Assembly: GCA_030753015.1 (NCBI GenBank)
Contig: JASMDC010000022.1
Coordinates: 1-62,794, forward strand
DNA from: Candidatus Undinarchaeales archaeon
Lineage (GTDB): Archaea > SpSt-1190 > JASMDC01
Direction: 5' to 3'
Length of the DNA: 62,794 nt
The notes under the pieces were generated by a model. It did no database searches. It was given only the letters and a program-made list of their open reading frames with translations, and was not told the DNA's origin. Position 1 is the first letter of the stretch, and the number at the start of each line of letters is the position of its first letter. Positions 1 through 62,794 of the stretch are shown here, piece after piece. Position numbers and translations under genes: made by a program.

Positions 1-43
1 CGCCCTTCACTCTGGGGCGATCGGGAGCGATGAACTGGGATCC

Positions 44-1183
44 GTGGGAGCCGCCTCCCCTGAGAATATCATCACGGAGCTCGCACGGCGCCGCTCGGGC
101 GACGCCGTGTACGGGGCAGGCCGTGTCTTGAACGCCATGTGCTCCTCACCGCCGGACCTCGCCCTGGAGGCCAGTTCCCCGTACATCCTCTCCAACGCCG
201 GGGACGCGTACTTGTTCCCGTCGCTCGGGCACTTGGAGGAGGACGTGCTCAGGTTCGTCGGAAGGCTCGTCGGGGATCCGGATGCCCCGGGATTCCTGGT
301 ATCGGGGGGGAGCGAGGCCAACCTCATGGCGCTCCACGCCGCAAGGAAGGCTGCCGGTGATGGTCGCTGTGAGCTGGTCGCCGCCCGGTCCGCACACTTC
401 TCCATCCGAAAGGCCGCCGACCTGCTCGGTATGCAGCTGGTGACCATCCCTCTCGATGTGGATTTCCGCTTGGACCTCTCCGCCCTTAAGGCCTCTATCG
501 GTCCCGACACCGCCGCGGTGGTTGCCACTGCAGGAACGGCCGAGCTGGGGTGCATCGACGATGTCGAGGGGATCGCTGAGCTCTGCCGGGAGGAGGGCGT
601 CCACCTCCACGTGGACGCGGCGTTCGGGGGATTCGTCATCCCCTTCTTGCGGGAGCTGGGTGTGAGCACGACCCGGTTCGGGTTCGATGTGCCCGGAGTA
701 TCATCCGTCACTATAGATCCCCACAAGATGGGGCTTGCGCCGGTCCCCTGCGGCTGCGTGCTGTTCGCGAACGAGGGGCTGGCGGAGTCCCTGCGGGTCG
801 CAACGCCCTACGTGGACGGGGGGGCGAGCTCCACGGTACTGGGAACCAGGCCCGGCTGGTCGATGGCGGGCGCCTGGGCCACCATCAGGCTCCACGGTCG
901 TTCGGGATACCGTGAGATTGTCCGGCAGTGCATTTCGAAGACCTCACGCATAGCAAAGGGCGTACACAGGATGGAGGGCGCCCGGCTCGTCGTGGAGCCG
1001 TCCATGAACGTCATGGGGATCGAATGCCTGGAGCCTGATGCAGTTCTCGGGAGGCTGAGGGAGCTGGGTTGGAGGGTTACCCTGGCAGAGAGCCCGAGAT
1101 GCCTCAGGGTGGTCGTCATGCCACACATTGCGGACGAGGACGTGGATATGTTCCTGGGCGACCTCAGGACAGCGCTCGATTGA
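44..1183 (+). CDS. mfnA: PLP-dependent group II decarboxylase, MfnA-like (L-tyrosine/L-aspartate decarboxylase)
   Basis: SGGSEAN, AGTAELG, HVDAAFGG and DPHKMG (PLP lysine) motifs. The frame is open back to the window start, so the start codon is uncertain. Confidence 0.85.
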   Translation: MGAASPENIITELARRRSGDAVYGAGRVLNAMCSSPPDLALEASSPYILSNAGDAYLFPSLGHLEEDVLRFVGRLVGDPDAPGFLVSGGSEANLMALHAARKAAGDGRCELVAARSAHFSIRKAADLLGMQLVTIPLDVDFRLDLSALKASIGPDTAAVVATAGTAELGCIDDVEGIAELCREEGVHLHVDAAFGGFVIPFLRELGVSTTRFGFDVPGVSSVTIDPHKMGLAPVPCGCVLFANEGLAESLRVATPYVDGGASSTVLGTRPGWSMAGAWATIRLHGRSGYREIVRQCISKTSRIAKGVHRMEGARLVVEPSMNVMGIECLEPDAVLGRLRELGWRVTLAESPRCLRVVVMPHIADEDVDMFLGDLRTALD

Positions 1184-1227
1184 CACGGGCCAAAGCACTT
1201 TTATTCCTGAGCGGTTGAACACCCGCC

Positions 1228-1962
1228 ATGACATCGGTCCCGCTCACCAGGTTCCTGTCGTTCGCTAGCGACGTGCTCGAGATCCCCCTCTGCCCGGAGA
1301 AGGTCAGCTATCTCTACGTTGAGGGCTCAAAGAACGTCGAGCGTGTGTGCTTCGCCCTGGACGTCACAGAGGGTGCGGTCGATTTCGCAGCGAAGGAAGG
1401 GGTCGACCTCATTGTCACGCACCACCCCATTACATACGGCCCCATCCCACGTATCACCGGTGCCGTCGCACGCAAGGTCCGCAAGCTGCTCGCGAACGAC
1501 ATCTCCCTGTACTCCGCGCACCTCCCCCTGGACGCGGTCTTCAACGGTCCGGTGCTGGCCGAACGCCTCGGGGTGAAGGTCGAGGGCCGATTCGCGTACT
1601 TCGATGGATTCGAGGCCGGAGTGTACGGCACCACCGACCCGGACACCTTCCACGAGGCACTCGCGGGCATGGGCACGGCCTCGCTCCATATGGCGGACCG
1701 CAGCGTGTGTCGTGTAGGAGTGGTCACCGGTAGCGGTGCCAAAGGCCATGTCGTCGCCGAAGCGCAGTCCCTGGGGCTAGACACGCTTGTCACGGGCGAG
1801 CGCTCGTACCACGGACTGCTCAGCTGCGAGGAGGCCGGCCTCAACGTCGTGTTCCTCGGCCATTACGACTCGGAGCTACCGGGACTGCTCGAGTTCATGC
1901 GCAAGGCCGAAAAGGAGCTCAGTATCACAGGTATCCCCTACACAGAGGAGAGGGAGTACTAG
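1228..1962 (+). CDS. Nif3-like dinuclear metal center protein
   Basis: ALD...DLIVTHHP, LYSAHLPLD, GSG, TGE and GHYDSE motifs; TTTTAT box ~30 nt upstream. Confidence 0.9.
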   Translation: MTSVPLTRFLSFASDVLEIPLCPEKVSYLYVEGSKNVERVCFALDVTEGAVDFAAKEGVDLIVTHHPITYGPIPRITGAVARKVRKLLANDISLYSAHLPLDAVFNGPVLAERLGVKVEGRFAYFDGFEAGVYGTTDPDTFHEALAGMGTASLHMADRSVCRVGVVTGSGAKGHVVAEAQSLGLDTLVTGERSYHGLLSCEEAGLNVVFLGHYDSELPGLLEFMRKAEKELSITGIPYTEEREY

Positions 1963-1968
1963 TTCACT

Positions 1969-2946
1969 TCACCCGATGATCACGACCTGTAGCACATTGA
2001 ACATGTAACCGGTGATAACTATCCCAATTGCGACGGTCCCGAAGAACACCAGTATCAGAGGTAGCTTCATCGCCCTTCGGAGTATGACCGCCTCGGGGAC
2101 GGAGAGGGCCGCCGTTGCCATCATGAAGGCTAGGGCCGTGCCCAGGGGTACGCCCTTCTGGAAGAGCACCACGGCGATTGGGACCACAGCGCTGCAGTTG
2201 GCGTAGAGAGGGACGCCAAGGGCCGTGGCGATTGGGACCATGAGCACGCCACCTCTCGAGATTATGTCCTGGATCGCATCCGCCGGTACATAGCCATGGA
2301 GGAACGCGCCGATAGCAACGCCTGCAACGACCCAGCGCCACACCTTTCCCACGATGTCGCGGGCCTCTTCGATGCCGAAGTCCACGCGCTCCCTCATTGA
2401 CCCGTACTCCTCGTCTTCCAAATCCTCGTCAGGCGACACGAGGTCCTCAACAAGGTGCACTTCCAGCCCCATACGGCCCAGCGCCATGCCCGCGACGATG
2501 CCGATCGTCATACCGCTCGCGATGTACGCCGCAGTGATACGCCAGCCGAACTCGCTGAGCATGATGATGGCGATGTACTCGTTGATGAGCGGTGATGTGA
2601 TGAGGAAGGAGAACGCGATCCCGAGCGGGATGCCCGCTTCCATGAACCCTATGAATATGGGGACCGAAGAGCATGAGCAGAAAGGAGAGACCGCACCGAA
2701 CACCGCGGCGAACACGTTCCCTTGCCCGGGAGGTCCCCGCATCAGCCATTCCTTCACCCGCTTGCGGGACAGATAGGTCCGCAGCACACCGATGGCGGCG
2801 ATCATCACAAAGAGGAGCAGGATGATCTTCACGGTGTCATAGATGAAGAAGTTGAGCGCTGCGGCCGCGGGCCCTTCCTCACTCCCTAGAAGGGCGAGGA
2901 CGGTCCGGTCGGCCAGGACCTGGACAGGATAGAACGGATCTAACAT
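1969..2946 (-). CDS. ArsP/DUF318-family permease
   Basis: PFCSCSSVPIF and GVPLY motifs, multiple TM segments, last gene of the ars operon. Start placed at MLDP, immediately after the small upstream gene. Confidence 0.85.
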   Translation of the reverse strand: MLDPFYPVQVLADRTVLALLGSEEGPAAAALNFFIYDTVKIILLLFVMIAAIGVLRTYLSRKRVKEWLMRGPPGQGNVFAAVFGAVSPFCSCSSVPIFIGFMEAGIPLGIAFSFLITSPLINEYIAIIMLSEFGWRITAAYIASGMTIGIVAGMALGRMGLEVHLVEDLVSPDEDLEDEEYGSMRERVDFGIEEARDIVGKVWRWVVAGVAIGAFLHGYVPADAIQDIISRGGVLMVPIATALGVPLYANCSAVVPIAVVLFQKGVPLGTALAFMMATAALSVPEAVILRRAMKLPLILVFFGTVAIGIVITGYMFNVLQVVIIG

Positions 2947-2948
2947 AC

Positions 2949-3092
2949 CTACTTCTCTTCTTTCTTCTTCTTGGGCGGCGGACAGCACGAGCTGTCGGAG
3001 CAACCGCATCCGCTCTTCTTCGACCTGTCCTCTAGGTCATTGTCCATCTTCTCCAATAATCCCTTGAGCCAGCCCTTCTTTTCTTCAACCAT
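2949..3092 (-). CDS. 47-aa Cys-rich small protein (not in ORF track)
   Basis: Manual translation MVEEKKGWLKGLLEKMDNDLEDRSKKSGCGCSDSSCCPPPKKKKEEK. AGGTGA RBS upstream of the ATG; fills the gap between acr3 and the permease. Confidence 0.75.
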   Translation of the reverse strand: MVEEKKGWLKGLLEKMDNDLEDRSKKSGCGCSDSSCCPPPKKKKEEK

Positions 3093-3136
3093 TTTCGTTC
3101 ACCTTTGTACGATCAATCCTAAATGTTGCGGCCCCG

Positions 3137-4249
3137 TCATCCCTCTGCGGGGAACCAGTCGCGCGTCCGCAGGCACACGACAACGAGCATTAGCATCACG
3201 GGTACCTCTATGAGCACGCCGACCACCGTGGCCAGCGCAGCACCGGACCTCAATCCGAACAGCATGGTCGCTGTGGCTATGGCAACCTCGAAGTGGTTGG
3301 ACGCGCCGATGAGGGCGCTTGGAGCGGCGTTCTCGTACGAGAGCCCGATGAGCTTTGCTATCCCGTATCCGAGCACGAATATGAGGATGGTCTGTATGAA
3401 CAGGGGCACTGCGATGTAGAATATGGTGCTGGGATGCTTCAAGATGACATCACCCTTGAACGAGAAGAGGAGCACCAAGGTCACCAGCAGAGCCATGATG
3501 GAGACGGTGCCCAAGTGCGGCAGGAAGTTCTCCTCGAAGTACTCCATACCCTTGTTCTCGATGATCCACTTTCTCGTGAAGTAGCCCGCGACCAGAGGAA
3601 GCCCAACATACACTACGACCGAGAGCACGATGGTCTGCCAGGGGATGGGCAGGGCGTTCACACCCAGGAGGTAGCCTCCCAGCGGTGCATACAGAAAGAG
3701 CATGGTCAGCGAGTTGATGGCGACCATCACCAGGGTGTGGCCCATATTGGCCTTGGCAAGATGGCTCCACACGAGCACCATGGCCGTGCATGGAGCGATG
3801 CCCAGCAGGATGGCGCCTGCGATATAGGAGCGGAAAAGCTCAACCTGTCTTCCGTCCTTGATTATCTCGGTCCCCGCCAGGTCCGGGGCGAACAGAGAGC
3901 CTAGGAAGAAGGAGGCGATGAGGTACATGGTGAAGGGCTTCACGCACCAGTTGACGAACAGGGTGAGCGCGACCGGTTTGGGGGTCTTGCCTGCCTTGAC
4001 CACCTCGGCAAAGTCGATCTTCACCATGATGGGGTACATCATGAAGAACAGGCAGATCGCTATGGGGACGGACACCTGGTATACGGCCATCTGGTCCAAG
4101 GCCGTGGCGACGCCAGGGGCCACTCTCCCGAGGATGATCCCTGCCACGATGCATAGGATGACCCATAAAGAGAGGTATCGCTCGAAGAAGCTAAGACCGC
4201 GTCCCGCGGTCTTCTCCTCGGGATTTGCATCTTTGGATCCCTTGTCCAT
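3137..4249 (-). CDS. acr3: Acr3-family arsenite efflux transporter
   Basis: [30 protein letters not shown] and [10 protein letters not shown] motifs. Confidence 0.95.
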
Positions 4250-4321
4250 TTTCTAGTCATCGTCTCCTATGGTGATCCACCGTTCTCGTTGATCCTCTAG
4301 CTCCTACGGTCATCATGCCAT

Positions 4322-4624
4322 CTATTCCTCGTCGCACTCCACGCACCTGCAGATACCCTCGACCGTCCCAGCAACGCGTTCGGCATCACGAAGGAGTACG
4401 ATGAGGGAGGGATCGGTCAGACGGTACATGATGCGCTTCCCGTCCCGTCGGCTCTGCACAAGCCCGCATTCCCTCAGGCGCTTGAGGTGGTGGGAGGTGA
4501 GCGACTGGTCCCGATCCAGATGCTCGACTATCTCGCGCACGCACCGCTCGTCCTTCCCAAGGAATAGGAGGATGCGACGGCGTGTATTATCGTCCAGACA
4601 ACGGAACAGACGTTCGACATCCAT
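4322..4624 (-). CDS. arsR: ArsR/SmtB-family transcriptional regulator
   Basis: L.D.TRRRIL, ERCV.EI and SHHLK.LR.CGLV winged helix; C-terminal CRCVEC. Alternative start at 4636. Confidence 0.9.
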   Translation of the reverse strand: MDVERLFRCLDDNTRRRILLFLGKDERCVREIVEHLDRDQSLTSHHLKRLRECGLVQSRRDGKRIMYRLTDPSLIVLLRDAERVAGTVEGICRCVECDEE

Positions 4625-4643
4625 ATGAATTCTCATTCATATG
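4622..4643. promoter_or_regulatory. ArsR/SmtB-type operator palindrome
   Basis: Perfect inverted repeat CATATGAAT-tctc-ATTCATATG overlapping the arsR start, downstream of a TTTATAT box on the minus strand (~4655-4661). Confidence 0.75.
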
Positions 4644-4767
4644 AACCGCGGTCAATATAAACCTTGCCCCGGGTGACCGCCACCAGCGGCTCAGATCGCC
4701 CGTCACGCATCATCGGGCCAAAGGCCCTGCGAGACAAAAGCTCTCATCATCGCCGCGGGCGGGGTCA

Positions 4768-5835
4768 TTACCCCGCGGGGGGACCCACTACCGGCGTCGC
4801 ACCGGCCTTCTCCAAAAGGTCCGACTCCTCCAGCAACCGGGCCGTCTCCTCCCTGAGGGCGCGCATGAGCTCCTCTTCGATATGCTGGAAATGCTCTCTG
4901 TGCCCTCCCCAGGCCTCAAGGAGAGCATCGAGCGTGGGACCCCCCTCAAGTGCTAGAGCACTTAGGGATTCGTCCAATCCAGGAGGGCCCACAGGAGATC
5001 CGGGCTCGAACGCTACAGGGCCCGAGGTCGTGAGCTCGAAGGCGAGCATTATCCGTCCCTTTGAATCCACCACTAGATGCACGATCCCCTCGTCCTCGCG
5101 CAGGACCATGTGGGACCGCCCAGCAAGTATAACGGTGGCGACACGGGTGAGGGTGAGCACGACTGGTCCCCGGAACCTGAGCAGCGAGCGAGTACCGAGA
5201 CATCGTCCGCATTGCGGGCAGAGGTGGAGGTTCACAACCGGTCGGTCCTGAGCACAAGCCAGGGGCTCCATTGCAGCTCCGCATCTCGGGCAGCCCTTTC
5301 CAACGTCCAGTACGGCCAGCTCGTCCCGTCGCTGCAGGAACCGCTCCCAGGCGGCCTCTACGATGGCGTGATGCTCGTCGTCAGATCCCACGCCTCTGCA
5401 GAGATGGGAATGGACCGTGACAACAGCATCATGGAGGCGAGCAAGGCCTTCCCGGTCCAGCTCATCGCTTTCATGGGCCGGACGGAGCTCTGCGATGATA
5501 CCCTGGGCTTCTTCTAGAGCCTTAGCGTCCTGCTTGGCCTCACGCTTGCGGAGGACTATGGCCCGGCGGGAAAGGGTCTCGCAGCCCCCTCCATCGCCGA
5601 CCAGCTGCCGTAGAGCGGACGCTGCTTCCAGCTCCTCTGCGGCCAGACCGTAGTGCTCCCAGCGTTTCCATGAGTTTGCGGCATCACCGAGGGCCTCAGT
5701 GAGGGCATCGGCGCTCCGCCGGGCCGCATCTGACGCTCCGTGATGGAGGAATAGCCTGATGATGCGTGTCCCCAGCTCAAGCTCGTAGGGCCCCAGGTGT
5801 CCCTTGCGGGAAGCCCGGCGCGCCCATGTCTCCAT
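4768..5835 (-). CDS. Hypothetical protein: helical N-terminus plus CPRC/CPQC zinc ribbon
   Basis: Long ORF with two CxxC pairs; TATA-like box at ~5857-5866. Confidence 0.65.
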   Translation of the reverse strand: METWARRASRKGHLGPYELELGTRIIRLFLHHGASDAARRSADALTEALGDAANSWKRWEHYGLAAEELEAASALRQLVGDGGGCETLSRRAIVLRKREAKQDAKALEEAQGIIAELRPAHESDELDREGLARLHDAVVTVHSHLCRGVGSDDEHHAIVEAAWERFLQRRDELAVLDVGKGCPRCGAAMEPLACAQDRPVVNLHLCPQCGRCLGTRSLLRFRGPVVLTLTRVATVILAGRSHMVLREDEGIVHLVVDSKGRIMLAFELTTSGPVAFEPGSPVGPPGLDESLSALALEGGPTLDALLEAWGGHREHFQHIEEELMRALREETARLLEESDLLEKAGATPVVGPPAG

Positions 5836-5929
5836 AGGGCCGCGGACCCCGACAAGATTTATTAAGGGATTGGGGGGGGCCAAGGTCTTGCCGATAGGGT
5901 CTTAAAGCTTGGCCCTTCCGCCGGAGACC

Positions 5930-6208
5930 ATGGACCTTGAGCTCAAGAAGTCCGTAACCGTGACCGTGTTCACCATGCCGAAGTGCGCCAACTGTCCCGC
6001 CGCCAAGGAGGTCGTGGACAGGGTGGCAAGTCGCTCGGACAAGATCGAGGTCAAGCACGTCGACCTCTCCACGGACATGGTCACAGGCCTTCTCTACCAG
6101 ATCATGTCCACCCCCTCCATCGCCATCGGTGAGGAAGCGGTGTTCCGTGGCGAGGTCCCCTCCGAGGAACAGCTCGTCGCCGAGATCGTCAAGCGCGCAG
6201 GTCAGTGA
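5930..6208 (+). CDS. Thioredoxin/glutaredoxin-like redox protein
   Basis: CANC active site, STPSIAI cis-Pro loop, FRGEVP. Confidence 0.85.
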   Translation: MDLELKKSVTVTVFTMPKCANCPAAKEVVDRVASRSDKIEVKHVDLSTDMVTGLLYQIMSTPSIAIGEEAVFRGEVPSEEQLVAEIVKRAGQ

Positions 6209-6209
6209 C

Positions 6210-6944
6210 GTGCTCCTCGCCCCGATCACCCATATGAGCACCGTGGACTATCCCGGCAAGCTCTCCGCCGTGGTCTTCCTTGGAGGATGCAACCTCCGCT
6301 GCCCCTACTGCCAGAACCGCAGCCTGATCAGTGGGGATGACTGCACCGAGCGCAGTGAAGAGGACGTGCTGGCCGAGCTCCGCGGATCAGCTGACTTCCT
6401 CGACGCCGTGACGATCACAGGTGGCGAGCCACTGCTCCAGGACATGCTGCCCCTCGTTATGGGCATCAAGGAGATGGGCCTCCTGGTGAAGATCGATACG
6501 AACGGCACGCATCCCGACAAGTTGAAGGCGCTCATCGACCTCGTCGATTACGTGGCCATAGATGTGAAGGCACCTCTGGTCCAGGATCGGTACGAGCGGA
6601 TCATTGGGCGGGAGTATCTGGACATCGTTGAGCTCGTGCGCCGCTCAAAGGACATCGCTCGCGGTAAGTACCTCGAGGCTCGGACCACGGTATTACCACG
6701 GCTCCACACCCGGGAGGACCTCCTGGACATCGCCCGCACCATCCGTGCCGACCGCCTCACCATCCAGCAGTTCCGGGGATCTGAGGGTACACTGGACCCC
6801 AAGTATACAAATGAACCTAGCTATAGCCGCGACGAGCTCGTGGATATAGCACGTGATGTGGCAGGAGTGTTCGAGAACTATGTGTACATCAGGACTGCGG
6901 AGAACGGCCTGGAACGCGTGACGCCCACTGGCGTCGTGCGCTGA
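6210..6944 (+). CDS. nrdG: Anaerobic ribonucleotide reductase activating radical SAM protein (NrdG-like)
   Basis: STVDYPG, GCNLRCPYCQN, TGGEP, DTNG, DVKAP and EARTT motifs. Confidence 0.85.
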   Translation: MLLAPITHMSTVDYPGKLSAVVFLGGCNLRCPYCQNRSLISGDDCTERSEEDVLAELRGSADFLDAVTITGGEPLLQDMLPLVMGIKEMGLLVKIDTNGTHPDKLKALIDLVDYVAIDVKAPLVQDRYERIIGREYLDIVELVRRSKDIARGKYLEARTTVLPRLHTREDLLDIARTIRADRLTIQQFRGSEGTLDPKYTNEPSYSRDELVDIARDVAGVFENYVYIRTAENGLERVTPTGVVR

Positions 6945-7024
6945 CGAGTGTACGCCGCGCTTGGCAGTTTTATATACGATGATGACACATCCATACTTTG
7001 GCCCCCCGCCAGGATTGAGATGAT

Positions 7025-7348
7025 ATGTTCTTTGGCCGAGAGGAATCACCCATAGAAGCAATGCCCGTGCTCGACGCGGACGAGATGTACCCCGATCCCC
7101 AGATGCGACACTCCATCGTAGTGTGCGACCTGAGCGAGTACCCACACGTGCATAATGTCCTGCGTGCGTTCAACGAGGATAAGATCTGCATGATCCGCCT
7201 TGGAGAGCCCATCACATCCGACTCGATGAACCTGGGCAATGCGCTCAAGGGGTTGCGGCAGGCCTGCCTCGACCGTGGTGGTAGGATGCTCGGTCTCGAC
7301 GGGGCATGGCTCCTCATGCTCCCGGAGAACGTGGACCTCCAAGCGTGA
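7025..7348 (+). CDS. sepF: Archaeal cell division protein SepF
   Basis: Size and C-terminal pattern (LRQAC...GG.M.GL...WLLMLPENV) typical of archaeal SepF. Confidence 0.65.
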   Translation: MFFGREESPIEAMPVLDADEMYPDPQMRHSIVVCDLSEYPHVHNVLRAFNEDKICMIRLGEPITSDSMNLGNALKGLRQACLDRGGRMLGLDGAWLLMLPENVDLQA

Positions 7349-7397
7349 GAAGGCCCCCGCCAAACAACATATAAGCTTTCACGGCTGAGCTTTCAGC

Positions 7398-10300
7398 ATG
7401 AGCTTGAGCTCGGTCGGTCGCGCGCTACCGCTCATCCTGCTGGTCATCTTACTTACCAGCAGGGCGGTCACCGCTGCTACCGTGTCGGGCACGACCAACC
7501 TCTTGGAGATGCGCCGGGCCGATGTTTCCTTCACCATCGAGCTCGAGCCGGACGAGGTCTCCTCCCTGTTCTCAACTGAGGAGGAGAAGCTCCGGGAGTA
7601 CGTCTGTCGGTCGCTCTTCAACGACTATGCATTGAGCTTCTGCTTCGTCTCCTTCGAGAATGAAAAGCTCTATGTACACGTGTTCATCGACGACATCTCG
7701 CATTTCGTGGTGCTCAAGGACCTTTCCCCGACAGGTGAGGTCTCGTTCCAGATCTCGTACACACCGCTCTACCTCGAGCTCTTTGATAACATCGGGATCT
7801 CTTGGGAGGAGAATGTGCTCGTCCCCCCTGCCCAGCGGTTCCGGAAGAGCGGCGTGTCGGGCCAGAGGATCAACTTGAACATCGGTGTGTTCGCGGACAT
7901 CCAGGGGATCAGCTTCGATCCGGCGCTCTCGGCACCCGCAGCCACCCAACGTTCCGCGGTAGGACTGGAATTCAACATCGACGAGGCCACGGAGATCAGA
8001 CCGACCCTGTGCCTTACCTACGTCCGACGCGGACGTTCCGTGTACTTCACCCAGGTCTCGCCTGGCTGTGCCCCCACCTACGTTCACGTTGGATCGTGGC
8101 CAGTCGCCTCCGATTACACAATTGAGACCTTCGCTGTGAGCGTGGGGGATACCCTCCATGTAGCCCACAAGGGTTTCATCTTTGCCGTCACCACACCGCC
8201 CCAGCAGTTCATGTCCTTCCAGACAACGGTGAGCAGGTCCTCGCGTATCGTGTACCGCGGTGAGACCGCGACGGCCCGCCTGCAGAGCCATAAGCTGGAC
8301 GCGAGCTGCACGGTGAAACTGGTAGACGCCCGGGGTGATGCCGTGTTCGACAGCGCGGTGGGGTGCGACGCCGAGGTGCCCGTCGACACCACCCAGCTCG
8401 ATGACGGGGCATATGTCTTCCAGGCCGAAGGAGTGAGTGGCCCAGAGCGCAACTCCCTCTCCCGTGTGTTCCAGGTGATGACCTCCAAGACACGGGAGCT
8501 GGAGGGAAACTTCACCGCCAAGCGGGACTTCATGGCCGGTGAAACAATCACCATCACCCTCTCTCATCTGTCGAACGCCATGTGCTACGCCACTCTACTG
8601 GATGCGGTGGGATCGGTGGTGGCAGCCCACAACGAGCCTCAGCAATGTGCAGGGTTCTTCCTCGAGGTGCCCGCAGGGGCCCGCAGGGGCGAGTACACGC
8701 TCCGTATCCGAGTGGTCCAAGGGGGCCGCACGGTCGCGACCCGGAGCCAGTCGATCATCATCCACGACATCGAGCCCGATAACCGTCTCTTCGGCATCTG
8801 CCACAATGGACAGTTCTTCGTGGGCCCTGAGCTCGCTATGCCATGCCTGAACGAGGGCATGCGGTGCCGCCCAGGGCCTGATGAGCTCCCTTCCTGCCTG
8901 TGCGCCAACCGACGCGATGTGTTCGTGTGCAAGATGGAGGCTCTCTGCACCGAGAACGGCTGCCAGGGAGGCAGGGATGTGGGCTTCGACCTCACCGAGG
9001 GTGGCTGCTCCATCCGCGCTGGCCTTGTATCATATGCCTGTGCGTTCGATGGGGAGACGTGTGCAAAAAGGACGTGCTCATGTCTTGACGACACGTCCAA
9101 CACCTTGGATACTTGCGTTTTTGGCCAGATGTGCACCCTGAACGGGTGCAAGGAGCCGACGCTGACGGCCAAGGTCGAGGAACTAACCCCGCTCACGGTC
9201 CACCGGGAGGATATCGCCGCCGGTGTCACCTTCGACCTAGTGGTGAAGCTGGGCTACCGTCAGGTTGACCTCTCCGACGAGCTCACACGGGACCTCCATG
9301 CCCAGTTCACCGTTGGGCGGGAGCGCCTTCCCCGGGTACGACCTGCGGAGTACCTGGGTAGTGGTAGGTGGCGCTTCAGGTTCCCTGTCCAGGCCAATCC
9401 AGAACCTGGCTTCTATCGCGTGCACATCAAGGTGTTCTATCACGAGGAGACCTGGTCAATAGCGCGCACCATCGAAGTGTGGCACCCCCGGCACGCCGGG
9501 GACCTGGATGGACGAGTAGTGGCCGCGCCCACGACCTTCGAGCACACGGACATCCACTTCGGTATACGTAAGCATATCCTCTTGCGTCTCTCGGACCGGG
9601 GGAACCTGGTCACGTCATTCCCATCGAACGCATTCCGTGTGTACCTCGGTGGCGAGGAGATGATGGTCAACTCCGCCGAGTACGACGATATCAGAGGCCT
9701 ATGGGATCTGCTCGTCATCTTCCGGTCTCCACATCCCGAGGAGATGGGCCCGTACGCGGCCCTTGAGGTGAACGTATCCCATCTCGGCCAGGGCATCAAC
9801 CTCACGGCGCCACCCGTAGAGCTGCACGAAGTGGCGCCCACGACCATTGATATCGTATCAGTGGAGCCCACCGACTACGTGTTCCAGGCAGAGAGCGTTC
9901 TAGGGTTCGACTTCACCCTCACCCTGGCCCTCCGCGGGTTCACCAACGAGGACTTCCGCAACCTCTACATCACGATCACGAACGACTACGGTGAAGGCGT
10001 CAAGACGACCACCATCCCCTACGATGAGATGAATCTCGTGAACACACCTCAGGGCATCCAGGTGTTCGTGCGCAGCGTGCGGTTCTGCGACCCTGTCATC
10101 TTCCTCCCCAAGCTCCTAAAGGTGCGCATCGGCGTAGTTGGTAAGGAGTTCTCATCCGCCAAGACCCACCTTTTCGTCCGCCAGAATCCCGGCGGGTACC
10201 TCTTCGACACCTGCGACATTGCGCGTGACGAGGGCTCCTATGGGAATATCATCATCGAGGAGAGGACGCTCGACCACATGCGTGTATCGGTGCGCAACAC

Positions 10301-10553
10301 GGGCGATTCCATGTGGCCCCCTCAAGCGCAGTTGGTACTGAAAATCGCCAAGGGATTCGCTGAACGACCTATCCTTGTCCAGAGGTACGATGTGGCATCA
10401 ATCGCTCCCGATGAGGTGCGGCATTTGACCTGCACCCTTGATAACGCCCTCGCGCCCGGTTCCTACGCCGTCGCTGTGTACATCGAGGCACCCGTAGAAG
10501 GGCGGTCGCTGGTGTTATCATCCAAGAGCGTGGTGATGAACATTGAGGAGTAG
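7398..10553 (+). CDS. Large secreted/surface protein with Ig-like beta domains and a Cys-rich linker
   Basis: N-terminal signal peptide, beta-rich segments, a dense Cys cluster (~8790-9150) and a CARDB-like C-terminus. Confidence 0.75.
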   Translation: MSLSSVGRALPLILLVILLTSRAVTAATVSGTTNLLEMRRADVSFTIELEPDEVSSLFSTEEEKLREYVCRSLFNDYALSFCFVSFENEKLYVHVFIDDISHFVVLKDLSPTGEVSFQISYTPLYLELFDNIGISWEENVLVPPAQRFRKSGVSGQRINLNIGVFADIQGISFDPALSAPAATQRSAVGLEFNIDEATEIRPTLCLTYVRRGRSVYFTQVSPGCAPTYVHVGSWPVASDYTIETFAVSVGDTLHVAHKGFIFAVTTPPQQFMSFQTTVSRSSRIVYRGETATARLQSHKLDASCTVKLVDARGDAVFDSAVGCDAEVPVDTTQLDDGAYVFQAEGVSGPERNSLSRVFQVMTSKTRELEGNFTAKRDFMAGETITITLSHLSNAMCYATLLDAVGSVVAAHNEPQQCAGFFLEVPAGARRGEYTLRIRVVQGGRTVATRSQSIIIHDIEPDNRLFGICHNGQFFVGPELAMPCLNEGMRCRPGPDELPSCLCANRRDVFVCKMEALCTENGCQGGRDVGFDLTEGGCSIRAGLVSYACAFDGETCAKRTCSCLDDTSNTLDTCVFGQMCTLNGCKEPTLTAKVEELTPLTVHREDIAAGVTFDLVVKLGYRQVDLSDELTRDLHAQFTVGRERLPRVRPAEYLGSGRWRFRFPVQANPEPGFYRVHIKVFYHEETWSIARTIEVWHPRHAGDLDGRVVAAPTTFEHTDIHFGIRKHILLRLSDRGNLVTSFPSNAFRVYLGGEEMMVNSAEYDDIRGLWDLLVIFRSPHPEEMGPYAALEVNVSHLGQGINLTAPPVELHEVAPTTIDIVSVEPTDYVFQAESVLGFDFTLTLALRGFTNEDFRNLYITITNDYGEGVKTTTIPYDEMNLVNTPQGIQVFVRSVRFCDPVIFLPKLLKVRIGVVGKEFSSAKTHLFVRQNPGGYLFDTCDIARDEGSYGNIIIEERTLDHMRVSVRNTGDSMWPPQAQLVLKIAKGFAERPILVQRYDVASIAPDEVRHLTCTLDNALAPGSYAVAVYIEAPVEGRSLVLSSKSVVMNIEE

Positions 10554-10554
10554 G

Positions 10555-12390
10555 ATGCCCATGATGCGACATCGTGGGACCGGTGCGTTCGTCATGCTGG
10601 CGCTAATGGCGTTCTCCCTCATAGTCGTGGTAGTCATCGCAAGTTCGTACGCACGACAGAGCGCTGATGACCGGCGGCGGTCCGATGTGCGACAGGGGGA
10701 GGAGCAGCGGTTCGTCGCGGTCAAGCTCAACGAAATCGTGACCAACGCCCTGAAAGAGGCAGCGTACGAGGCGACCGAAGAGGTGGCTGCGCACGGTGGA
10801 TACCGTCGGGAACTGGTACCGCCCATATCGTTCGAGCAGATCCCATACTGGTTCCATGGAGGACGTGTGGTCCAGGTCCCCTCGACCGAGCTCATGAGAT
10901 CTATGCTCGAGGACGAGGTCGACAGTCGGCTCCGCGAGCGGCTCGATGAGCTGGAAAAGCGTCCAGAATATGCAACGGTCCACCTCCGTACTAAGGACAT
11001 CAAGGTAAAGATCGAGCTTGGCGACTCATACGTCGGTGCCTCGGCCACGATCGTTCTCACCCATGACGGGACTACTGGGCCTCAGAGACAGACCTATACA
11101 CCGTCGGTGGTGCTCGAACTGCGCCTGAAGTTCCTTCGGGACATCACAGAGCAGGCGATAGGTCTCATGGCACGGAACGAGAGCGTCGAGCGCCATTTCA
11201 TCTACTTCATGCGTCAGGACCCCCGGTTCCCGATACCCGAGGGTCTCCCGGAGATCACCTGTCGGGAGGAGTTCGTGCACAAGCGCAATCTCATCGCCCC
11301 CATGGAGGAGGATCTCAAGCTGGCCATCTCCCAGACCCTCGTCCGTCTCCGTACGAACGAGAGCCTTACCGGACGCGAGGCGGAGGTGTTGTGGCGCATG
11401 TCACCTGTCCGCCCACAGATAGGCCTCACCTTCGTAGACTATTTCGGTAACCGCGACCTCATCCATAAATGGGTCGCTCGGCGTACCTATCCGTGCATCC
11501 GTACTTGGCAGGCGTGGTACAACTTCACCATGCCCACTCTGGTATCGGTGGTCGATCTTCGCAAGACCGCCAAGGTCCTCCTGGGCCAGGAGGTGTCGGC
11601 GGCCGCGGGTCTCACCTTCAACGTTTTGTACCTGGGAGAGGTAAGAGAGAACCAGATCTACCGCTCGACAGCGGCAGATCATACGACAGAATGCCTGGGC
11701 GCCTGCACGATGAAGCTCACGGCCCTGGGCGCAGGCGATGACACCCCCATTATCGACGGTGCGTACATGGACGTATGCGACATGTCCACAATCCATTCGT
11801 TCCCGAGCTCATTCAAAGAGACAGTGGTCGAGAACGTCCCCTGCGGCCAAGTACTGCTCTCGGCCACACCGGCCGACACGGAAACCTATTTCCTATCCAC
11901 CCGTCTCATCGAACTGCGCGAGTACGTGGTCAACAACGTCACTGTGCGCCTCACGGCAGCGGCAAGCCTCACGGGCCAGGTGCTCAAGCGGTCTGCTGTG
12001 ATGTGCAACGCACACTCTGCGACCGGATGCAAGAACATCATCCTTGACCGGGGGAGCACTCGACTATCGTTCGTTAGAGGCTCACCCGAACGGTACATAT
12101 CCCTCCACATGGCATCCCTCGACGAACCGGGTTTGCGCTACACGGCCGTCGTCGACGAGAACGGCGAATACTCTTTCCCCCACATCCGATCTGGATGGTA
12201 CATCCTCGCCGCTGTACCCTCGATGGATGATGTCGGGAACGTCGGGTACCGCGTGGTCCCCTCCACCGAGCGCCTGCTCGTCCGGCCTGGCGAGAACGAA
12301 CATCAGGTCGTGATGAGACCTGTGACACCTGTCGTGAAGGACGGGGCCACAGTGCTCGTGGACAACGTGGAACGCTGCGAACGCTGCTGA
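10555..12390 (+). CDS. Membrane-anchored pilin-like protein with C-terminal carboxypeptidase-regulatory-like beta domains
   Basis: Basic leader (RHRG) followed by a hydrophobic helix; HGGY...IPYW motif; DENGEYSF...GWY beta-sandwich signature. Confidence 0.6.
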   Translation: MPMMRHRGTGAFVMLALMAFSLIVVVVIASSYARQSADDRRRSDVRQGEEQRFVAVKLNEIVTNALKEAAYEATEEVAAHGGYRRELVPPISFEQIPYWFHGGRVVQVPSTELMRSMLEDEVDSRLRERLDELEKRPEYATVHLRTKDIKVKIELGDSYVGASATIVLTHDGTTGPQRQTYTPSVVLELRLKFLRDITEQAIGLMARNESVERHFIYFMRQDPRFPIPEGLPEITCREEFVHKRNLIAPMEEDLKLAISQTLVRLRTNESLTGREAEVLWRMSPVRPQIGLTFVDYFGNRDLIHKWVARRTYPCIRTWQAWYNFTMPTLVSVVDLRKTAKVLLGQEVSAAAGLTFNVLYLGEVRENQIYRSTAADHTTECLGACTMKLTALGAGDDTPIIDGAYMDVCDMSTIHSFPSSFKETVVENVPCGQVLLSATPADTETYFLSTRLIELREYVVNNVTVRLTAAASLTGQVLKRSAVMCNAHSATGCKNIILDRGSTRLSFVRGSPERYISLHMASLDEPGLRYTAVVDENGEYSFPHIRSGWYILAAVPSMDDVGNVGYRVVPSTERLLVRPGENEHQVVMRPVTPVVKDGATVLVDNVERCERC

Positions 12391-12428
12391 CGCCAGCTTT
12401 TTATAGGATGCCGTGTGTAAAAGGAGCA

Positions 12429-13421
12429 ATGAGAAGAGGTAGGACGGTCATTCTCCTGTTATGCGCCCTCATCGCGCTCATAGGACCGGGAGCGGCCGAC
12501 GACTTCAAGTTCAAGACGTACGCCATGGAACTCTACGTGGAGCCCAATGGGAACGTGCACGAGGTCATAACCGCCACAATATGGAACTGGGGTACAGATC
12601 CCATCCACATGGTACCGTTCCCTCTCGGATTCGAGGCTCGCAACTTCGAGGTACGGGACGCGATGCAACCGCTTGATTGGAAGCTCGTGCGCGAAGCAGG
12701 CGTGTGGGTCGCGGCCATCAATCTCACGACGCCCATCGAGCCGACCGAGCGGCGCACTCTGAGCCTTGAGTTCGACATGGAGGCGAACAAGGGTGGGCCG
12801 GTGAAGCGCGTTAACTCCACCTATACATACTCCATGCGCCTCAAGCCCCACCGCCCCATCGAGGACTTCCGTCTCCGTGTGCGATTGCCCCCGGGCTATG
12901 TCCTCCCTGCCTCACTCGACCGGGCCGGTCAGGGGACATCGCTCATGTACCCCGAGGGATCGGTCGAGACCGACGGACGCACGCTCATCATGGCCTGGAC
13001 CCGCCGCAACCTCGACCCGCAGACCACTCTCGAGTTCTCGGTGGCCTTCGAGAAGCCCGTGATCAGGGGTAGCTGCCCGCCCGCGGTCGACACGGGGTAC
13101 ACGATTCAGACCCTGTTGGTCATCTTCATGTTCGGTTTCACCATCGGGTACGTGGTCAAGCGCTTCTTCATGGCCCCGCGCACCGAGACCATGGAAGGCA
13201 ATATCTTCGAACTGTTCCCCTCTCTCAGCGAGGAGGAAGGTGACGTGGTCCGGGCGGTCGCACGAGCAGGCAGTACCATGATGCAGTCCGACCTCACCCG
13301 TGAGCTCGACTACTCGAAATCCAAGATATCCCGCACCATCACCGCCCTCGAATCGAGGAACATCATCCGCAAGGAGCACATCGGTAAGGTGAACCGCATC
13401 ATCCTGAACATGGAAAAGTGA
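12429..13421 (+). CDS. Membrane-tethered winged-helix regulator (extracellular domain, TM, wHTH; COG2512-like)
   Basis: Signal peptide, beta domain, one TM, then LSEEE...QSDL...YSKSKISR...LE...II.K...G..N.I wHTH. Confidence 0.8.
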   Translation: MRRGRTVILLLCALIALIGPGAADDFKFKTYAMELYVEPNGNVHEVITATIWNWGTDPIHMVPFPLGFEARNFEVRDAMQPLDWKLVREAGVWVAAINLTTPIEPTERRTLSLEFDMEANKGGPVKRVNSTYTYSMRLKPHRPIEDFRLRVRLPPGYVLPASLDRAGQGTSLMYPEGSVETDGRTLIMAWTRRNLDPQTTLEFSVAFEKPVIRGSCPPAVDTGYTIQTLLVIFMFGFTIGYVVKRFFMAPRTETMEGNIFELFPSLSEEEGDVVRAVARAGSTMMQSDLTRELDYSKSKISRTITALESRNIIRKEHIGKVNRIILNMEK

Positions 13422-14110
13422 CCTCTATGCGATGCGCTGTTGCCCTCATCCTCATTCTGCTCACGTCCGCGGTCGCCATTGATGTGCTCGAGCTGACCAT
13501 CACCGAGCCACCGCCCGGGTGCCCGATGGACATCGTGGAGGCGGAGGCGACCTTCCGCAACCTCATCGATGACAACGTCATGTTCACCGTGAAGGTCTCG
13601 GGCGATGCTGGTAAGTACGCCACGGACGAGACGTTCCCCATCAACCTGGGGGCGTTCAAGCAGGCCAAGAACGCGGTCTCATTCCGCATTGCCGACGGAA
13701 CCCCGGCTGGCTCATACGAGTTCACGCTCACGGGTTCCATGGGCGTCGAGGGACGGGAGAGCAGTGAGTCGAGCATGCTCACGGTGAAGGACTGCGGCCA
13801 GGGTACGACAGGCCCCACAGGGGACGGTGGCGACGAGGGCGGCTCGAACGCGATGATGGTCGCGGGCGGGCTCGCGGTCCTGTTCGTGCTGGCGGCCGCG
13901 GTCCTCACGCTACGGGCCTCTCGAGCGCATGCGGCCGTAGCTGCCCAGCCGCCCGCATACGCGGCGTATGGCCAGACCCAGGGGATGTACGGCCAAGGAC
14001 AGCAACAGCAGCAGTACCAGACGCAACCGCACTATGGCCCAGAGGCCTCACGCTGCTATTACTACGACCGTGTCAACTTCGGTTCATACAACCAGGCTAT
14101 GAACAGATAG
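13418..14110 (+). CDS. Single-pass membrane protein with Ig-like domain and Gln/Tyr-rich cytoplasmic tail
   Basis: Signal peptide, beta domain, Gly/Thr linker, TM and a low-complexity tail; GTGA overlap with the upstream gene. Confidence 0.7.
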   Translation: MTSMRCAVALILILLTSAVAIDVLELTITEPPPGCPMDIVEAEATFRNLIDDNVMFTVKVSGDAGKYATDETFPINLGAFKQAKNAVSFRIADGTPAGSYEFTLTGSMGVEGRESSESSMLTVKDCGQGTTGPTGDGGDEGGSNAMMVAGGLAVLFVLAAAVLTLRASRAHAAVAAQPPAYAAYGQTQGMYGQGQQQQQYQTQPHYGPEASRCYYYDRVNFGSYNQAMNR

Positions 14111-14114
14111 CTTC

Positions 14115-15590
14115 TCAGGACTGTATCTCGTCCTTCGTGAAGGCGTGGAACACCTCGTCGTACGACTCCAGGGTGTCCTTGACGTCCTCGAGAGTCTTCC
14201 CCTGAAGAGCCAGGGCGTCCTCGTCCACATAGAGGTTCATGATACCTCCCGCAGGCTCATTGAACCGCACGGCGCCGTTGAAGTCGGCGTTAATGCGTTC
14301 CACGAACTGGTCGGGGTGGACGCGTCGGCCGCCGGTGCGCTCCGGGTTCGGTGCAGCACCATGGTCCGCGGTGATGACGAGCATGTAGTCGTCACCGTAG
14401 AGCTCGTCCAGTTTCTCCTTGACACGTCCGATGGAACGGTCCACTGCCAGCAGAGTGAGGAAGAGTTCAGGCCCCTGGCCGTACTCGTGGCCCACGTAGT
14501 CTGGTGACTTGAAGTTCGCGAACAATAGATCGGTGACGTCGGAAGAACCGAGGTCCTCGTTATCGAGCACATTCACAAGGGCGTCCCCCATCATCAGGGG
14601 GAGGGCCGGTGAGGCCATGGCCACTTCGGGATCGTCTACGATATGGCCCTTGAAGGTGGGAGTGGCGTAGTCCATGATGTCCATGCCGAGCAGGTAGTCG
14701 GGCATGGAGTAAAACGCATCGTTGGTCTCGAACCGGCCCGTGTCAGGATCGAACCAGAACACGTCGTCACTGTCCCCACCCGGGGACATGGTGCCGTGAC
14801 CCGCCATACCTATCGCCGTACGGTCAGCACCGCCAACGCTCACGATGCGGGCACGGTTGCCCACGGAGCGGTCGTACACATCCGCAAAGGTCTCGGCCTC
14901 CAGGTACTGAGGGCTCCCACCCTCCATGGCGTATACCATGGCATCGAGGTCGGGATCGTAGATGTTATGACCGACGATGCCGGTGGTCTCCGGGTATGCG
15001 CCCGTTCCCAGAGCGCTGTGGCCAACGGTGGTGACAGTGGGGAGGTGGGGCACGCGCATGTTCGTGTACGATACCCCGTCCCGAGCTATCTTCCGCACGT
15101 TGCGAAGCGCCCACTTGTACTCGTCGAGATAGCGGAACGCCACCTGATCGAGCACCATCATCACGGCCACCTTCGGCCGCTCGCCATCACGGGTCTCGAA
15201 GGCCTCATGCAGCACCCGTCCCTCGGCGGTGACCGGGGCATCCGTCCCGATGCGGTATGCGAGGGTGGGGACGATGTCCTGCTGTACGGCGTCGTCATCG
15301 ATCTCCACGCCCTTCCGCACATCCTTGCCGTACATGATGAGAGGGATATGCCGGTCGTAGTCCCACGGGGAGCCGTGGCTGGTTCCGCGGTCATTCTCGG
15401 TGAAGATGTCGTACTTGTTCAGGACGAGTACTATGTTGCCGTTGCGCACCGGGTCGTACGACTTAGCAAGCGACTCCCGCATACCGTCGACGGTCTCGTA
15501 CTCGTCGCCTGTGTCGAAGGCCTCGACGAAGGCATCGTAGGCTCCTACGACCGGTGATGCAAATGGCTCCTCAGCCTCACTGCACAACAT
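14115..15590 (-). CDS. Alkaline phosphatase superfamily protein (PafA/NPP type), circularly permuted
   Basis: VLDQ, PTVTTVGH (Thr nucleophile), DYVGH, TADHG and GTSHGSPWDYD motifs, with the last motif located N-terminally. Confidence 0.85.
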   Translation of the reverse strand: MLCSEAEEPFASPVVGAYDAFVEAFDTGDEYETVDGMRESLAKSYDPVRNGNIVLVLNKYDIFTENDRGTSHGSPWDYDRHIPLIMYGKDVRKGVEIDDDAVQQDIVPTLAYRIGTDAPVTAEGRVLHEAFETRDGERPKVAVMMVLDQVAFRYLDEYKWALRNVRKIARDGVSYTNMRVPHLPTVTTVGHSALGTGAYPETTGIVGHNIYDPDLDAMVYAMEGGSPQYLEAETFADVYDRSVGNRARIVSVGGADRTAIGMAGHGTMSPGGDSDDVFWFDPDTGRFETNDAFYSMPDYLLGMDIMDYATPTFKGHIVDDPEVAMASPALPLMMGDALVNVLDNEDLGSSDVTDLLFANFKSPDYVGHEYGQGPELFLTLLAVDRSIGRVKEKLDELYGDDYMLVITADHGAAPNPERTGGRRVHPDQFVERINADFNGAVRFNEPAGGIMNLYVDEDALALQGKTLEDVKDTLESYDEVFHAFTKDEIQS

Positions 15591-15660
15591 ATTATACCGT
15601 ACCCAGTTATCTTGGGCGGGTCAGGATGTATAAAAACCTTTTGGGGAGCGGGATCTGACC

Positions 15661-16236
15661 TCATTTCTTCTTCTTGGCCTTCTCCTTCTTCTCTTCCTTT
15701 TCCCCCTCTTCTTCGTCCTCGATGGGAACGGAAGTGGCCAAAGCGGACTCCTCCATCAGACTGAGAAGGTTCCAGACGTACGGGATGATCGATGCAAAGG
15801 CGAAAATGCCCAGATAGAGCACGAATGCGATCTGGAAGTTCGAGACGATGTTCTCCTCAGTGGTCCCCATACCGAGGGTGTTCAGCGTCACCAGACCATA
15901 TCCCATTGCCACCAGGTAGATACCCAGGAGGATCCATAGGTCGGGGGATTCACGGAAGCGCCTCACCTCGCTGGCCACTATGGACCGGGGGGAGAGTCGC
16001 AGGACGATCAGGCTGCTGGCTACGATGATGGAGATCATGGCCGCCTCGCTCTGAATGAGCGAGCTGATCATGTAGCGAGCATTATTGACGTTGTAGTTCT
16101 CGAAGAACCCGTTGTATCGTAGTATCGACAGGTACGGGACCACAAGGATCAGGAATATGAGCGTGTACCGGCCCAATCGATAAAGCCAAGCGTTGATAAG
16201 CTCATTGTAATCGTCAGTCGCATCAGATGTTGCCAT
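15661..16236 (-). CDS. Four-TM membrane protein (DUF2254-like)
   Basis: Hydrophobic helices, MISSLIQSEAA motif, charged tail; TTTAAAA box ~25-30 nt upstream. Confidence 0.6.
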   Translation of the reverse strand: MATSDATDDYNELINAWLYRLGRYTLIFLILVVPYLSILRYNGFFENYNVNNARYMISSLIQSEAAMISIIVASSLIVLRLSPRSIVASEVRRFRESPDLWILLGIYLVAMGYGLVTLNTLGMGTTEENIVSNFQIAFVLYLGIFAFASIIPYVWNLLSLMEESALATSVPIEDEEEGEKEEKKEKAKKKK

Positions 16237-16292
16237 TGGCGCTGAGAACGTGCTGTTGTTTTTAAAAGGTATTCCCTGCGGACCGAGCGCAT

Positions 16293-16568
16293 TCAATGAT
16301 AGCGAACGGGGTAATGCGAGGGTATCTGTCGGACGCCGAACAGCAGGTGCTCCACAGGCTCAAGGTCCTGCGTGAATGCGATCACGATACAGGATAAAGT
16401 AACAGCGTAGGAGATGAGCGATACGTGCACGATCCCACACGTGACGACGAAGAGCGCGGCCAGGAGAACGGAGCGCCGGAGGGAATTGTCGACCGGGCGC
16501 CGATAGGGGTGGTAGTTGTAGGAAGGCGCATACGAGGCATACCTGTAGTACGGTTGCATCGCTCTCAT
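16293..16568 (-). CDS. Small membrane protein with Tyr-rich N-terminus
   Basis: AGGAGG RBS and two hydrophobic helices. Confidence 0.5.
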   Translation of the reverse strand: MRAMQPYYRYASYAPSYNYHPYRRPVDNSLRRSVLLAALFVVTCGIVHVSLISYAVTLSCIVIAFTQDLEPVEHLLFGVRQIPSHYPVRYH

Positions 16569-16679
16569 CCTCCTGATCGTTCCGACGATTATCCTATAGA
16601 TAATTAGACGCTTTTTCTATATAAAACTTGTCATTGTGACATAGTGACACGCATTACTACGGGTGAGAGTTACAGGGCG

Positions 16680-17324
16680 TCACTTGAGGTCCATTTCATT
16701 GGCGAACTTGTCCGTGAACGCAAAGATCCCCAGGTCCGAGACCTCACGTACGAGCTCGCGCTCCACCAGATGACGGATGAGGAGCTGGGAGTCCATCTCG
16801 TCGATCGAGCATGCCTCTGCGATGTCCTCGGCTGTGAACCGGGATGGGTACACTGCTGCAAGCTTTGATTTGATCTCCTTGGTGACGGCAAGGCCATGCG
16901 GAGTGATCTCATCGATGCGATAGTTGTCCTCCAGTTCCGTGAGGGCTGCTTTTCCTGCATCTGTGATGTTTAGCGCGCTGTTCTTGCCCTCGACGATAAG
17001 CTCGAATCCCACGAGCTTCGTGAGGTTCTCACGTGCGTCATCGAGGTGACGGTTAGCGAGGCTAAGGCCATCAAGCACCTTCCCCCGTGTAGCCGGACCG
17101 TTTGCCACCTGCTGGAGGAGCATCACATCGATAAGCGTGAAGTCGTAGTCCTCGGTGGCGAACACGGGATCCTTGAGGAACGTGTCAGCATCCGTAGGTT
17201 CCACAGTGATGACCACGGGCCCTATGTAGTCACAGTTCTCGCACTTGTAAAGGAATCCACATTCAAAGGCGACGTAGGGTTTCACGTCCGCAACGCCGCA
17301 TGTGGGACACAGCATCGCCCGCAT
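16680..17324 (-). CDS. Zinc-ribbon plus tandem winged-helix protein
   Basis: CPTC/CENC pair, LNITDAGK wing and a second HTH (FTAEDIAEAC...LVERELV). Confidence 0.7.
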   Translation of the reverse strand: MRAMLCPTCGVADVKPYVAFECGFLYKCENCDYIGPVVITVEPTDADTFLKDPVFATEDYDFTLIDVMLLQQVANGPATRGKVLDGLSLANRHLDDARENLTKLVGFELIVEGKNSALNITDAGKAALTELEDNYRIDEITPHGLAVTKEIKSKLAAVYPSRFTAEDIAEACSIDEMDSQLLIRHLVERELVREVSDLGIFAFTDKFANEMDLK

Positions 17325-17387
17325 AGGCCCTCCCTCGTGCGGTTGTCTTTTTAATGTTTTCCACCCAAGTGGGAGCCGGGTGCTTAC

Positions 17388-18050
17388 GTGCCGGACACTG
17401 CTATCGAGAACAAGGTCAAGGAACTGGACAGGAAGTGCACGGAGTTCGCTCGACTCTTCCGGGCCTTGGGCAAGTTCAGCGAAAAGGAGCGCGACATCCT
17501 TCTAAAGGCCATCGCCGAGGAGGAACGGCTCCGTGACTCAGTGGAGTCACTCAAGGTGCTAGAGGTACGCGTGGCGAAGCTGGAGAAGATCATCAACCGG
17601 CTCCCGACACCCAAGGTGAACCGCGACATTCTCGACAAGATGGACTCCCTGCACAAGCGCCTGCGCTCGTTCGAGACAGAGTTGTCGGCCCTGGCTGGGG
17701 CCAGCGATGTGAAGGGGGCGACCGCTGTGAACCTCGACGAGCTCGACGCTTCACTGGAGAAGAAGATGGATACACGGGTCATGGACATCGCTGGTCGGAT
17801 CAGCGCCCTTGAGAACGCCGTCGTCGAGAAGGGTAGCCCTCTCGAAGCGCGGATGGGCAAGCTCGAGACCCTCGTGGACACGCTCGTCGACATCGTCCAG
17901 GCCAAGGGGCCTGTAACGATGGAAGGGATCCCTGAGGTCGAGTCGCCTCGGAAAGAGGCGCCTATTGGAGAGCCCGCTGATTGGAAGGACACGCTCCTCT
18001 CAGCGCATAACCAGCTCGCGCTTGCCCTGAAGACCATTAAGAACGAGTGA
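17388..18050 (+). CDS. Coiled-coil hypothetical protein
   Basis: Heptad L/E/K-rich sequence with typical codon usage; divergent from the 17324 gene. Confidence 0.7.
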   Translation: MPDTAIENKVKELDRKCTEFARLFRALGKFSEKERDILLKAIAEEERLRDSVESLKVLEVRVAKLEKIINRLPTPKVNRDILDKMDSLHKRLRSFETELSALAGASDVKGATAVNLDELDASLEKKMDTRVMDIAGRISALENAVVEKGSPLEARMGKLETLVDTLVDIVQAKGPVTMEGIPEVESPRKEAPIGEPADWKDTLLSAHNQLALALKTIKNE

Positions 18051-18057
18051 GCACAGC

Positions 18058-18915
18058 TCACTCCTGCAGTGCCTGCGCTATCAGTGACGCTACTGACACT
18101 GTCGCATAGGGGCCAGGGATCGTGTCGCTGCATACAAGTTCGTCGGCACCTGCAGCAAGGATGCGGGCATCGGCACCCTCCACGAATACACCATGCGTGC
18201 ATGCAGCCACGATACGCTGTGCCCCCTGCTCGCGCATGATCCGGACTGCTTCTATCATCGTACCGCCCGTGCTCACCATGTCGTCGAACACGATTACGTC
18301 CCGCCCCTCGACCGCGAGCTTCTCATCATCGATGGAAATATCCCGGTCCCCTGTACGCGTCTTTGACAGGGCTATCGCGTCTCCGGAGGCTTTCCGGACA
18401 AGATTGGCCGACCCCTGGTCCGGGCAGATGATAAGTGGTTTCTTGAGCGTGGACGAGATCCGCTCCACCATGAGCGGTGCAGCGCATAATGACGTACAGG
18501 ACAGTCCTTGGGAGGAGAAGTCCCCGGGAGTGCGGTGGAAATGCGGGTCCACGAGCACGAGACGGTCGATGGGATAGGTGGCGAGGATGCGGAGCACGGC
18601 CAGGGCGCTGGCCGCCTCACCGGTCTTGAACGCCTTGTCCTGCCGGCCGTACCCGAAGTACGGGATGACGAGGGTCGCGGACCGTCCCTGCTCACGGAGC
18701 ACGTCCAAAGTGAAGAAGAGCTCCATGAGCCTTACTTCCTGGGGCGCCGCGGTTGACTGGACCAGTGCCAAGGATCCCTCAGGTACGCGGGGTACCCAGA
18801 GCAGGCGCTCGCCGTCCGGGAACGTGCGTGCCATGACCTCCTGGACAGGTACTCCAAGCCCCAGCCCGACCTTTCTAGCGACCTCGATACCGCTGGGACC
18901 GGCTAGGATGTGCAT
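18058..18915 (-). CDS. prs: Ribose-phosphate pyrophosphokinase
   Basis: FPDGE, PYFGYGRQD, DPH, PDQG and DDMVSTGGT motifs. Confidence 0.95.
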   Translation of the reverse strand: MHILAGPSGIEVARKVGLGLGVPVQEVMARTFPDGERLLWVPRVPEGSLALVQSTAAPQEVRLMELFFTLDVLREQGRSATLVIPYFGYGRQDKAFKTGEAASALAVLRILATYPIDRLVLVDPHFHRTPGDFSSQGLSCTSLCAAPLMVERISSTLKKPLIICPDQGSANLVRKASGDAIALSKTRTGDRDISIDDEKLAVEGRDVIVFDDMVSTGGTMIEAVRIMREQGAQRIVAACTHGVFVEGADARILAAGADELVCSDTIPGPYATVSVASLIAQALQE

Positions 18916-19171
18916 GCTATCCGGAAGGAAGGCCACGTTTTTAAACCATGCGAAGGTTGATTGATGGATCAGGTATCGTGTCACTACTAAACACGGATGA
19001 GGGCCGCGGCACGGCTTTTTTACTATTCTTTCAATATTATTTTTTTAAGTCTAAAATAACTTGATTAGGTATTCATAAAAGTGCCGTCGTCTACCGGAAT
19101 AATGCTTATTAAAAGGGAGCGCCGCGTTGACGAAAAGTATAAATAATCTTTTGCCCACTGTACGCGACTGG

Positions 19172-19645
19172 ATGATTGACGCATCCATGGAACCCGAAGG
19201 GGACAGGGAACGGAACGAGTTGTTCGACCCTCCCGAGGAGCACTTCTTCTCCGCGAGGTATGATAATCTCCCGTTGGACGACGTGCACGACACCCGGGAA
19301 TCGAAGTACGCCAAGGGCGCCGGTAATTCCGGGCAGTCCTACCGCCCGGGAGGATCTGGTCTCCCCGGGGAGGACATCTCCATTCTATTCAGTGCTTACA
19401 ACGGCTCAAGGAACGTGGAGAGTCGGGGCCGTATGTTCAGGGTGGATGATGGCCAGGGCGGCAAGTACCACTCCATGCAGGTCGTGTGTGCTTTCCTCCG
19501 GTACAAGCTCGATCCCGAGATGCAGCGGAAGATGCCCGGGCTCGACATCCACTTCAGGCCGGACGGAGGGGGCACAGCTTACGACATCAAGTCCCAGTAC
19601 CACCGGAAGAACGAAGAAGAAGAGGACTTCGGCTACGCGTGGTAG
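19172..19645 (+). CDS. Hypothetical protein
   Basis: TATAAATA box upstream and normal codon usage; no family recognised. Confidence 0.55.
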   Translation: MIDASMEPEGDRERNELFDPPEEHFFSARYDNLPLDDVHDTRESKYAKGAGNSGQSYRPGGSGLPGEDISILFSAYNGSRNVESRGRMFRVDDGQGGKYHSMQVVCAFLRYKLDPEMQRKMPGLDIHFRPDGGGTAYDIKSQYHRKNEEEEDFGYAW

Positions 19646-19724
19646 TCCTGGCCGCGACGCGGCCGACCGTTCAAGATTTAAAGGCTAGTCCCCTGACCGT
19701 TTCAACGGACGGGAGGTCCATACA

Positions 19725-20576
19725 ATGCTCCCAAATCTTCAGCACTACACCGTTGCGCAGAGCGTTCGCGAGGCCGTGCTCCTCCTCACAAGAAACGAGG
19801 GGGCGCGCATCATCGCCGGAGGGACCGTCATTGCACGGTCCTCAAGTCCGAGGATCACCCAGCTCGTCGACATCACCAAGGCGGGCATGGACTATATCGC
19901 GGAGGACGATACAGGAGTGCGCATCGGTGCAACCGTCACCTTCTCCGCGGCCCGGGAGAGCCCCATCCTGCGGAAGGTAGGATCGGGCATCATTGCACAG
20001 GCGGCCGATCATTTCTCTTCGGCGATCGTACGTAACATGGCTACCATCGGCGGTGACATGCTCTCACCGTACAACTGGGCCGACATACCGCCCATCCTCC
20101 TCGTCCTCGACGCCAAACTGCGTTTCATGGGTGCGCGAGAGCTCATCGTGCCTGTCGAACGGTACACTGAGATGCGCAAGGAGCTGGGGCTCGACTTCAT
20201 GCTCCTCACAGACATTATCATCGAGCGAGAACCGGCCGACCGGTGTGGCGTGTTCCTCAAGTTCGGGCGCACGAAGTCGGACATAGGTATCGTCACCATC
20301 GCGGCCACAGCGAACGTCGAGGGCAAGAAGCTCTCCACTGTCCGCCTAGCCGTTGCGGGGGTGACGAGCCAGGCCATTCGGCTTCCGTCAGCGGAAGCTG
20401 CAGCCGAGGGAAAGGCGGTATCGGATGATGTGCTAGTGGCGGCCGCGACGGCTGCCCTCCAGGACGTCACTCCGGCCTCCGACGTCCGCGCCACCAGCGA
20501 GTACCGCGCAGAACTGCTCCAAGTAGCGGTGAAGCGAGCGCTCGCGCAGCTCGCGTCTCAGGAGGGTTCGTCATGA
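19725..20576 (+). CDS. Xanthine dehydrogenase family FAD-binding subunit (YgfM/CoxM-like)
   Basis: IAGGT, RNMATIGG and DVRATSEYR motifs. Confidence 0.92.
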   Translation: MLPNLQHYTVAQSVREAVLLLTRNEGARIIAGGTVIARSSSPRITQLVDITKAGMDYIAEDDTGVRIGATVTFSAARESPILRKVGSGIIAQAADHFSSAIVRNMATIGGDMLSPYNWADIPPILLVLDAKLRFMGARELIVPVERYTEMRKELGLDFMLLTDIIIEREPADRCGVFLKFGRTKSDIGIVTIAATANVEGKKLSTVRLAVAGVTSQAIRLPSAEAAAEGKAVSDDVLVAAATAALQDVTPASDVRATSEYRAELLQVAVKRALAQLASQEGSS

Positions 20577-21034
20577 GGATGATAGCGACCATCAACGGGG
20601 AAAAGATCGCCTTCGAAGCGGAGGCGCACGAGATGCTCCTCGACGTGCTCCGCAGGGAGGGCTACAAAGGCGTCAAGCGCGGATGCAACACCGGTGACTG
20701 TGGTGCCTGTGCCATCATCATCGACGGCGTCGTCGTCAACTCGTGCATCGTGTTCGCTGCCAGCGTCCAAGGCAAGGAGATCATCACTATCGAGGGCATC
20801 GGGACACCGGACGATCCTCACCCCCTCCAGACGGCCTTCGACGAAGAGGGTGCCATCCAGTGCGGTTTCTGCACCCCGGCCTCCATCATCACGGCGTACG
20901 CGCTCCTCAAGCGCAATCCTAATCCAACCGAGGAGGAGATCCGGGACGCCCTGTCCGGGAACCTCTGCCGCTGCGGCACCTATACCAAGCAGATCAATGC
21001 GATCCAACGGGTCGCCAAGCAGGGAGGTGACTAG
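20573..21034 (+). CDS. Xanthine dehydrogenase family (2Fe-2S)-binding subunit
   Basis: GCNTGDCGAC, QCGFC and NLCRCG motifs. Confidence 0.95.
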   Translation: MRMIATINGEKIAFEAEAHEMLLDVLRREGYKGVKRGCNTGDCGACAIIIDGVVVNSCIVFAASVQGKEIITIEGIGTPDDPHPLQTAFDEEGAIQCGFCTPASIITAYALLKRNPNPTEEEIRDALSGNLCRCGTYTKQINAIQRVAKQGGD

Positions 21035-21035
21035 C

Positions 21036-23408
21036 ATGGCAGGCATCTTCCCCGGGGCCACCTCAAACGAGACCGCTATCACAGCGGACGCGAACGACCA
21101 CGGTTTCAAGGTCGTCGGTAAGCGCACGCGCAAGGTGGACGGGCTCGGCCTGGCAACGGGCAAGGCACTGTTCGTGGACGACTGGCCCGTGGAGCGGCCT
21201 CTGGTGGGCCGCATCCTCACAAGCCCCCTCGCCCATGCGAGGATCAAGAGCATCGACACGTCCGCTGCCGAGAAGTTACCCGGCGTGGCGTGCGTGCTGA
21301 CGCACAAGGACGTACCGCGCACACCGCACACCACCGCTGGCCAGGGCTATCCCGAGCCGTCGCCCTACGACACCTACGTGCTCGACACCAAGGTGCGGTT
21401 CGTGGGCGACCGGGTGGCATTCGTTGCTGCCGAGACGGCCGAGATCGCCCAGAAGGCGCTAAAGCTCATCAAGGTCGTTTACGAGGAGCTCCCGGCTATC
21501 CTGGACCACGAGACGGCCATGGACGAGGGACAGCCCGTCATCCATGATGAGGAGGACGCCTCGGGCATCCCCGACGCATCCCGCAACATGGCTGCCGAGG
21601 TGGGTATCGAGGTTGGCGATGTGGAGAATGGCCTCAAGGCGGCCGACAAGGTGTTTGAGGGGACCTGGCGCACCCATTACGCCCAGCACACACCCATCGA
21701 GCCCCACATCTCGATGGCGTACATCGACGAGAACAACCGCATCATCATCGTCACCGCCACCCAGGTGCCGTTCCACGTGCGCCGAATCGTCGGGATGATC
21801 TTTGATATCCCCCTCAAGCGCATCAGGGTCATCAAGCCCCGCATCGGCGGCGGATTCGGTACCAAGCAGGAGATGCTCTTGGAGGACGTCGTTGTCGCCC
21901 TGACGCTCAAGACCGGGCGCCCGGTGAAGGTGGAGTACTCGCGCAAGGAGGAGTTCATATCGTCGCGCACCCGCCACCCCATGACCGTGAAGTTGAGGGC
22001 CGGTGTGAAGAAGGACGGGACGATCACTGCGATCGACATGTACGCGTTGTCCAACACCGGCGCCTACGGCTCCCACGCGCTCACCGTGCTCTCGAACACG
22101 GGCTCCAAGACCCTCCCGCTGTACAAGTGCGAGAACGTGCGGTTCAAGGGACACGCGGTCTACACCAACATGCCCGTGGGCGGTGCGTACCGCGGGTACG
22201 GGGCCACGCAGGGGTATTTCGCCCTTGAGTCGCTCATCGACGAGATGGCCGAGTGGTGCGGCAAGGATCCGCTCGAGTTCCGTCAGATGAACCACATCGA
22301 GGAGGGGGGAACGTCCCCGATCTTCAAGAAGCTCGGCGAGGGCCGCGAGGGCATGGAGCAGAACGTCGAGTCCTCGTCGCTGCCCGAGTGCATCGAGCAG
22401 GGCGCTGCTGCCATCGGCTGGGCTGCCAAGCGGGCCGCTGGCAAGCAGGGCGTCAAGAAGCGCGGCGTGGGGATGTGCATCCTCATGCAGGGCTCGGGTA
22501 TCGCCGGTATCGATATGGGAGCGGCCGCCCTGAAGATGAACGAGGACGGATCGTTCAACCTCTTCATCGGCGCTACGGACATAGGTACAGGCTCGGACAC
22601 CATCCTAGCACAGCTCGCGGCCGAGCGGCTGGGCGTGGAGCTGGAGGACATCCAGGTGCTCAGCTCAGACACGGACCTCACGCCCTTCGACGTGGGGGCG
22701 TACGCCTCGTCGACGACATACATCTCCGGAGGTGCGGTCGTAAAGTGTGCCGACAAGATGAGGGGTAAGATCCTTGAGGTCGCGGGCGACATGCTCGGGG
22801 AGGATCCTCAGACGCTCGACATCGTGGACAAAAAGGTCGTATCGCCGTCGGGCAAGTCCCTCACCCTGGGGGAGGTCGGCCTGCACGCGTGGTTCTATGC
22901 CGAGGACAAGAAGCAGCTGGTCGCAGGAGCCTCGCACGTCTCCATGACCTCGCCGCCACCGTTCACGGCACACTTCGCCGAGGTGGAGGTGGACACCGAG
23001 ACCGGGAAGGTGGAGGTGGTCGATTACGCGGCCGCCACCGACTGCGGTACACCGCTGAATCCCAACCTCGCCGAGGGCCAGGTGGAAGGGTGCATCATGA
23101 ACGGGCTGTCGTTCGCGCTGACCGAAGAGTACGTCTTCAGCAGCAAGGGCGCCATGCTCAATCCGAACTTCTTCGACTACAAGATCTGGACGACGGTGGA
23201 CCAGCCGCCGCTCAAGATCATCCTGTGCCCAACGTACGAGCCGACAGGCCCGTGTGGGGCGAAGTCGGTAGGGGAGATCGGTATCAACGGGCCCATGCCA
23301 GCGATCGCCAACGCCATCTACAACGCGTGCGGGATCAGGCTGTACGAGACGCCGTTCACTCCCGACCGGGTGCTCGCGGCACTGAAGGCGAAAGCGGAAG
23401 AGGAGTAG
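21036..23408 (+). CDS. Xanthine dehydrogenase family molybdopterin-binding subunit (XdhD/YgfN-like)
   Basis: TTAGQGYPEPSPYD, GGGFGTKQ, AYRGYG, ASSTT and AKSVGE motifs; GGAGGTGA RBS. Confidence 0.95.
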   Translation: MAGIFPGATSNETAITADANDHGFKVVGKRTRKVDGLGLATGKALFVDDWPVERPLVGRILTSPLAHARIKSIDTSAAEKLPGVACVLTHKDVPRTPHTTAGQGYPEPSPYDTYVLDTKVRFVGDRVAFVAAETAEIAQKALKLIKVVYEELPAILDHETAMDEGQPVIHDEEDASGIPDASRNMAAEVGIEVGDVENGLKAADKVFEGTWRTHYAQHTPIEPHISMAYIDENNRIIIVTATQVPFHVRRIVGMIFDIPLKRIRVIKPRIGGGFGTKQEMLLEDVVVALTLKTGRPVKVEYSRKEEFISSRTRHPMTVKLRAGVKKDGTITAIDMYALSNTGAYGSHALTVLSNTGSKTLPLYKCENVRFKGHAVYTNMPVGGAYRGYGATQGYFALESLIDEMAEWCGKDPLEFRQMNHIEEGGTSPIFKKLGEGREGMEQNVESSSLPECIEQGAAAIGWAAKRAAGKQGVKKRGVGMCILMQGSGIAGIDMGAAALKMNEDGSFNLFIGATDIGTGSDTILAQLAAERLGVELEDIQVLSSDTDLTPFDVGAYASSTTYISGGAVVKCADKMRGKILEVAGDMLGEDPQTLDIVDKKVVSPSGKSLTLGEVGLHAWFYAEDKKQLVAGASHVSMTSPPPFTAHFAEVEVDTETGKVEVVDYAAATDCGTPLNPNLAEGQVEGCIMNGLSFALTEEYVFSSKGAMLNPNFFDYKIWTTVDQPPLKIILCPTYEPTGPCGAKSVGEIGINGPMPAIANAIYNACGIRLYETPFTPDRVLAALKAKAEEE

Positions 23409-23488
23409 GGAGGACACACCGGGCGTCTCATGAGGGGCGCCCGGGAAAAGCCCATTCATTTTTATGCCAGCCACACCATGGTAAGTAC

Positions 23489-24076
23489 ATGATCGAGCTC
23501 CCGTGGTATCTGGAGAACCATCGCGCGTTCCTCGTCCCGCCCCTGGTGCTCGCGCTCCTAATCGCCACCATCGTCCTTGGTGACCTGCTGGGGCCCGGTA
23601 TCAAGGAACAGGCCGAGACGGCTCTTGCTAACAAGCCCCTCGGCCTCATGCTCGCCATTTCAACAGGTCTCTCGGTCTGGGCACTGGCAGAGTACGGCCA
23701 TTTAGCAGCTGTCGTCAAGGAGCTGGGCCCACGGGTGGTCGATGTCGAGCTCGTCGCCTACCTGCGTAGCGCCACCGTCCGCGTCACCACCCTGGACGGC
23801 CGGTCGTTCACCATGCTCTACGACGCCAGCTACAAGGGCATCGGCTACCATTATGCGGTTTGGGTGGCGACTGAAGCGAAGGTATCTCCCGCAGAAAGGG
23901 AGAAGGCAACAGAGGGCATCCGCCACCTGTACGACCTGAGAGTGCTGACCCCTGAGGACGGCAAGCCGCGCCGGATGTCCGCCAGGATCTCCGATGATGG
24001 TAACTTCACGGTCTCGGACGATGTGACACAGAACGTGGTCAAGGCCATAGATATGCTGTATGAGCTGACGCGGTGA
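23489..24076 (+). CDS. Two-TM hypothetical membrane protein
   Basis: TTTTAT box ~30 nt upstream; two TMs followed by a soluble domain. Confidence 0.6.
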   Translation: MIELPWYLENHRAFLVPPLVLALLIATIVLGDLLGPGIKEQAETALANKPLGLMLAISTGLSVWALAEYGHLAAVVKELGPRVVDVELVAYLRSATVRVTTLDGRSFTMLYDASYKGIGYHYAVWVATEAKVSPAEREKATEGIRHLYDLRVLTPEDGKPRRMSARISDDGNFTVSDDVTQNVVKAIDMLYELTR

Positions 24077-24104
24077 CGTCCAGGATCCACATTGAACGAG
24101 CAAA

Positions 24105-24695
24105 TCACTTTATACAGACGATACCGGGTTCGTCGTTCGAGTCAGAGCCGCGGGTGAGGGCCACGGGTTCGGACCCCCCTGCGGGTGACCAGTGAGCGGA
24201 CATGATCTCGCTATCTTCATTGAAATCGACGCGCAGCCACACCCGAGGGATTGAAGAAGAAACCGGTGGTCTCGCTTCGAAGAGCATGGTCCCGGTAGTG
24301 GACCTTCTCGAAGCCCACGCAGTCGGTCCTCATATAGGTCGATGGATTGAGTATGCCCATGGCGTACAGCGCGGCGCCCCCGATGACATGATGACCAAGA
24401 GCCAGCCATAGCTCATCAGGAACTCAAGTGTCGCTTGTGCGTGCTGCTTGACCACCCACAACCCACTTACCTTCTTTTCATGGCCCGTACGGACATCGAC
24501 CTATCCCACAGTGTACAGCGCGACCGCTGCCATGACCACGACCAGGACGAGCCAACCGTAGCACAGGAGGAAGTCGAGAGCGGTCTGGGCCTTCCTCGAC
24601 CGGGCGAAGCGGTGGAGAGGCCCCTTCCACCATGTCCCGGGTGTAACGGGGGACACGGGATCCTGTCGCTGGACCATGGAATAGAAGGAGGTCAT
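24105..24695 (-). pseudogene. Disrupted tandem archaeal pilin-like (class III signal peptide) gene(s)
   Basis: RKAQTALDFLLCYGW...ALYTVG followed by TAG, then in the same frame HAQATLEFLMSYGW; a frameshift near 24388 precedes AALYAMGILNP. Confidence 0.7.
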
Positions 24696-24869
24696 GCCAC
24701 TTCGACCTCCCGCACCCTATCTGTACGTCTACATGCTCGCGACGCCATTGATCTCACGTTCCAGCAGTATCTCTTCCTCTCCTCTAGATCGATGTACGTC
24801 CCTATATAAAACACTTGCTTGTAACCACCATGAAACGGTTGCGCAACTGTCTTCGGAAAGCGTCCGAGT

Positions 24870-25199
24870 CTAGCGTTTTATGTCTGCGGGACCTAGATAC
24901 TTGTACAGATCCCCTGCTGCGGCCCCAATAATACTCAGGGTGAGCACCGGACCTGCTATGAGCTGGACTGGCAACGATAGCTCAACGCCCAGGAGGAATG
25001 AGAGCGCTCCGATGGGGATGAAGAACAGGAACTCGGCGGTGCCGAAGAGCAGCATGGGCATGCCGGTGCACTCATCGAAACCTCCGTCCACAGCCTGAGG
25101 ATGACATGTGGCCAGCAGGCTGGTAAGTGAGAAGGCGAAGCCGAGCAGCACTCCCAAGGCGAGGCCCTTCCTTGTCGGTGACCAGCGTTCCCACGACAT
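24870..25199 (-). CDS. Small membrane protein
   Basis: Three hydrophobic segments; GAAGG RBS-like motif. Confidence 0.55.
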   Translation of the reverse strand: MSWERWSPTRKGLALGVLLGFAFSLTSLLATCHPQAVDGGFDECTGMPMLLFGTAEFLFFIPIGALSFLLGVELSLPVQLIAGPVLTLSIIGAAAGDLYKYLGPADIKR

Positions 25200-25234
25200 G
25201 GATACCTTCCCGTTGTATGAAGGACGTCCATGTT

Positions 25235-26212
25235 TTAATTATCTGCGCACGTCGTGCAGGGCCCTTCCCCGTCACTCCTGTGCTGTAACCGCCGGACGAC
25301 CACCCACACGCCCAGCAGGAGCACGGCCACGGCGGTGAGGTTGCCCACCACGTCGTTAACGAGCTCGATGTTCGCACCGAAGATGTAGCCGAGACCCGCC
25401 ATTTCCACGGCCCACACAGCCTCGCCCCCCAGTACGTAAGGGATGAACCGGCTGTACGCGCATCCGTACATGCCCGCGAGGAGGTTGACGGGAATGATGA
25501 GGGGTGTGAAGATGAACCGACTGGTAAAGACGAGCGAGGGCCGGCAGCCGGAGAACGATACACGCTCGGTCTCGATGGCCTTGGCGAGGAAACCGGGTAG
25601 CCGATCGTCGGAGCTCCCCACCTTGGTACCGATGAGATAAAGGATCGTGTCACCGAAGGAGGATCCCAGAGCCGCGATGACCATCACGACATAGAGGTTG
25701 GCGAATCCCCGGGCTGCAAATGCACCGGCCGCGATCACTAGCAGGGAGGAGGGTGCAGGTATGCCTGCTGAAGCGAGCACGACGCCGACAGCGAGGACGG
25801 GGTAGGTGTTGGTGACCAGGCGTGAAAGCAACGCGTCAGATATACCCTTTCCCTCCTCGAGCATAGGTGGCGGAGCGGGAGCGGCCCTGCAGCTGTCGAA
25901 AGCCCTATCGAGGTAGGTGACGAACACACGACGGTCAGTGATGCGGCGGGCTGCTAACACATCCCGGATCTTGGTGGTATCGCATGCGCTCACCGGGACC
26001 TCCAGAGCTATGCACACGCACGCTGTGTCCGTCTCGGTCAGAGATGCGGCATAGGGGACGGACATCCAGCCCCTCAGAGAGGCGACAGTTGCCTCACCGT
26101 ACACAGCCCTCTCCATCAGGGCACGGTAGGCCACCAACGAACGGATACCAAAGAACGCCAGCAGGACCATCATTACGACCAGCCCTGCCCGGAGCGCTTG
26201 TCGCCGTTCCAT
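25235..26212 (-). CDS. DedA/VTT-family membrane protein with N-terminal extracellular extension
   Basis: GIPAPSS, GD..LY.IG, SRF and AG...Y.RF motifs. Confidence 0.85.
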   Translation of the reverse strand: MERRQALRAGLVVMMVLLAFFGIRSLVAYRALMERAVYGEATVASLRGWMSVPYAASLTETDTACVCIALEVPVSACDTTKIRDVLAARRITDRRVFVTYLDRAFDSCRAAPAPPPMLEEGKGISDALLSRLVTNTYPVLAVGVVLASAGIPAPSSLLVIAAGAFAARGFANLYVVMVIAALGSSFGDTILYLIGTKVGSSDDRLPGFLAKAIETERVSFSGCRPSLVFTSRFIFTPLIIPVNLLAGMYGCAYSRFIPYVLGGEAVWAVEMAGLGYIFGANIELVNDVVGNLTAVAVLLLGVWVVVRRLQHRSDGEGPCTTCADN

Positions 26213-26472
26213 AGCCCTTACCAGCTTAGTGCGAGGAACGTAATCATATATAGCACATTGGGCAGGGCCGACCCAAGAGAACGTTTATATACGGAATATC
26301 GCTTGCGAAGTTCTTGTTCCAAACCCCCGTTCCCCTTTTTCTCCTTCTTCCCATGTCAGCGTGAAGAGTGATGGTGAGGTATAACCTACCAGTGGCAGCC
26401 ATGGTCAAGTATAAGAACGGTCCACCCCGCTAGGGGGCCCCAACCAATCTGGAAGAACGGGAAACGGAGGGT

Positions 26473-27417
26473 ATGGCGATGGATGCGGACGGATACGTCT
26501 TTGATACAGAAGCCGAGAATGTGGATTACCACTCTTACGGCGACCTCACCGATATCCTCGGTTATTATGTCGAGCACTACGGGGACCAGATGAACGTACG
26601 TTCTATCGGCACGACCGAGGAGGGACGCAATATCCCTTCTATCGAGCTCCATACCAAGGGCAAACCGGTGAAAGGTCACATCATCATCGCCGGCGGTCAC
26701 CATGGGACCGAGCCCGCGGGCACCGAGTCGAGCCTGGAGCTCATGGACAAGCTACTCACGTCCGAGACCGAGAAAGGGAAGTACCTGCTGGAAAATTACC
26801 AGATAGACATCATCCCCGCGATGAACGCGGACATGTACGCCCGGCCCTTCCATCCAAAGCTCACCGACCCCATGAGCGCAAAGCACTACCCGGAGTACCG
26901 CCAGTACGACAATGCGACTGGTGACGCTACCAATCATTACTACAAGGGTCAGATGCGGGACCCGTTCTTCGGCTACGTGGTCAACGACGATCCTGCAAAG
27001 GAGACCTATGCGGTCGCTGATTACGTCAAGGAGATCGCCAAGGACAACGACATCCTTCTCACCCTCGACCTCCACGAGACGCCGGGGATGGACGGCTTCC
27101 TTGTCATCCGCGAGAACCAGAAGGAAAAGCTCGGCGGACGTATCGTCCAGCGCATGCACCAAAAAGGCTACCCCCTCCTGAGTGCCTTTGAGCGGACCGA
27201 GCAGGGCGTGCTCCATGACGGGCTCCTGGAGGCGGGCGAACCCTACTCGGACACCTACCACATGGTGTTCTCAGGTTACTGTGCCCGTCATGACGCCAAG
27301 CACAACCTCACCTTTGAGACGCCGAGCCAGATAGCGCTCAAGCACCGGGTCAATATGAACCTCATCGCTGCTGAGCAGGCCATCGACGACGCCGTGTTCA
27401 AGGAAATGCTGCAATAG
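26473..27417 (+). CDS. M14 zinc carboxypeptidase family protein
   Basis: IGTTEEGR, GHHGTE, IIPAMNAD, LDLHE and TFETP motifs. Confidence 0.85.
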   Translation: MAMDADGYVFDTEAENVDYHSYGDLTDILGYYVEHYGDQMNVRSIGTTEEGRNIPSIELHTKGKPVKGHIIIAGGHHGTEPAGTESSLELMDKLLTSETEKGKYLLENYQIDIIPAMNADMYARPFHPKLTDPMSAKHYPEYRQYDNATGDATNHYYKGQMRDPFFGYVVNDDPAKETYAVADYVKEIAKDNDILLTLDLHETPGMDGFLVIRENQKEKLGGRIVQRMHQKGYPLLSAFERTEQGVLHDGLLEAGEPYSDTYHMVFSGYCARHDAKHNLTFETPSQIALKHRVNMNLIAAEQAIDDAVFKEMLQ

Positions 27418-27456
27418 CTTGCCTGTGAAACTGGTTTCACTCGCGATGAGGCGACA

Positions 27457-28137
27457 TCAGCCGAGCAGGTAGCCTTGGATGTACTCGGGAACGTCCGTGC
27501 TGTAGTCGGCCTTTACCTGGACATCGCCGAGGTCACGCTCCTTGTCCGAGATGACGCAGATTCCCAGGCCGTCTCCCTCGCTCACCCTGTCGAAGGCGTA
27601 CCTGTCCGTAACACCGTCCCCCAGGTAGATGACGTCCTTCATGTCCACGTGCTCTTCGTCAGCGATGCGGTCGAGGAACTCGGGCTTCAATGTAGGCTCG
27701 AGGGCGTACGCTATCCCCGTGGGTGTGTCGTTGGTGCTGTAGTTCAGCCGTGTACCGTAGATGCCATCCATCTCGTCGGCGAACGAGAGATTGTCCGCGA
27801 CGTCCTTCAGGCCGGTGGAGACCAGGTAAAAAGAGAACTCGATGTCGTGCTCGGCACCCCACTCACGCATACGTGAGAAGAAGCTTTCCACACCGTCATA
27901 GAGGTCGAGCCGACCACCCAACTCCGCGAGGTAGCCTCGATCGAGCTCGATACGCTCGTCCTCGAGAAGGGGATTGACGTAGTTCTGGGTGAAGGTGTCG
28001 GGCGACTCCTTATCGTTCTTCTTGACCTTTGTCCAGTACTCGCTTGAGGGTACACCGAAGTCGTTGAGGATGGGCCCCTCCATGCTCTCCACGGTAAGTG
28101 TCTTGTCCACGTCCGCGACGATCACGACCTTCCTCAG
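27457..28137 (-). CDS. HAD-superfamily hydrolase
   Basis: DVDKTL motif I, STG, K, and YLGDGVTD motif IV. Probable CTG start after a GGGGTGA RBS (the ORF track uses 28125). Confidence 0.85.
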   Translation of the reverse strand: MRKVVIVADVDKTLTVESMEGPILNDFGVPSSEYWTKVKKNDKESPDTFTQNYVNPLLEDERIELDRGYLAELGGRLDLYDGVESFFSRMREWGAEHDIEFSFYLVSTGLKDVADNLSFADEMDGIYGTRLNYSTNDTPTGIAYALEPTLKPEFLDRIADEEHVDMKDVIYLGDGVTDRYAFDRVSEGDGLGICVISDKERDLGDVQVKADYSTDVPEYIQGYLLG

Positions 28138-28237
28138 TCAGTTCACCCCATCCCCGCGACAGCATTCACTGACGCGGCGGATGTCAAGGATGACGCCCCG
28201 GGCCCGTTATATACGTTTCCTTTCAATGAGCGGAAGG

Positions 28238-28780
28238 TCACACCGGGAGATCCTCGCGTTCATCGCGGAGCTCCCTGATACGATGCCTGAGCTCGTCCAC
28301 AGGGTCCGCCAGGTAACGTCCGACGGCGAGCAGCGTGACGACCGTGGTGTCCTTGTCCAGTTTCAGGGCGGCATGGACCTTATTACGGTCGAAACCCGTC
28401 AGCGGCTCGAGCACGATACCAAGGTCCGTCCCCCTCATGATCATGAAGCCGGTGGCAATACCAACATCAAAGAAGTGCCATGAGGCCTCCTCGGGGACAC
28501 ACCCCTTCCTCTTCGATGCGAGCACGGCCACGAACATGGACGCAGTGCTGGCCCAGACGAGATTCTCTTCCAGCGCGTCCCGCACGAGCTCGAGCGATCG
28601 TTCCCCGTACACGAACTCGAACCGCCAACTCTCTTGGCTGAAGCACGAGGGCGCCATCTGGGCGCTCGCCACGAGGTTCTGCACGAGCTCCTCTCTCACG
28701 ACCAGCGGCTGCAATGGCCGGCAGGCGTGGGTGTCGCAGAACGTGTTCCCTTTCTTCTTCGATGACTTCTTCTTCACCAT
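28238..28780 (-). CDS. Nitroreductase family protein
   Basis: APSCFSQESW.F, DVGIA and GFD motifs. Confidence 0.85.
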   Translation of the reverse strand: MVKKKSSKKKGNTFCDTHACRPLQPLVVREELVQNLVASAQMAPSCFSQESWRFEFVYGERSLELVRDALEENLVWASTASMFVAVLASKRKGCVPEEASWHFFDVGIATGFMIMRGTDLGIVLEPLTGFDRNKVHAALKLDKDTTVVTLLAVGRYLADPVDELRHRIRELRDEREDLPV

Positions 28781-28795
28781 TCTAAGTCCCCCCAC

Positions 28796-29317
28796 TCAGC
28801 TCTGCATCCGGAAGTCGTCCACTTGGGCAAAGATGCCATCGAGCAGGTCGTAATGAGTGCGCTCGAAGGCCGCCAGCAAGGCGAAGAATCCGGCGATCTC
28901 GGTGTCGTTGGCGAACCGGTGCGCCAGCTCTCGGTACAGGTCCTCTGCCTGACGTTCCACACGCATGGCGCCTAGGAGCAGCTGTATCTGCTCGGCCGTC
29001 GGCTCGACCTCCCCACTGACCTTCACCATCACTTCCTCAACCTTCCGCTTGAAGGCGGCCTGGGCATCGTCGGGCACTGCGGACGAATCCTGTGTCTTAC
29101 CGAACGACTTGAGGTGGTCGACGTGGGACAGCTCTTCAGATGCGAGGAACTCCAGAAGGTCCACCAGATGCTTGTTCGTCACCCTCTCCTGCAGTGCCTG
29201 ATAGAACGTGCGGGTCCTGTTCTCGAAGTCGATGGCGATGGCCACCGCGTCGCTTACGTGCGAGATGTCCTTTTCTCGGGCAAGGAGGTCGTCGACCATA
29301 GGTCCTGTTATGACCAT
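28796..29317 (-). CDS. Ferritin/rubrerythrin-like diiron protein
   Basis: Duplicated E...FY...EExH pattern (EELSH, ERTH). Confidence 0.85.
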   Translation of the reverse strand: MVITGPMVDDLLAREKDISHVSDAVAIAIDFENRTRTFYQALQERVTNKHLVDLLEFLASEELSHVDHLKSFGKTQDSSAVPDDAQAAFKRKVEEVMVKVSGEVEPTAEQIQLLLGAMRVERQAEDLYRELAHRFANDTEIAGFFALLAAFERTHYDLLDGIFAQVDDFRMQS

Positions 29318-29390
29318 CTAAATAAAAAGAGTGCGGCCGGGTCGTGATGGCGAGGAAAGGTTTATCAAAGCCCCGTCGCCTGCCCCTTGA

Positions 29391-30893
29391 GTGAGAGGGG
29401 GGACCGAGGATCTGGGAACGGCGCCTATCACACCGCTACTGTTACGATTGAGCTTGCCGAGCATCGTGGCCATGTTCGTGCAGTCGCTGTACAACGTAGT
29501 GGACACCTTTTGGATCGCCCGCCTGAGCGCTCTTGCTGTAGGGGGCTTGACCATCGTGTTCCCTCTACAAATGATCTTCGTTGCCCTGGGCGTGGGTTCG
29601 GGTGTGGGCCTCAACTCCTACATATCTCGGCGTTTCGGTGCCAAGGATCCTGAGGCAGCCTCCCTTGCGGCGGCGCAGGTGTTCTTCCTGGCCTCTTTCC
29701 TGGGATTCGCGGTCATCCTCGCCGCCCGCCTGCTCACCGATCCCGTGCTCTCGCTCTTTGGTGCCACCTCCGAGCTGCGCCCCATCGCCGCAAGCTACCT
29801 GCGTCTGGTGTGCTTCGGCGCTCCATTCCTCTTCTTCAACATGATGGCGAACAACCTCTTCCGCGCCCAGGGGGACGCGCTCAGGCCCATGCTCGTCATG
29901 CTCACGGGCGCCGTCACGAACATCATCCTCGATCCACTCCTCATCTTCGGATCCGACGGGCTCTCCATCCTCGGCACACACGGCGCGGCGGTGGGAGTGC
30001 GCGTTTCCTGGCTGCTGGGGGCCGTTGGCATGGGGCCGATCCCGGCCATGGGTGTCGAGGGCGCCGCCATCGCCACCACGTTCTCACAGATGCTGGGTTC
30101 GATGGTTTGCCTCTTCTTCCTCCTCAATCGCACGAGCTACACCTTCACGCGCCGTTCCATGTACCCCGACCTGGCGGTGCTTGTCAAGGTGTACGCTGTG
30201 GGAGCGCCGGCTGCGGTCATGCAGCTGATGATGAGCTTGGTCATCACCGTGTTCAACCACGTGCTGGGGGGGTTCGGGAACCTGGCCATCGCCGCCTTCG
30301 GCCTGGACTTCCGCATCATGAGCCTGTTCTTCATGCCCGTGTTCGGCCTGTCCCAGGGGCTGATGCCCATCGTGGGATTCAACTTCGGAGCCAAGCGGTA
30401 CGACAGGCTCTGGGAGGCCGTGCGTACTGCCACCTTCATCGCCATAGGCGTCGGTCTGCTCACCGTGATGGCGATGCAGCTCCTTGCCCGCCCCGTGCTC
30501 GTCCTCATCTCCAACGACGATGCACTCGTAGACATGGCTACCCCCGCCCTAAAGCTCCTGATCCTGTCCGTCCCCCTGGTCGCCATACAGGTAATGTGGC
30601 TCATAACCTACCAGGCCTTAGGTCGGGGCACGACGGCCCTCTTCCTCGGTGCCGTTCGCCAGATCGGCTTGCTCATACCCCTCCTCCTCATCCTCCCGGG
30701 TAGGTTCGGGGTGACGGGCGTATGGATGGCGATGCCCATGGCGGACCTCGGGGGTCTACTCGTGATGGTGTATGCTATCTACACGTTGAAGAGAGAGATG
30801 GGGAAAGGGAAGGATCGGGTGGAACCGGACGGCCCGTCCGAGGACAACGTGTCCGACGAATCCCAAGAGACCCTGGCCCCGAGTGAGCTTTAA
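29391..30893 (+). CDS. MATE-family efflux transporter
   Basis: YNVVD, NIILDPLLIFG, GVEGAAIAT and GFNFGA motifs. Confidence 0.93.
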   Translation: MRGGTEDLGTAPITPLLLRLSLPSIVAMFVQSLYNVVDTFWIARLSALAVGGLTIVFPLQMIFVALGVGSGVGLNSYISRRFGAKDPEAASLAAAQVFFLASFLGFAVILAARLLTDPVLSLFGATSELRPIAASYLRLVCFGAPFLFFNMMANNLFRAQGDALRPMLVMLTGAVTNIILDPLLIFGSDGLSILGTHGAAVGVRVSWLLGAVGMGPIPAMGVEGAAIATTFSQMLGSMVCLFFLLNRTSYTFTRRSMYPDLAVLVKVYAVGAPAAVMQLMMSLVITVFNHVLGGFGNLAIAAFGLDFRIMSLFFMPVFGLSQGLMPIVGFNFGAKRYDRLWEAVRTATFIAIGVGLLTVMAMQLLARPVLVLISNDDALVDMATPALKLLILSVPLVAIQVMWLITYQALGRGTTALFLGAVRQIGLLIPLLLILPGRFGVTGVWMAMPMADLGGLLVMVYAIYTLKREMGKGKDRVEPDGPSEDNVSDESQETLAPSEL

Positions 30894-30920
30894 TAAAGGA
30901 TGCACTCCCCCCGGAACGCT

Positions 30921-32300
30921 ATGCGACTGAGCTTCCACGGCGCGGCGAAAATCGTCACAGGTTCATGCTACCTGCTGGAGGTCGGTAAGGATAAGGTCCT
31001 CATCGATTGCGGGATGTTCCAAGGCCGGAAGGAGGTCACGCGTAAGAACTACGAGGGATTCGGCTTCGATCCCTCCCGCGTCACCGCTCTCATCCTCACA
31101 CACGCCCACATCGACCACTCAGGTCTCATCCCAAAGCTCGTCAAGGATGGTTTCAAGGGTACCATCTGGAGCACGGAGCCCACACATGACCTGTGTCAGA
31201 TCATGTTCGCGGACTCGGCCCATGTCATCGCCCGGGACACGGAGCACGAGAACCGGCGCCGCCAGCGCCAGAAGCTACCCCCTCGTCGTCCCCTTTATTC
31301 ATCAGAAGACGCGAAGGCCGCAGTGAAGCACTTCAAGCCCGTGGAGTACGACGAGGAGATCAGAGTGACCCGGAACATCCGGGCCCGCTTCAGGAACGCA
31401 GGCCATATCCTCGGCTCGGCCATCATCGAGCTGTGGGCCAATGAGGGGGACCGCGAGGTCAAGCTCGTGTTCTCAGGCGACCTCGGTCAGAGGAACGCAC
31501 CGCTGGTGAGAGATCCGACCATCATCGAGGATACCGACTACCTCATCGTCGAGTCGACGTACGGCGACCGGCTCCACGAGGGCGTCGAGGACCGGCGCCG
31601 CACCATGGCCCGTATCTTCCGTGAGACATACGATAGGGGAGGGCGGGTGATGATCCCGTCGTTCGCAGTGGAACGCACTCAGGAGCTCCTGTACGGGATG
31701 AACGAGCTCTTGCGCGACGGTGAGATGCCCGAAATGCTCGTATTCCTGGACAGCCCTCTTGCCATCAAGGCCACCAAAATCTTCTCGAAGCACACGGACT
31801 GGTTCGACCCGAAGAACATGGACGCGTTCGAGACGCCCTTCCGGTTCAAAGGGCTCGTGTTCACCCAGGCCACCGCCGACTCTGTGAGCCTGAATGAGTA
31901 CGACGAGCCGTGCGTGATCATCGCCGGGAGCGGGATGTGCACTGCTGGCCGGATCCGCCACCACATCCGCCACGGTATCGGCAATCCCCGCAACTCTGTG
32001 ATCTTCGTTGGGTTCCAGGCCGAAGGTACACTGGGCCATCACCTCCTCGACGGTGCCGAGACGATCCGTATGATGGGATACGAGTTCGACGTCAACGCCA
32101 AGATCGAGCAGATCGAGGGTTTTTCCGCCCACGCCGACTACAAGGACCTGGAACACTGGGTGTCCAGCTTTTCAAAGCCCCCACGGAAAGTGTTCATCGT
32201 CCACGGCGAGGAGCGGTCGGCAGTAGCGTTCAAGGAGCGGCTCGAGGAGCGTGACCTTACCTGTGCCATCCCCTCGATGGGCGACAAGGTCGACCTCTAG
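30921..32300 (+). CDS. MBL-fold beta-CASP ribonuclease
   Basis: THAHIDHSG, GHILGS, ESTYG, FAVERTQE, SAHAD and VHGE motifs. Confidence 0.93.
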   Translation: MRLSFHGAAKIVTGSCYLLEVGKDKVLIDCGMFQGRKEVTRKNYEGFGFDPSRVTALILTHAHIDHSGLIPKLVKDGFKGTIWSTEPTHDLCQIMFADSAHVIARDTEHENRRRQRQKLPPRRPLYSSEDAKAAVKHFKPVEYDEEIRVTRNIRARFRNAGHILGSAIIELWANEGDREVKLVFSGDLGQRNAPLVRDPTIIEDTDYLIVESTYGDRLHEGVEDRRRTMARIFRETYDRGGRVMIPSFAVERTQELLYGMNELLRDGEMPEMLVFLDSPLAIKATKIFSKHTDWFDPKNMDAFETPFRFKGLVFTQATADSVSLNEYDEPCVIIAGSGMCTAGRIRHHIRHGIGNPRNSVIFVGFQAEGTLGHHLLDGAETIRMMGYEFDVNAKIEQIEGFSAHADYKDLEHWVSSFSKPPRKVFIVHGEERSAVAFKERLEERDLTCAIPSMGDKVDL

Positions 32301-32366
32301 GGACGACCGCCGTTCCGGTCCGGAGAGAAACAAGTTATATATTCAGGTTCCGCTGCTTTCTTCAAC

Positions 32367-33197
32367 ATGTACGGGGTACAGGAGCTCGAGATTCACGTCG
32401 AGGACGGCCCCGAGGAAATGGAGCGGTACGTTGTCGACCATGGTGTTCGCGCCTTCGAGATAGCTACTTTCGACTATGAGGACAAGATCGACGAGCTCAT
32501 ATCGCTCAAGGAGCGGTACGGCATCTATATCTCGGCCCACGCTCCTCACCTCTACTCTAACGGTGTCGATCTCGCTACGAGCGACGAGTCCCTCCGCCAG
32601 TACAGCATCGAGGAGATCAAGAAGGCCGTGCTCATCGCCGAGCAGATCGGCTCCGAGACCCTGGTAACGCATATCGGCGTGTATGAGGACGACCGGGCAG
32701 ATGGCCTTGAGCGCACCATCGACTCGTACAACCAGATCGCCGCGTTCGCCAGCGAACATAACGTTGACGTGCTCGTCGAGAACCTCCCGTACAAGATGAT
32801 CGACAACAATGAGCAGGATACGGGACGTATCTACGTAGGCGCCACCATCGAGGAGCTCCGGGAGATCGCGGACCGTACCGGGCTCGGGCTCACCTACGAC
32901 GTGGGCCATCTTTTCGTCAGCTGCTTCTCACGCGGTACGGACTACTACGAGGAGGACGCGCGCGTGTGGGATGAACTGGGTGATGTCGTGAAACACGTCC
33001 ACCTCTACGACACCTGGCTCGAGGACCACGACAAGCACCAGCCCATCGGGAAGGCCGACATGGATGTGGAGCGCGTGGTCCAGACGATGAGGGATGCAGG
33101 GTACGAGGGCCGTGTCGTGCTTGAGATCGCCGGTAACATGGAAGAGCGGCTCGACTCCTACGAGAAGGCAGCGGAATATCTGGAGCGGGAAGAGTAG
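32367..33197 (+). CDS. Sugar phosphate isomerase/epimerase (AP endonuclease 2 TIM barrel) family
   Basis: HAP, THIG, VEN, DVGH, HVHLYD, H.PIG and VLE metal ligands. Confidence 0.85.
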   Translation: MYGVQELEIHVEDGPEEMERYVVDHGVRAFEIATFDYEDKIDELISLKERYGIYISAHAPHLYSNGVDLATSDESLRQYSIEEIKKAVLIAEQIGSETLVTHIGVYEDDRADGLERTIDSYNQIAAFASEHNVDVLVENLPYKMIDNNEQDTGRIYVGATIEELREIADRTGLGLTYDVGHLFVSCFSRGTDYYEEDARVWDELGDVVKHVHLYDTWLEDHDKHQPIGKADMDVERVVQTMRDAGYEGRVVLEIAGNMEERLDSYEKAAEYLEREE

Positions 33198-33245
33198 CGA
33201 GTCAGGTACGTCCCCTTTACGACAACATCGCGTTCGTCAGAGAGA

Positions 33246-34373
33246 CTAGTACATCTCGCCCAAGAGCGCTGTGAGCTCGGTGCGAGGTGCGCGCACGGTG
33301 ATGAGCCGGGTGTTGCCTCGCTGGCCCTTGCCGCTCAGACGCGAGGAGAGGATGCGCAGCGACTCTAGGTTCGCCAGGTACTTGCGGAAGGTACGTTCGG
33401 CGACTACCCCTCCCTTCTCCTTGTAGGCGCCGAACACAGTCCCCGTCGTGGCGGGCGTCGTGTCCTGCTCGGTGAGAGCGAGCACGGTGCGCAGGATGGC
33501 GCGTTCCTCATCGGTGATCCCTTGGAGGTCCAGCTTGAGACGAGCGCTCCGCACTCTGCCCAGGACGGCCTTGACATGATCGGCACCAACACGGTCGGTA
33601 CCCGCACGCTCTGCCTCACGACCGGCCTTGAGCAGGCAGTCTAGTCCCAGCCGAACGTCACCGCCGCTCTCGGCGGTGAACCTTGCGACCACGCCCACGA
33701 TCGCGGGATCGCAGGCACCGGGGAGGAAGGCCATGCGCGCGCGTTCGCCCAGGATGTCCTTCAGCTCATCGTACCCGTAGGCAGCGAAGGCCACCTCCTC
33801 GTAACTGAGCGAGGACCGGACCCTCGCATCGAAGTTGCGGAAGGCGTAGGGATCGTTCGAGATGAGGATGAGACCAAGGTTCACCTCGGAGCGGAGGAGA
33901 TCGTAGAGCACATCGCCCTCCTTGCCTGCCAACCGGTCCACCTCGTCCAGGGCGATGACGTAACCGTCGGCCTTCCTGTCCAAGCGGTAGAGGAGCCGGT
34001 CGTACACCTCGTCCGTGGAGAGACCCTGACGGGGGACTATCTCCCCGAGAGCCGTGAGGAGCTCGACGAGCACACCGTGCCTGGTATTCTTGCTCCAGCA
34101 ATTGAGGTAGAGCACCTTGACGCTGGAGGTCTGGTCGCCCATGTGGGTGAGCACCGTCCTGGTCACAGCGGTCTTTCCGATCCCAGGAGCCCCGTGAAGG
34201 AACACGTGGACAGGACGCCCCCCGCTGATGAGCGGGCTGACACAGTCCGCCACGACGTGCATCTCGTTCTCTCTATGCGGAAGCTCGTCCGGCAAGAAGT
34301 CGTGGAGGAGCACATGGTCTCCGTCGTCGCCGCGGAACACACCGCGCTCCGGTCCGTCGAACAGGTTCCTCAC
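33246..34373 (-). CDS. cdc6: Orc1/Cdc6 replication initiator
   Basis: LPHRENE, Walker A GAPGIGKT, Walker B LDEVD, GDVR sensor and C-terminal winged helix (GQRGNTR). The GTG start overlaps the upstream stop. Confidence 0.93.
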   Translation of the reverse strand: MRNLFDGPERGVFRGDDGDHVLLHDFLPDELPHRENEMHVVADCVSPLISGGRPVHVFLHGAPGIGKTAVTRTVLTHMGDQTSSVKVLYLNCWSKNTRHGVLVELLTALGEIVPRQGLSTDEVYDRLLYRLDRKADGYVIALDEVDRLAGKEGDVLYDLLRSEVNLGLILISNDPYAFRNFDARVRSSLSYEEVAFAAYGYDELKDILGERARMAFLPGACDPAIVGVVARFTAESGGDVRLGLDCLLKAGREAERAGTDRVGADHVKAVLGRVRSARLKLDLQGITDEERAILRTVLALTEQDTTPATTGTVFGAYKEKGGVVAERTFRKYLANLESLRILSSRLSGKGQRGNTRLITVRAPRTELTALLGEMY

Positions 34374-34990
34374 AACTGCATCCCTCCGGGGACGTCGACG
34401 ACGGTGGTCACGTACCGGATGATGCCGGTGTCCGAGGTCGCGACCACCCAGTTCGTGCGTCCTAGGCGACGCATGCTCGCGTCCACATCCTTTAAAACCT
34501 TGACCTTGCCGGCGAGCCCTTTCCCCGTCAGCACGTTCCGTGCCAGGGAAGCGAGGTCGCCGCTCCTGCTCACCTGAGCGTCCAAGAGGAACCGTACCTG
34601 AGCCACGTGGTTCTCGGCCAGGAACCGTACGATGCATGCGAGGGCGGGCCGTGTGTCGTCGCTGACGCGGTACTTACCGTACACACCACGGGCGTCCCGC
34701 CACAATCCGTCATCGCTCAGGAACGCATCGCCAGCGAGTCGGGCCTCGCAGGTGATGAGCACGTTGTAGAGGTCCACCGCGACCCGCCTGCACTCAAGGT
34801 CCTTCGGAAGAAGCATCTTACCCTCGACCGACGTCACCCATCCCCGAGGGAACACGCGGCGTCGGAGAACGTTGGAGGCCTCAGCCGGTAGTAGATGCCG
34901 CTCACCAACGAGCCGCAAGGCTGAAGCTGGATTGTAGCCCCTGTCGAGCATATAGCGGTACTCCTCGACGGCGGCCTCGGGTACCTCCAT
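34370..34990 (-). CDS. DUF434 (PIN-like) protein
   Basis: LDRGY...VGERH.L, VDLYNVLIT, DG..RD, SRSG and ATSD motifs. Confidence 0.8.
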   Translation of the reverse strand: MEVPEAAVEEYRYMLDRGYNPASALRLVGERHLLPAEASNVLRRRVFPRGWVTSVEGKMLLPKDLECRRVAVDLYNVLITCEARLAGDAFLSDDGLWRDARGVYGKYRVSDDTRPALACIVRFLAENHVAQVRFLLDAQVSRSGDLASLARNVLTGKGLAGKVKVLKDVDASMRRLGRTNWVVATSDTGIIRYVTTVVDVPGGMQL

Positions 34991-35061
34991 GGGAGGATAT
35001 GAGGGGCGCAAACCTTAAGAAAACGGCGATGGCCGGGCCCACGTCATACCACTCCATGCCT

Positions 35062-35360
35062 GTGAACTACCCCTCTCCAAGTAGAGGCTTCCCGCTTCGA
35101 CGCTGTTTCCAGCTCCACGGGCGCATCGGGTGGTCCCCACCCTGAGCGATCCTGAATCACGGTCTATCGTCAGCCCGAGGGTGATCCGGCCCAGACCATC
35201 GATGGCAACGTTCAGAACTCCTTCCGTTACCAGACAGGGTCGAGGCATCTGCGCATCCACGTACACGTGAACCTCTCTATGAACGCTCCGTGTTATGAGC
35301 ATCCCTCACCTTGCCCCTGGAAGATCCCTACCCCGACCGATCAGCCAGCATTCTCAGCTT
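35062..35360 (-). mobile_element. Decayed, internally deleted IS200/IS605-type tnpB remnant with recognisable right end/omegaRNA
   Basis: Minus strand ends GAAGCGGGAAGCCTCTACTTGGAGAGGGGTAGTTCAC. Remnant peptides GKVR.LITR, VAIDGLGRITL (RuvC-I-like) and GLTIDRD...LRVGTTR (TnpB C-terminus-like). Left boundary approximate. Confidence 0.6.
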
Positions 35361-35489
35361 TACTCATCGTGGACCGGATGTGAGTTCTCTAGGACGCGAC
35401 CGCTGTCGACATTATTCAGTGATCGTCCTTGACATCCACACCCAATAAATAGTAGGTCATTCATCATTATATATGCCATGGCGGTGGCG

Positions 35490-35700
35490 TGCCAGTATTC
35501 AATATTTTACTGAAATATTAATCAGTAATTAATACTATTTTAGTACTAAGTTTGGGATCGCATGTTTATTGTATGCGTGTTCGCCCACCTTCGGCGGTAT
35601 GCGATCCGTCCCATGGTCTAAATATCATGTACAGCCATGTATGTTTACCGTCTAGCTCCATCCTTTCCCTCTCGGAAGGGGACTTCCCGCCAAAATAAAA
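35490..35700. other. AT-rich intergenic region with inverted repeats; candidate replication origin or regulatory region
   Basis: Strongly AT-rich tract 35495-35553, TTACTGA-N8-TCAGTAA and GGATCGCAT...ATGCGATCC repeats; ~0.5 kb upstream of the DUF434-cdc6 pair. Confidence 0.3.
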
Positions 35701-35735
35701 AAGAGTTAAATTGGATGAACGACCGATAGACGACT

Positions 35736-36083
35736 ATGGCGAAGAAGGCTGCGCCCGTGGTCGACCTGGCTAAGAACCTAGGCATGGAGCTCCTCAAAGC
35801 CAAGGATGAGCTGGAGAGACTAAACATAGGTCAGGGAAAGCAACGGATCATCAAATCCACTGTCCTCGTCAACGAGCTCGAAAAGGAGCTTCTGGACCTC
35901 CTCTACTACATGGACGACGTCCACAAGGATGTCCTCCGCATGGTCGGCCTTCTCAGCAAGATCTACGAGAAGGTGGAGCGTGAACGCTACAAGGACATCA
36001 AGAACTACCGCCACGAGCTCAAGCACGAACTGGAATCGATCGGCAAGCACTTCGAGCAAGTGGAAAAGACCATCACCGGGTAG
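35736..36083 (+). CDS. Helical/coiled-coil hypothetical protein
   Basis: L/E/K-rich ORF with strong codon bias. Confidence 0.7.
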   Translation: MAKKAAPVVDLAKNLGMELLKAKDELERLNIGQGKQRIIKSTVLVNELEKELLDLLYYMDDVHKDVLRMVGLLSKIYEKVERERYKDIKNYRHELKHELESIGKHFEQVEKTITG

Positions 36084-36148
36084 CTATCTTCAGAGCTCAC
36101 GCTCACTAATATGGTGTTTGGTGTCCTTAGCCAGAACCTGCAGCGTCT

Positions 36149-36415
36149 CTAGACGATATCTTCCTCGGAGACGATAACGAAGTCGCCGATGGAGATTACC
36201 GCCGAGAAGGGTATCTTGATGATGCCCTCCTTACCGCTGACGATGACGGACTTGGAGTAATCGCTGGGATTGGCCACGATGACATCGATGAGCTCCCCGG
36301 TTCGGGGCTCGAACCGGATATCGCCCACGCGCCCGAACTTCCGTCCCGTCTTGCTGACGATTGTCTTCCCTATCAGATCGCGGGACCTCTTCCTGTCTCC
36401 CAGTTCGTCCGCCAT
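36149..36415 (-). CDS. PRC-barrel domain protein (CdpB-like)
   Basis: LIGK.IVS..G..FG.V.DI and IPFSAV.SIGDFVIV motifs. Confidence 0.88.
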   Translation of the reverse strand: MADELGDRKRSRDLIGKTIVSKTGRKFGRVGDIRFEPRTGELIDVIVANPSDYSKSVIVSGKEGIIKIPFSAVISIGDFVIVSEEDIV

Positions 36416-36482
36416 TGTGACTATCCTCGGGAGCGGGAAGGGAGGCATATTTTAAAAAGGTATTCCCCGCGGCACCCGGCCG

Positions 36483-37190
36483 TCACACCATGAAGAACGT
36501 GGCGGTGTATGCCCCGGTAAGGGTCGCAAGGAAGTTCACGATCTCGTTTGTGACCAGGCCGCGCTGTTCCAGAGTGGCACCTAGGATACTATCCAGGTTG
36601 CACCCCGCGAAGGCCCCGAGAAGGGCCACGCCCATCACACGTGGAGGATCGGGAAGGCCGAGAAGCACGCCCACAACACCGATAATGAAACCACCCGTAA
36701 GGCACGCTGCCTCCCCCAACAGGGAAATTCCGCCGTCGGTACCTCGCTCCACCCGCTGGAGCGTAGTGATGAGGTAGGGTTCGCTCGTGCTCAGCACGCC
36801 CAGCTCCGAGGCGAGCGTGTCGCCCATGGCCGCCGCGACGGAACCCACGAACACAAGGTGGAGGTCCGCAACACCGTACACCTTGCCCAGAACGGCTATG
36901 ATGGTGGGGGCCAGGCCGTTGGCCATTACGTTGCGACTCTGTCGCGTTCCGCCCTTTTCCTCCGCCACCCAGAGCTTGCGTTTTCGCGCATAGCGGTACT
37001 TGGTGGCGAGCGTCGAGGTGAGGACGAAGGTGATCATCACAACCACCCACTGGAATCCCTGGGTGCTCCACACCAGGAAGCCCATCACCCCGGCGAAGAA
37101 AGAGCCGTTGGTATCCAGCACGCCACTGGAGCGCACCACCAGAGAGAGGAGAGCACAGGCGACGAGCCTCAGGACGGGTTCGATCCACAA
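36483..37190 (-). CDS. DUF92 family membrane protein
   Basis: NVMANG, DTLASELG, GTDGGIS, DSILGATL and VNFL motifs. Confidence 0.9.
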   Translation of the reverse strand: MWIEPVLRLVACALLSLVVRSSGVLDTNGSFFAGVMGFLVWSTQGFQWVVVMITFVLTSTLATKYRYARKRKLWVAEEKGGTRQSRNVMANGLAPTIIAVLGKVYGVADLHLVFVGSVAAAMGDTLASELGVLSTSEPYLITTLQRVERGTDGGISLLGEAACLTGGFIIGVVGVLLGLPDPPRVMGVALLGAFAGCNLDSILGATLEQRGLVTNEIVNFLATLTGAYTATFFMV

Positions 37191-37555
37191 AGCCAGGATA
37201 TCACCTCCTCGACATCGTCACCCTCCATCTCGACCTCCAGTGGGCCCATGACGCTGGAACCCAGGTTCACATGTGAGGCGAATGCTGCGAGCCTGTTGAG
37301 CTCGAACCGCAGGATCTGTCCTTCAAGACGTCGCTCGAGCGCAGCTGCCACTGCGGAGCCGGTGCGCTGTACAAGTACCAGTTCTCTAAAGCGCATGAGA
37401 GCTCCACGGCCCGAGGCGGTGGCGCGTACCTCATCCTCCCCGACATCGATCTCAGCAGAGGGAAAGATCTTGCTCACCGCAAGGGCGACCTTCTTGGGAT
37501 CCTCGGTGGGACCTACTTCAGCCCTGATACTAATCGAAGGGGACGCCGAGTGCAT
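37169..37555 (-). CDS. DUF54 putative RNA-binding protein
   Basis: PTED..KV..A...IFP and LNR.AA motifs; typical neighbour of the archaeal kinase gene. Start uncertain. Confidence 0.8.
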   Translation of the reverse strand: MHSASPSISIRAEVGPTEDPKKVALAVSKIFPSAEIDVGEDEVRATASGRGALMRFRELVLVQRTGSAVAAALERRLEGQILRFELNRLAAFASHVNLGSSVMGPLEVEMEGDDVEEVISWLCGSNPS

Positions 37556-38096
37556 TCAGCACCTCCCGGAAACGGCCATGAAGCTCCTCGTGGGAACCCT
37601 CGTTCACGATCATTCGGTCTGCGGTCGCGATGGCCTCACCCAGCCCCCAGGAGAGCTCGCGGGCGTCCTTGGCATCGAACGCCTCGCGCGAGATTGCATC
37701 GTCCTCCCGCTGACGGGCCTGCACACGGGAATACCGCGTATCAGGGGCACAGTGAACGGCGATGAGTGTGAACAGCGGGAACGTCCGGCGGAACTCGCGC
37801 ACCTCTGCGATGCCCCGGACGCCGTTGATGATGACCACTGGCTCCGAACTTCGTGTGAGCCGCTCACCCAGGAGGAGGGCTATGGCACCCTTCCCGTGCT
37901 TGGCGCGGAGCTGGTTGGCCATGGCACCGACACTCTCGGCGGTGACCTCGGCCCCCTGCTCGTGCAGGTGCTCGATTACCACGTCACCCATGCGAAAGAT
38001 TGGGACCTTCCCTCGAACGAGTTCGAGAGCTGCATCCTTACCGCTAGCAGGCATCCCCGTCAGGGCGATGACTAGTTGATCCTGCTTCCCGGGCAC
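37530..38096 (-). CDS. Archaeal P-loop kinase (UPF0200, dephospho-CoA-kinase-like)
   Basis: TGMPASGK, MGD, GVR...EV, RED, D.REL.WG and AD..IVNEG motifs. Confidence 0.85.
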   Translation of the reverse strand: MPGKQDQLVIALTGMPASGKDAALELVRGKVPIFRMGDVVIEHLHEQGAEVTAESVGAMANQLRAKHGKGAIALLLGERLTRSSEPVVIINGVRGIAEVREFRRTFPLFTLIAVHCAPDTRYSRVQARQREDDAISREAFDAKDARELSWGLGEAIATADRMIVNEGSHEELHGRFREVLNALGVPFD

Positions 38097-38752
38097 TCCT
38101 TCCCCCTCACGGTGGTTATGATGTTCACGGTGTCGCGTCCGTCCACGACATAGGTGCACAATCCCGAGCGCGATATGACCTGGGCGGCCAGCAGGTCGGT
38201 GACCGCGGACACTCCCGCCACCATGTCCCCCTTCGAGACTATCTCCAGCAGACGTTCGCCGGTAAGACTGGGGATGAAAGCGGCCTCGGGATTCTTCTTA
38301 GGATCTGCGGTGTACACACCGCCCACGTCCTTGCACAGTACTAAAGCGTCGGCACCCACGTACTCCGCAAGGAGAGCGGCCACCGCATCCGTCGTGTGGC
38401 CGGGCACCGTCCCGCCCATTACCACCACACGTCCGTTCATCGCGGCCGCAGCGGCCCCTTCGATGGAGGTCGGGGGCGAACGTTGGGCGACGTCACCGAG
38501 TGCAGCGATGACGAACCGGGCGTTGGCCCTGGTCACATCGATAGCAATTATGTCGCAGTAAGCATCGGGCGCTCCAAGTGAGCGCGCCCCGTCGATGTAT
38601 TGGCGAGCTACATGGCCTCCCCCTACGACGACGTAAACCTCCGCGTCCTTGGCAATCTCCTTGAGAGCATCTGCTAACCGTCGGGCAAGGTCCACGTCGG
38701 GACCGTCAGGGGCAAGCACCGAACCGCCCACCTTGATGACGTACCGGGCCAT
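38072..38752 (-). CDS. pyrH: UMP kinase
   Basis: KVGGS, VGGG..AR.YI, GGT.PGHTTD and YTADPK motifs. Confidence 0.95.
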   Translation of the reverse strand: MARYVIKVGGSVLAPDGPDVDLARRLADALKEIAKDAEVYVVVGGGHVARQYIDGARSLGAPDAYCDIIAIDVTRANARFVIAALGDVAQRSPPTSIEGAAAAAMNGRVVVMGGTVPGHTTDAVAALLAEYVGADALVLCKDVGGVYTADPKKNPEAAFIPSLTGERLLEIVSKGDMVAGVSAVTDLLAAQVISRSGLCTYVVDGRDTVNIITTVRGKECPGSRIN

Positions 38753-38793
38753 TATGCGCACCGAAACGGCTATAACACCTTGTCTTTTTAAAT

Positions 38794-39366
38794 GTGTCAA
38801 TGGTGCGCGCGTTCATCGGTATCGGTCTGGAGCCCCTTGCCCCGGCCATCGAGGACGTGATTACACGGCTGCAGGGTGTGGGAGCCGACGCCAAGTTCGT
38901 GGAGCCTCGGAACCTCCATGTGAACCTAAAGTTCTTGGGCGACATCCCCGATGAACGGACGGGATCGCTGACCGACGTTCTCAGTGAGGTCGCAGGCCGG
39001 AACGCCCCCTTCACGCTCCATGTCCGCTCCACCGGTGTGTTCCCCAATCCACGACGTGTGCGGGTCGTGTGGCTAGGGCTCGAGCCCTCCCCAGCCCTGA
39101 GTGCTCTGCACGATGACATTGAGCAGGCGACCGAGGGACTGGGTTTCCGACGCGACACGAGGGGCTATCGATCTCACATCACCCTGGCGCGAGTGCGCAG
39201 CGGTAGGAACCGGGCAGAACTGGTCGAGGCCATCGAAAAACTGAATGCCGTGGACGTTGGTGAGCTCCCAGTGAAGGGATTCTCCCTGGTCCAGAGCACA
39301 CTCACACCACAGGGCCCTATCTATTCCCCGCTCTCCACCCACCAGCTTGATGGCCGAGAGGATTGA
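38794..39366 (+). CDS. thpR: RNA 2',3'-cyclic phosphodiesterase (2H family)
   Basis: Two 2H motifs (HVNLKFLG, HITLAR) and S.L...GP.Y. Confidence 0.92.
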   Translation: MSMVRAFIGIGLEPLAPAIEDVITRLQGVGADAKFVEPRNLHVNLKFLGDIPDERTGSLTDVLSEVAGRNAPFTLHVRSTGVFPNPRRVRVVWLGLEPSPALSALHDDIEQATEGLGFRRDTRGYRSHITLARVRSGRNRAELVEAIEKLNAVDVGELPVKGFSLVQSTLTPQGPIYSPLSTHQLDGRED

Positions 39367-39571
39367 GGTACCGCCGGTCGGCCACCGGGGGCTGTAGCTG
39401 CTCTGAGGCGTAGTACGACTTCATGAGGTCGTAGGAGTCCTTCCAGTACCTGTCCACGGGAGGTTCCTCTGGCTCGGGACCGATGAGATTATCATACCAC
39501 TGCCGTACCGCCAGCCCCAGTAGTACAAGGAACCCAATGTAGAAGATATACGCGGACAGTGCGTCAGGCAT
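39317..39571 (-). CDS. Small single-TM protein
   Basis: One TM; shares a TATATA box at ~39597-39604; 3' end overlaps thpR. Confidence 0.45.
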   Translation of the reverse strand: MPDALSAYIFYIGFLVLLGLAVRQWYDNLIGPEPEEPPVDRYWKDSYDLMKSYYASEQLQPPVADRRYLNPLGHQAGGWRAGNR

Positions 39572-39638
39572 ACCGTCGTGTCGAACACCGATAAAGTATA
39601 TATAATGAGGAGGGCTTCGGCCACGCGAGGGACACCCC

Positions 39639-40097
39639 ATGGTCTCCAAGGACGCTGTCATGACCGTTTTCGTGGTCTCAGTGGCCCTTGCACTCGGTGT
39701 CCAGTTCTATCGTGAGATCTATGTGGCCTACCTCGAGCCCGACCATGATAACGTGAGCACGAGCCCGCTAAACGACACGCGCCTCCAAGAACTGATCGCA
39801 CAGGACATGGTCATCCTGACATACTACTACCGCAACGATTGCCCCTCGTGCCGGGACCAGACACCGCTCATGGAGGATCTGGCCGACGGGATGAACGATA
39901 CGGTTCATCTGGTAAAGGTCAACGTAGCGTCCCATCCGAACGCGAACATCTCCTCTGTACCGGCCATCCGTATCGAGAGCCGTGGGGGGGAGATGTCCCT
40001 TGAAGGTGTCGTCAGCACCGGCATCATCGCCGGAGAGATCGTCAACCAGGTGAGGACGATGGAGAGGACGATACCCAATGCTACTCGTACATCATGA
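39639..40097 (+). CDS. Membrane-anchored thioredoxin family protein
   Basis: N-terminal TM, CPSC and SVPAI motifs. Confidence 0.82.
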   Translation: MVSKDAVMTVFVVSVALALGVQFYREIYVAYLEPDHDNVSTSPLNDTRLQELIAQDMVILTYYYRNDCPSCRDQTPLMEDLADGMNDTVHLVKVNVASHPNANISSVPAIRIESRGGEMSLEGVVSTGIIAGEIVNQVRTMERTIPNATRTS

Positions 40098-41079
40098 TGA
40101 TTACCTGGCCCATAATCCCGGGGCGTTCCATCCGGAGCGTCGCGCGCGACTTGAGGCAGCCATCACAGCGCTCAAGGAGCGGGGACTATGGGAGTTGTGC
40201 ACGGTCCTCTCTCCCGAGATGTGCACCCGGGACGACCTTCTCACCTGCCACGTGCCCGAGCTCGTGGACCTAATCGAGCGCCTCTCCCTGCAGGGCGGCG
40301 CCATAGACATGGACACACCCGTCCCGACGGGGACCCATGCTATCGCCTGCCGAGCCGTAGGCGGCGGCCTTCTCGCGGCCCGCGAAGCAGTGAAACGCGA
40401 CGAACCTACGTTCGCCCTCCTGCGCCCCCCGGGTCATCACTCCGAGCGTGCACGCGCATGCGGTTTCTGCTACTACAACAACGTGGCCATCGCCGCTCAG
40501 CGACTACTGGACGGGGGCCTGCAGCGGGTGCTCGTCCTTGACATCGACTGCCATCACGGGAACGGGACCCAGGACATCTTCTACAGCTCGCCCGATGTGT
40601 TCTACATATCCCTCCACCAGGACCCACGCACCCTCTTTCCCGGCAGCGGTTTCACCCACGAGACGGGACGGGGCGATGGCGTGGGCTTCACGGCGAACGT
40701 GCCCCTTCCCCCAGGCGCCGGGGACGCCGACTTTAGCTGGGCCTTCGACACGGTCTTCGGTAAGGTGTACGGCTCGTTCCGGCCCGATGCGGTCCTTGTG
40801 TCGGTGGGCCTGGACGCACATATCAACGATCCTCTCACGTCCCTTGAGGTCACCATCCCCACCTATCGACACATTACCAGGGAGCTCGTCCGTCGGACCA
40901 GGAAGCTGGCCTTCTTCCTCGAGGGCGGGTACGACCTGGGCGCCATGGGGAACGGTGTGGCCGCCATTGTAGCGGAGTGTCTCGATAAGCACGAGGACGA
41001 TACTGAAGATCCTGCCCAGGCATCCCCCGGCCCCCGCGTGAAGGAGACGGTCGAGGAGCTCCTGGAACAGCTCGACTGA
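40078..41079 (+). CDS. Histone deacetylase family protein
   Basis: HPE, RPPGHH, GFC..NN, DIDCHHGNGTQ and LEGGY motifs. Confidence 0.95.
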   Translation: MLLVHHDDYLAHNPGAFHPERRARLEAAITALKERGLWELCTVLSPEMCTRDDLLTCHVPELVDLIERLSLQGGAIDMDTPVPTGTHAIACRAVGGGLLAAREAVKRDEPTFALLRPPGHHSERARACGFCYYNNVAIAAQRLLDGGLQRVLVLDIDCHHGNGTQDIFYSSPDVFYISLHQDPRTLFPGSGFTHETGRGDGVGFTANVPLPPGAGDADFSWAFDTVFGKVYGSFRPDAVLVSVGLDAHINDPLTSLEVTIPTYRHITRELVRRTRKLAFFLEGGYDLGAMGNGVAAIVAECLDKHEDDTEDPAQASPGPRVKETVEELLEQLD

Positions 41080-41148
41080 GTCAGCTCCGCCACTCCATAG
41101 CACGCCGTCTCCCCTAGCCTTTTAAGCGTTCTTCAGGCCGTCCCCACA

Positions 41149-42834
41149 ATGGCACGCCCCATGTTCATGGAGGAGAAGCCTCTAGGCGATATTCACGCTT
41201 ACACCGGTACTGAGCTCCATTGCAGGACCTGGGACGCCGAGGCCGCTCTAAGGATGCTCATGAACAACCTGGATCCCCAGGTGGCGCTGGTCCCCGACCA
41301 GCTCATCGTGTACGGTGGCAGCGGTCGGGCCGCACGGAACTGGCGGGAGTTCAATCGCATCGTCCAGGCGCTCAAGGAGCTGGGGCCCGATGAGACCCTG
41401 TGCGTCCAGTCGGGCAAGCCCGTATACATCGCACCCAGCCATCCGGAGGCGCCCCGCGTCATCATCGCCAACTCTAATCTCGTGCCACGGTGGGCCACTC
41501 AGGAGTATTTCGATCGCATGGACCAGCTGGGGCTGACCATGTACGGCCAGATGACCGCCGGCTCCTGGATCTACATCGGCACCCAGGGCATTCTCCAGGG
41601 GACGTACGAGACGTTCGCTGCCATCGGTAAGAAGGACTTCAACAGCGACTCTCTGAAGGGGAAGTTCATCGTCACTGCGGGCATGGGGGCCATGAGCGGC
41701 GCACAACCCTTGGCCGGCACTATGAACGAGGCGGTCATCATTGACGTCGAGGTCCGACGTGAGCGCATCCAGCAGAAAGTGGACGAAGGCTACTGCGACC
41801 GAATCACTGACTCACTGGACGAGGCCCTGTCATGGGTGAACGAGGCCACCACCGCTGGCGAGCCCCTGTCCATCGGCCTTGTGGGGAACGCCGCCGAGGT
41901 ACTCCCCGAGCTCGTGCGCCGGGGCGTCACGCCCGACATCGTTACAGACCAGACGTCAGCGCACGACCTCCTCTCCTACGTTCCGCCCGGCCCCCTCGAC
42001 GAGGTCGACCGGCTGCAGGAGGAGGATCCCGTCGAGTACCGAAAGAGGTCGCTCGCGGCCATCTGTGCCCACACCGAGGCCATCATGGCCATGCAAGAGG
42101 CGGGTGCTGTGGCCGTGGACTATGGCAACAACCTTCGCGGCCAGGCCGAGCTCGGTGGTTCCAAGGTGCGCAAGGAGGACGGCTCTTTCGTGTACCCGGG
42201 ATTCGTGCCCGCCTACATCCGCCCGCTGTTCTGCGAAGGGAAGGGTCCCTTCCGGTGGGCAGCGCTCTCGGGCGATCCCGAGGACCTGGAGGTCATCGAC
42301 GACGCGCTGTTCAAGATGTTCCCAGACGACAAGCCGCTCCACCGCTGGATCACCATGGCACGCGAGCGTGTCCCCGTCCTTGGGCTGCCCACGCGCATCT
42401 GCTGGCTCGGTTACGGTGACCGTGCCCGGTTCGGGCTGGAGATCAACCGTCTGGTCGGTACCGGTGAGGTGAAGGCGCCCATCGTCATCGGGAGGGACCA
42501 CCTGGACTGCGGCTCGGTCGCTTCCCCTAACCGCGAGACTGAGGGGATGAAGGACGGCTCGGACGCCATCGGCGATTGGCCGCTGCTGAACTTCGCCCTC
42601 AACACCCTCAATGGTGCGTCATGGGTGTCGTTCCACCACGGGGGTGGTGTGGGCATCGGTAATTCCCTACATGCTGGCATGGTCATCGTGGCCGACGGGA
42701 CGCCTGAGCGCGCCAAGCGGCTCGAGCGTGTGCTCTCCGTTGATCCGGGGATCGGCGTCGCCCGACACGTGGACGCCGGGTACGACATCGCAATCACAAC
42801 AGCTCGGGAAAAGGGGATAAAGATCCCTAAGTAG
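41149..42834 (+). CDS. hutU: Urocanate hydratase
   Basis: [22 protein letters not shown] and HHGGGVG motifs. Confidence 0.97.
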
Positions 42835-42844
42835 AGTGTGCATC

Positions 42845-43471
42845 ATGGCCGGTCGAGGGAAGATCGAACAGCTCATCTCAGTAGCTCTGGCCCTCGACGG
42901 CGCCGTGACCGTGGAGGCGTTGGCCCGGGTCCTCGAAGAGGAGCGGGCGGTCCCCCCAGGCTTGGGGACCGAGCGGGCCCGGGAGGGTCTCCGCCGGTAC
43001 GCCAGCCGCCACGGTTTGAGACATGTGAAGCTGGGAGCGGAGCGTATCTACGCCCGCCGCGATGCTGACGATGATGACCTCAGGGCAGCCTTCCAGGCCT
43101 CGCTCCTCCGTCGAGTGCGCTCTGATCCCGGGGGGCTCGGGTTGGCGATGAAGGCCTGCGCCTGCGTGCTCCCGCATCTCGTCCAGCGCACATTCTCCTA
43201 CGAGGATGGCTATCTCTTCCGACGGACCCGTCCCGAGCGAGCTGCCCTCGGCGTGGAGACACGCAGGGTGTTCTCCCAGGGACTGGAGATGCTCGAGGCC
43301 CTGGGATACCTACGCCTGTTCGAGGTGGGTGGGCAGCGGTTTGCTGCATCCCCTAACCTCGACAAGGGTTCCGTTGTGGAGCGTCACCTCATGGGTGTCG
43401 CTCTGGACGCTGCACGGGAACGCCTGGAGCATGAGATGGACCGGCTGGGGCTCATCGAGCCCCTTGAGTAG
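42845..43471 (+). CDS. Hypothetical protein (possible winged-helix domains)
   Basis: Follows hutU by 10 nt; LE.LEALGYL pattern. Confidence 0.55.
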   Translation: MAGRGKIEQLISVALALDGAVTVEALARVLEEERAVPPGLGTERAREGLRRYASRHGLRHVKLGAERIYARRDADDDDLRAAFQASLLRRVRSDPGGLGLAMKACACVLPHLVQRTFSYEDGYLFRRTRPERAALGVETRRVFSQGLEMLEALGYLRLFEVGGQRFAASPNLDKGSVVERHLMGVALDAARERLEHEMDRLGLIEPLE

Positions 43472-43572
43472 GCTGGTTCGGCCTCTGCTCCGGGCGCCCC
43501 GCTACGGGTGTCCTTAGGTATGGAGCGGTCTTATGGTCAAGCTACCACCTCCGTTCGGGATCCACACTCGTT

Positions 43573-43857
43573 TCAGGTGTTTGGCATGCGCCTGAGGCGC
43601 CCCGAGGCGGTCTTTACCCACCGGCTCGCGAGTCGGCGCTCAATCTCGTACAATACGACGGACTCGTCGGTCCCCACCACGTCCTTGATTAGGGTGAGGG
43701 CCGCGTAGAGGCCCGTTACCGGGACGGCGTCAGCCCCTTGGACAGCCGCGGTCACGGAATACGGCACCACTGTGAATCCGCACGCATCGACGCAGTCGAC
43801 GTCCACCACACCGGGCGGCAGGAGCGGTTTCAACAGTCTTATTGCCATTTTTTTCAT
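43573..43857 (-). CDS. Small hypothetical protein
   Basis: AAGGAG RBS and TTTATATA box upstream. Confidence 0.5.
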   Translation of the reverse strand: MKKMAIRLLKPLLPPGVVDVDCVDACGFTVVPYSVTAAVQGADAVPVTGLYAALTLIKDVVGTDESVVLYEIERRLASRWVKTASGRLRRMPNT

Positions 43858-44023
43858 CTCCTTTGCTTTTCTTATGCTTTTTCTGGTCGAACTTTAATCA
43901 TATATAAATGTTGTGTTTTACACACATTAACTCCTCGCAAGACGTCATAACGATGATATGTCCCTTATTAAGGGATATTCCATGTGCGCCAAACGATGTA
44001 AATGGGCCCGAGTGCCCTCTTTC

Positions 44024-45670
44024 TCACGCCCCGACTACGTCCTTTCCCTCAAGGAGCCCCGCAGACAGTCGCAAGCACAATATCGCGGCGGCCATGAACG
44101 TCACGAGCGAGATCCAGAGCAGGAGCGGTATGTCGTCGATGAACAGTCCTGCCACACGTGAGAATGCCAGGAGGGTGATAAGGTACTGGGCGATATACAG
44201 CACGGTCGCCAGGGGATTGGCAAGGAACCGTGAGACATAGGCGGGGGATATCAGGTTCACCAGGATGGCCATCGCTGCTGAGTAGGCGATGTTTGCTACT
44301 CCTACGGCCAGCGCCAGCAGGACATATGCTGGATTGACCGTCCCCAGCACGGTGAGCACTGTGGCCAATGACAGGAGGAAGGCTAGCGAGCCATTGTATG
44401 CAAGGAGCGCCAGGAAACGAGCGTGGACCACGTCGGAGCGACGTATGGGGAGCATGCGTATCAGCCATTCCTGGCGCGCCTCCACGGCGAAGCAGAACTC
44501 GGCGGCCGGCACGAAGATGAACCAGATCGCCAGGAACTGGATGTAGGTCGCGATGAAGAGCGTCACCTCTGGCTCAGAGAACCGGGCGAATAGATGCAAG
44601 TAGAGGGTGTTTACAGCCATGATGCCAGTGAACACCACGAATGGGACGACCAACTGTAGCTGGTACGCATGTGTGCGGGAGAGCACAAGGAGGTCCTTGT
44701 GCACGAGCTCGGCGAAGGGAGTAGTGCGCCAGCTGCGGGGGAGGGCGAGTTCGCCCCACCGGGACGACCTGAGCGCCCTGATCATGTACTGGGTGCGGAG
44801 GTGTACGAACTCGTAGTCGAACATCTTACCTGATAGGACCGCGGCGGCCACAAGGAAGAGCGTGCCCTCCACGACCAAGAGCGCGAAGTAGGAAGTGAAT
44901 CCCATCCACTGTCCTGCGAACAATGCGAGCGTGGCCTCGGCAGCGGCCGTGGACGGCAGGAGCCACACGTCGTTGAGAAGACCCACCAAGTACCCCACTG
45001 CAGGGACCACCAGCATACCCCGGGCCCTGAGTACCACCGGGAGGAAGAGGGATACTACCGCCAGGACGAGGACCAAGCGGCGGATCCCCGTCAAGTGCCG
45101 TCGCCGGGAGGTAAGCAGGCGGTCCATGAGGAGGTCAACGAGGTATCGTACTGCCTCCGCGGTGAAGTAGAACGCCCAGAAGAGGAGCAGGAACGGTAGC
45201 GCGATGTCCAGCCTTCCCGGTGCTGCTGCAAGGGCGAATACAAGCGCGACCGGTGCGAACGTCACCGCTTCCACTCCTACTTCAACCGCGAACCGTGAGA
45301 GGAACCTGTCGCGGTTCGTCAGGGGAAGAGCGTGGAGGATGTCCATATCGGAGCGTACGAAGAGCCGCATACTACCCAGCAATCCCTCCAGCACGCTCAT
45401 GGCCAGTACGAGGTGATAGACTATCCCGGCGACCGTTAACGGGGCCACGCGTCCGGCGAGGCCCTCGGCCAAGTGCTCGAAGGTACCCCGTACCATCCCG
45501 TAGAACATGAGAAGAAACACCATGTACGGGATGATTAGCATCGAACGCCTGCGGGCCTGGTGGGCCAAGTTCCGAAGGTCGGTGACTGTCAGGAGGGTCA
45601 CCGCGTCCCAACCCGGCGACACCCGCTTCGGATCGCCGTCCCGGTCCCCGGTGGAGCGGGAGTCGTTCAT
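44024..45670 (-). CDS. ABC-2-type exporter permease
   Basis: Many TMs with twofold internal pattern (D.L..LP / E...W.IR.LP); ATGA overlap with the ATPase gene. Confidence 0.8.
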   Translation of the reverse strand: MNDSRSTGDRDGDPKRVSPGWDAVTLLTVTDLRNLAHQARRRSMLIIPYMVFLLMFYGMVRGTFEHLAEGLAGRVAPLTVAGIVYHLVLAMSVLEGLLGSMRLFVRSDMDILHALPLTNRDRFLSRFAVEVGVEAVTFAPVALVFALAAAPGRLDIALPFLLLFWAFYFTAEAVRYLVDLLMDRLLTSRRRHLTGIRRLVLVLAVVSLFLPVVLRARGMLVVPAVGYLVGLLNDVWLLPSTAAAEATLALFAGQWMGFTSYFALLVVEGTLFLVAAAVLSGKMFDYEFVHLRTQYMIRALRSSRWGELALPRSWRTTPFAELVHKDLLVLSRTHAYQLQLVVPFVVFTGIMAVNTLYLHLFARFSEPEVTLFIATYIQFLAIWFIFVPAAEFCFAVEARQEWLIRMLPIRRSDVVHARFLALLAYNGSLAFLLSLATVLTVLGTVNPAYVLLALAVGVANIAYSAAMAILVNLISPAYVSRFLANPLATVLYIAQYLITLLAFSRVAGLFIDDIPLLLWISLVTFMAAAILCLRLSAGLLEGKDVVGA

Positions 45671-46416
45671 GCAGGCGTCTCCTCCTTCACGAGCTCTACG
45701 AACGCTCGTTCCAGATCGCCTCCGAAGCGCTTGGCTAGGGGGGCGGGCTGGTCCCGGGCTATCACTTTTCCCTTATTGAGCACGATCACATGATCGCACA
45801 CCTCCTCGGCCACGGAGGCGAGGTGAGTGGCGAGAAGCACGGCACGCTCATCGCGGCCGTCCATCAGCAGGTCCTTGACCATACGGGAAGTGGCCGGATC
45901 TAGGTTGATGAATGGCTCGTCCAGGATGAGCACCTCGGGATCGTGGATGAACACCGAGGCCAGGGCGACCCGCTGGCGGAACCCTTTGGACTGGTCGCCG
46001 ATGAGCTCGTCGGCCAGGTCCTCCAGTCCGAAGATCGCCATCCATCGCTCAAGGGCTTCATCGGTGATCCCGTCGTCCATACCGTACGCCCGACAGATGA
46101 AGCGAAGGAACTCCTCGGTGGTGAGGTTGTCGTAGAGGTCGAGCGACTCAGGAAGATAGCCGAGGGCGGCCTTGGCCTTGAGCGGTTCGCGCCATATGTC
46201 ATAGCTGATGATGAGCGTCTCTCCACGTGTGGGGCGCAGGATACCGGCCATCATTCGCATGGCAGTCGTCTTCCCCGCACCATTGGGACCGAGCAGGCCT
46301 GTTACAGAGCCGCGGGGGACTACGATAGCAATTTCGTCCACAACGGTCTTGTCTCCGAACCTCCGGGTGAGGCCTTGTGCATACAAAGAGGGATCGGAGT
46401 CGGCATCCTCGGCCAT
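45667..46416 (-). CDS. ABC transporter ATP-binding protein
   Basis: GPNGAGKTT, SKGFRQR signature, LDEPF and H-loop. Confidence 0.95.
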   Translation of the reverse strand: MAEDADSDPSLYAQGLTRRFGDKTVVDEIAIVVPRGSVTGLLGPNGAGKTTAMRMMAGILRPTRGETLIISYDIWREPLKAKAALGYLPESLDLYDNLTTEEFLRFICRAYGMDDGITDEALERWMAIFGLEDLADELIGDQSKGFRQRVALASVFIHDPEVLILDEPFINLDPATSRMVKDLLMDGRDERAVLLATHLASVAEEVCDHVIVLNKGKVIARDQPAPLAKRFGGDLERAFVELVKEETPA

Positions 46417-46514
46417 GGGCCCGGGTAGACACGCTTGCTTTAAGAAAGAGGCGGGTCTTGTCGGCCGCCCGGGGGGTTAGGGTAAAAAAGATTGCCCCAC
46501 TCACATCCCATCCC

Positions 46515-47720
46515 ATGCTCCACACCATGCCCGGAGCCGAGGCTGCGGCTGTCCTTTTCGCCTGGGCCTTGGCCATGGTGCTGGCCGTGGGAGGCAGGCA
46601 TGCGTTCTACCGGGCCCTTCGGGAGGTCCCACGATCCACTTGGACGGTACTTGCGTTCCTCACGGCCCTGGCGCTCGTAGTGAGGCTCGGGGCTCCTGAT
46701 GTCTATTCGCTCATGGAGCGGGACCACCTCGGGATGCTCCAGGGACGGACCGTCCTCCTCCGCCACACGAACGCGTACTGCGACTACGACAAGAGCGGTC
46801 AGGAGATCTTCGCCCAATTCCTTCCTTCCTCCAGTGTCGATTGTCCGACCCTACGCACGGACGGGAGAACTGCCGGGTACCCGAGCACCCTGGCCCTGGT
46901 GTTCGCCCTGACAGGCACTTCAGTCACCACGGCACGCGCCGTATCCCTTATTGCGTCATTGCTGACGGTCCCCGGAGCGTTCGTGCTAACTTTCCTGATA
47001 CTCGGTAACCAAGGTGCGGCATTGCTCGCAAGCGCATCCCTGGTCCTTATGCCCCTCCATGTTGCTGTTGCCACGGCCGCAGCCGACCCCTCGCTCTCCC
47101 TGTTCCTCCAGGTCCTCACGCTCGTCTCTCTATCGGCATCGCTGCGCACGTCCTCGCGTATGCTGGCGGGCCTGTCCGTGGCGTCCCTGGCGCTTGCGGC
47201 CAATCTTACAAGTGAGAACCTCCTCCTCATCGTCCCTGTAATCGCCCTGATCGCTAGCAAAGAAGAGAAGAGCAGATCAATCACACCAATATCGCTCGCC
47301 GCATTCCTCCTCGCCCTCACGCTCCCATTGCTAGTCCATATCGCCATCGACAGTACGCGGGAAGGCCCACAATCGTCCGGCGACCTTCAGATGCGGACCG
47401 ACGAGCTGGCGCGACTGATGGGCTCATCAGAGGACAGGTGGGCGTCGGAGGACCGCTACCTCCTCCGCAACATCCATGCCCCGATGACCGCAGTGACCGC
47501 GCTCGTGGGGCTTGCGGTGATTGGTTGGCATGCCTTGGCCCCGGTCCTCCTCTGGTGGGCGCCCTTGGCCGCATATTCGGTGTATTCACTGTATAGTCCT
47601 GAGACGTTCCTCGGTATGTACGCGCCCTTGGTACCCGTATCGGGAGTAGGGCTCGCCTCGATATGCTCGATGCTGTTCCCTGAGTACTTCGGGAGCGAGG
47701 GAGGCGGTGATGGGCTATGA
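46515..47720 (+). CDS. GT-C fold membrane glycosyltransferase-like protein (ArnT/PMT-like)
   Basis: Polytopic; GYP, AR.VS and A..L...PL.V patterns; coupled to the radical SAM gene. Confidence 0.65.
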   Translation: MLHTMPGAEAAAVLFAWALAMVLAVGGRHAFYRALREVPRSTWTVLAFLTALALVVRLGAPDVYSLMERDHLGMLQGRTVLLRHTNAYCDYDKSGQEIFAQFLPSSSVDCPTLRTDGRTAGYPSTLALVFALTGTSVTTARAVSLIASLLTVPGAFVLTFLILGNQGAALLASASLVLMPLHVAVATAAADPSLSLFLQVLTLVSLSASLRTSSRMLAGLSVASLALAANLTSENLLLIVPVIALIASKEEKSRSITPISLAAFLLALTLPLLVHIAIDSTREGPQSSGDLQMRTDELARLMGSSEDRWASEDRYLLRNIHAPMTAVTALVGLAVIGWHALAPVLLWWAPLAAYSVYSLYSPETFLGMYAPLVPVSGVGLASICSMLFPEYFGSEGGGDGL

Positions 47721-49111
47721 GCGCGCGTCGCGCACTCCTCATAAACCCTCCCGTTCCTTCCCGCAGATTTGCAGGTAGGGAGGGACGTTGTACCGGGGAA
47801 GGGCAGGTGGAGCTGCTGACCTTGGTCCCCCTGAGCCTTATCTATCCTGCGGCCGTGCTCGAACGACGAGGTTGGATTGCGGAGGTGCGTGACGGTGTCG
47901 CCAACCCGCTCGGTGAGCTGAACGCAGCTGACCTCGTGCTCATCAACGTATCCCCGACCACCTATGAGGACGACATGGCGCTGGTCAGGAGCATGAAGGA
48001 CGAAGCCCCGGACGCCCATGTAACAGTGACGGGCACACTACCGACAGCGCACCCTGCACGGCTCCTGGCGGACGGTGCCGACTCTGTCCTCCTTGGTGAG
48101 ATCGAGGGCACTGTGGACGAGCTGGCCGCTCGATTGGAGGGCGGGCGTTCCCCCGCTGGCATCCCCGGACTCGTGGTGGGAGGGTCCGATGGGAAGATCA
48201 TTAACGGCCCCAGGCGGTCTTTCCTTGAGCTGGATGCTCTCCCATATCCCGCGCGTCACCTCATCGACCTCGATAAATACCGGTTCGTGTTCACCGGTGA
48301 ACGTTACACCACGGTTCTGGCCGGGCGGGGATGCCCCCACCAGTGCTCGTTCTGCACAGCGCCCCTGCTCTACGGGAGACGCGCCCGGTACCGCGATCCG
48401 GCAGCGATCGTCGAGGAGGTGGCCCACGTTGTCCGCGAGCTGGACATCCCCACCGTTGCATTCTACGCCGACACCTTCACCCAGGACCGGCGGTTCGTGC
48501 TCGACCTGTGCCAACGCCTTGTGGCCGAGGACCTCGACGTCGGCTGGACCTGCAACGCACGGGTCGACACCGTGGACGCCGAGATGCTTACGGCCATGAA
48601 ACGGGCCGGGTGCAGATACATCTTCTACGGTCTGGAGTCAGGCTCACCCGAGGTGCTCAGTGCCTGCAGCAAGGGCATCACACCCGACCAGGTCCGAGAG
48701 GCGGCCAAGCTCACCCGTGAGGCGGGGCTGGAGGTCGTGTTCTCGGCCATGGTGGGGCTGCCTGGGGAGACCCGGGAGACGGTACGCCAGACCCTGGACC
48801 TCATCATCGAGGTGGACGCGGACTACTGCTCCTTCTTCGTTGCCTCACCCTATGAGGGCACCACCTTTCACGAGGACGTGACGCAGAGCGGTAATCTGGC
48901 AGGCGATACCATGGACGAACGCCATGCTGCAGTGCGCACAGATGCCCTCACGCCCGAGGATATCGAGGAACTGGCGGACGAGGCGTTCCGCACGTTCATC
49001 CTCAGACCCAGGGTGTTCGCCCGAGAAGCCATGAAGGTAGTGCGAGAGCGCCGCTTGGACGAGGTCCGTGTGGGACTGGGGATGCTCCGGGATATGGTCC
49101 TGGGACGGTAG
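47717..49111 (+). CDS. Cobalamin-binding radical SAM protein (class B methyltransferase-like)
   Basis: N-terminal B12 domain (PL.L.Y.AA, G..PT, GE.E), RGCPHQCSFC, GLESGS and G.PGET motifs. Confidence 0.92.
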   Translation: MSARRALLINPPVPSRRFAGREGRCTGEGQVELLTLVPLSLIYPAAVLERRGWIAEVRDGVANPLGELNAADLVLINVSPTTYEDDMALVRSMKDEAPDAHVTVTGTLPTAHPARLLADGADSVLLGEIEGTVDELAARLEGGRSPAGIPGLVVGGSDGKIINGPRRSFLELDALPYPARHLIDLDKYRFVFTGERYTTVLAGRGCPHQCSFCTAPLLYGRRARYRDPAAIVEEVAHVVRELDIPTVAFYADTFTQDRRFVLDLCQRLVAEDLDVGWTCNARVDTVDAEMLTAMKRAGCRYIFYGLESGSPEVLSACSKGITPDQVREAAKLTREAGLEVVFSAMVGLPGETRETVRQTLDLIIEVDADYCSFFVASPYEGTTFHEDVTQSGNLAGDTMDERHAAVRTDALTPEDIEELADEAFRTFILRPRVFAREAMKVVRERRLDEVRVGLGMLRDMVLGR

Positions 49112-49114
49112 GGA

Positions 49115-50113
49115 TCAGGCGGTCGTCTCGTTATTCTCCACACCAAGTGCCATGAGCGTTTCCCCTTCATCGATCTCATGGTCCCATGGAGGATTGGCAT
49201 TGATGGCGTCCTTGGCCTTGATCCCGACGATGATTATATTGCGCTCCTTCTTCAGTTCGGTCAGGAGCTCGCCGAATGTACCCGCATGGGGCGACGGGAA
49301 CTCGAACACGTCGTTACCGAAGGAAGAGGTGGACAGCTCCTCGAAGAGCCGGGTCACACCGTCCTCGAACACGAAGCTCGCCAGGAGGCGGCCGCCGAAG
49401 GATGAGGAATTGACGACCAGGGCTCCGGCCTGCTTCATGAGCTCGCCGTTACCCTCGTCAAGTGCCTCGGCAACTATCTGGATATCCTTGTTGATGCGGC
49501 GCAATAGAAGGATGGTAATGATGGTCCGTGAGTCGTCACCGGTGGACACGAGCCCGAAGTCGGCTTTGGCGCCAGCGGCCTTGCGTAGCACGTTCTCCTT
49601 CCAGTAATCACCCTTGACGTGTAGCACCTCGTCGGAAGTGTCCTCAACTGAACCGGGATCGACGATCACAACCGGCCGCGGATCGTTGGCCCGCAACTCC
49701 CTGAGGGTTGACTTGGCTGTCTCGTTCCATCCACAGATGACTATATGGTTCTCCCAGTCGCATCGCTCCATTCCTAAAAGCCTCCTTACGTTACGTGTGA
49801 CAATGAACTCGAACAGGGCGCTCGCGGCCACTGCAAAGGCCGATATACCAAGGATGGCGAATACCACCGTGATCATACGCCCCTCGGATGTCACGGGGTA
49901 GATGTCGCCGTACCCGATTGTCGACATGGTGATGACCCCCCAGTAAAGGGCGTCCTCCCGGCTCTTGATCATGTCGTTTTCCCCATGCTCGAAGTAGTAG
50001 ATGCCCACCACACCTAACATGTAGATGAGGACCACTGCGAGCACGAGCCATATGGCGCGGTTGCCACCCTCGAGAAGGCTCTTGTACAAGTGCCTGAACA
50101 TCCTCACGAGCAT
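49115..50113 (-). CDS. Two-TM potassium channel with RCK domain (MthK-like)
   Basis: TIGYGD selectivity filter, HIVICGW RCK domain and TrkA-C tail. Confidence 0.93.
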   Translation of the reverse strand: MLVRMFRHLYKSLLEGGNRAIWLVLAVVLIYMLGVVGIYYFEHGENDMIKSREDALYWGVITMSTIGYGDIYPVTSEGRMITVVFAILGISAFAVAASALFEFIVTRNVRRLLGMERCDWENHIVICGWNETAKSTLRELRANDPRPVVIVDPGSVEDTSDEVLHVKGDYWKENVLRKAAGAKADFGLVSTGDDSRTIITILLLRRINKDIQIVAEALDEGNGELMKQAGALVVNSSSFGGRLLASFVFEDGVTRLFEELSTSSFGNDVFEFPSPHAGTFGELLTELKKERNIIIVGIKAKDAINANPPWDHEIDEGETLMALGVENNETTA

Positions 50114-50216
50114 GCTGCCTCCCCTTCCAGGGGAACGCACTTAAAGATTCCTTCGCGGCCTGGGCGCGGGCGCCATCCGTAGCCAATATAAAGATGGTGC
50201 GCTCCCAAGAAAGAAG

Positions 50217-52025
50217 ATGGCCGGAAGGGGAGAGCTCCGTGGTCCATGGGACACTGCTCCCGTCCTGCTCTTCATCCTTATCCTGCTCCTCCACGGCCTC
50301 CTGGTAAATCCGAGCCTCTCGCTCAGGTTCTCCAATGAGGATGTTAACTGGCTGCTGGCCATTACCGGTCTGGCACGGGAATCCGTCATCGACGATGCGC
50401 AGGGTGTGTGCACTACCATACCCTTCCCGACCATGCCTGATGCCACACCCACGTCCATGGAGCGGGTGGGGGTTCCGGCGATGGCGGCGCCGCTGTTACT
50501 GTTCTTCGGCACCTTTGGCCTGCGTCTGGTCCACGGTCTCGGTGTGGCGACGGCCGCCCTGCTCACGTACGTCCTCGCGCTGCGGGTGGGCCGCAGCCGC
50601 AGTATTGCCCTCGTGTGCATGGCCTTGGTCGCCCTCCACCCTACCATCCTGTTCTGGGAGCACCTCGGTGATCCCTCAACGACTGCGGTAGTGCCCCGAC
50701 CTTTCCATTCCAATCGCCCCGTTCTCCTCCTGGTCACGTCCCTCCTCGCTACGCTGGTGCTCCGGGAAAGGCCCTCGGTGCGTACAGCGCTGGCAATGGG
50801 GATTGTGTATGGTGCCGCGTGCGGGGTGTTGCACATCCTCATGGTGCTCGCAGTTCCCATCCTGTGGTGGCTCGCGCACGCATCACGAAGGGAGCACGCA
50901 CTTCTGGCGTTCGCGTTGGGCACGGTCATTACCGTCATCCCTTGGATGTTGTGGTACCAGTCCATGTGCGGGAGCGTGTTCGTCCATCCTACCCAGGGAT
51001 GCATCCTCTTCTGTGATCCCACATACTACCGCGATGAGGTATTGTGTGACCGTTCACGTATGACATCCGCTGATGGCGAGGAACAGGTGCACCCCCAGCG
51101 GATCGGGAGCACGACATTCCCTTTCCATGGGAGATTGAACTTTCAGAGCGGCATCATCAGGACACCGGGTTACCCCTACCCGGCGTTCGTGCTCGCGTTC
51201 CTGCGCATCCTGGCATGGCTCGGGGTGCCTCTGACCGCGATGGCCCTGACCGGGATCGGTGATAAGGAGCGGCGATGGATGCTCATGGCCGCTTTGTTGT
51301 GGTTCGCGACCTACTTCATCGTTCTCGCGCCCCAGGAGAGCTGGGACTGGGACAAGGAGCGCCTCTTCCTTCCCTTCATCCCACCCGTGGTCGTGTTCCT
51401 CACCATAGGGACCTCACGCGTTCTGCATGAACCACACCGACTGTGGCACGTTATAGGGGTCGCCATCGCCCTGGTCGCAGTACTGACCCTCCTCGCCGGA
51501 GTCGAGGTGGCTCCCGATCCCACGTGGCAGCTCCTCTTCCCCCGTGAGCACCATGCTCCCGTCCTGTACGCTCGCGAGCGGCGTATCGCCGAAGTGCGGG
51601 CAGAGGTCACGACCCCACGGATCCTGCCCGTCGTCGCGCGTACGTCCACGTTCGGTCTCAATGGTCCCGCTCGCCACGAGCTCACACCACTCGCTGCGTT
51701 CGAGGATCCGGCTCTCCGCCCCGGTATCGACAGCATCTCACAGCTTCCAGAGGGAGCGGTCGCCCTTATCCAAGGGGACGTGGACCTGGTCCAGGCCGCG
51801 ACACAACGGTGCGCCATCCCTCTTGCGGCGTCGGTCTCGCCAGCATCACCCCGGTTCGTGCTGGACGTCGGACACGTCCGCGACACACTTTGCACCATGC
51901 AGAAGGTCTACCTCTTCACATCGGAGCCCGTAGGCGACCTCGATGAGTCCGTAATCCTTGGTGAAGAGGTAAATGGCGGACATCTCCTGACGCTCACGCC
52001 AGATGCCCGGGAGCGCTACTGCTGA
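50217..52025 (+). CDS. Polytopic membrane protein, GT-C-like
   Basis: 10+ TMs, A...ALHP, RLFLP and extracellular loops with Cys pairs. Confidence 0.55.
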   Translation: MAGRGELRGPWDTAPVLLFILILLLHGLLVNPSLSLRFSNEDVNWLLAITGLARESVIDDAQGVCTTIPFPTMPDATPTSMERVGVPAMAAPLLLFFGTFGLRLVHGLGVATAALLTYVLALRVGRSRSIALVCMALVALHPTILFWEHLGDPSTTAVVPRPFHSNRPVLLLVTSLLATLVLRERPSVRTALAMGIVYGAACGVLHILMVLAVPILWWLAHASRREHALLAFALGTVITVIPWMLWYQSMCGSVFVHPTQGCILFCDPTYYRDEVLCDRSRMTSADGEEQVHPQRIGSTTFPFHGRLNFQSGIIRTPGYPYPAFVLAFLRILAWLGVPLTAMALTGIGDKERRWMLMAALLWFATYFIVLAPQESWDWDKERLFLPFIPPVVVFLTIGTSRVLHEPHRLWHVIGVAIALVAVLTLLAGVEVAPDPTWQLLFPREHHAPVLYARERRIAEVRAEVTTPRILPVVARTSTFGLNGPARHELTPLAAFEDPALRPGIDSISQLPEGAVALIQGDVDLVQAATQRCAIPLAASVSPASPRFVLDVGHVRDTLCTMQKVYLFTSEPVGDLDESVILGEEVNGGHLLTLTPDARERYC

Positions 52026-53185
52026 TCTCGATCATCCGGTGACGGGGGGGACACGAGTCCCGCTATGAGCCCCATCAACAAGGGTGTACCGAAGATCACG
52101 TGGCGGTAACCGATGTAATGGCCCGCGAGCGGCATGTACAGGACCACGGCCGCAAGTTGGAACGCGAGAAGTGCCAAGGGCCCTGTGAGGAATGCCTGTC
52201 GCAGGCCCTGTCTGACAACTATGATGGCAAGAACGAGCAGGGCTGGGAGGCCGGTGATGTACATCGTCTGAGCTACGGTGGCCGGGAGGAACTGCTCGAC
52301 AGCGCTTGAAGCACCGACCTCGGCCAGGCCCCGGTGGAAATGGCGGGCGAAGCAGGGAAGGTATCCCTCACAACCGCGGTACATGAGGTCGAGGGATTTG
52401 GCATGCTCGATGTTCGTGGTCACTGCAGGGAGCACGGGGAGGAGCACCAGTATCGGCCACAGCAATCGGACGTCGAAGGGACGTGACCGCAGTGTACGGA
52501 ACAAGAAAAGTGACAGGTAGAGGATGACGTTGGTAGGCCGGCCCAGGAGGAAGAGGCTCGCAGCCACGATCAATCCTTGTCGGTGACGTGCACCCTCGGC
52601 CTCGTAAGCGATGAAGCGGTCCAGCACAAGGAAATAGAAGAAGAGGTTGACCGACTCGGACATGAGCGTGAATCCCCGGAGGGGGAGTGGCGAGAGCACC
52701 ATCCATCCCAGCACCGCTGTCCGCGCGGGGCGACCAAGGCCCAACCGACCCAGGATCCGCCATACAAGGAAGAAAGTCCCCGCCATGAGGGCGAGATTGA
52801 TGGCGACCATGGCGTTAAGCGATCGCGTCGGACAGTAGAGCGGCGCTACTGTCAGCGGGAAGAGGATGAATGGGACGCGGTAGTGATGCCAGTCAAACCG
52901 ACCACTGCACACCATCTCGGTGGCCTCCAGGTACGACACGGTATCGGGTGTGTAGACGTACCAGGACCTGATGATCAGATAAATGCGAGTGCTCGGATAT
53001 CGGCGCATGGGCGACTCGATTAAGATCGTACCGTTCTCCCACCGGGGCGGAGCGGACATGAGATCCTCGTCCGCTGGTGTGAGCTCCAGGGCGTTGGCCC
53101 GGAGGTCGGTCAGCGTACCGGCGTGATAGGGGATGGCGAGCAGCACCACTAGAAGGGCCGCTGCGAGGTCACGTCGGACGGCCAC
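52016..53185 (-). CDS. Polytopic membrane protein, GT-C-like
   Basis: PDTVSY acidic first loop, FP, MSES, RP and YRH patterns. Confidence 0.6.
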   Translation of the reverse strand: MAVRRDLAAALLVVLLAIPYHAGTLTDLRANALELTPADEDLMSAPPRWENGTILIESPMRRYPSTRIYLIIRSWYVYTPDTVSYLEATEMVCSGRFDWHHYRVPFILFPLTVAPLYCPTRSLNAMVAINLALMAGTFFLVWRILGRLGLGRPARTAVLGWMVLSPLPLRGFTLMSESVNLFFYFLVLDRFIAYEAEGARHRQGLIVAASLFLLGRPTNVILYLSLFLFRTLRSRPFDVRLLWPILVLLPVLPAVTTNIEHAKSLDLMYRGCEGYLPCFARHFHRGLAEVGASSAVEQFLPATVAQTMYITGLPALLVLAIIVVRQGLRQAFLTGPLALLAFQLAAVVLYMPLAGHYIGYRHVIFGTPLLMGLIAGLVSPPSPDDRDQQ

Positions 53186-53194
53186 ATCCCCCGC

Positions 53195-54007
53195 CTATCC
53201 GCCAGGTACCTCGGGCTCAAATACCAGGCGGTCGATACCCATGGCCTCCAACTCCGTCTCCGAGGGGACGTCCTTGTTGTAGTAGAACTGGGTGTTGCCC
53301 TTGAGCCTTAGCTCCACAGGAACGGTCGGATGTGTGAGCCGGAACGTGTAGGTCTCGCACTCGCGTCCGCAAGGGAATATGCCCACGCGGTCCACCTTCT
53401 CCGGCTGATCACAGGCGTTCGTAAGACAAAGGCGCGTGGTCGTGACATAGACCCATGGCTCGTACAGGGTCCCGCTCAGTTTGACATCGGGGAAATCCAG
53501 ATTTACATCGAGCCCCTGGAGCGGCCAGTCGAGCTCGATGCGTCCGATGCGTCTTTCGCTCAGGAACCGGCGAACAATAGGCACAGTAATCCCCAGGCGC
53601 CGGAAGTGGTCCACCATGGCATCGGGCACTTTGCCCTTGAGAAGGGAGAGCCGGGGGCCACGCTTCTGGCGCGTTATGAGCCGACCGAAAACCGGTACGA
53701 GAGCGTCGAACCGGTCGTTGATCATCCGAAGTGTACCCCAATCGTTGATGACCACCTCGCTCCCAGGTCGACGCGCGACCATGAGGGCGAACAGTGGCTC
53801 CAGCATGTCGAGCCCCGCGTCAGTGACATATGGGGTGAGGAGAGTTAGGTCCAACTTTCGTTCCTCGCAAAGGTCGAGCACGCTCCCAAGCTCCTTTGCA
53901 GTGGGAATGAGGTTCTGGCAGAACTCGGCACCGAAGTACACCCGTGTGTACTTGTCCTCCAGGTCGTTTGTATGGTCGGTCCGTGAGAGATAGAGCGCGT
54001 GTTCCAT
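53195..54007 (-). CDS. U32-related partner protein (UbiV-like)
   Basis: VYFGAEFC, EVVINDWG and TRLC...C...PCGREC Cys motif; follows the U32 gene by 5 nt. Confidence 0.65.
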   Translation of the reverse strand: MEHALYLSRTDHTNDLEDKYTRVYFGAEFCQNLIPTAKELGSVLDLCEERKLDLTLLTPYVTDAGLDMLEPLFALMVARRPGSEVVINDWGTLRMINDRFDALVPVFGRLITRQKRGPRLSLLKGKVPDAMVDHFRRLGITVPIVRRFLSERRIGRIELDWPLQGLDVNLDFPDVKLSGTLYEPWVYVTTTRLCLTNACDQPEKVDRVGIFPCGRECETYTFRLTHPTVPVELRLKGNTQFYYNKDVPSETELEAMGIDRLVFEPEVPGG

Positions 54008-54012
54008 GTCAG

Positions 54013-54987
54013 TTACACCGCCGTCGGGTAGTAGCAGCGCCGTCCGCAGGGGAAGCCATACACCTCTGCATATCGCGCCATCACCCGTTCGATATAGTCA
54101 TTCTTGGTAAGTCCCTCTGACAGCAGGTCACGGGCCCACGCGATAAGGGATAGGTCGCGCAGCTTCCGCTCCGTGTCGTGGATGCGCCCGATGATCTTGA
54201 CACTGTCCATACCGATACGGTCCAGTTCCCAGATCGCGCATGCACCGCAGTAGTGGCATGTGCCCTCTGTGAGCAGTGACTTCCAGCCCTGATAGTGCTT
54301 TCTTGCGGTCTCAGCCCCAGGTCCATGCGCTTTCACCTCATAGGTGAGGCGGCATGCGTGGCATCCATCGGCGCCAAGATAGAGATCGGGATAGCCTTCC
54401 ACGTTCAATGCGTGCTGGAACGTGCAGAGTCCGTCGATGAAACTGCACAGGGCGTTGATGATGAACATCTCAAGCTCCAAAGAGGTGGACGCGCGCAGGC
54501 GTTCCAGCTCCGAGAGGGTGAAGTGGCGAGGGAGGACCAGACGCGCGGCACCGAGCTCCTCGTACAAGCGTGCAGTTCGCGAGTTGAAGGTGGTCCCCAC
54601 GGTGCTCACGTGCAACCGGGCGGGGATCCCCTGCTCGCGCAGGGTGAGCATAAGCCCAATGTCCCCAACGATGAGCGCGTCGATCCCCTGATCCAAGGCC
54701 CGCTCCAGCTCATTGAGCACCACTGGATACTGCTCTTGTGTGTAGTACTGGGCGTTCATTGTGAGGTTCACGGGTGCGCCACGCTCGTGTGCCCGCTCGA
54801 TGGCCTTGCCCAGTTCCTCGGCAGTGGCGAAGTTGGACTGCGGCCATTCCCGGCGGTTGATGGGAGAGCAGTGGGAGAACCGCTCCTTCCATGCGGCCGG
54901 AAGGAGCCCCGCATAGAACTCGTTGGCCCCGGCATCGACGAGAGCGTCCACCTCAGAGGCCGTATTGAGGGGCGAGACGATGCGCAT
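54013..54987 (-). CDS. Peptidase U32 family Fe-S protein (UbiU/RlhA/TrhP-like)
   Basis: GANEFYAG, DALIVGD, H.ST, R.VLPR, ELEMF, Cx6C and S.KI.GR motifs. Confidence 0.9.
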   Translation of the reverse strand: MRIVSPLNTASEVDALVDAGANEFYAGLLPAAWKERFSHCSPINRREWPQSNFATAEELGKAIERAHERGAPVNLTMNAQYYTQEQYPVVLNELERALDQGIDALIVGDIGLMLTLREQGIPARLHVSTVGTTFNSRTARLYEELGAARLVLPRHFTLSELERLRASTSLELEMFIINALCSFIDGLCTFQHALNVEGYPDLYLGADGCHACRLTYEVKAHGPGAETARKHYQGWKSLLTEGTCHYCGACAIWELDRIGMDSVKIIGRIHDTERKLRDLSLIAWARDLLSEGLTKNDYIERVMARYAEVYGFPCGRRCYYPTAV

Positions 54988-55026
54988 ACTACCTGCTCCC
55001 TAAGAATGGTCCTTTAAAAAAGGTTC

Positions 55027-56385
55027 TTATTGGACGTCCCCGGCGCCCGTGATCGCGTCACGTTCGCGCTGGAGGTTGTCGTCGGCGGTGGTCGCGATGC
55101 CAGTGAGGGAGACGTTACCACCCTGGCAGAATCCGGTATTGGCCAGGTCATAGGTGAGCATGTCGCATGGGCTCCCGAACCCGACTACTAGCACACCTCC
55201 GCTCCCACCGGACACGGCCACGGTACCGCCGGTGACCAGGGAGAGGAGCTGGCGCCACAGCAGTCGCACGGCCCGTAACCCGCCACGAGTGAGAAACGCC
55301 CGACCGAGAGCGGCCAATAGAAATGGAGTGGCGAACCAGGAGCCACCAACCACACGTTCACGGTAGGTGTCCAAGGACGGTTCGAGGGCAGCGAGGTCCA
55401 CGAGGTGGGGCAAGGGAATGAAACCACGCCCGGGCTCCCGCACCAGGATGATGTGGTGGTTGTAGAAGCAGTTGAGCCGTCCCAGCACATGGTAGAGTGC
55501 GAAGAACAGCCGCTGGAACCGGTAGAGATCGCGAAGAGTGAACTGCCCGTCCGTTTGTTCTTCGAGTAGCAGCGCGAGTTCATCGTTCGTAAGGGCTATC
55601 TCGTTCTCCCGACGGGCCCGGCCGAGACGTGTGAGCGAACGGAATCCCACAGCGCGAATGAAAGGACGGTCCACGGCATACCGGAGTATATCCCCCAGCT
55701 CACCTTCGTTGATCCCGCGCGCTACGGCCACCTCGAGCACGGTAGGGACCTTACGCGCCTCAATTGCGGAGAGCACTTCTTCGTGGAGGGCGGCCAGCCT
55801 TTCTCCACGCAGGCGTTCCAGCGACGCGTCGTCGAACGAATCGAACTGGAGGCGTACCTCAGATAGGCCCGCCACCAGAAGGTCGTCGAGATAGCCAGGT
55901 TCAATGAGCCGCTTCCCGTTTGTAAAGAGCACGGGGAGGTTCCCTGACTTCCGCACACGGCGAACGATATCCACAAGATCATCCCGAAGCGTGGGCTCAC
56001 CACCGAACAGATTGATTTGGACACCCCGAACCTTGGACAGAAAGTCGTCCACATCCTTCCCGGTCATCTCGCTACCTTCATCCCCTCCATTTACCGAACA
56101 GATAGGACAGCGCATGTTGCATCGCATGGTGAGGAAGAGGTTGTACACCGGAAAATCATAGTCGTCCGTTACGGGTGCCTCACCGTTCAGGGTAAAGAAG
56201 TCACGGGACAGTCCTTCCTGGTACCATGGCTCCACTCCGACCTGAGCCCGGATCGTCCCATGATCAGGGCACTCCCGGACCAGCCAGACCCGACCGTCGT
56301 CCTCGCGGACCTCGGCCTCGAGCTCTCGCAGACAGGTGGGACATACGCTCCTTGTCGTGCGGAAGACCTTACCCAAAGAACTCAC
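55027..56385 (-). CDS. Radical SAM protein, MJ0619/Tes-like architecture
   Basis: N-terminal TRSVCPTC...CPDHG metal site, CNMRCPIC, GGEPT, TNG and LQFD motifs. Start is GTG 56385 or TTG 56376. Confidence 0.85.
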   Translation of the reverse strand: MSSLGKVFRTTRSVCPTCLRELEAEVREDDGRVWLVRECPDHGTIRAQVGVEPWYQEGLSRDFFTLNGEAPVTDDYDFPVYNLFLTMRCNMRCPICSVNGGDEGSEMTGKDVDDFLSKVRGVQINLFGGEPTLRDDLVDIVRRVRKSGNLPVLFTNGKRLIEPGYLDDLLVAGLSEVRLQFDSFDDASLERLRGERLAALHEEVLSAIEARKVPTVLEVAVARGINEGELGDILRYAVDRPFIRAVGFRSLTRLGRARRENEIALTNDELALLLEEQTDGQFTLRDLYRFQRLFFALYHVLGRLNCFYNHHIILVREPGRGFIPLPHLVDLAALEPSLDTYRERVVGGSWFATPFLLAALGRAFLTRGGLRAVRLLWRQLLSLVTGGTVAVSGGSGGVLVVGFGSPCDMLTYDLANTGFCQGGNVSLTGIATTADDNLQRERDAITGAGDVQ

Positions 56386-56480
56386 CGTGCCGACGCGGGC
56401 TCGGGCAAAACATAAAAACACGATGGGAGCCGGGCCAAGGCGCTGGCTGGGATGGCGGAACGATGCCTGACCTAGATGGT

Positions 56481-56996
56481 CTAGTAAGCCTGACAGCTGC
56501 CCTCGAGTCGAGTTATATAGGAGTTGATCTCCTCGATCTGGAAGCAATTGTCGTGCTGTCGAAGGGCAGTACCACAATCAGTGCACACGAAATCGTTCTC
56601 GAAAGCGTTCTCGAAGGTTGTTTTGGTACAGCCGCTCTCACATCGGAAAAAGTGGTTGCCGCGCTCGTAGTCGAGCCGACGCCGGAGTAGATCAAGGGTC
56701 ATGTTCCGCCTCGTCTCCACCAGCTGATGCAGCCGGTCCTGTTGCAGGGTCCAATGGTATACGTACCAGCCATTGGCCTCTCGCTCTTTGCGGAAGCTTA
56801 CGACCTTCTGATTGTATAGACGATAGAGGATGCCTCGGATGACTGACTCCGGAATGCCTACCGCCGCAGCAAGGTCAACCTCGGACATCTCGTCCGCGGT
56901 TAGAAGCTTTCTTACCACCTCGATGGCCCGGATTCCACCATATCCCGCAATGGTGTCCACCAGAATTGGTTCTCGCAACATGTCCACATCTCTCAC
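56481..56996 (-). CDS. tfe: Transcription factor E alpha
   Basis: wHTH with R.ILY.L and GW..Y.W; Zn ribbon F.C...C...FE.A....F.C..CG. Confidence 0.93.
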   Translation of the reverse strand: MRDVDMLREPILVDTIAGYGGIRAIEVVRKLLTADEMSEVDLAAAVGIPESVIRGILYRLYNQKVVSFRKEREANGWYVYHWTLQQDRLHQLVETRRNMTLDLLRRRLDYERGNHFFRCESGCTKTTFENAFENDFVCTDCGTALRQHDNCFQIEEINSYITRLEGSCQAY

Positions 56997-57154
56997 CTGG
57001 ACAGACCTTAGAGGAACTCGTTGGTTATATAGTTTTTGGAAAGAATGGGCTTATTAACCTTTAATAAGCCGTGAAACGGACGATTTGGCCGTTTTTCTCG
57101 ATTTACAGCACGCTATGGAAATATTTTTAATGACGTAGGTTATCGACAGGTTAA

Positions 57155-59632
57155 ATGCTTCTCCACGTGGAGCGTCTTCGCGGAAGGAACCTACGGGCCT
57201 GGTATCTTGACGGTGAGGTCACACCTACCATCATCGAGGACTTCTTTCCGTACTTCAAGGCACGGCTCACCGAAACGTCAGCATTGGACGCCATCAAGAC
57301 GCTGGAGGGCGTGCGTGCGGTGGAGCCTTTCCTAAAAGATGAGGGGATCTGGCGGGTCGTAGTGGAGGAGCCGTCCAACACGCCAAAAGTATCTCGTGCG
57401 GCCAAGGACATCTCCGGTGTCGAAGAGGTGTACGAGAACGACATCGTGTTCCTCCAGCGCTTCTGCTATGATCGCGTGGACGACCTCTTCGCAGGGAACG
57501 CTTTCGAGGATCTGTGTGTCCTTGCTTTTGACATCGAGACACAGTTCGAACACAACCGCATTCCCGAGGCCACCCACCATGCCGTGACCCATATAGCGCT
57601 ACGCTGGTCCAATCGGGAGGGAAAGGTGGACTCGGTCCTGCTCCATGGTGAGGAGCGTGAGATGCTCGCGCGCTTCTGTGCCACCATACGCAAGGTCGAT
57701 CCGGACATCATCGTCACCTACAACGGCGATCAGTTCGATATGCCGTTCCTCATGGAGCGGTGCGAGCGGTTGGATGTGTCCTTCGACATCGCCCGGGCAG
57801 GTCTGAAGAGCCGCATCGCTCGAGGAAGGATGTGCGGACGACTGCGCGAGGCCCGGAACCTCGTGGTCGTCCCCGGACGTATCCATGTGGACCTGTATGT
57901 TCTGGTCAAGCGCAATCCCCGGCTGGCCCTGCTGCTCGAGAACTTCTCCCTGGACGAGGTCGCACGTGTGCTCAACATCCGAAAGGTTCACTCCGCGTCT
58001 GTTTGGGACGAAGAGGACCTTGATCCGACGGTCGTTGGTGAGAAGTGCATCGAGGACACCGACGTGACGCTCCAGTTGGCCGATCGCCTCGTGCCTCAGG
58101 AGGTGGAGCTGGCCAAGGTCGTCAACCTGCCCCTGGACATCACTTATCGTTCTGGTAACTCCCATCTCATCGAGGGTCTGATGATCCGTGAGTACACTGC
58201 CGAGCACGTGGTACCGAACCGTCGCGGAAAGGTGGGAGTGCTAGAGCTGGCCGACGACCGGGGAAGGGACCGGTTCCTGGTCAACCGGAACCTCAAGAAC
58301 GTCAGTACCGTCCCCATCGACCTTGAGGGATACACTACCGATGTGGATGTACTCTCCAAGCTCCCGAGCGATGTCCTGAAAGACCTTCTGGAAGAGGTGG
58401 AGCCCGTGCTGCGAGAGTTCGCCGAGGTCACGATCATTGACCGCTACAAGGCCAACAAGAGCAAAGGCTGGCTCAAGGGTCGCCGATACGCTCTTGTACT
58501 CTCCTACGAGCAGCTCCCCTTCGACGAGCTGGAGCAGCTGCATCTCATCAACTGGGGACGTCCGGCCAAGTTCGCGGGCGGTTTCGTGGACATCCCCGCT
58601 CCGGGGCTCCATTCCACAGTGGCGAAGTTCGATGTCCAGTCCATGTACCCCTTCATCATGCTCGTGTTCGGGATCCGACCTCGTTCCGATACCCTGGACG
58701 CGTACCTTCCCCTCTTGGAACGCCTCACTCGATGGCGACTTGAGATCAAGGAGGATATGAAGGCCGAGCAGGCCGACCGGGCCGCGCTCGATGCCCGGCA
58801 GATGGCCCTCAAGGGTCTCATCAACAGCTTCTACGGCTACATGGCGTTCGCTTTCTCCCGGTGGCGCGACTATACCAAGGCCGCGGTCATCACCGCCAAG
58901 GGCCGGGAGATCATCCAGGATGCAATGGCCTACCTCGAGGAACGGGAGTGCACGGTCATCGAGGTGGATACGGACGGCATCTATTTCTCCGGAAGGGAGA
59001 CGAGGGAGGAGTACGAGGAGCTCTTGAAAGGTCTGAACACGCGCATGCCCGGAGAGAATGACGTGGCCATCACGCTAGAACTGGAGCAGATCATCCAGCG
59101 CGGGATCTTCTACAAGACAAAGAACTACGCCCTTCTCGTGGACGGTACCCTTGTGATGAAGGGGAGCTCTTTCAAGAGCAAGAAGCTGCCCCCCATCATC
59201 CGAAGCAGCATCGAGGCATACACACTGGCCCTCCTCAGGACCGGTGACCGCGACACTGCTCGCGAGACCGTGGCCGAGGTCAAAGAACGGCTCGCTGCCG
59301 GCAGGGTGGAACCACCGGAGGTCGCCATTAAAGAACGCCTGCTCAAACCACCGGGATCATACCCACCAGGCCAGTACCCCCACGCCGAGGCGGCCAAGCT
59401 CCTGGAGCAGGAGTTCGGGCAGTCAACAGGCCCGGGATTCCACGTACGGTACTTCGTGGCTAAGGGTATAGAGAAAGCTGTTGCGCCCCGTGCTCGCCCC
59501 CTGGAGCTTTTCGATCCCATGCAAGTGGACGCAGGGTACTACCTGGAGAAGCTCAACGACCGCCTCGGGCTCATCGAGGAGATGGCGTTCCCACGCCCCA
59601 AGCAGGTCCAATCGACGCTGTTCGGTTATTAA
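57155..59632 (+). CDS. Family B DNA polymerase with 3'-5' exonuclease, internal insert and PIP box
   Basis: FDIET, YNGDQFD, DVQSMYP, KGLINSFYG, DTDG and KNY motifs; C-terminal QSTLFGY. Confidence 0.93.
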   Translation: MLLHVERLRGRNLRAWYLDGEVTPTIIEDFFPYFKARLTETSALDAIKTLEGVRAVEPFLKDEGIWRVVVEEPSNTPKVSRAAKDISGVEEVYENDIVFLQRFCYDRVDDLFAGNAFEDLCVLAFDIETQFEHNRIPEATHHAVTHIALRWSNREGKVDSVLLHGEEREMLARFCATIRKVDPDIIVTYNGDQFDMPFLMERCERLDVSFDIARAGLKSRIARGRMCGRLREARNLVVVPGRIHVDLYVLVKRNPRLALLLENFSLDEVARVLNIRKVHSASVWDEEDLDPTVVGEKCIEDTDVTLQLADRLVPQEVELAKVVNLPLDITYRSGNSHLIEGLMIREYTAEHVVPNRRGKVGVLELADDRGRDRFLVNRNLKNVSTVPIDLEGYTTDVDVLSKLPSDVLKDLLEEVEPVLREFAEVTIIDRYKANKSKGWLKGRRYALVLSYEQLPFDELEQLHLINWGRPAKFAGGFVDIPAPGLHSTVAKFDVQSMYPFIMLVFGIRPRSDTLDAYLPLLERLTRWRLEIKEDMKAEQADRAALDARQMALKGLINSFYGYMAFAFSRWRDYTKAAVITAKGREIIQDAMAYLEERECTVIEVDTDGIYFSGRETREEYEELLKGLNTRMPGENDVAITLELEQIIQRGIFYKTKNYALLVDGTLVMKGSSFKSKKLPPIIRSSIEAYTLALLRTGDRDTARETVAEVKERLAAGRVEPPEVAIKERLLKPPGSYPPGQYPHAEAAKLLEQEFGQSTGPGFHVRYFVAKGIEKAVAPRARPLELFDPMQVDAGYYLEKLNDRLGLIEEMAFPRPKQVQSTLFGY

Positions 59633-59756
59633 GCCCGGAGGCCATTGACGCAATGTTTATATCCACGAAGCGCTATAGTATTATAGTCCGGATACTAACT
59701 TTGGAGGTGGGATTCGACTAGCATCAAGTTCGTAGACTTCACGTCAACGTAGGGAT

Positions 59757-62700
59757 ATGGCAGGGAGGCAAGTGCAACTCCTTAATAGCAAGACCAGTAT
59801 TAGCCAGCTTTTTCTAGGTCGTCCTCTATCATCTAGCCGCTTGTACCGCCTCCTGCGCGCCCGTGCCGCCAGAGTACGACCAGCCATCTCCCTCGCGTCC
59901 CTCTTCCTCCTCACCGCTTTCCTCGTGGTCCTCGCCGTCCAGCCAGCGCTCTCAGACAAGGTAAAGATCGAGCTCCTCGATTATAAAAACAACGTAGTCA
60001 AGACCATCGCCAACATCGCCTGCTCCTGTTCGTGCCCGTCGGGAACTGGTGTGTATAAGGAGCGATTGTGCGACTGCAGCTACAACCTCGGCAAGTTCTG
60101 CGGATCGCCGGGCCAGGTCAAGGCCCGCGCCACATGGACCAGCCACGGTACGAACTGCGACGGGAAAGCCACCCACGAGGCCTCCCAATCCACCATATTC
60201 AATGTCTACGAATGTGACGACGTTGCCTATGCCAAGATCTACCATGTCACCGCCGGCCAAATCGACACCACGGCAAAGAGCGGGTGCTCATGCTCGTGCC
60301 CCGAGGGGACGGGAGCGAACGCCAAGCGCAAGTGCGAGTGCAGCGTTAGTGTCAGCTCCAGCGGATGCAAGGTCCCCGGACAGTACCAAGCGGAGACATT
60401 CATCGATCACGCCCAGAACGAGTGCGACGGCAAGGCCAGCGCCAAGATTTCGAGCAACCTCGGCAAGAAGAACACCTTCGTCTGTAATATCATCGACAAA
60501 GGCACCTACTACGTGTACCCGCCCGGCGTGTCGAACCCCAAAACGAGCGGGTACGCCCACAAGAAGGACGTGGACTGTCCCGCATCCTGCCCATCGGACA
60601 AGGTGTATACATCGTCCTGCCCCAGCTATACTATTCCCGAGGCGTCAATCTGCACGGACCGTAGCGGATTCTACACCACGAACACCCGCATACAGCACAA
60701 GGGCAACTCGTGCAAGGACGGCAAGCCACTCCACTTCACCACAAGCTGGTCGGAAAATACGAACCTGAAGTCGTTCTCCTGCGCCATGGACACCAGCATG
60801 AAGATCACCTACAAGGGCGGCAGCCATACCTACTTCTCCAACAAGGCGATGAGCTGTCCCACAGACCAGTTCTCGCGCGATGGCGCAGACAACAGCGCAG
60901 TCATTGCGTGCTCCTACACGGGCTGGACCCCCACCACGTACGTCACCGTGGGCGGCGTGAAGCGGCAGTGCGACTATGAGGGGAATCATGTGATGACCGT
61001 CACGCTCTCCTTCTCCGGCAAGGAATGGGACGGGAAGACCCTGGGCGTGACGTCCCATACGATCTCAAACACAATCTACAACGTCAACTATGACGGTGAC
61101 TCGGGCAACTACTGCAAATCGAACACGCCCTGCTTCACCGACAAGACGATCGGGGCCAAGGACAGCGGTATCGGCTGGAGCATCGGCGGGGAAAAGTCCG
61201 CGTCGTCGTGCTGTGGCGACGATGCCAATGAATGGTACCGCACGTGCGAGACCACCGAGAGTGCGAACCCGAAGTCATGCGATGGCGACAACAGTGCATG
61301 CTGCTCCCACAGTACCGACTGTGTCGCCCACAACAAATGCTTTGCCCATGGCTGGAAAGGGGACAGCGACAGCGATAATGACCAGGAGGAATGCAGTAGC
61401 GGAGTGTGGAAGGACATCACGGACCAGGTGACCTACTACGTCTACCACCCTAACGGGGCCGTCGCCAAGACCAGCTCCGCTATGAACTGCGCGATCTCCT
61501 GCGACGGCGGCACGTACATGTCCAACTGCGGAAGCTTCACGATCGACGAGGCCGCCCTCTGCACGCAGAAAGGTGGTTTCTACAGTGTCCGTGCCAAGGT
61601 CACCCACGGCGGTAGCTCGTGCGTGACCGATGGTAACGCACTCAAATTCACGACCAGCTGGATAGATGACAGCAAGAAGAAGATATTCTCCTGCGGCCTG
61701 GACGCCTCGGCCCGCGTATGGTTCTTCGTTGGTGGCCATTACTTCGTCAATAACGTAGCCATGACCTGTCCCGACCTTATTGCGGATTACGTCGCCGGTC
61801 AGGGGGACGTCGGCCTCCATTCGTGCACATATAGTGGTTGGACGCCTCCGGCGGGTTCCTATGTCACCGTGAGCGGTGAGAAGCGTTACTGCCAGAAGGA
61901 AGGTGATTACAAGACCAAGGTGCAGTTCACCTTCTCCGGCAAGAACTGGGATGGCACCAGCCTCCATACAGGCTCCCATCTCAAGGAGACGATCGAGGTC
62001 ACCAAGTACAACGTCGCCTGGGACGGACACTCGGGGACATACTGTTCCACTTCCTGCTTCAGTGACAAGAGCTCGGGTGACAATGGCATCGGCTGGAACC
62101 TGGGTGGCGAAGTAGCCTCCACCACATGCTGCGGTGACGACAGCGGGGAGTGGTACCGCAAATGCTCCACGAACGAGCTGATCAAGAACGCATGTAATGG
62201 CGATACGATCGCTTGTTGCTCCCACAAGACCGATTGTGTCTCGAAGAACAAGTGCTACCATAATGGATGGCAGGGCGATGCGGACGGTGACAAGGCCTCG
62301 GAGAAGTGCAGCAGCGGCACATGGGAGGACGTCAAGGAGTATGCGCAGATCAAGGTGTACCACGCAACGGCGGGTCTCATAAAAACCCAGAACAATGTAG
62401 TGTGCTCCACATCATGCCCGAGCGGGACGAGCGGCCAAGCGCAGAGCTACCAGGAGTGCTCCTGGTCATATCCCAGCTCGACGTGCAAGATCCCCGGCAA
62501 GTATCAGGCCGAGGTCACCCTCGACCACAACCAGCCCACCTGTAGCGGAGGTGCCATGGAAACAGGGGCCCCCTCCAAGATCGGCAAGCACGACCTGTTC
62601 ACCTGCAACATCATCGACAAGGGCACCTACTACGTGTACCCACCCGGCGTAACTAATCCCAAAACGAGCGGTTACTCGCACAAGAAGGACGTGGACTGTC

Positions 62701-62794
62701 CCGCGTCATGTCCCTCTGACAAGGTGTATACATCGTCCTGCCCCAGCTATACTATTCCCGAGGCGTCAATCTGCACGGACCGTAGCGGATTCTA
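59757..62794 (+). CDS. Giant secreted Cys-rich repeat surface protein (3' truncated; not in ORF track)
   Basis: Manual translation open from ATG 59757; hydrophobic signal (LASLFLLTAFLVVLAVQPA); CSCSCP and CCGDD motifs; no stop seen before the window end. Confidence 0.85.
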   Translation, partial: MAGRQVQLLNSKTSISQLFLGRPLSSSRLYRLLRARAARVRPAISLASLFLLTAFLVVLAVQPALSDKVKIELLDYKNNVVKTIANIACSCSCPSGTGVYKERLCDCSYNLGKFCGSPGQVKARATWTSHGTNCDGKATHEASQSTIFNVYECDDVAYAKIYHVTAGQIDTTAKSGCSCSCPEGTGANAKRKCECSVSVSSSGCKVPGQYQAETFIDHAQNECDGKASAKISSNLGKKNTFVCNIIDKGTYYVYPPGVSNPKTSGYAHKKDVDCPASCPSDKVYTSSCPSYTIPEASICTDRSGFYTTNTRIQHKGNSCKDGKPLHFTTSWSENTNLKSFSCAMDTSMKITYKGGSHTYFSNKAMSCPTDQFSRDGADNSAVIACSYTGWTPTTYVTVGGVKRQCDYEGNHVMTVTLSFSGKEWDGKTLGVTSHTISNTIYNVNYDGDSGNYCKSNTPCFTDKTIGAKDSGIGWSIGGEKSASSCCGDDANEWYRTCETTESANPKSCDGDNSACCSHSTDCVAHNKCFAHGWKGDSDSDNDQEECSSGVWKDITDQVTYYVYHPNGAVAKTSSAMNCAISCDGGTYMSNCGSFTIDEAALCTQKGGFYSVRAKVTHGGSSCVTDGNALKFTTSWIDDSKKKIFSCGLDASARVWFFVGGHYFVNNVAMTCPDLIADYVAGQGDVGLHSCTYSGWTPPAGSYVTVSGEKRYCQKEGDYKTKVQFTFSGKNWDGTSLHTGSHLKETIEVTKYNVAWDGHSGTYCSTSCFSDKSSGDNGIGWNLGGEVASTTCCGDDSGEWYRKCSTNELIKNACNGDTIACCSHKTDCVSKNKCYHNGWQGDADGDKASEKCSSGTWEDVKEYAQIKVYHATAGLIKTQNNVVCSTSCPSGTSGQAQSYQECSWSYPSSTCKIPGKYQAEVTLDHNQPTCSGGAMETGAPSKIGKHDLFTCNIIDKGTYYVYPPGVTNPKTSGYSHKKDVDCPASCPSDKVYTSSCPSYTIPEASICTDRSGF
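60483..60673 (+). repeat. Intragenic direct repeat, copy 1
   Basis: Near-identical to 62604-62794; the last 77 nt (60597-60673) are identical. Confidence 0.9.
62604..62794 (+). repeat. Intragenic direct repeat, copy 2 (offset 2121 nt = 707 codons)
   Basis: Same peptide CNIIDKGTYYVYPPG...ICTDRSGF; differences are mostly synonymous. Confidence 0.9.

Follow-up and report, generated by a model that had tools for sequence, protein, structure and literature searches.

What does an archaeal region that combines radical SAM (rSAM) enzymes, a pair of U32-type proteins, candidate GT-C membrane proteins and an ABC transporter produce, and do its genes work as one system? The region lies in the window, a 62,794-nt stretch of DNA from the marine Candidatus Undinarchaeales archaeon. 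An earlier note had read some 12 kb of it as a single anaerobic tailoring system. What that note observed is confirmed by our analysis, and its interpretation is partly supported.

Gene organization of the region

Every gene assigned by the earlier note to positions 44024-56385 is present as an open frame at or near the coordinates in Table 1. The TesL, U32, U32p and mem389 genes form a run on one strand, as had been noticed before, with intergenic gaps of 39, 5 and 9 nt, and mem389 is convergent with mem602, the two genes overlapping by 10 nt. The GT-C gene and the B12-binding rSAM gene, described before as translationally coupled, do overlap: the two share an ATGA at 47717-47720, with a GGAGG 13 nt upstream. 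Judged from its translation and sequence, this GT-C gene likely starts at the ATG at 46515 or 46527. The longest open frame of TesL reaches 56577 (its Pfam matches are given for 55027-56577(-)), and the GTG start in Table 1 agrees with the N-termini of six aligned bacterial relatives. In one metatranscriptome library, short contigs with exact identity fell on the ATPase, B12 rSAM, U32 and TesL genes; this is only a weak hint, because they may stem from DNA carry-over. The potassium channel and TFIIE_alpha genes had not been mentioned in the earlier note.

Table 1. Genes of the region, their positions in the window and the basis of each assignment
Product	Coordinates	Strand	Basis or remark
Presumed ABC permease	44024-45670	(-)	polytopic; 4-nt overlap with ATPase gene
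ABC transporter ATPase, DrrA/NodI/GldA-like	45667-46416	(-)	Pfam ABC_tran PF00005
PMT_2-like GT-C membrane protein	46377-47720	(+)	PMT_2 below cut-off; paralogue BLASTP
B12-binding radical SAM enzyme, 464 aa	47717-49111	(+)	Pfam Radical_SAM and B12-binding
Potassium channel	49115-50140	(-)	Pfam TrkA_N and Ion_trans_2
mem602, predicted GT-C-fold membrane protein	50217-52025	(+)	fold search on low-confidence model
mem389, predicted GT-C-fold membrane protein, final operon gene	52016-53185	(-)	fold search, Atlas model
U32p, unannotated UbiV-like U32 partner, 270 aa	53195-54007	(-)	Cys pattern, Atlas model
U32 protein, UbiU-like, 324 aa	54013-54987	(-)	Pfam Peptidase_U32 PF01136
TesL, Tes/GDGT-MAS-like radical SAM, 452 aa from GTG at 56385	55027-56385	(-)	Pfam, NCBIfam, PDB
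TFIIE_alpha gene, just upstream of TesL gene	56481-56996	(-)	

A trio of enzyme genes recurs across genomes

The earlier note had proposed to test whether homologues of U32p are repeatedly linked to U32, rSAM and GT-C genes, and linkage to U32 and rSAM genes does recur. In 53/80 loci an adjacent, co-oriented U32 gene lies at most 500 bp from U32p (at 26/80 no U32 gene is in view), and a Tes-like rSAM gene lies directly upstream in 7/80 loci and in 12 further metagenome loci. The order TesL, U32, U32p was found in six loci of Omnitrophota or unclassified bacteria and in 12 metagenome loci, and B12 rSAM genes often come next after the trio in bacterial and metagenome loci. The linkage of TesL, U32 and U32p is real, and we found no published description of it; the earlier note had likewise been unable to match the larger gene combination to a characterised pathway. 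Conservation of the module does not extend to the outer genes. Core, membrane proteins, ABC pair and channel occur together in only 1/80 loci, in a genome of the same genus, which argues against regarding the 12-kb region as one system; the channel and the ABC pair are syntenic only in this sister locus (L009), and the channel is probably outside the system.

The genome (3.85 Mb) contains 42 PMT_2 matches and 29 B12 rSAM loci, so proximity alone says little; sequence no more than 5 kb from a PMT_2 match makes up 8.3% of the genome. PMT_2 genes were found within 5 kb at 3/7 U32p loci (P 0.015, a modest enrichment) and at 5/29 B12 rSAM loci (P 0.087), both counts coming from same-genome loci that are not independent. 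The neighbourhood is thus only weakly above chance. This crowding, the confinement of outer synteny to one genus and the channel gene that breaks up the region all fit a reading in which the TesL-U32-U32p trio alone is the unit, acting on a substrate outside the envelope, for example RNA, a cofactor or an aromatic metabolite, with the GT-C, B12 rSAM and ABC genes nearby merely through crowding. We consider this somewhat unlikely, given the 9-nt spacing at which mem389 follows U32p on the same strand and the glycan genes that recur across independent lineages (see below).

U32 and U32p as a candidate hydroxylase pair

The U32 protein matches PF01136 (E 1.4e-34) and, in NCBIfam, scores 84.6 bits with UbiU, far from that model's cut-off of 440, and 69.1 bits with TrhP (cut-off 534). 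Seven of its cysteines (C181, C188, C212, C247, C250, C314 and C318) are invariant in 19 sequences, and the spacing CX6CX23CX34C resembles the CX6CX16CX38C of UbiU. Unlike UbiV, U32p matches no model in Pfam or NCBIfam, PF01136 included, and none of the 120 listed among its 280 homologues has a Pfam domain; it represents a family without any model in either database. The hosts include archaea, Omnitrophota, Dehalococcoidia and Thermodesulfobacteriota. C30, C194, C213 and C217 are invariant and follow the UbiV layout, CXnC..CX3C. The Atlas model of U32p (pTM 0.90) aligns to a cluster named Peptidase U32 with a TM score of 0.85, while profile-profile alignment to U32 gave a weak match (15% probability) and a profile search of the PDB returned no relative. 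U32p and U32 are predicted to bind each other with a score of 0.93 (best control, 0.00), a mark attained by 116/157 solved complexes vs 2/215 mismatched pairs; at least 88% of the contacts agree between runs, and the partner pLDDT is at least 89.

The pair resembles UbiU-UbiV in being encoded by adjacent genes, with one product carrying a clear U32 domain and the CX6C...C...C pattern and the other shorter, with one far-upstream cysteine before the C..CX3C and a predicted heterodimeric partnership. It differs in that the region's Pfam matches include no SCP2/UbiT-like gene and in that the module is tied to a Tes-like rSAM and not to ubi genes. RlhA and TrhP are further relatives within the U32 family. 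By analogy, U32 and U32p would form a UbiU/UbiV-like heterodimer with one [4Fe-4S] cluster per subunit, which may carry out an O2-independent hydroxylation in which prephenate supplies the oxygen. Shikimate-pathway and arylpyruvate neighbours in some loci hint at the same donor: chorismate synthase is encoded two genes past the U32p-U32 pair on contig C42, DAHP synthase near U32p in 5/80 loci, IorA inside a bacterial module (673.8, above the cut-off of 650.9) and PaaX at L031, and phenylpyruvate is the proposed by-product of prephenate-dependent U32 hydroxylation. IOR and PaaX can also be taken to suggest aryl-acid chemistry, as expected if the trio acts outside the envelope. Every U32 hydroxylase characterised so far modifies aromatic or heteroaromatic carbons, either in quinone precursors or in RNA, which counts against a sugar as the substrate.

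TesL and the question of lipid tailoring

TesL contains Zn_ribbon_HMPTM (E 3.8e-17) and Radical_SAM (E 3.8e-15) domains and matches GDGT-MAS (PDB 7tol; MJ0619, Tes) with E 8.6e-35. Like that enzyme it has a rubredoxin-type ribbon (CX2CX20CX2H), a CX3CX2C radical SAM core and three conserved C-terminal cysteines. Unlike it, TesL has no cysteines at the positions of GDGT-MAS C73/C77/C80, the [Fe4S4]N cluster site, its C-terminal third failed to align to 7tol, and it falls in a separate clade with 139 bits to the Tes model (cut-off 450; for TrsS, 164 bits against 490). The genome encodes seven TesL paralogues. In the TesL tree, U32 adjoins 18/23 rows of a bacterial clade and 0/50 rows outside both this clade and the sister clade of the window's TesL. 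The window's TesL groups with own-genome paralogues that all lack an adjacent U32 gene, and it stands outside the U32-linked bacterial clade (AU test, p 0.023 against placing it there).

The likeness to GDGT-MAS raises the alternative of a Tes-like role, with TesL coupling or activating isoprenoid tails that are also methylated or rearranged by the B12 rSAM and hydroxylated by the U32 pair, and with head-group sugars added by the GT-C proteins, giving a modified diether or membrane-spanning lipid. Consistent with it are the polyprenylated substrate of UbiU/UbiV, a GGGP synthase in the genome (PcrB, 222 bits), the 105 bits of the B12 rSAM to a 'lipid biosynthesis B12-binding/radical SAM' model, and the PEMT/ICMT-like membrane methyltransferases and FAD oxidoreductase with weak CrtI/HpnE similarity found in bacterial modules. 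We nevertheless judge it unlikely. The whole genome never reaches the Tes cut-off of 450, its best score being 123.5 bits; TesL lacks the N-terminal auxiliary-cluster cysteines; the genes around it are of U32 and glycan type rather than lipid type; and the one published hydroxy-GDGT route we found uses a desaturase and an AttH hydratase, not U32. The tetraether-lipid connection drawn in the earlier note is accordingly not favoured.

Membrane proteins, B12 radical SAM and ABC pair

Three GT-C proteins had been proposed, and fold searches or a weak profile match point that way, but one of them scores below its Pfam cut-off and two match no family. The PMT_2-like protein obtained 22.5 bits (cut-off, 26.1) and matches two PMT_2-positive paralogues by BLASTP (E 2e-11 and 8e-10). 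For mem602 and mem389 neither Pfam nor NCBIfam gave a match. A crude scan found about seven hydrophobic segments in mem389; its AF2 model is of low confidence (pLDDT 54.8), with ALG12 as the top Foldseek match (E 7.3e-3) and GT-C-type proteins in all of the best 30 listed rows, and its Atlas model aligns to GT39/ArnT clusters with TM 0.63-0.70. The AF2 model of mem602, also of low confidence (pLDDT 61.5), has 10 Foldseek matches at E<=0.001, every one ArnT or an oligosaccharyltransferase. Both are thus probably GT-C proteins, judged by fold search on low-confidence models and, for mem389, also by the Atlas model. Best fold matches across these membrane proteins (ArnT, STT3/AglB, ALG9/ALG12, Emb and Aft) recall ArnT/PMT/OST enzymes, an assignment that reflects predicted fold, not catalytic residues; unlike those enzymes, two of the three have no sequence family or relatives beyond the genus. 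Indeed mem389 has five matches among 1.84 billion representatives, and mem602 has eight paralogues in its own genome, some of which lie in frames that match PMT_2 weakly, and homologues elsewhere only at 83-89% identity. Both are restricted to this genus, with no relatives outside it to show conserved linkage.

The B12 rSAM has Radical_SAM (E 1.8e-30) and B12-binding (E 6.4e-10) domains, the architecture of HpnJ and AprD4, which NCBIfam names as amino-sugar-acting enzymes. These are the best models both for it and for the bacterial enzymes that follow U32p, but its 208 and 171 bits are far under the cut-offs (577.6 and 500), and hopanoid and aminoglycoside genes are absent. Its nearest relative is an own-genome paralogue (45%), and it shares 28-31% identity with the bacterial enzymes. 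The proposed ABC exporter was confirmed for its ATPase (PF00005, E 2.3e-24; TIGR01188, 197.5 bits vs a cut-off of 312) but not for the partner, whose 548-aa product has many hydrophobic segments, no Pfam or NCBIfam family and no paralogue in the genome. The ABC pair nearby, together with sub-threshold matches of the B12 rSAMs and small rSAMs to RiPP maturase models such as ApyD, rSAM_ocin_1 and WgkB, could suggest a ribosomal peptide modified by the radical SAMs and the hydroxylase and then exported. This is very improbable: in Pfam scans we noticed neither a precursor-peptide gene nor a leader peptidase nor a RiPP recognition element, every RiPP model scored far under its cut-off, and the glycosyltransferases and sugar enzymes would stay unexplained.

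Glycan context and proposed pathway

Other contigs of the same genome repeat the association with glycan genes. C37 encodes rSAM, two PMT_2 proteins, a 187-aa ORF, U32p and U32 in one orientation; C29 encodes U32, U32p and PMT_2; C62 encodes DegT, U32, U32p, a NeuD/PglB-type acetyltransferase and a B12 rSAM; and C84 encodes PMT_2, a methyltransferase, a GDSL protein, PMT_2, a B12 rSAM and two TesL proteins. Carbamoyltransferase genes lie near TesL at C57 and C29. Bacterial modules are accompanied by DegT sugar aminotransferases, GNAT, GT2, PMT_2 and Wzy_C, and GT-C genes stand directly beside U32 pairs at C37 and C29 and at bacterial loci L045, L066 and L116, which speaks against the trio acting alone. 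The window's own cluster has no sugar-activating or sugar-modifying gene, a point against a glycan substrate. Since the neighbours here and in bacteria include sugar aminotransferases, acyltransferases, GT2, Wzy and carbamoyltransferases, as well as SGNH proteins, we favour envelope-glycoconjugate tailoring over tetraether-core tailoring.

Our preferred explanation, which we hold tentatively, is that TesL, U32, U32p and a GT-C protein, encoded by the four-gene operon on the minus strand, act as the functional unit, and that they modify an envelope sugar or glycolipid unit which the GT-C protein then transfers. The likeliest substrate would be a cell-envelope molecule, either a polyprenyl-phosphate-linked sugar or a glycolipid head group. 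TesL retains the rubredoxin site, the radical SAM cluster and a single C-terminal cluster, whereas the N-terminal cluster is absent. It may use radical chemistry to activate a C-H bond or to join carbons in the membrane-bound molecule that the U32 pair would hydroxylate, and mem389 would transfer the modified unit on the membrane's outer face. The GT-C/B12 rSAM pair, the third GT-C protein and the ABC pair would belong to the lineage's greatly expanded envelope-glycan toolkit and not to the conserved module.

As a working analogy only, we consider the hopanoid side-chain pathway (HpnH, HpnG, HpnI, HpnJ, HpnK, HpnO), in which an isoprenoid lipid is given a polar group derived from a sugar. The enzyme classes of the bacterial modules resemble those of this pathway, namely an rSAM C-C former, a B12 rSAM, GT2, an aminotransferase and an FAD oxidoreductase, but their Hpn matches are sub-threshold (HpnH 59.9, HpnE 44.9 and HpnJ ~200 bits). 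To our knowledge, the hopanoid pathway has no U32 enzyme. MJ0619 itself was formerly assigned to pterin methylation, a history that suits a non-envelope substrate of the trio. The same three enzymes turn up together in many anaerobic bacteria, and they appear to represent a pathway that has not been described.

Organization of the region

Ten long open frames lie between 44024 and 56577, and none of their proteins reached an NCBIfam equivalog cut-off. The genes that an earlier note had listed for it are all present, two further ones having gone unlisted there. The genes for TesL (a Tes/GDGT-MAS-like radical SAM enzyme), U32 (a UbiU-like protein), its UbiV-like partner U32p and the membrane protein mem389 follow one another with gaps of 39, 5 and 9 nt. 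On the plus strand, the end of the PMT_2-like gene overlaps the start of the B12-binding radical SAM gene by ATGA, with GGAGG 13 nt upstream of that start. The region is bordered by unrelated housekeeping genes, those for urocanase and a deacetylase at one end and those for TFE and a family B DNA polymerase at the opposite end. The TFE gene overlaps the 5′ extension of the longest TesL open reading frame, which supports the GTG start of the latter.

Features of the region and of the rest of the window
Feature	Coordinates	Strand	Family and remarks
TesL, Zn_ribbon_HMPTM and Radical_SAM	55027-56577, probable GTG start 56385	-	Pfam
U32, Peptidase_U32	54013-54987	-	PF01136, E 1.4e-34
U32p, 270 aa	53195-54007	-	none
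mem389, polytopic, 389 aa	52016-53185	-	none
mem602, polytopic, 602 aa	50217-52025	+	convergent with mem389
Potassium channel	49115-50140	-	TrkA_N/Ion_trans_2
B12-binding radical SAM protein	47717-49111	+	PF02310 (residues 39-136), PF04055 (residues 203-363)
Third membrane protein, 447 aa	46377-47720	+	sub-threshold PMT_2, 22.5 bits vs cut-off 26.1
ABC ATPase	45667-46416	-	Pfam; divergent from the PMT_2-like/B12 radical SAM pair
Polytopic protein, 548 aa	44024-45670	-	none; 4-nt overlap with the ATPase gene
TFIIE_alpha (TFE), 171 aa	56481-56996	-	95 nt upstream of the TesL gene, same strand
Family B DNA polymerase	57155-59632	+
Orc1/Cdc6	33246-34637	-
Three very long frames (1051, 615 and >1012 aa)	7398-12390 and 59757-62792	+	no Pfam match at E≤1e-5

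The TFE protein is 94.7% identical in the congener, and the stretch 56386-57154 that contains its gene shows 88.6% DNA identity. An Rfam scan of the window returned no RNA families. ARAGORN proposed a tRNA-SeC at 28602-28676(-) (75 nt, anticodon tca), which lies inside a Nitroreductase frame (28238-28795), has no Rfam match and is probably false.

Six short contigs of one metatranscriptome library fall on the region; five match it exactly and the sixth has a 3-nt deletion. Two of them lie on the ATPase gene, and the others on the genes for the B12 radical SAM protein, U32, TesL and TFE; they may stem from DNA carry-over. The four RNA runs consist of assembled contigs, which show neither transcripts, strand nor level, and one of these runs, X24, gave only a single, partly fitting contig piece.

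A putative heterodimer of the UbiU/UbiV type

U32p, unlike U32, has no Pfam match. We found 280 homologues of it at E≤0.001; none of the 120 listed has a Pfam domain, and the named ones are annotated as hypothetical. In a species-representative genome collection, 551 of the 596 pattern matches encode a U32p relative, the hosts including Thermodesulfobacteriota, Dehalococcoidia/Chloroflexota, Omnitrophota, Planctomycetota, Bathyarchaeia, Hadarchaeota, Helarchaeota and others. Four U32p cysteines are invariant in an alignment of 22 sequences, one far upstream (C30) and three in the arrangement C...CX3C (C194, C213 and C217), while U32 keeps CX6C...C...C, with C181, C188, C212 and C247 among its invariant residues (19 sequences). 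These layouts match the four conserved cysteines per subunit of the UbiU/UbiV heterodimer, given in the text of PMC6747719 as CX6CX16CX38C for UbiU and CXnCX12CX3C for UbiV, although the spacings differ. U32 itself stays far below the NCBIfam equivalog models for UbiU (84.6 bits vs a cut-off of 440) and TrhP (69.1 vs 534).

The Atlas model of U32p (pTM 0.90) resembles a cluster named Peptidase U32 with a TM-score of 0.85, a lead at the level of the fold. At the level of sequence, a profile search against PDB sequences returned chance-level matches and no relative, and hhalign gave the U32p profile a 15% probability against the U32 alignment, too weak for homology. Complex prediction favoured binding between the two proteins, with a calibrated score of 0.93 in all three runs, whereas the best of three controls scored 0.00; 0.93 is reached by 116 of 157 solved complexes and by 2 of 215 mismatched pairs, a calibration that holds roughly, our own alignments having been used. 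At least 88% of contacts are common to the runs, and the pLDDT of U32p is at least 89. We read the pair as a putative UbiU/UbiV-like heterodimer, of a subfamily that no curated model covers.

The proposed linkage between homologues of U32p and U32 genes was borne out, as 53 of the 80 loci kept have a co-oriented U32 gene within 500 bp of U32p. There is no U32 gene in view in 26 of the 80, about two thirds of which have several kb of flank on both sides. This subgroup (e.g., loci L025, L035, L037, L052, L059, L074 and L087) is mostly from Thermodesulfobacteriota or 'delta proteobacteria'; its members have no U32 gene within up to 9 kb and often lie near genes for Ham1, DAHP synthase and lipoate ligase. 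Their U32 partner may be encoded elsewhere, or the protein may work alone. Beside U32-U32p pairs, three further kinds of protein turn up repeatedly, FAD_binding_4 proteins in 16 of the 80 loci and a CCG/Fer4 protein and ETF in 12 each, among others in L011, L017, L023, L024, L032, L040 and L044 from Dehalococcoidia, Chloroflexota and archaea. These proteins could be the electron acceptor chain of a hydroxylase.

Few U32 oxidases are described as characterised in PMC10990095 and PMC11574389, namely UbiU/UbiV, RlhA and TrhP, with a chemistry unproven in vitro; the former source counts twelve subfamilies, most of them uncharacterised, and gives the proposal that these enzymes take oxygen from prephenate and release phenylpyruvate. 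Chorismate synthase is encoded two genes downstream of a U32p-U32 pair of the window's genome (L089:9960-11030), and DAHP synthase lies near U32p in 5 of the 80 loci. Within bacterial modules or next to them, subunits of the indolepyruvate/arylpyruvate ferredoxin oxidoreductase (IOR) and the regulator PaaX were found at L026:1970-4325, L111:1376-3752, L141:11299-11868 and L031:3281-4177. By analogy, chorismate synthase, DAHP synthase, IorAB and PaaX would fit a flow of prephenate in and phenylpyruvate out, and this context hints at prephenate-dependent hydroxylation as a candidate activity of U32/U32p.

A recurrent link to Tes-like radical SAM enzymes

A TesL-like gene lies directly upstream of U32 in seven of the 80 U32p loci, as had been anticipated: that of the congener and six bacterial ones, four labelled Omnitrophota and two labelled 'bacterium'. 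Conversely, when metagenome contigs were searched with an alignment of Tes-like proteins, 12 loci had U32 directly downstream, and U32p comes next wherever the contig continues. The link between Tes-like enzymes and the U32 pair is thus real and recurrent. In a FastTree phylogeny of 85 Tes-like proteins, 18 of the 23 members of one clade (support 100) are U32-adjacent, and three of the other five have too little downstream DNA to judge.

The TesL of the window is the only U32-adjacent protein outside this clade. It belongs to the sister clade, along with six paralogues of its own genome and two metagenome proteins. A quick IQ-TREE tree agrees on this placement (support 98), and an AU test disfavours the joining of TesL to the bacterial clade (p 0.023). 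We relied on trees here and set aside as circular a profile ranking that included the window's own sequence. Nevertheless, the position that these sequences suggest for TesL, outside the U32-linked clade, is not secure because of long branches and odd composition, and its link to U32 may have been inherited or separately acquired. Around a member of its clade, at locus L116, are PMT_2, a pair of GT2 genes, an SGNH/AlgX-like protein and a number of radical SAM genes, with a U32 gene 5 kb off on the other strand. A metagenome contig (L112) encodes a Tes-like protein identical to one paralogue of the window's genome (L002, on contig C28), and so the same or a very close organism is present in that public metagenome.

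TesL is a relative of Tes and not Tes itself. Its match to GDGT-MAS (7tol), which spans the ribbon and the radical SAM core, has an E-value of 8.6e-35. The cofactor sites that PMC9433317 describes for GDGT-MAS are a rubredoxin-type CX2CX20CX2H, the CX3CX2C motif and an N-terminal [Fe4S4] cluster held by C73, C77, C80 and a His. The first two are shared, aligning with C15, C18, C39 and H42 and with C89, C93 and C96 of TesL, whereas the N-terminal auxiliary-cluster cysteines are missing: none of the seven aligned sequences has a cysteine between the ribbon and the radical SAM motif. Three C-terminal cysteines (C306, C407 and C420) are conserved. TesL scored 139.1 bits against the NCBIfam Tes equivalog cut-off of 450, and no locus of the genome exceeds this cut-off. 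The genome has a GGGP synthase and seven Tes-like genes, and we considered that it might make GDGT by way of one of these paralogues. For hydroxy-GDGT, a route through the Ted desaturase and the AttH hydratase is described in 10.1101/2025.10.20.683597.

Membrane proteins and B12 radical SAM enzyme

The earlier note had assigned the GT-C fold to all three membrane proteins. The fold matches agree with this, but they serve as leads only, AlphaFold having modelled mem389 and mem602 poorly (pLDDT 54.8 and 61.5; TM 0.27-0.45). Foldseek gave mem602 10 matches at E≤0.001; these, like the first 36 entries of its list, are all of the GT-C type, including ArnT, STT3, AglB, PglB, ALG9, ALG12, ALG3, Emb, Aft, PimE and PIG-U. 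The best match of mem389 is ALG12 (E 7.3e-3, TM 0.45), and the first 30 listed are likewise of this type; its Atlas model (pTM 0.75) aligns, at TM 0.63-0.70, with clusters that have PMT_2 in 92-98% of their members. The third protein, just under the cut-off of the PMT_2 profile, matches two PMT_2-positive paralogues (E 2e-11 and 8e-10). An Asp of a 'PD' motif, a candidate for the acidic catalytic residue expected in the first outer loop of GT-C enzymes, aligns in six of seven sequences of a shallow alignment. With moderate confidence we predict that all three are GT-C-like.

Homologue searches found no relatives of mem389 and mem602 outside the genus. Among 1.84 billion representatives, mem389 had five hits at E≤0.001, one of them at E≤1e-10, and it occurs in two of the 17 genomes of the phylum reference set; mem602 has four homologues, 83-89% identical, and eight paralogues in its own genome. 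The B12 radical SAM protein has the expected order of an N-terminal B12-binding domain and a radical SAM domain and reached no NCBIfam equivalog cut-off. In the candidate ABC-2 type exporter, the ABC ATPase does not reach the cut-off of the DrrA subfamily, and its 548-aa membrane partner has no family.

Gene content around the module

In bacteria the module typically begins with an FAD amine-oxidase-like gene, sometimes IorA and IorB, a DegT-type sugar aminotransferase and a radical SAM gene of about 340 aa. TesL, U32 and U32p come next, then between one and five genes for B12 radical SAM enzymes, and finally a membrane methyltransferase of the PEMT/ICMT type, GNAT and GT2, with PMT_2 or Wzy_C in some loci. 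The IorA inside this module scored 673.8 bits against a cut-off of 650.9.

The window's genome has six further copies of U32p, in varied surroundings. On contig C37 the order is radical SAM, PMT_2, PMT_2, a 187-aa frame, U32p and U32, and a second copy on this contig (U32, U32p) lies next to a 720-aa paralogue of mem602. The pair is followed by PMT_2 on C29; on C62 it stands between DegT and a NeuD/PglB-type acetyltransferase with a B12 radical SAM gene; and on C42 U32p and U32 precede a flavodoxin-like reductase, chorismate synthase and GT2. On C26, U32p and U32 are found past PLD and two unassigned frames, some 3 kb from a group of two B12 radical SAM genes, GT2 and a GFO/IDH/MocA oxidoreductase. 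Where Tes-like paralogues occur, their neighbours on C84 are PMT_2, a methyltransferase, a GDSL protein, another PMT_2 and a B12 radical SAM gene; on C57 and C29 carbamoyltransferases are close by, and on C55 and C28 small radical SAM genes adjoin them.

Such gene content characterises loci for surface glycans rather than those for core lipids. The module may carry out anaerobic tailoring of a membrane-anchored envelope glycoconjugate, the best supported of the readings, which we put forward tentatively and at somewhat less than an even chance. Tailoring of lipids, to which the kinship of TesL with GDGT-MAS would point and with which this gene content does not agree, we consider improbable.

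Families of redox and glycan enzymes are greatly expanded in the genome, which counts 42 PMT_2 matches (32 above the cut-off), 29 B12 radical SAM loci, 15 PF01136 matches in about 12 genes, and seven genes each for U32p and Tes-like proteins. Within 5 kb of a PMT_2 match, which covers 8.3% of the genome, lie three of the seven U32p genes (binomial P 0.015), five of the 29 B12 radical SAM loci (P 0.087) and two of the seven Tes-like loci, which share a single locus. Divergent GT-C proteins, mem389 and mem602 among them, escape such counting, and loci of one genome are not independent. The enrichment of PMT_2 near U32p and B12 radical SAM genes is suggestive, not strong, and such proximity is only weakly telling because PMT_2 matches and B12 radical SAM loci are so many in this genome. 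These numbers leave some room for a module that acts on a substrate outside the envelope and whose neighbours are bystanders, an explanation that we hold to be rather unlikely.

The host genome

The assembly of the window comprises 3.85 Mb in 117 contigs and is 98.9% complete with 5% contamination. Its nearest public relative, labelled 'Candidatus Undinarchaeota archaeon', is fully syntenic over the region and has a U32p 93% identical. Near-identical DNA was found in marine/seawater metagenome runs (20 entries from 12 studies; eight of the entries may be the source of the assembly). The phylum reference set has 17 genomes, 15 of which measure 0.6-1.2 Mb; the remaining two, that of the window with 3.85 Mb and that of its congener with 3.6 Mb, exceed them three- to sixfold. 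The U32p family occurs in two of the 17, with seven copies in each, and its nearest relatives outside the genus are, among the matches listed, mostly bacterial (43-55% identity), which suggests that U32p was acquired and then expanded in this lineage.

Discussion

The core that we describe, TesL with a UbiU/UbiV-like U32 heterodimer, is real and conserved and often accompanied by a B12 radical SAM enzyme, and we did not find it described in print. A search of the U32-family literature returned work on ubiquinone and RNA hydroxylation and a review only, and among the papers listed from the full-text literature none has both U32 and a tetraether term, a scope that covers few of the subscription journals. 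In this archaeon the module stands in an operon with a GT-C-like protein, amid lineage-specific GT-C, B12 radical SAM and ABC genes.

A fuller proposal, possible but doubtful as a whole, is that TesL, U32 and U32p, usually with an HpnJ-like B12 radical SAM enzyme, form an undescribed O2-independent pathway of anaerobic bacteria and some archaea, which would be the first U32 system outside quinone and RNA. Tes-type C-H activation or C-C coupling and prephenate-driven hydroxylation would act on an isoprenoid-anchored envelope molecule, such as a sugar-derived head group or a lipid-linked glycan unit, and in some bacteria the arylpyruvate oxidoreductase would dispose of the phenylpyruvate.

What is new here is a large, unannotated partner family, a likely new heterodimeric subfamily and its recurrent link to a Tes-like radical SAM enzyme. 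The host is itself unusual, a marine member with a genome of 3.6-3.85 Mb in a phylum whose other 15 sampled genomes have 0.6-1.2 Mb. The link to TesL offers a testable handle on what else anaerobes hydroxylate without oxygen, and on what Tes relatives may do outside tetraether synthesis. Tes homologues have been used to infer which organisms make tetraether lipid biomarkers, and the TesL clade warns against inferring tetraether producers in this way.
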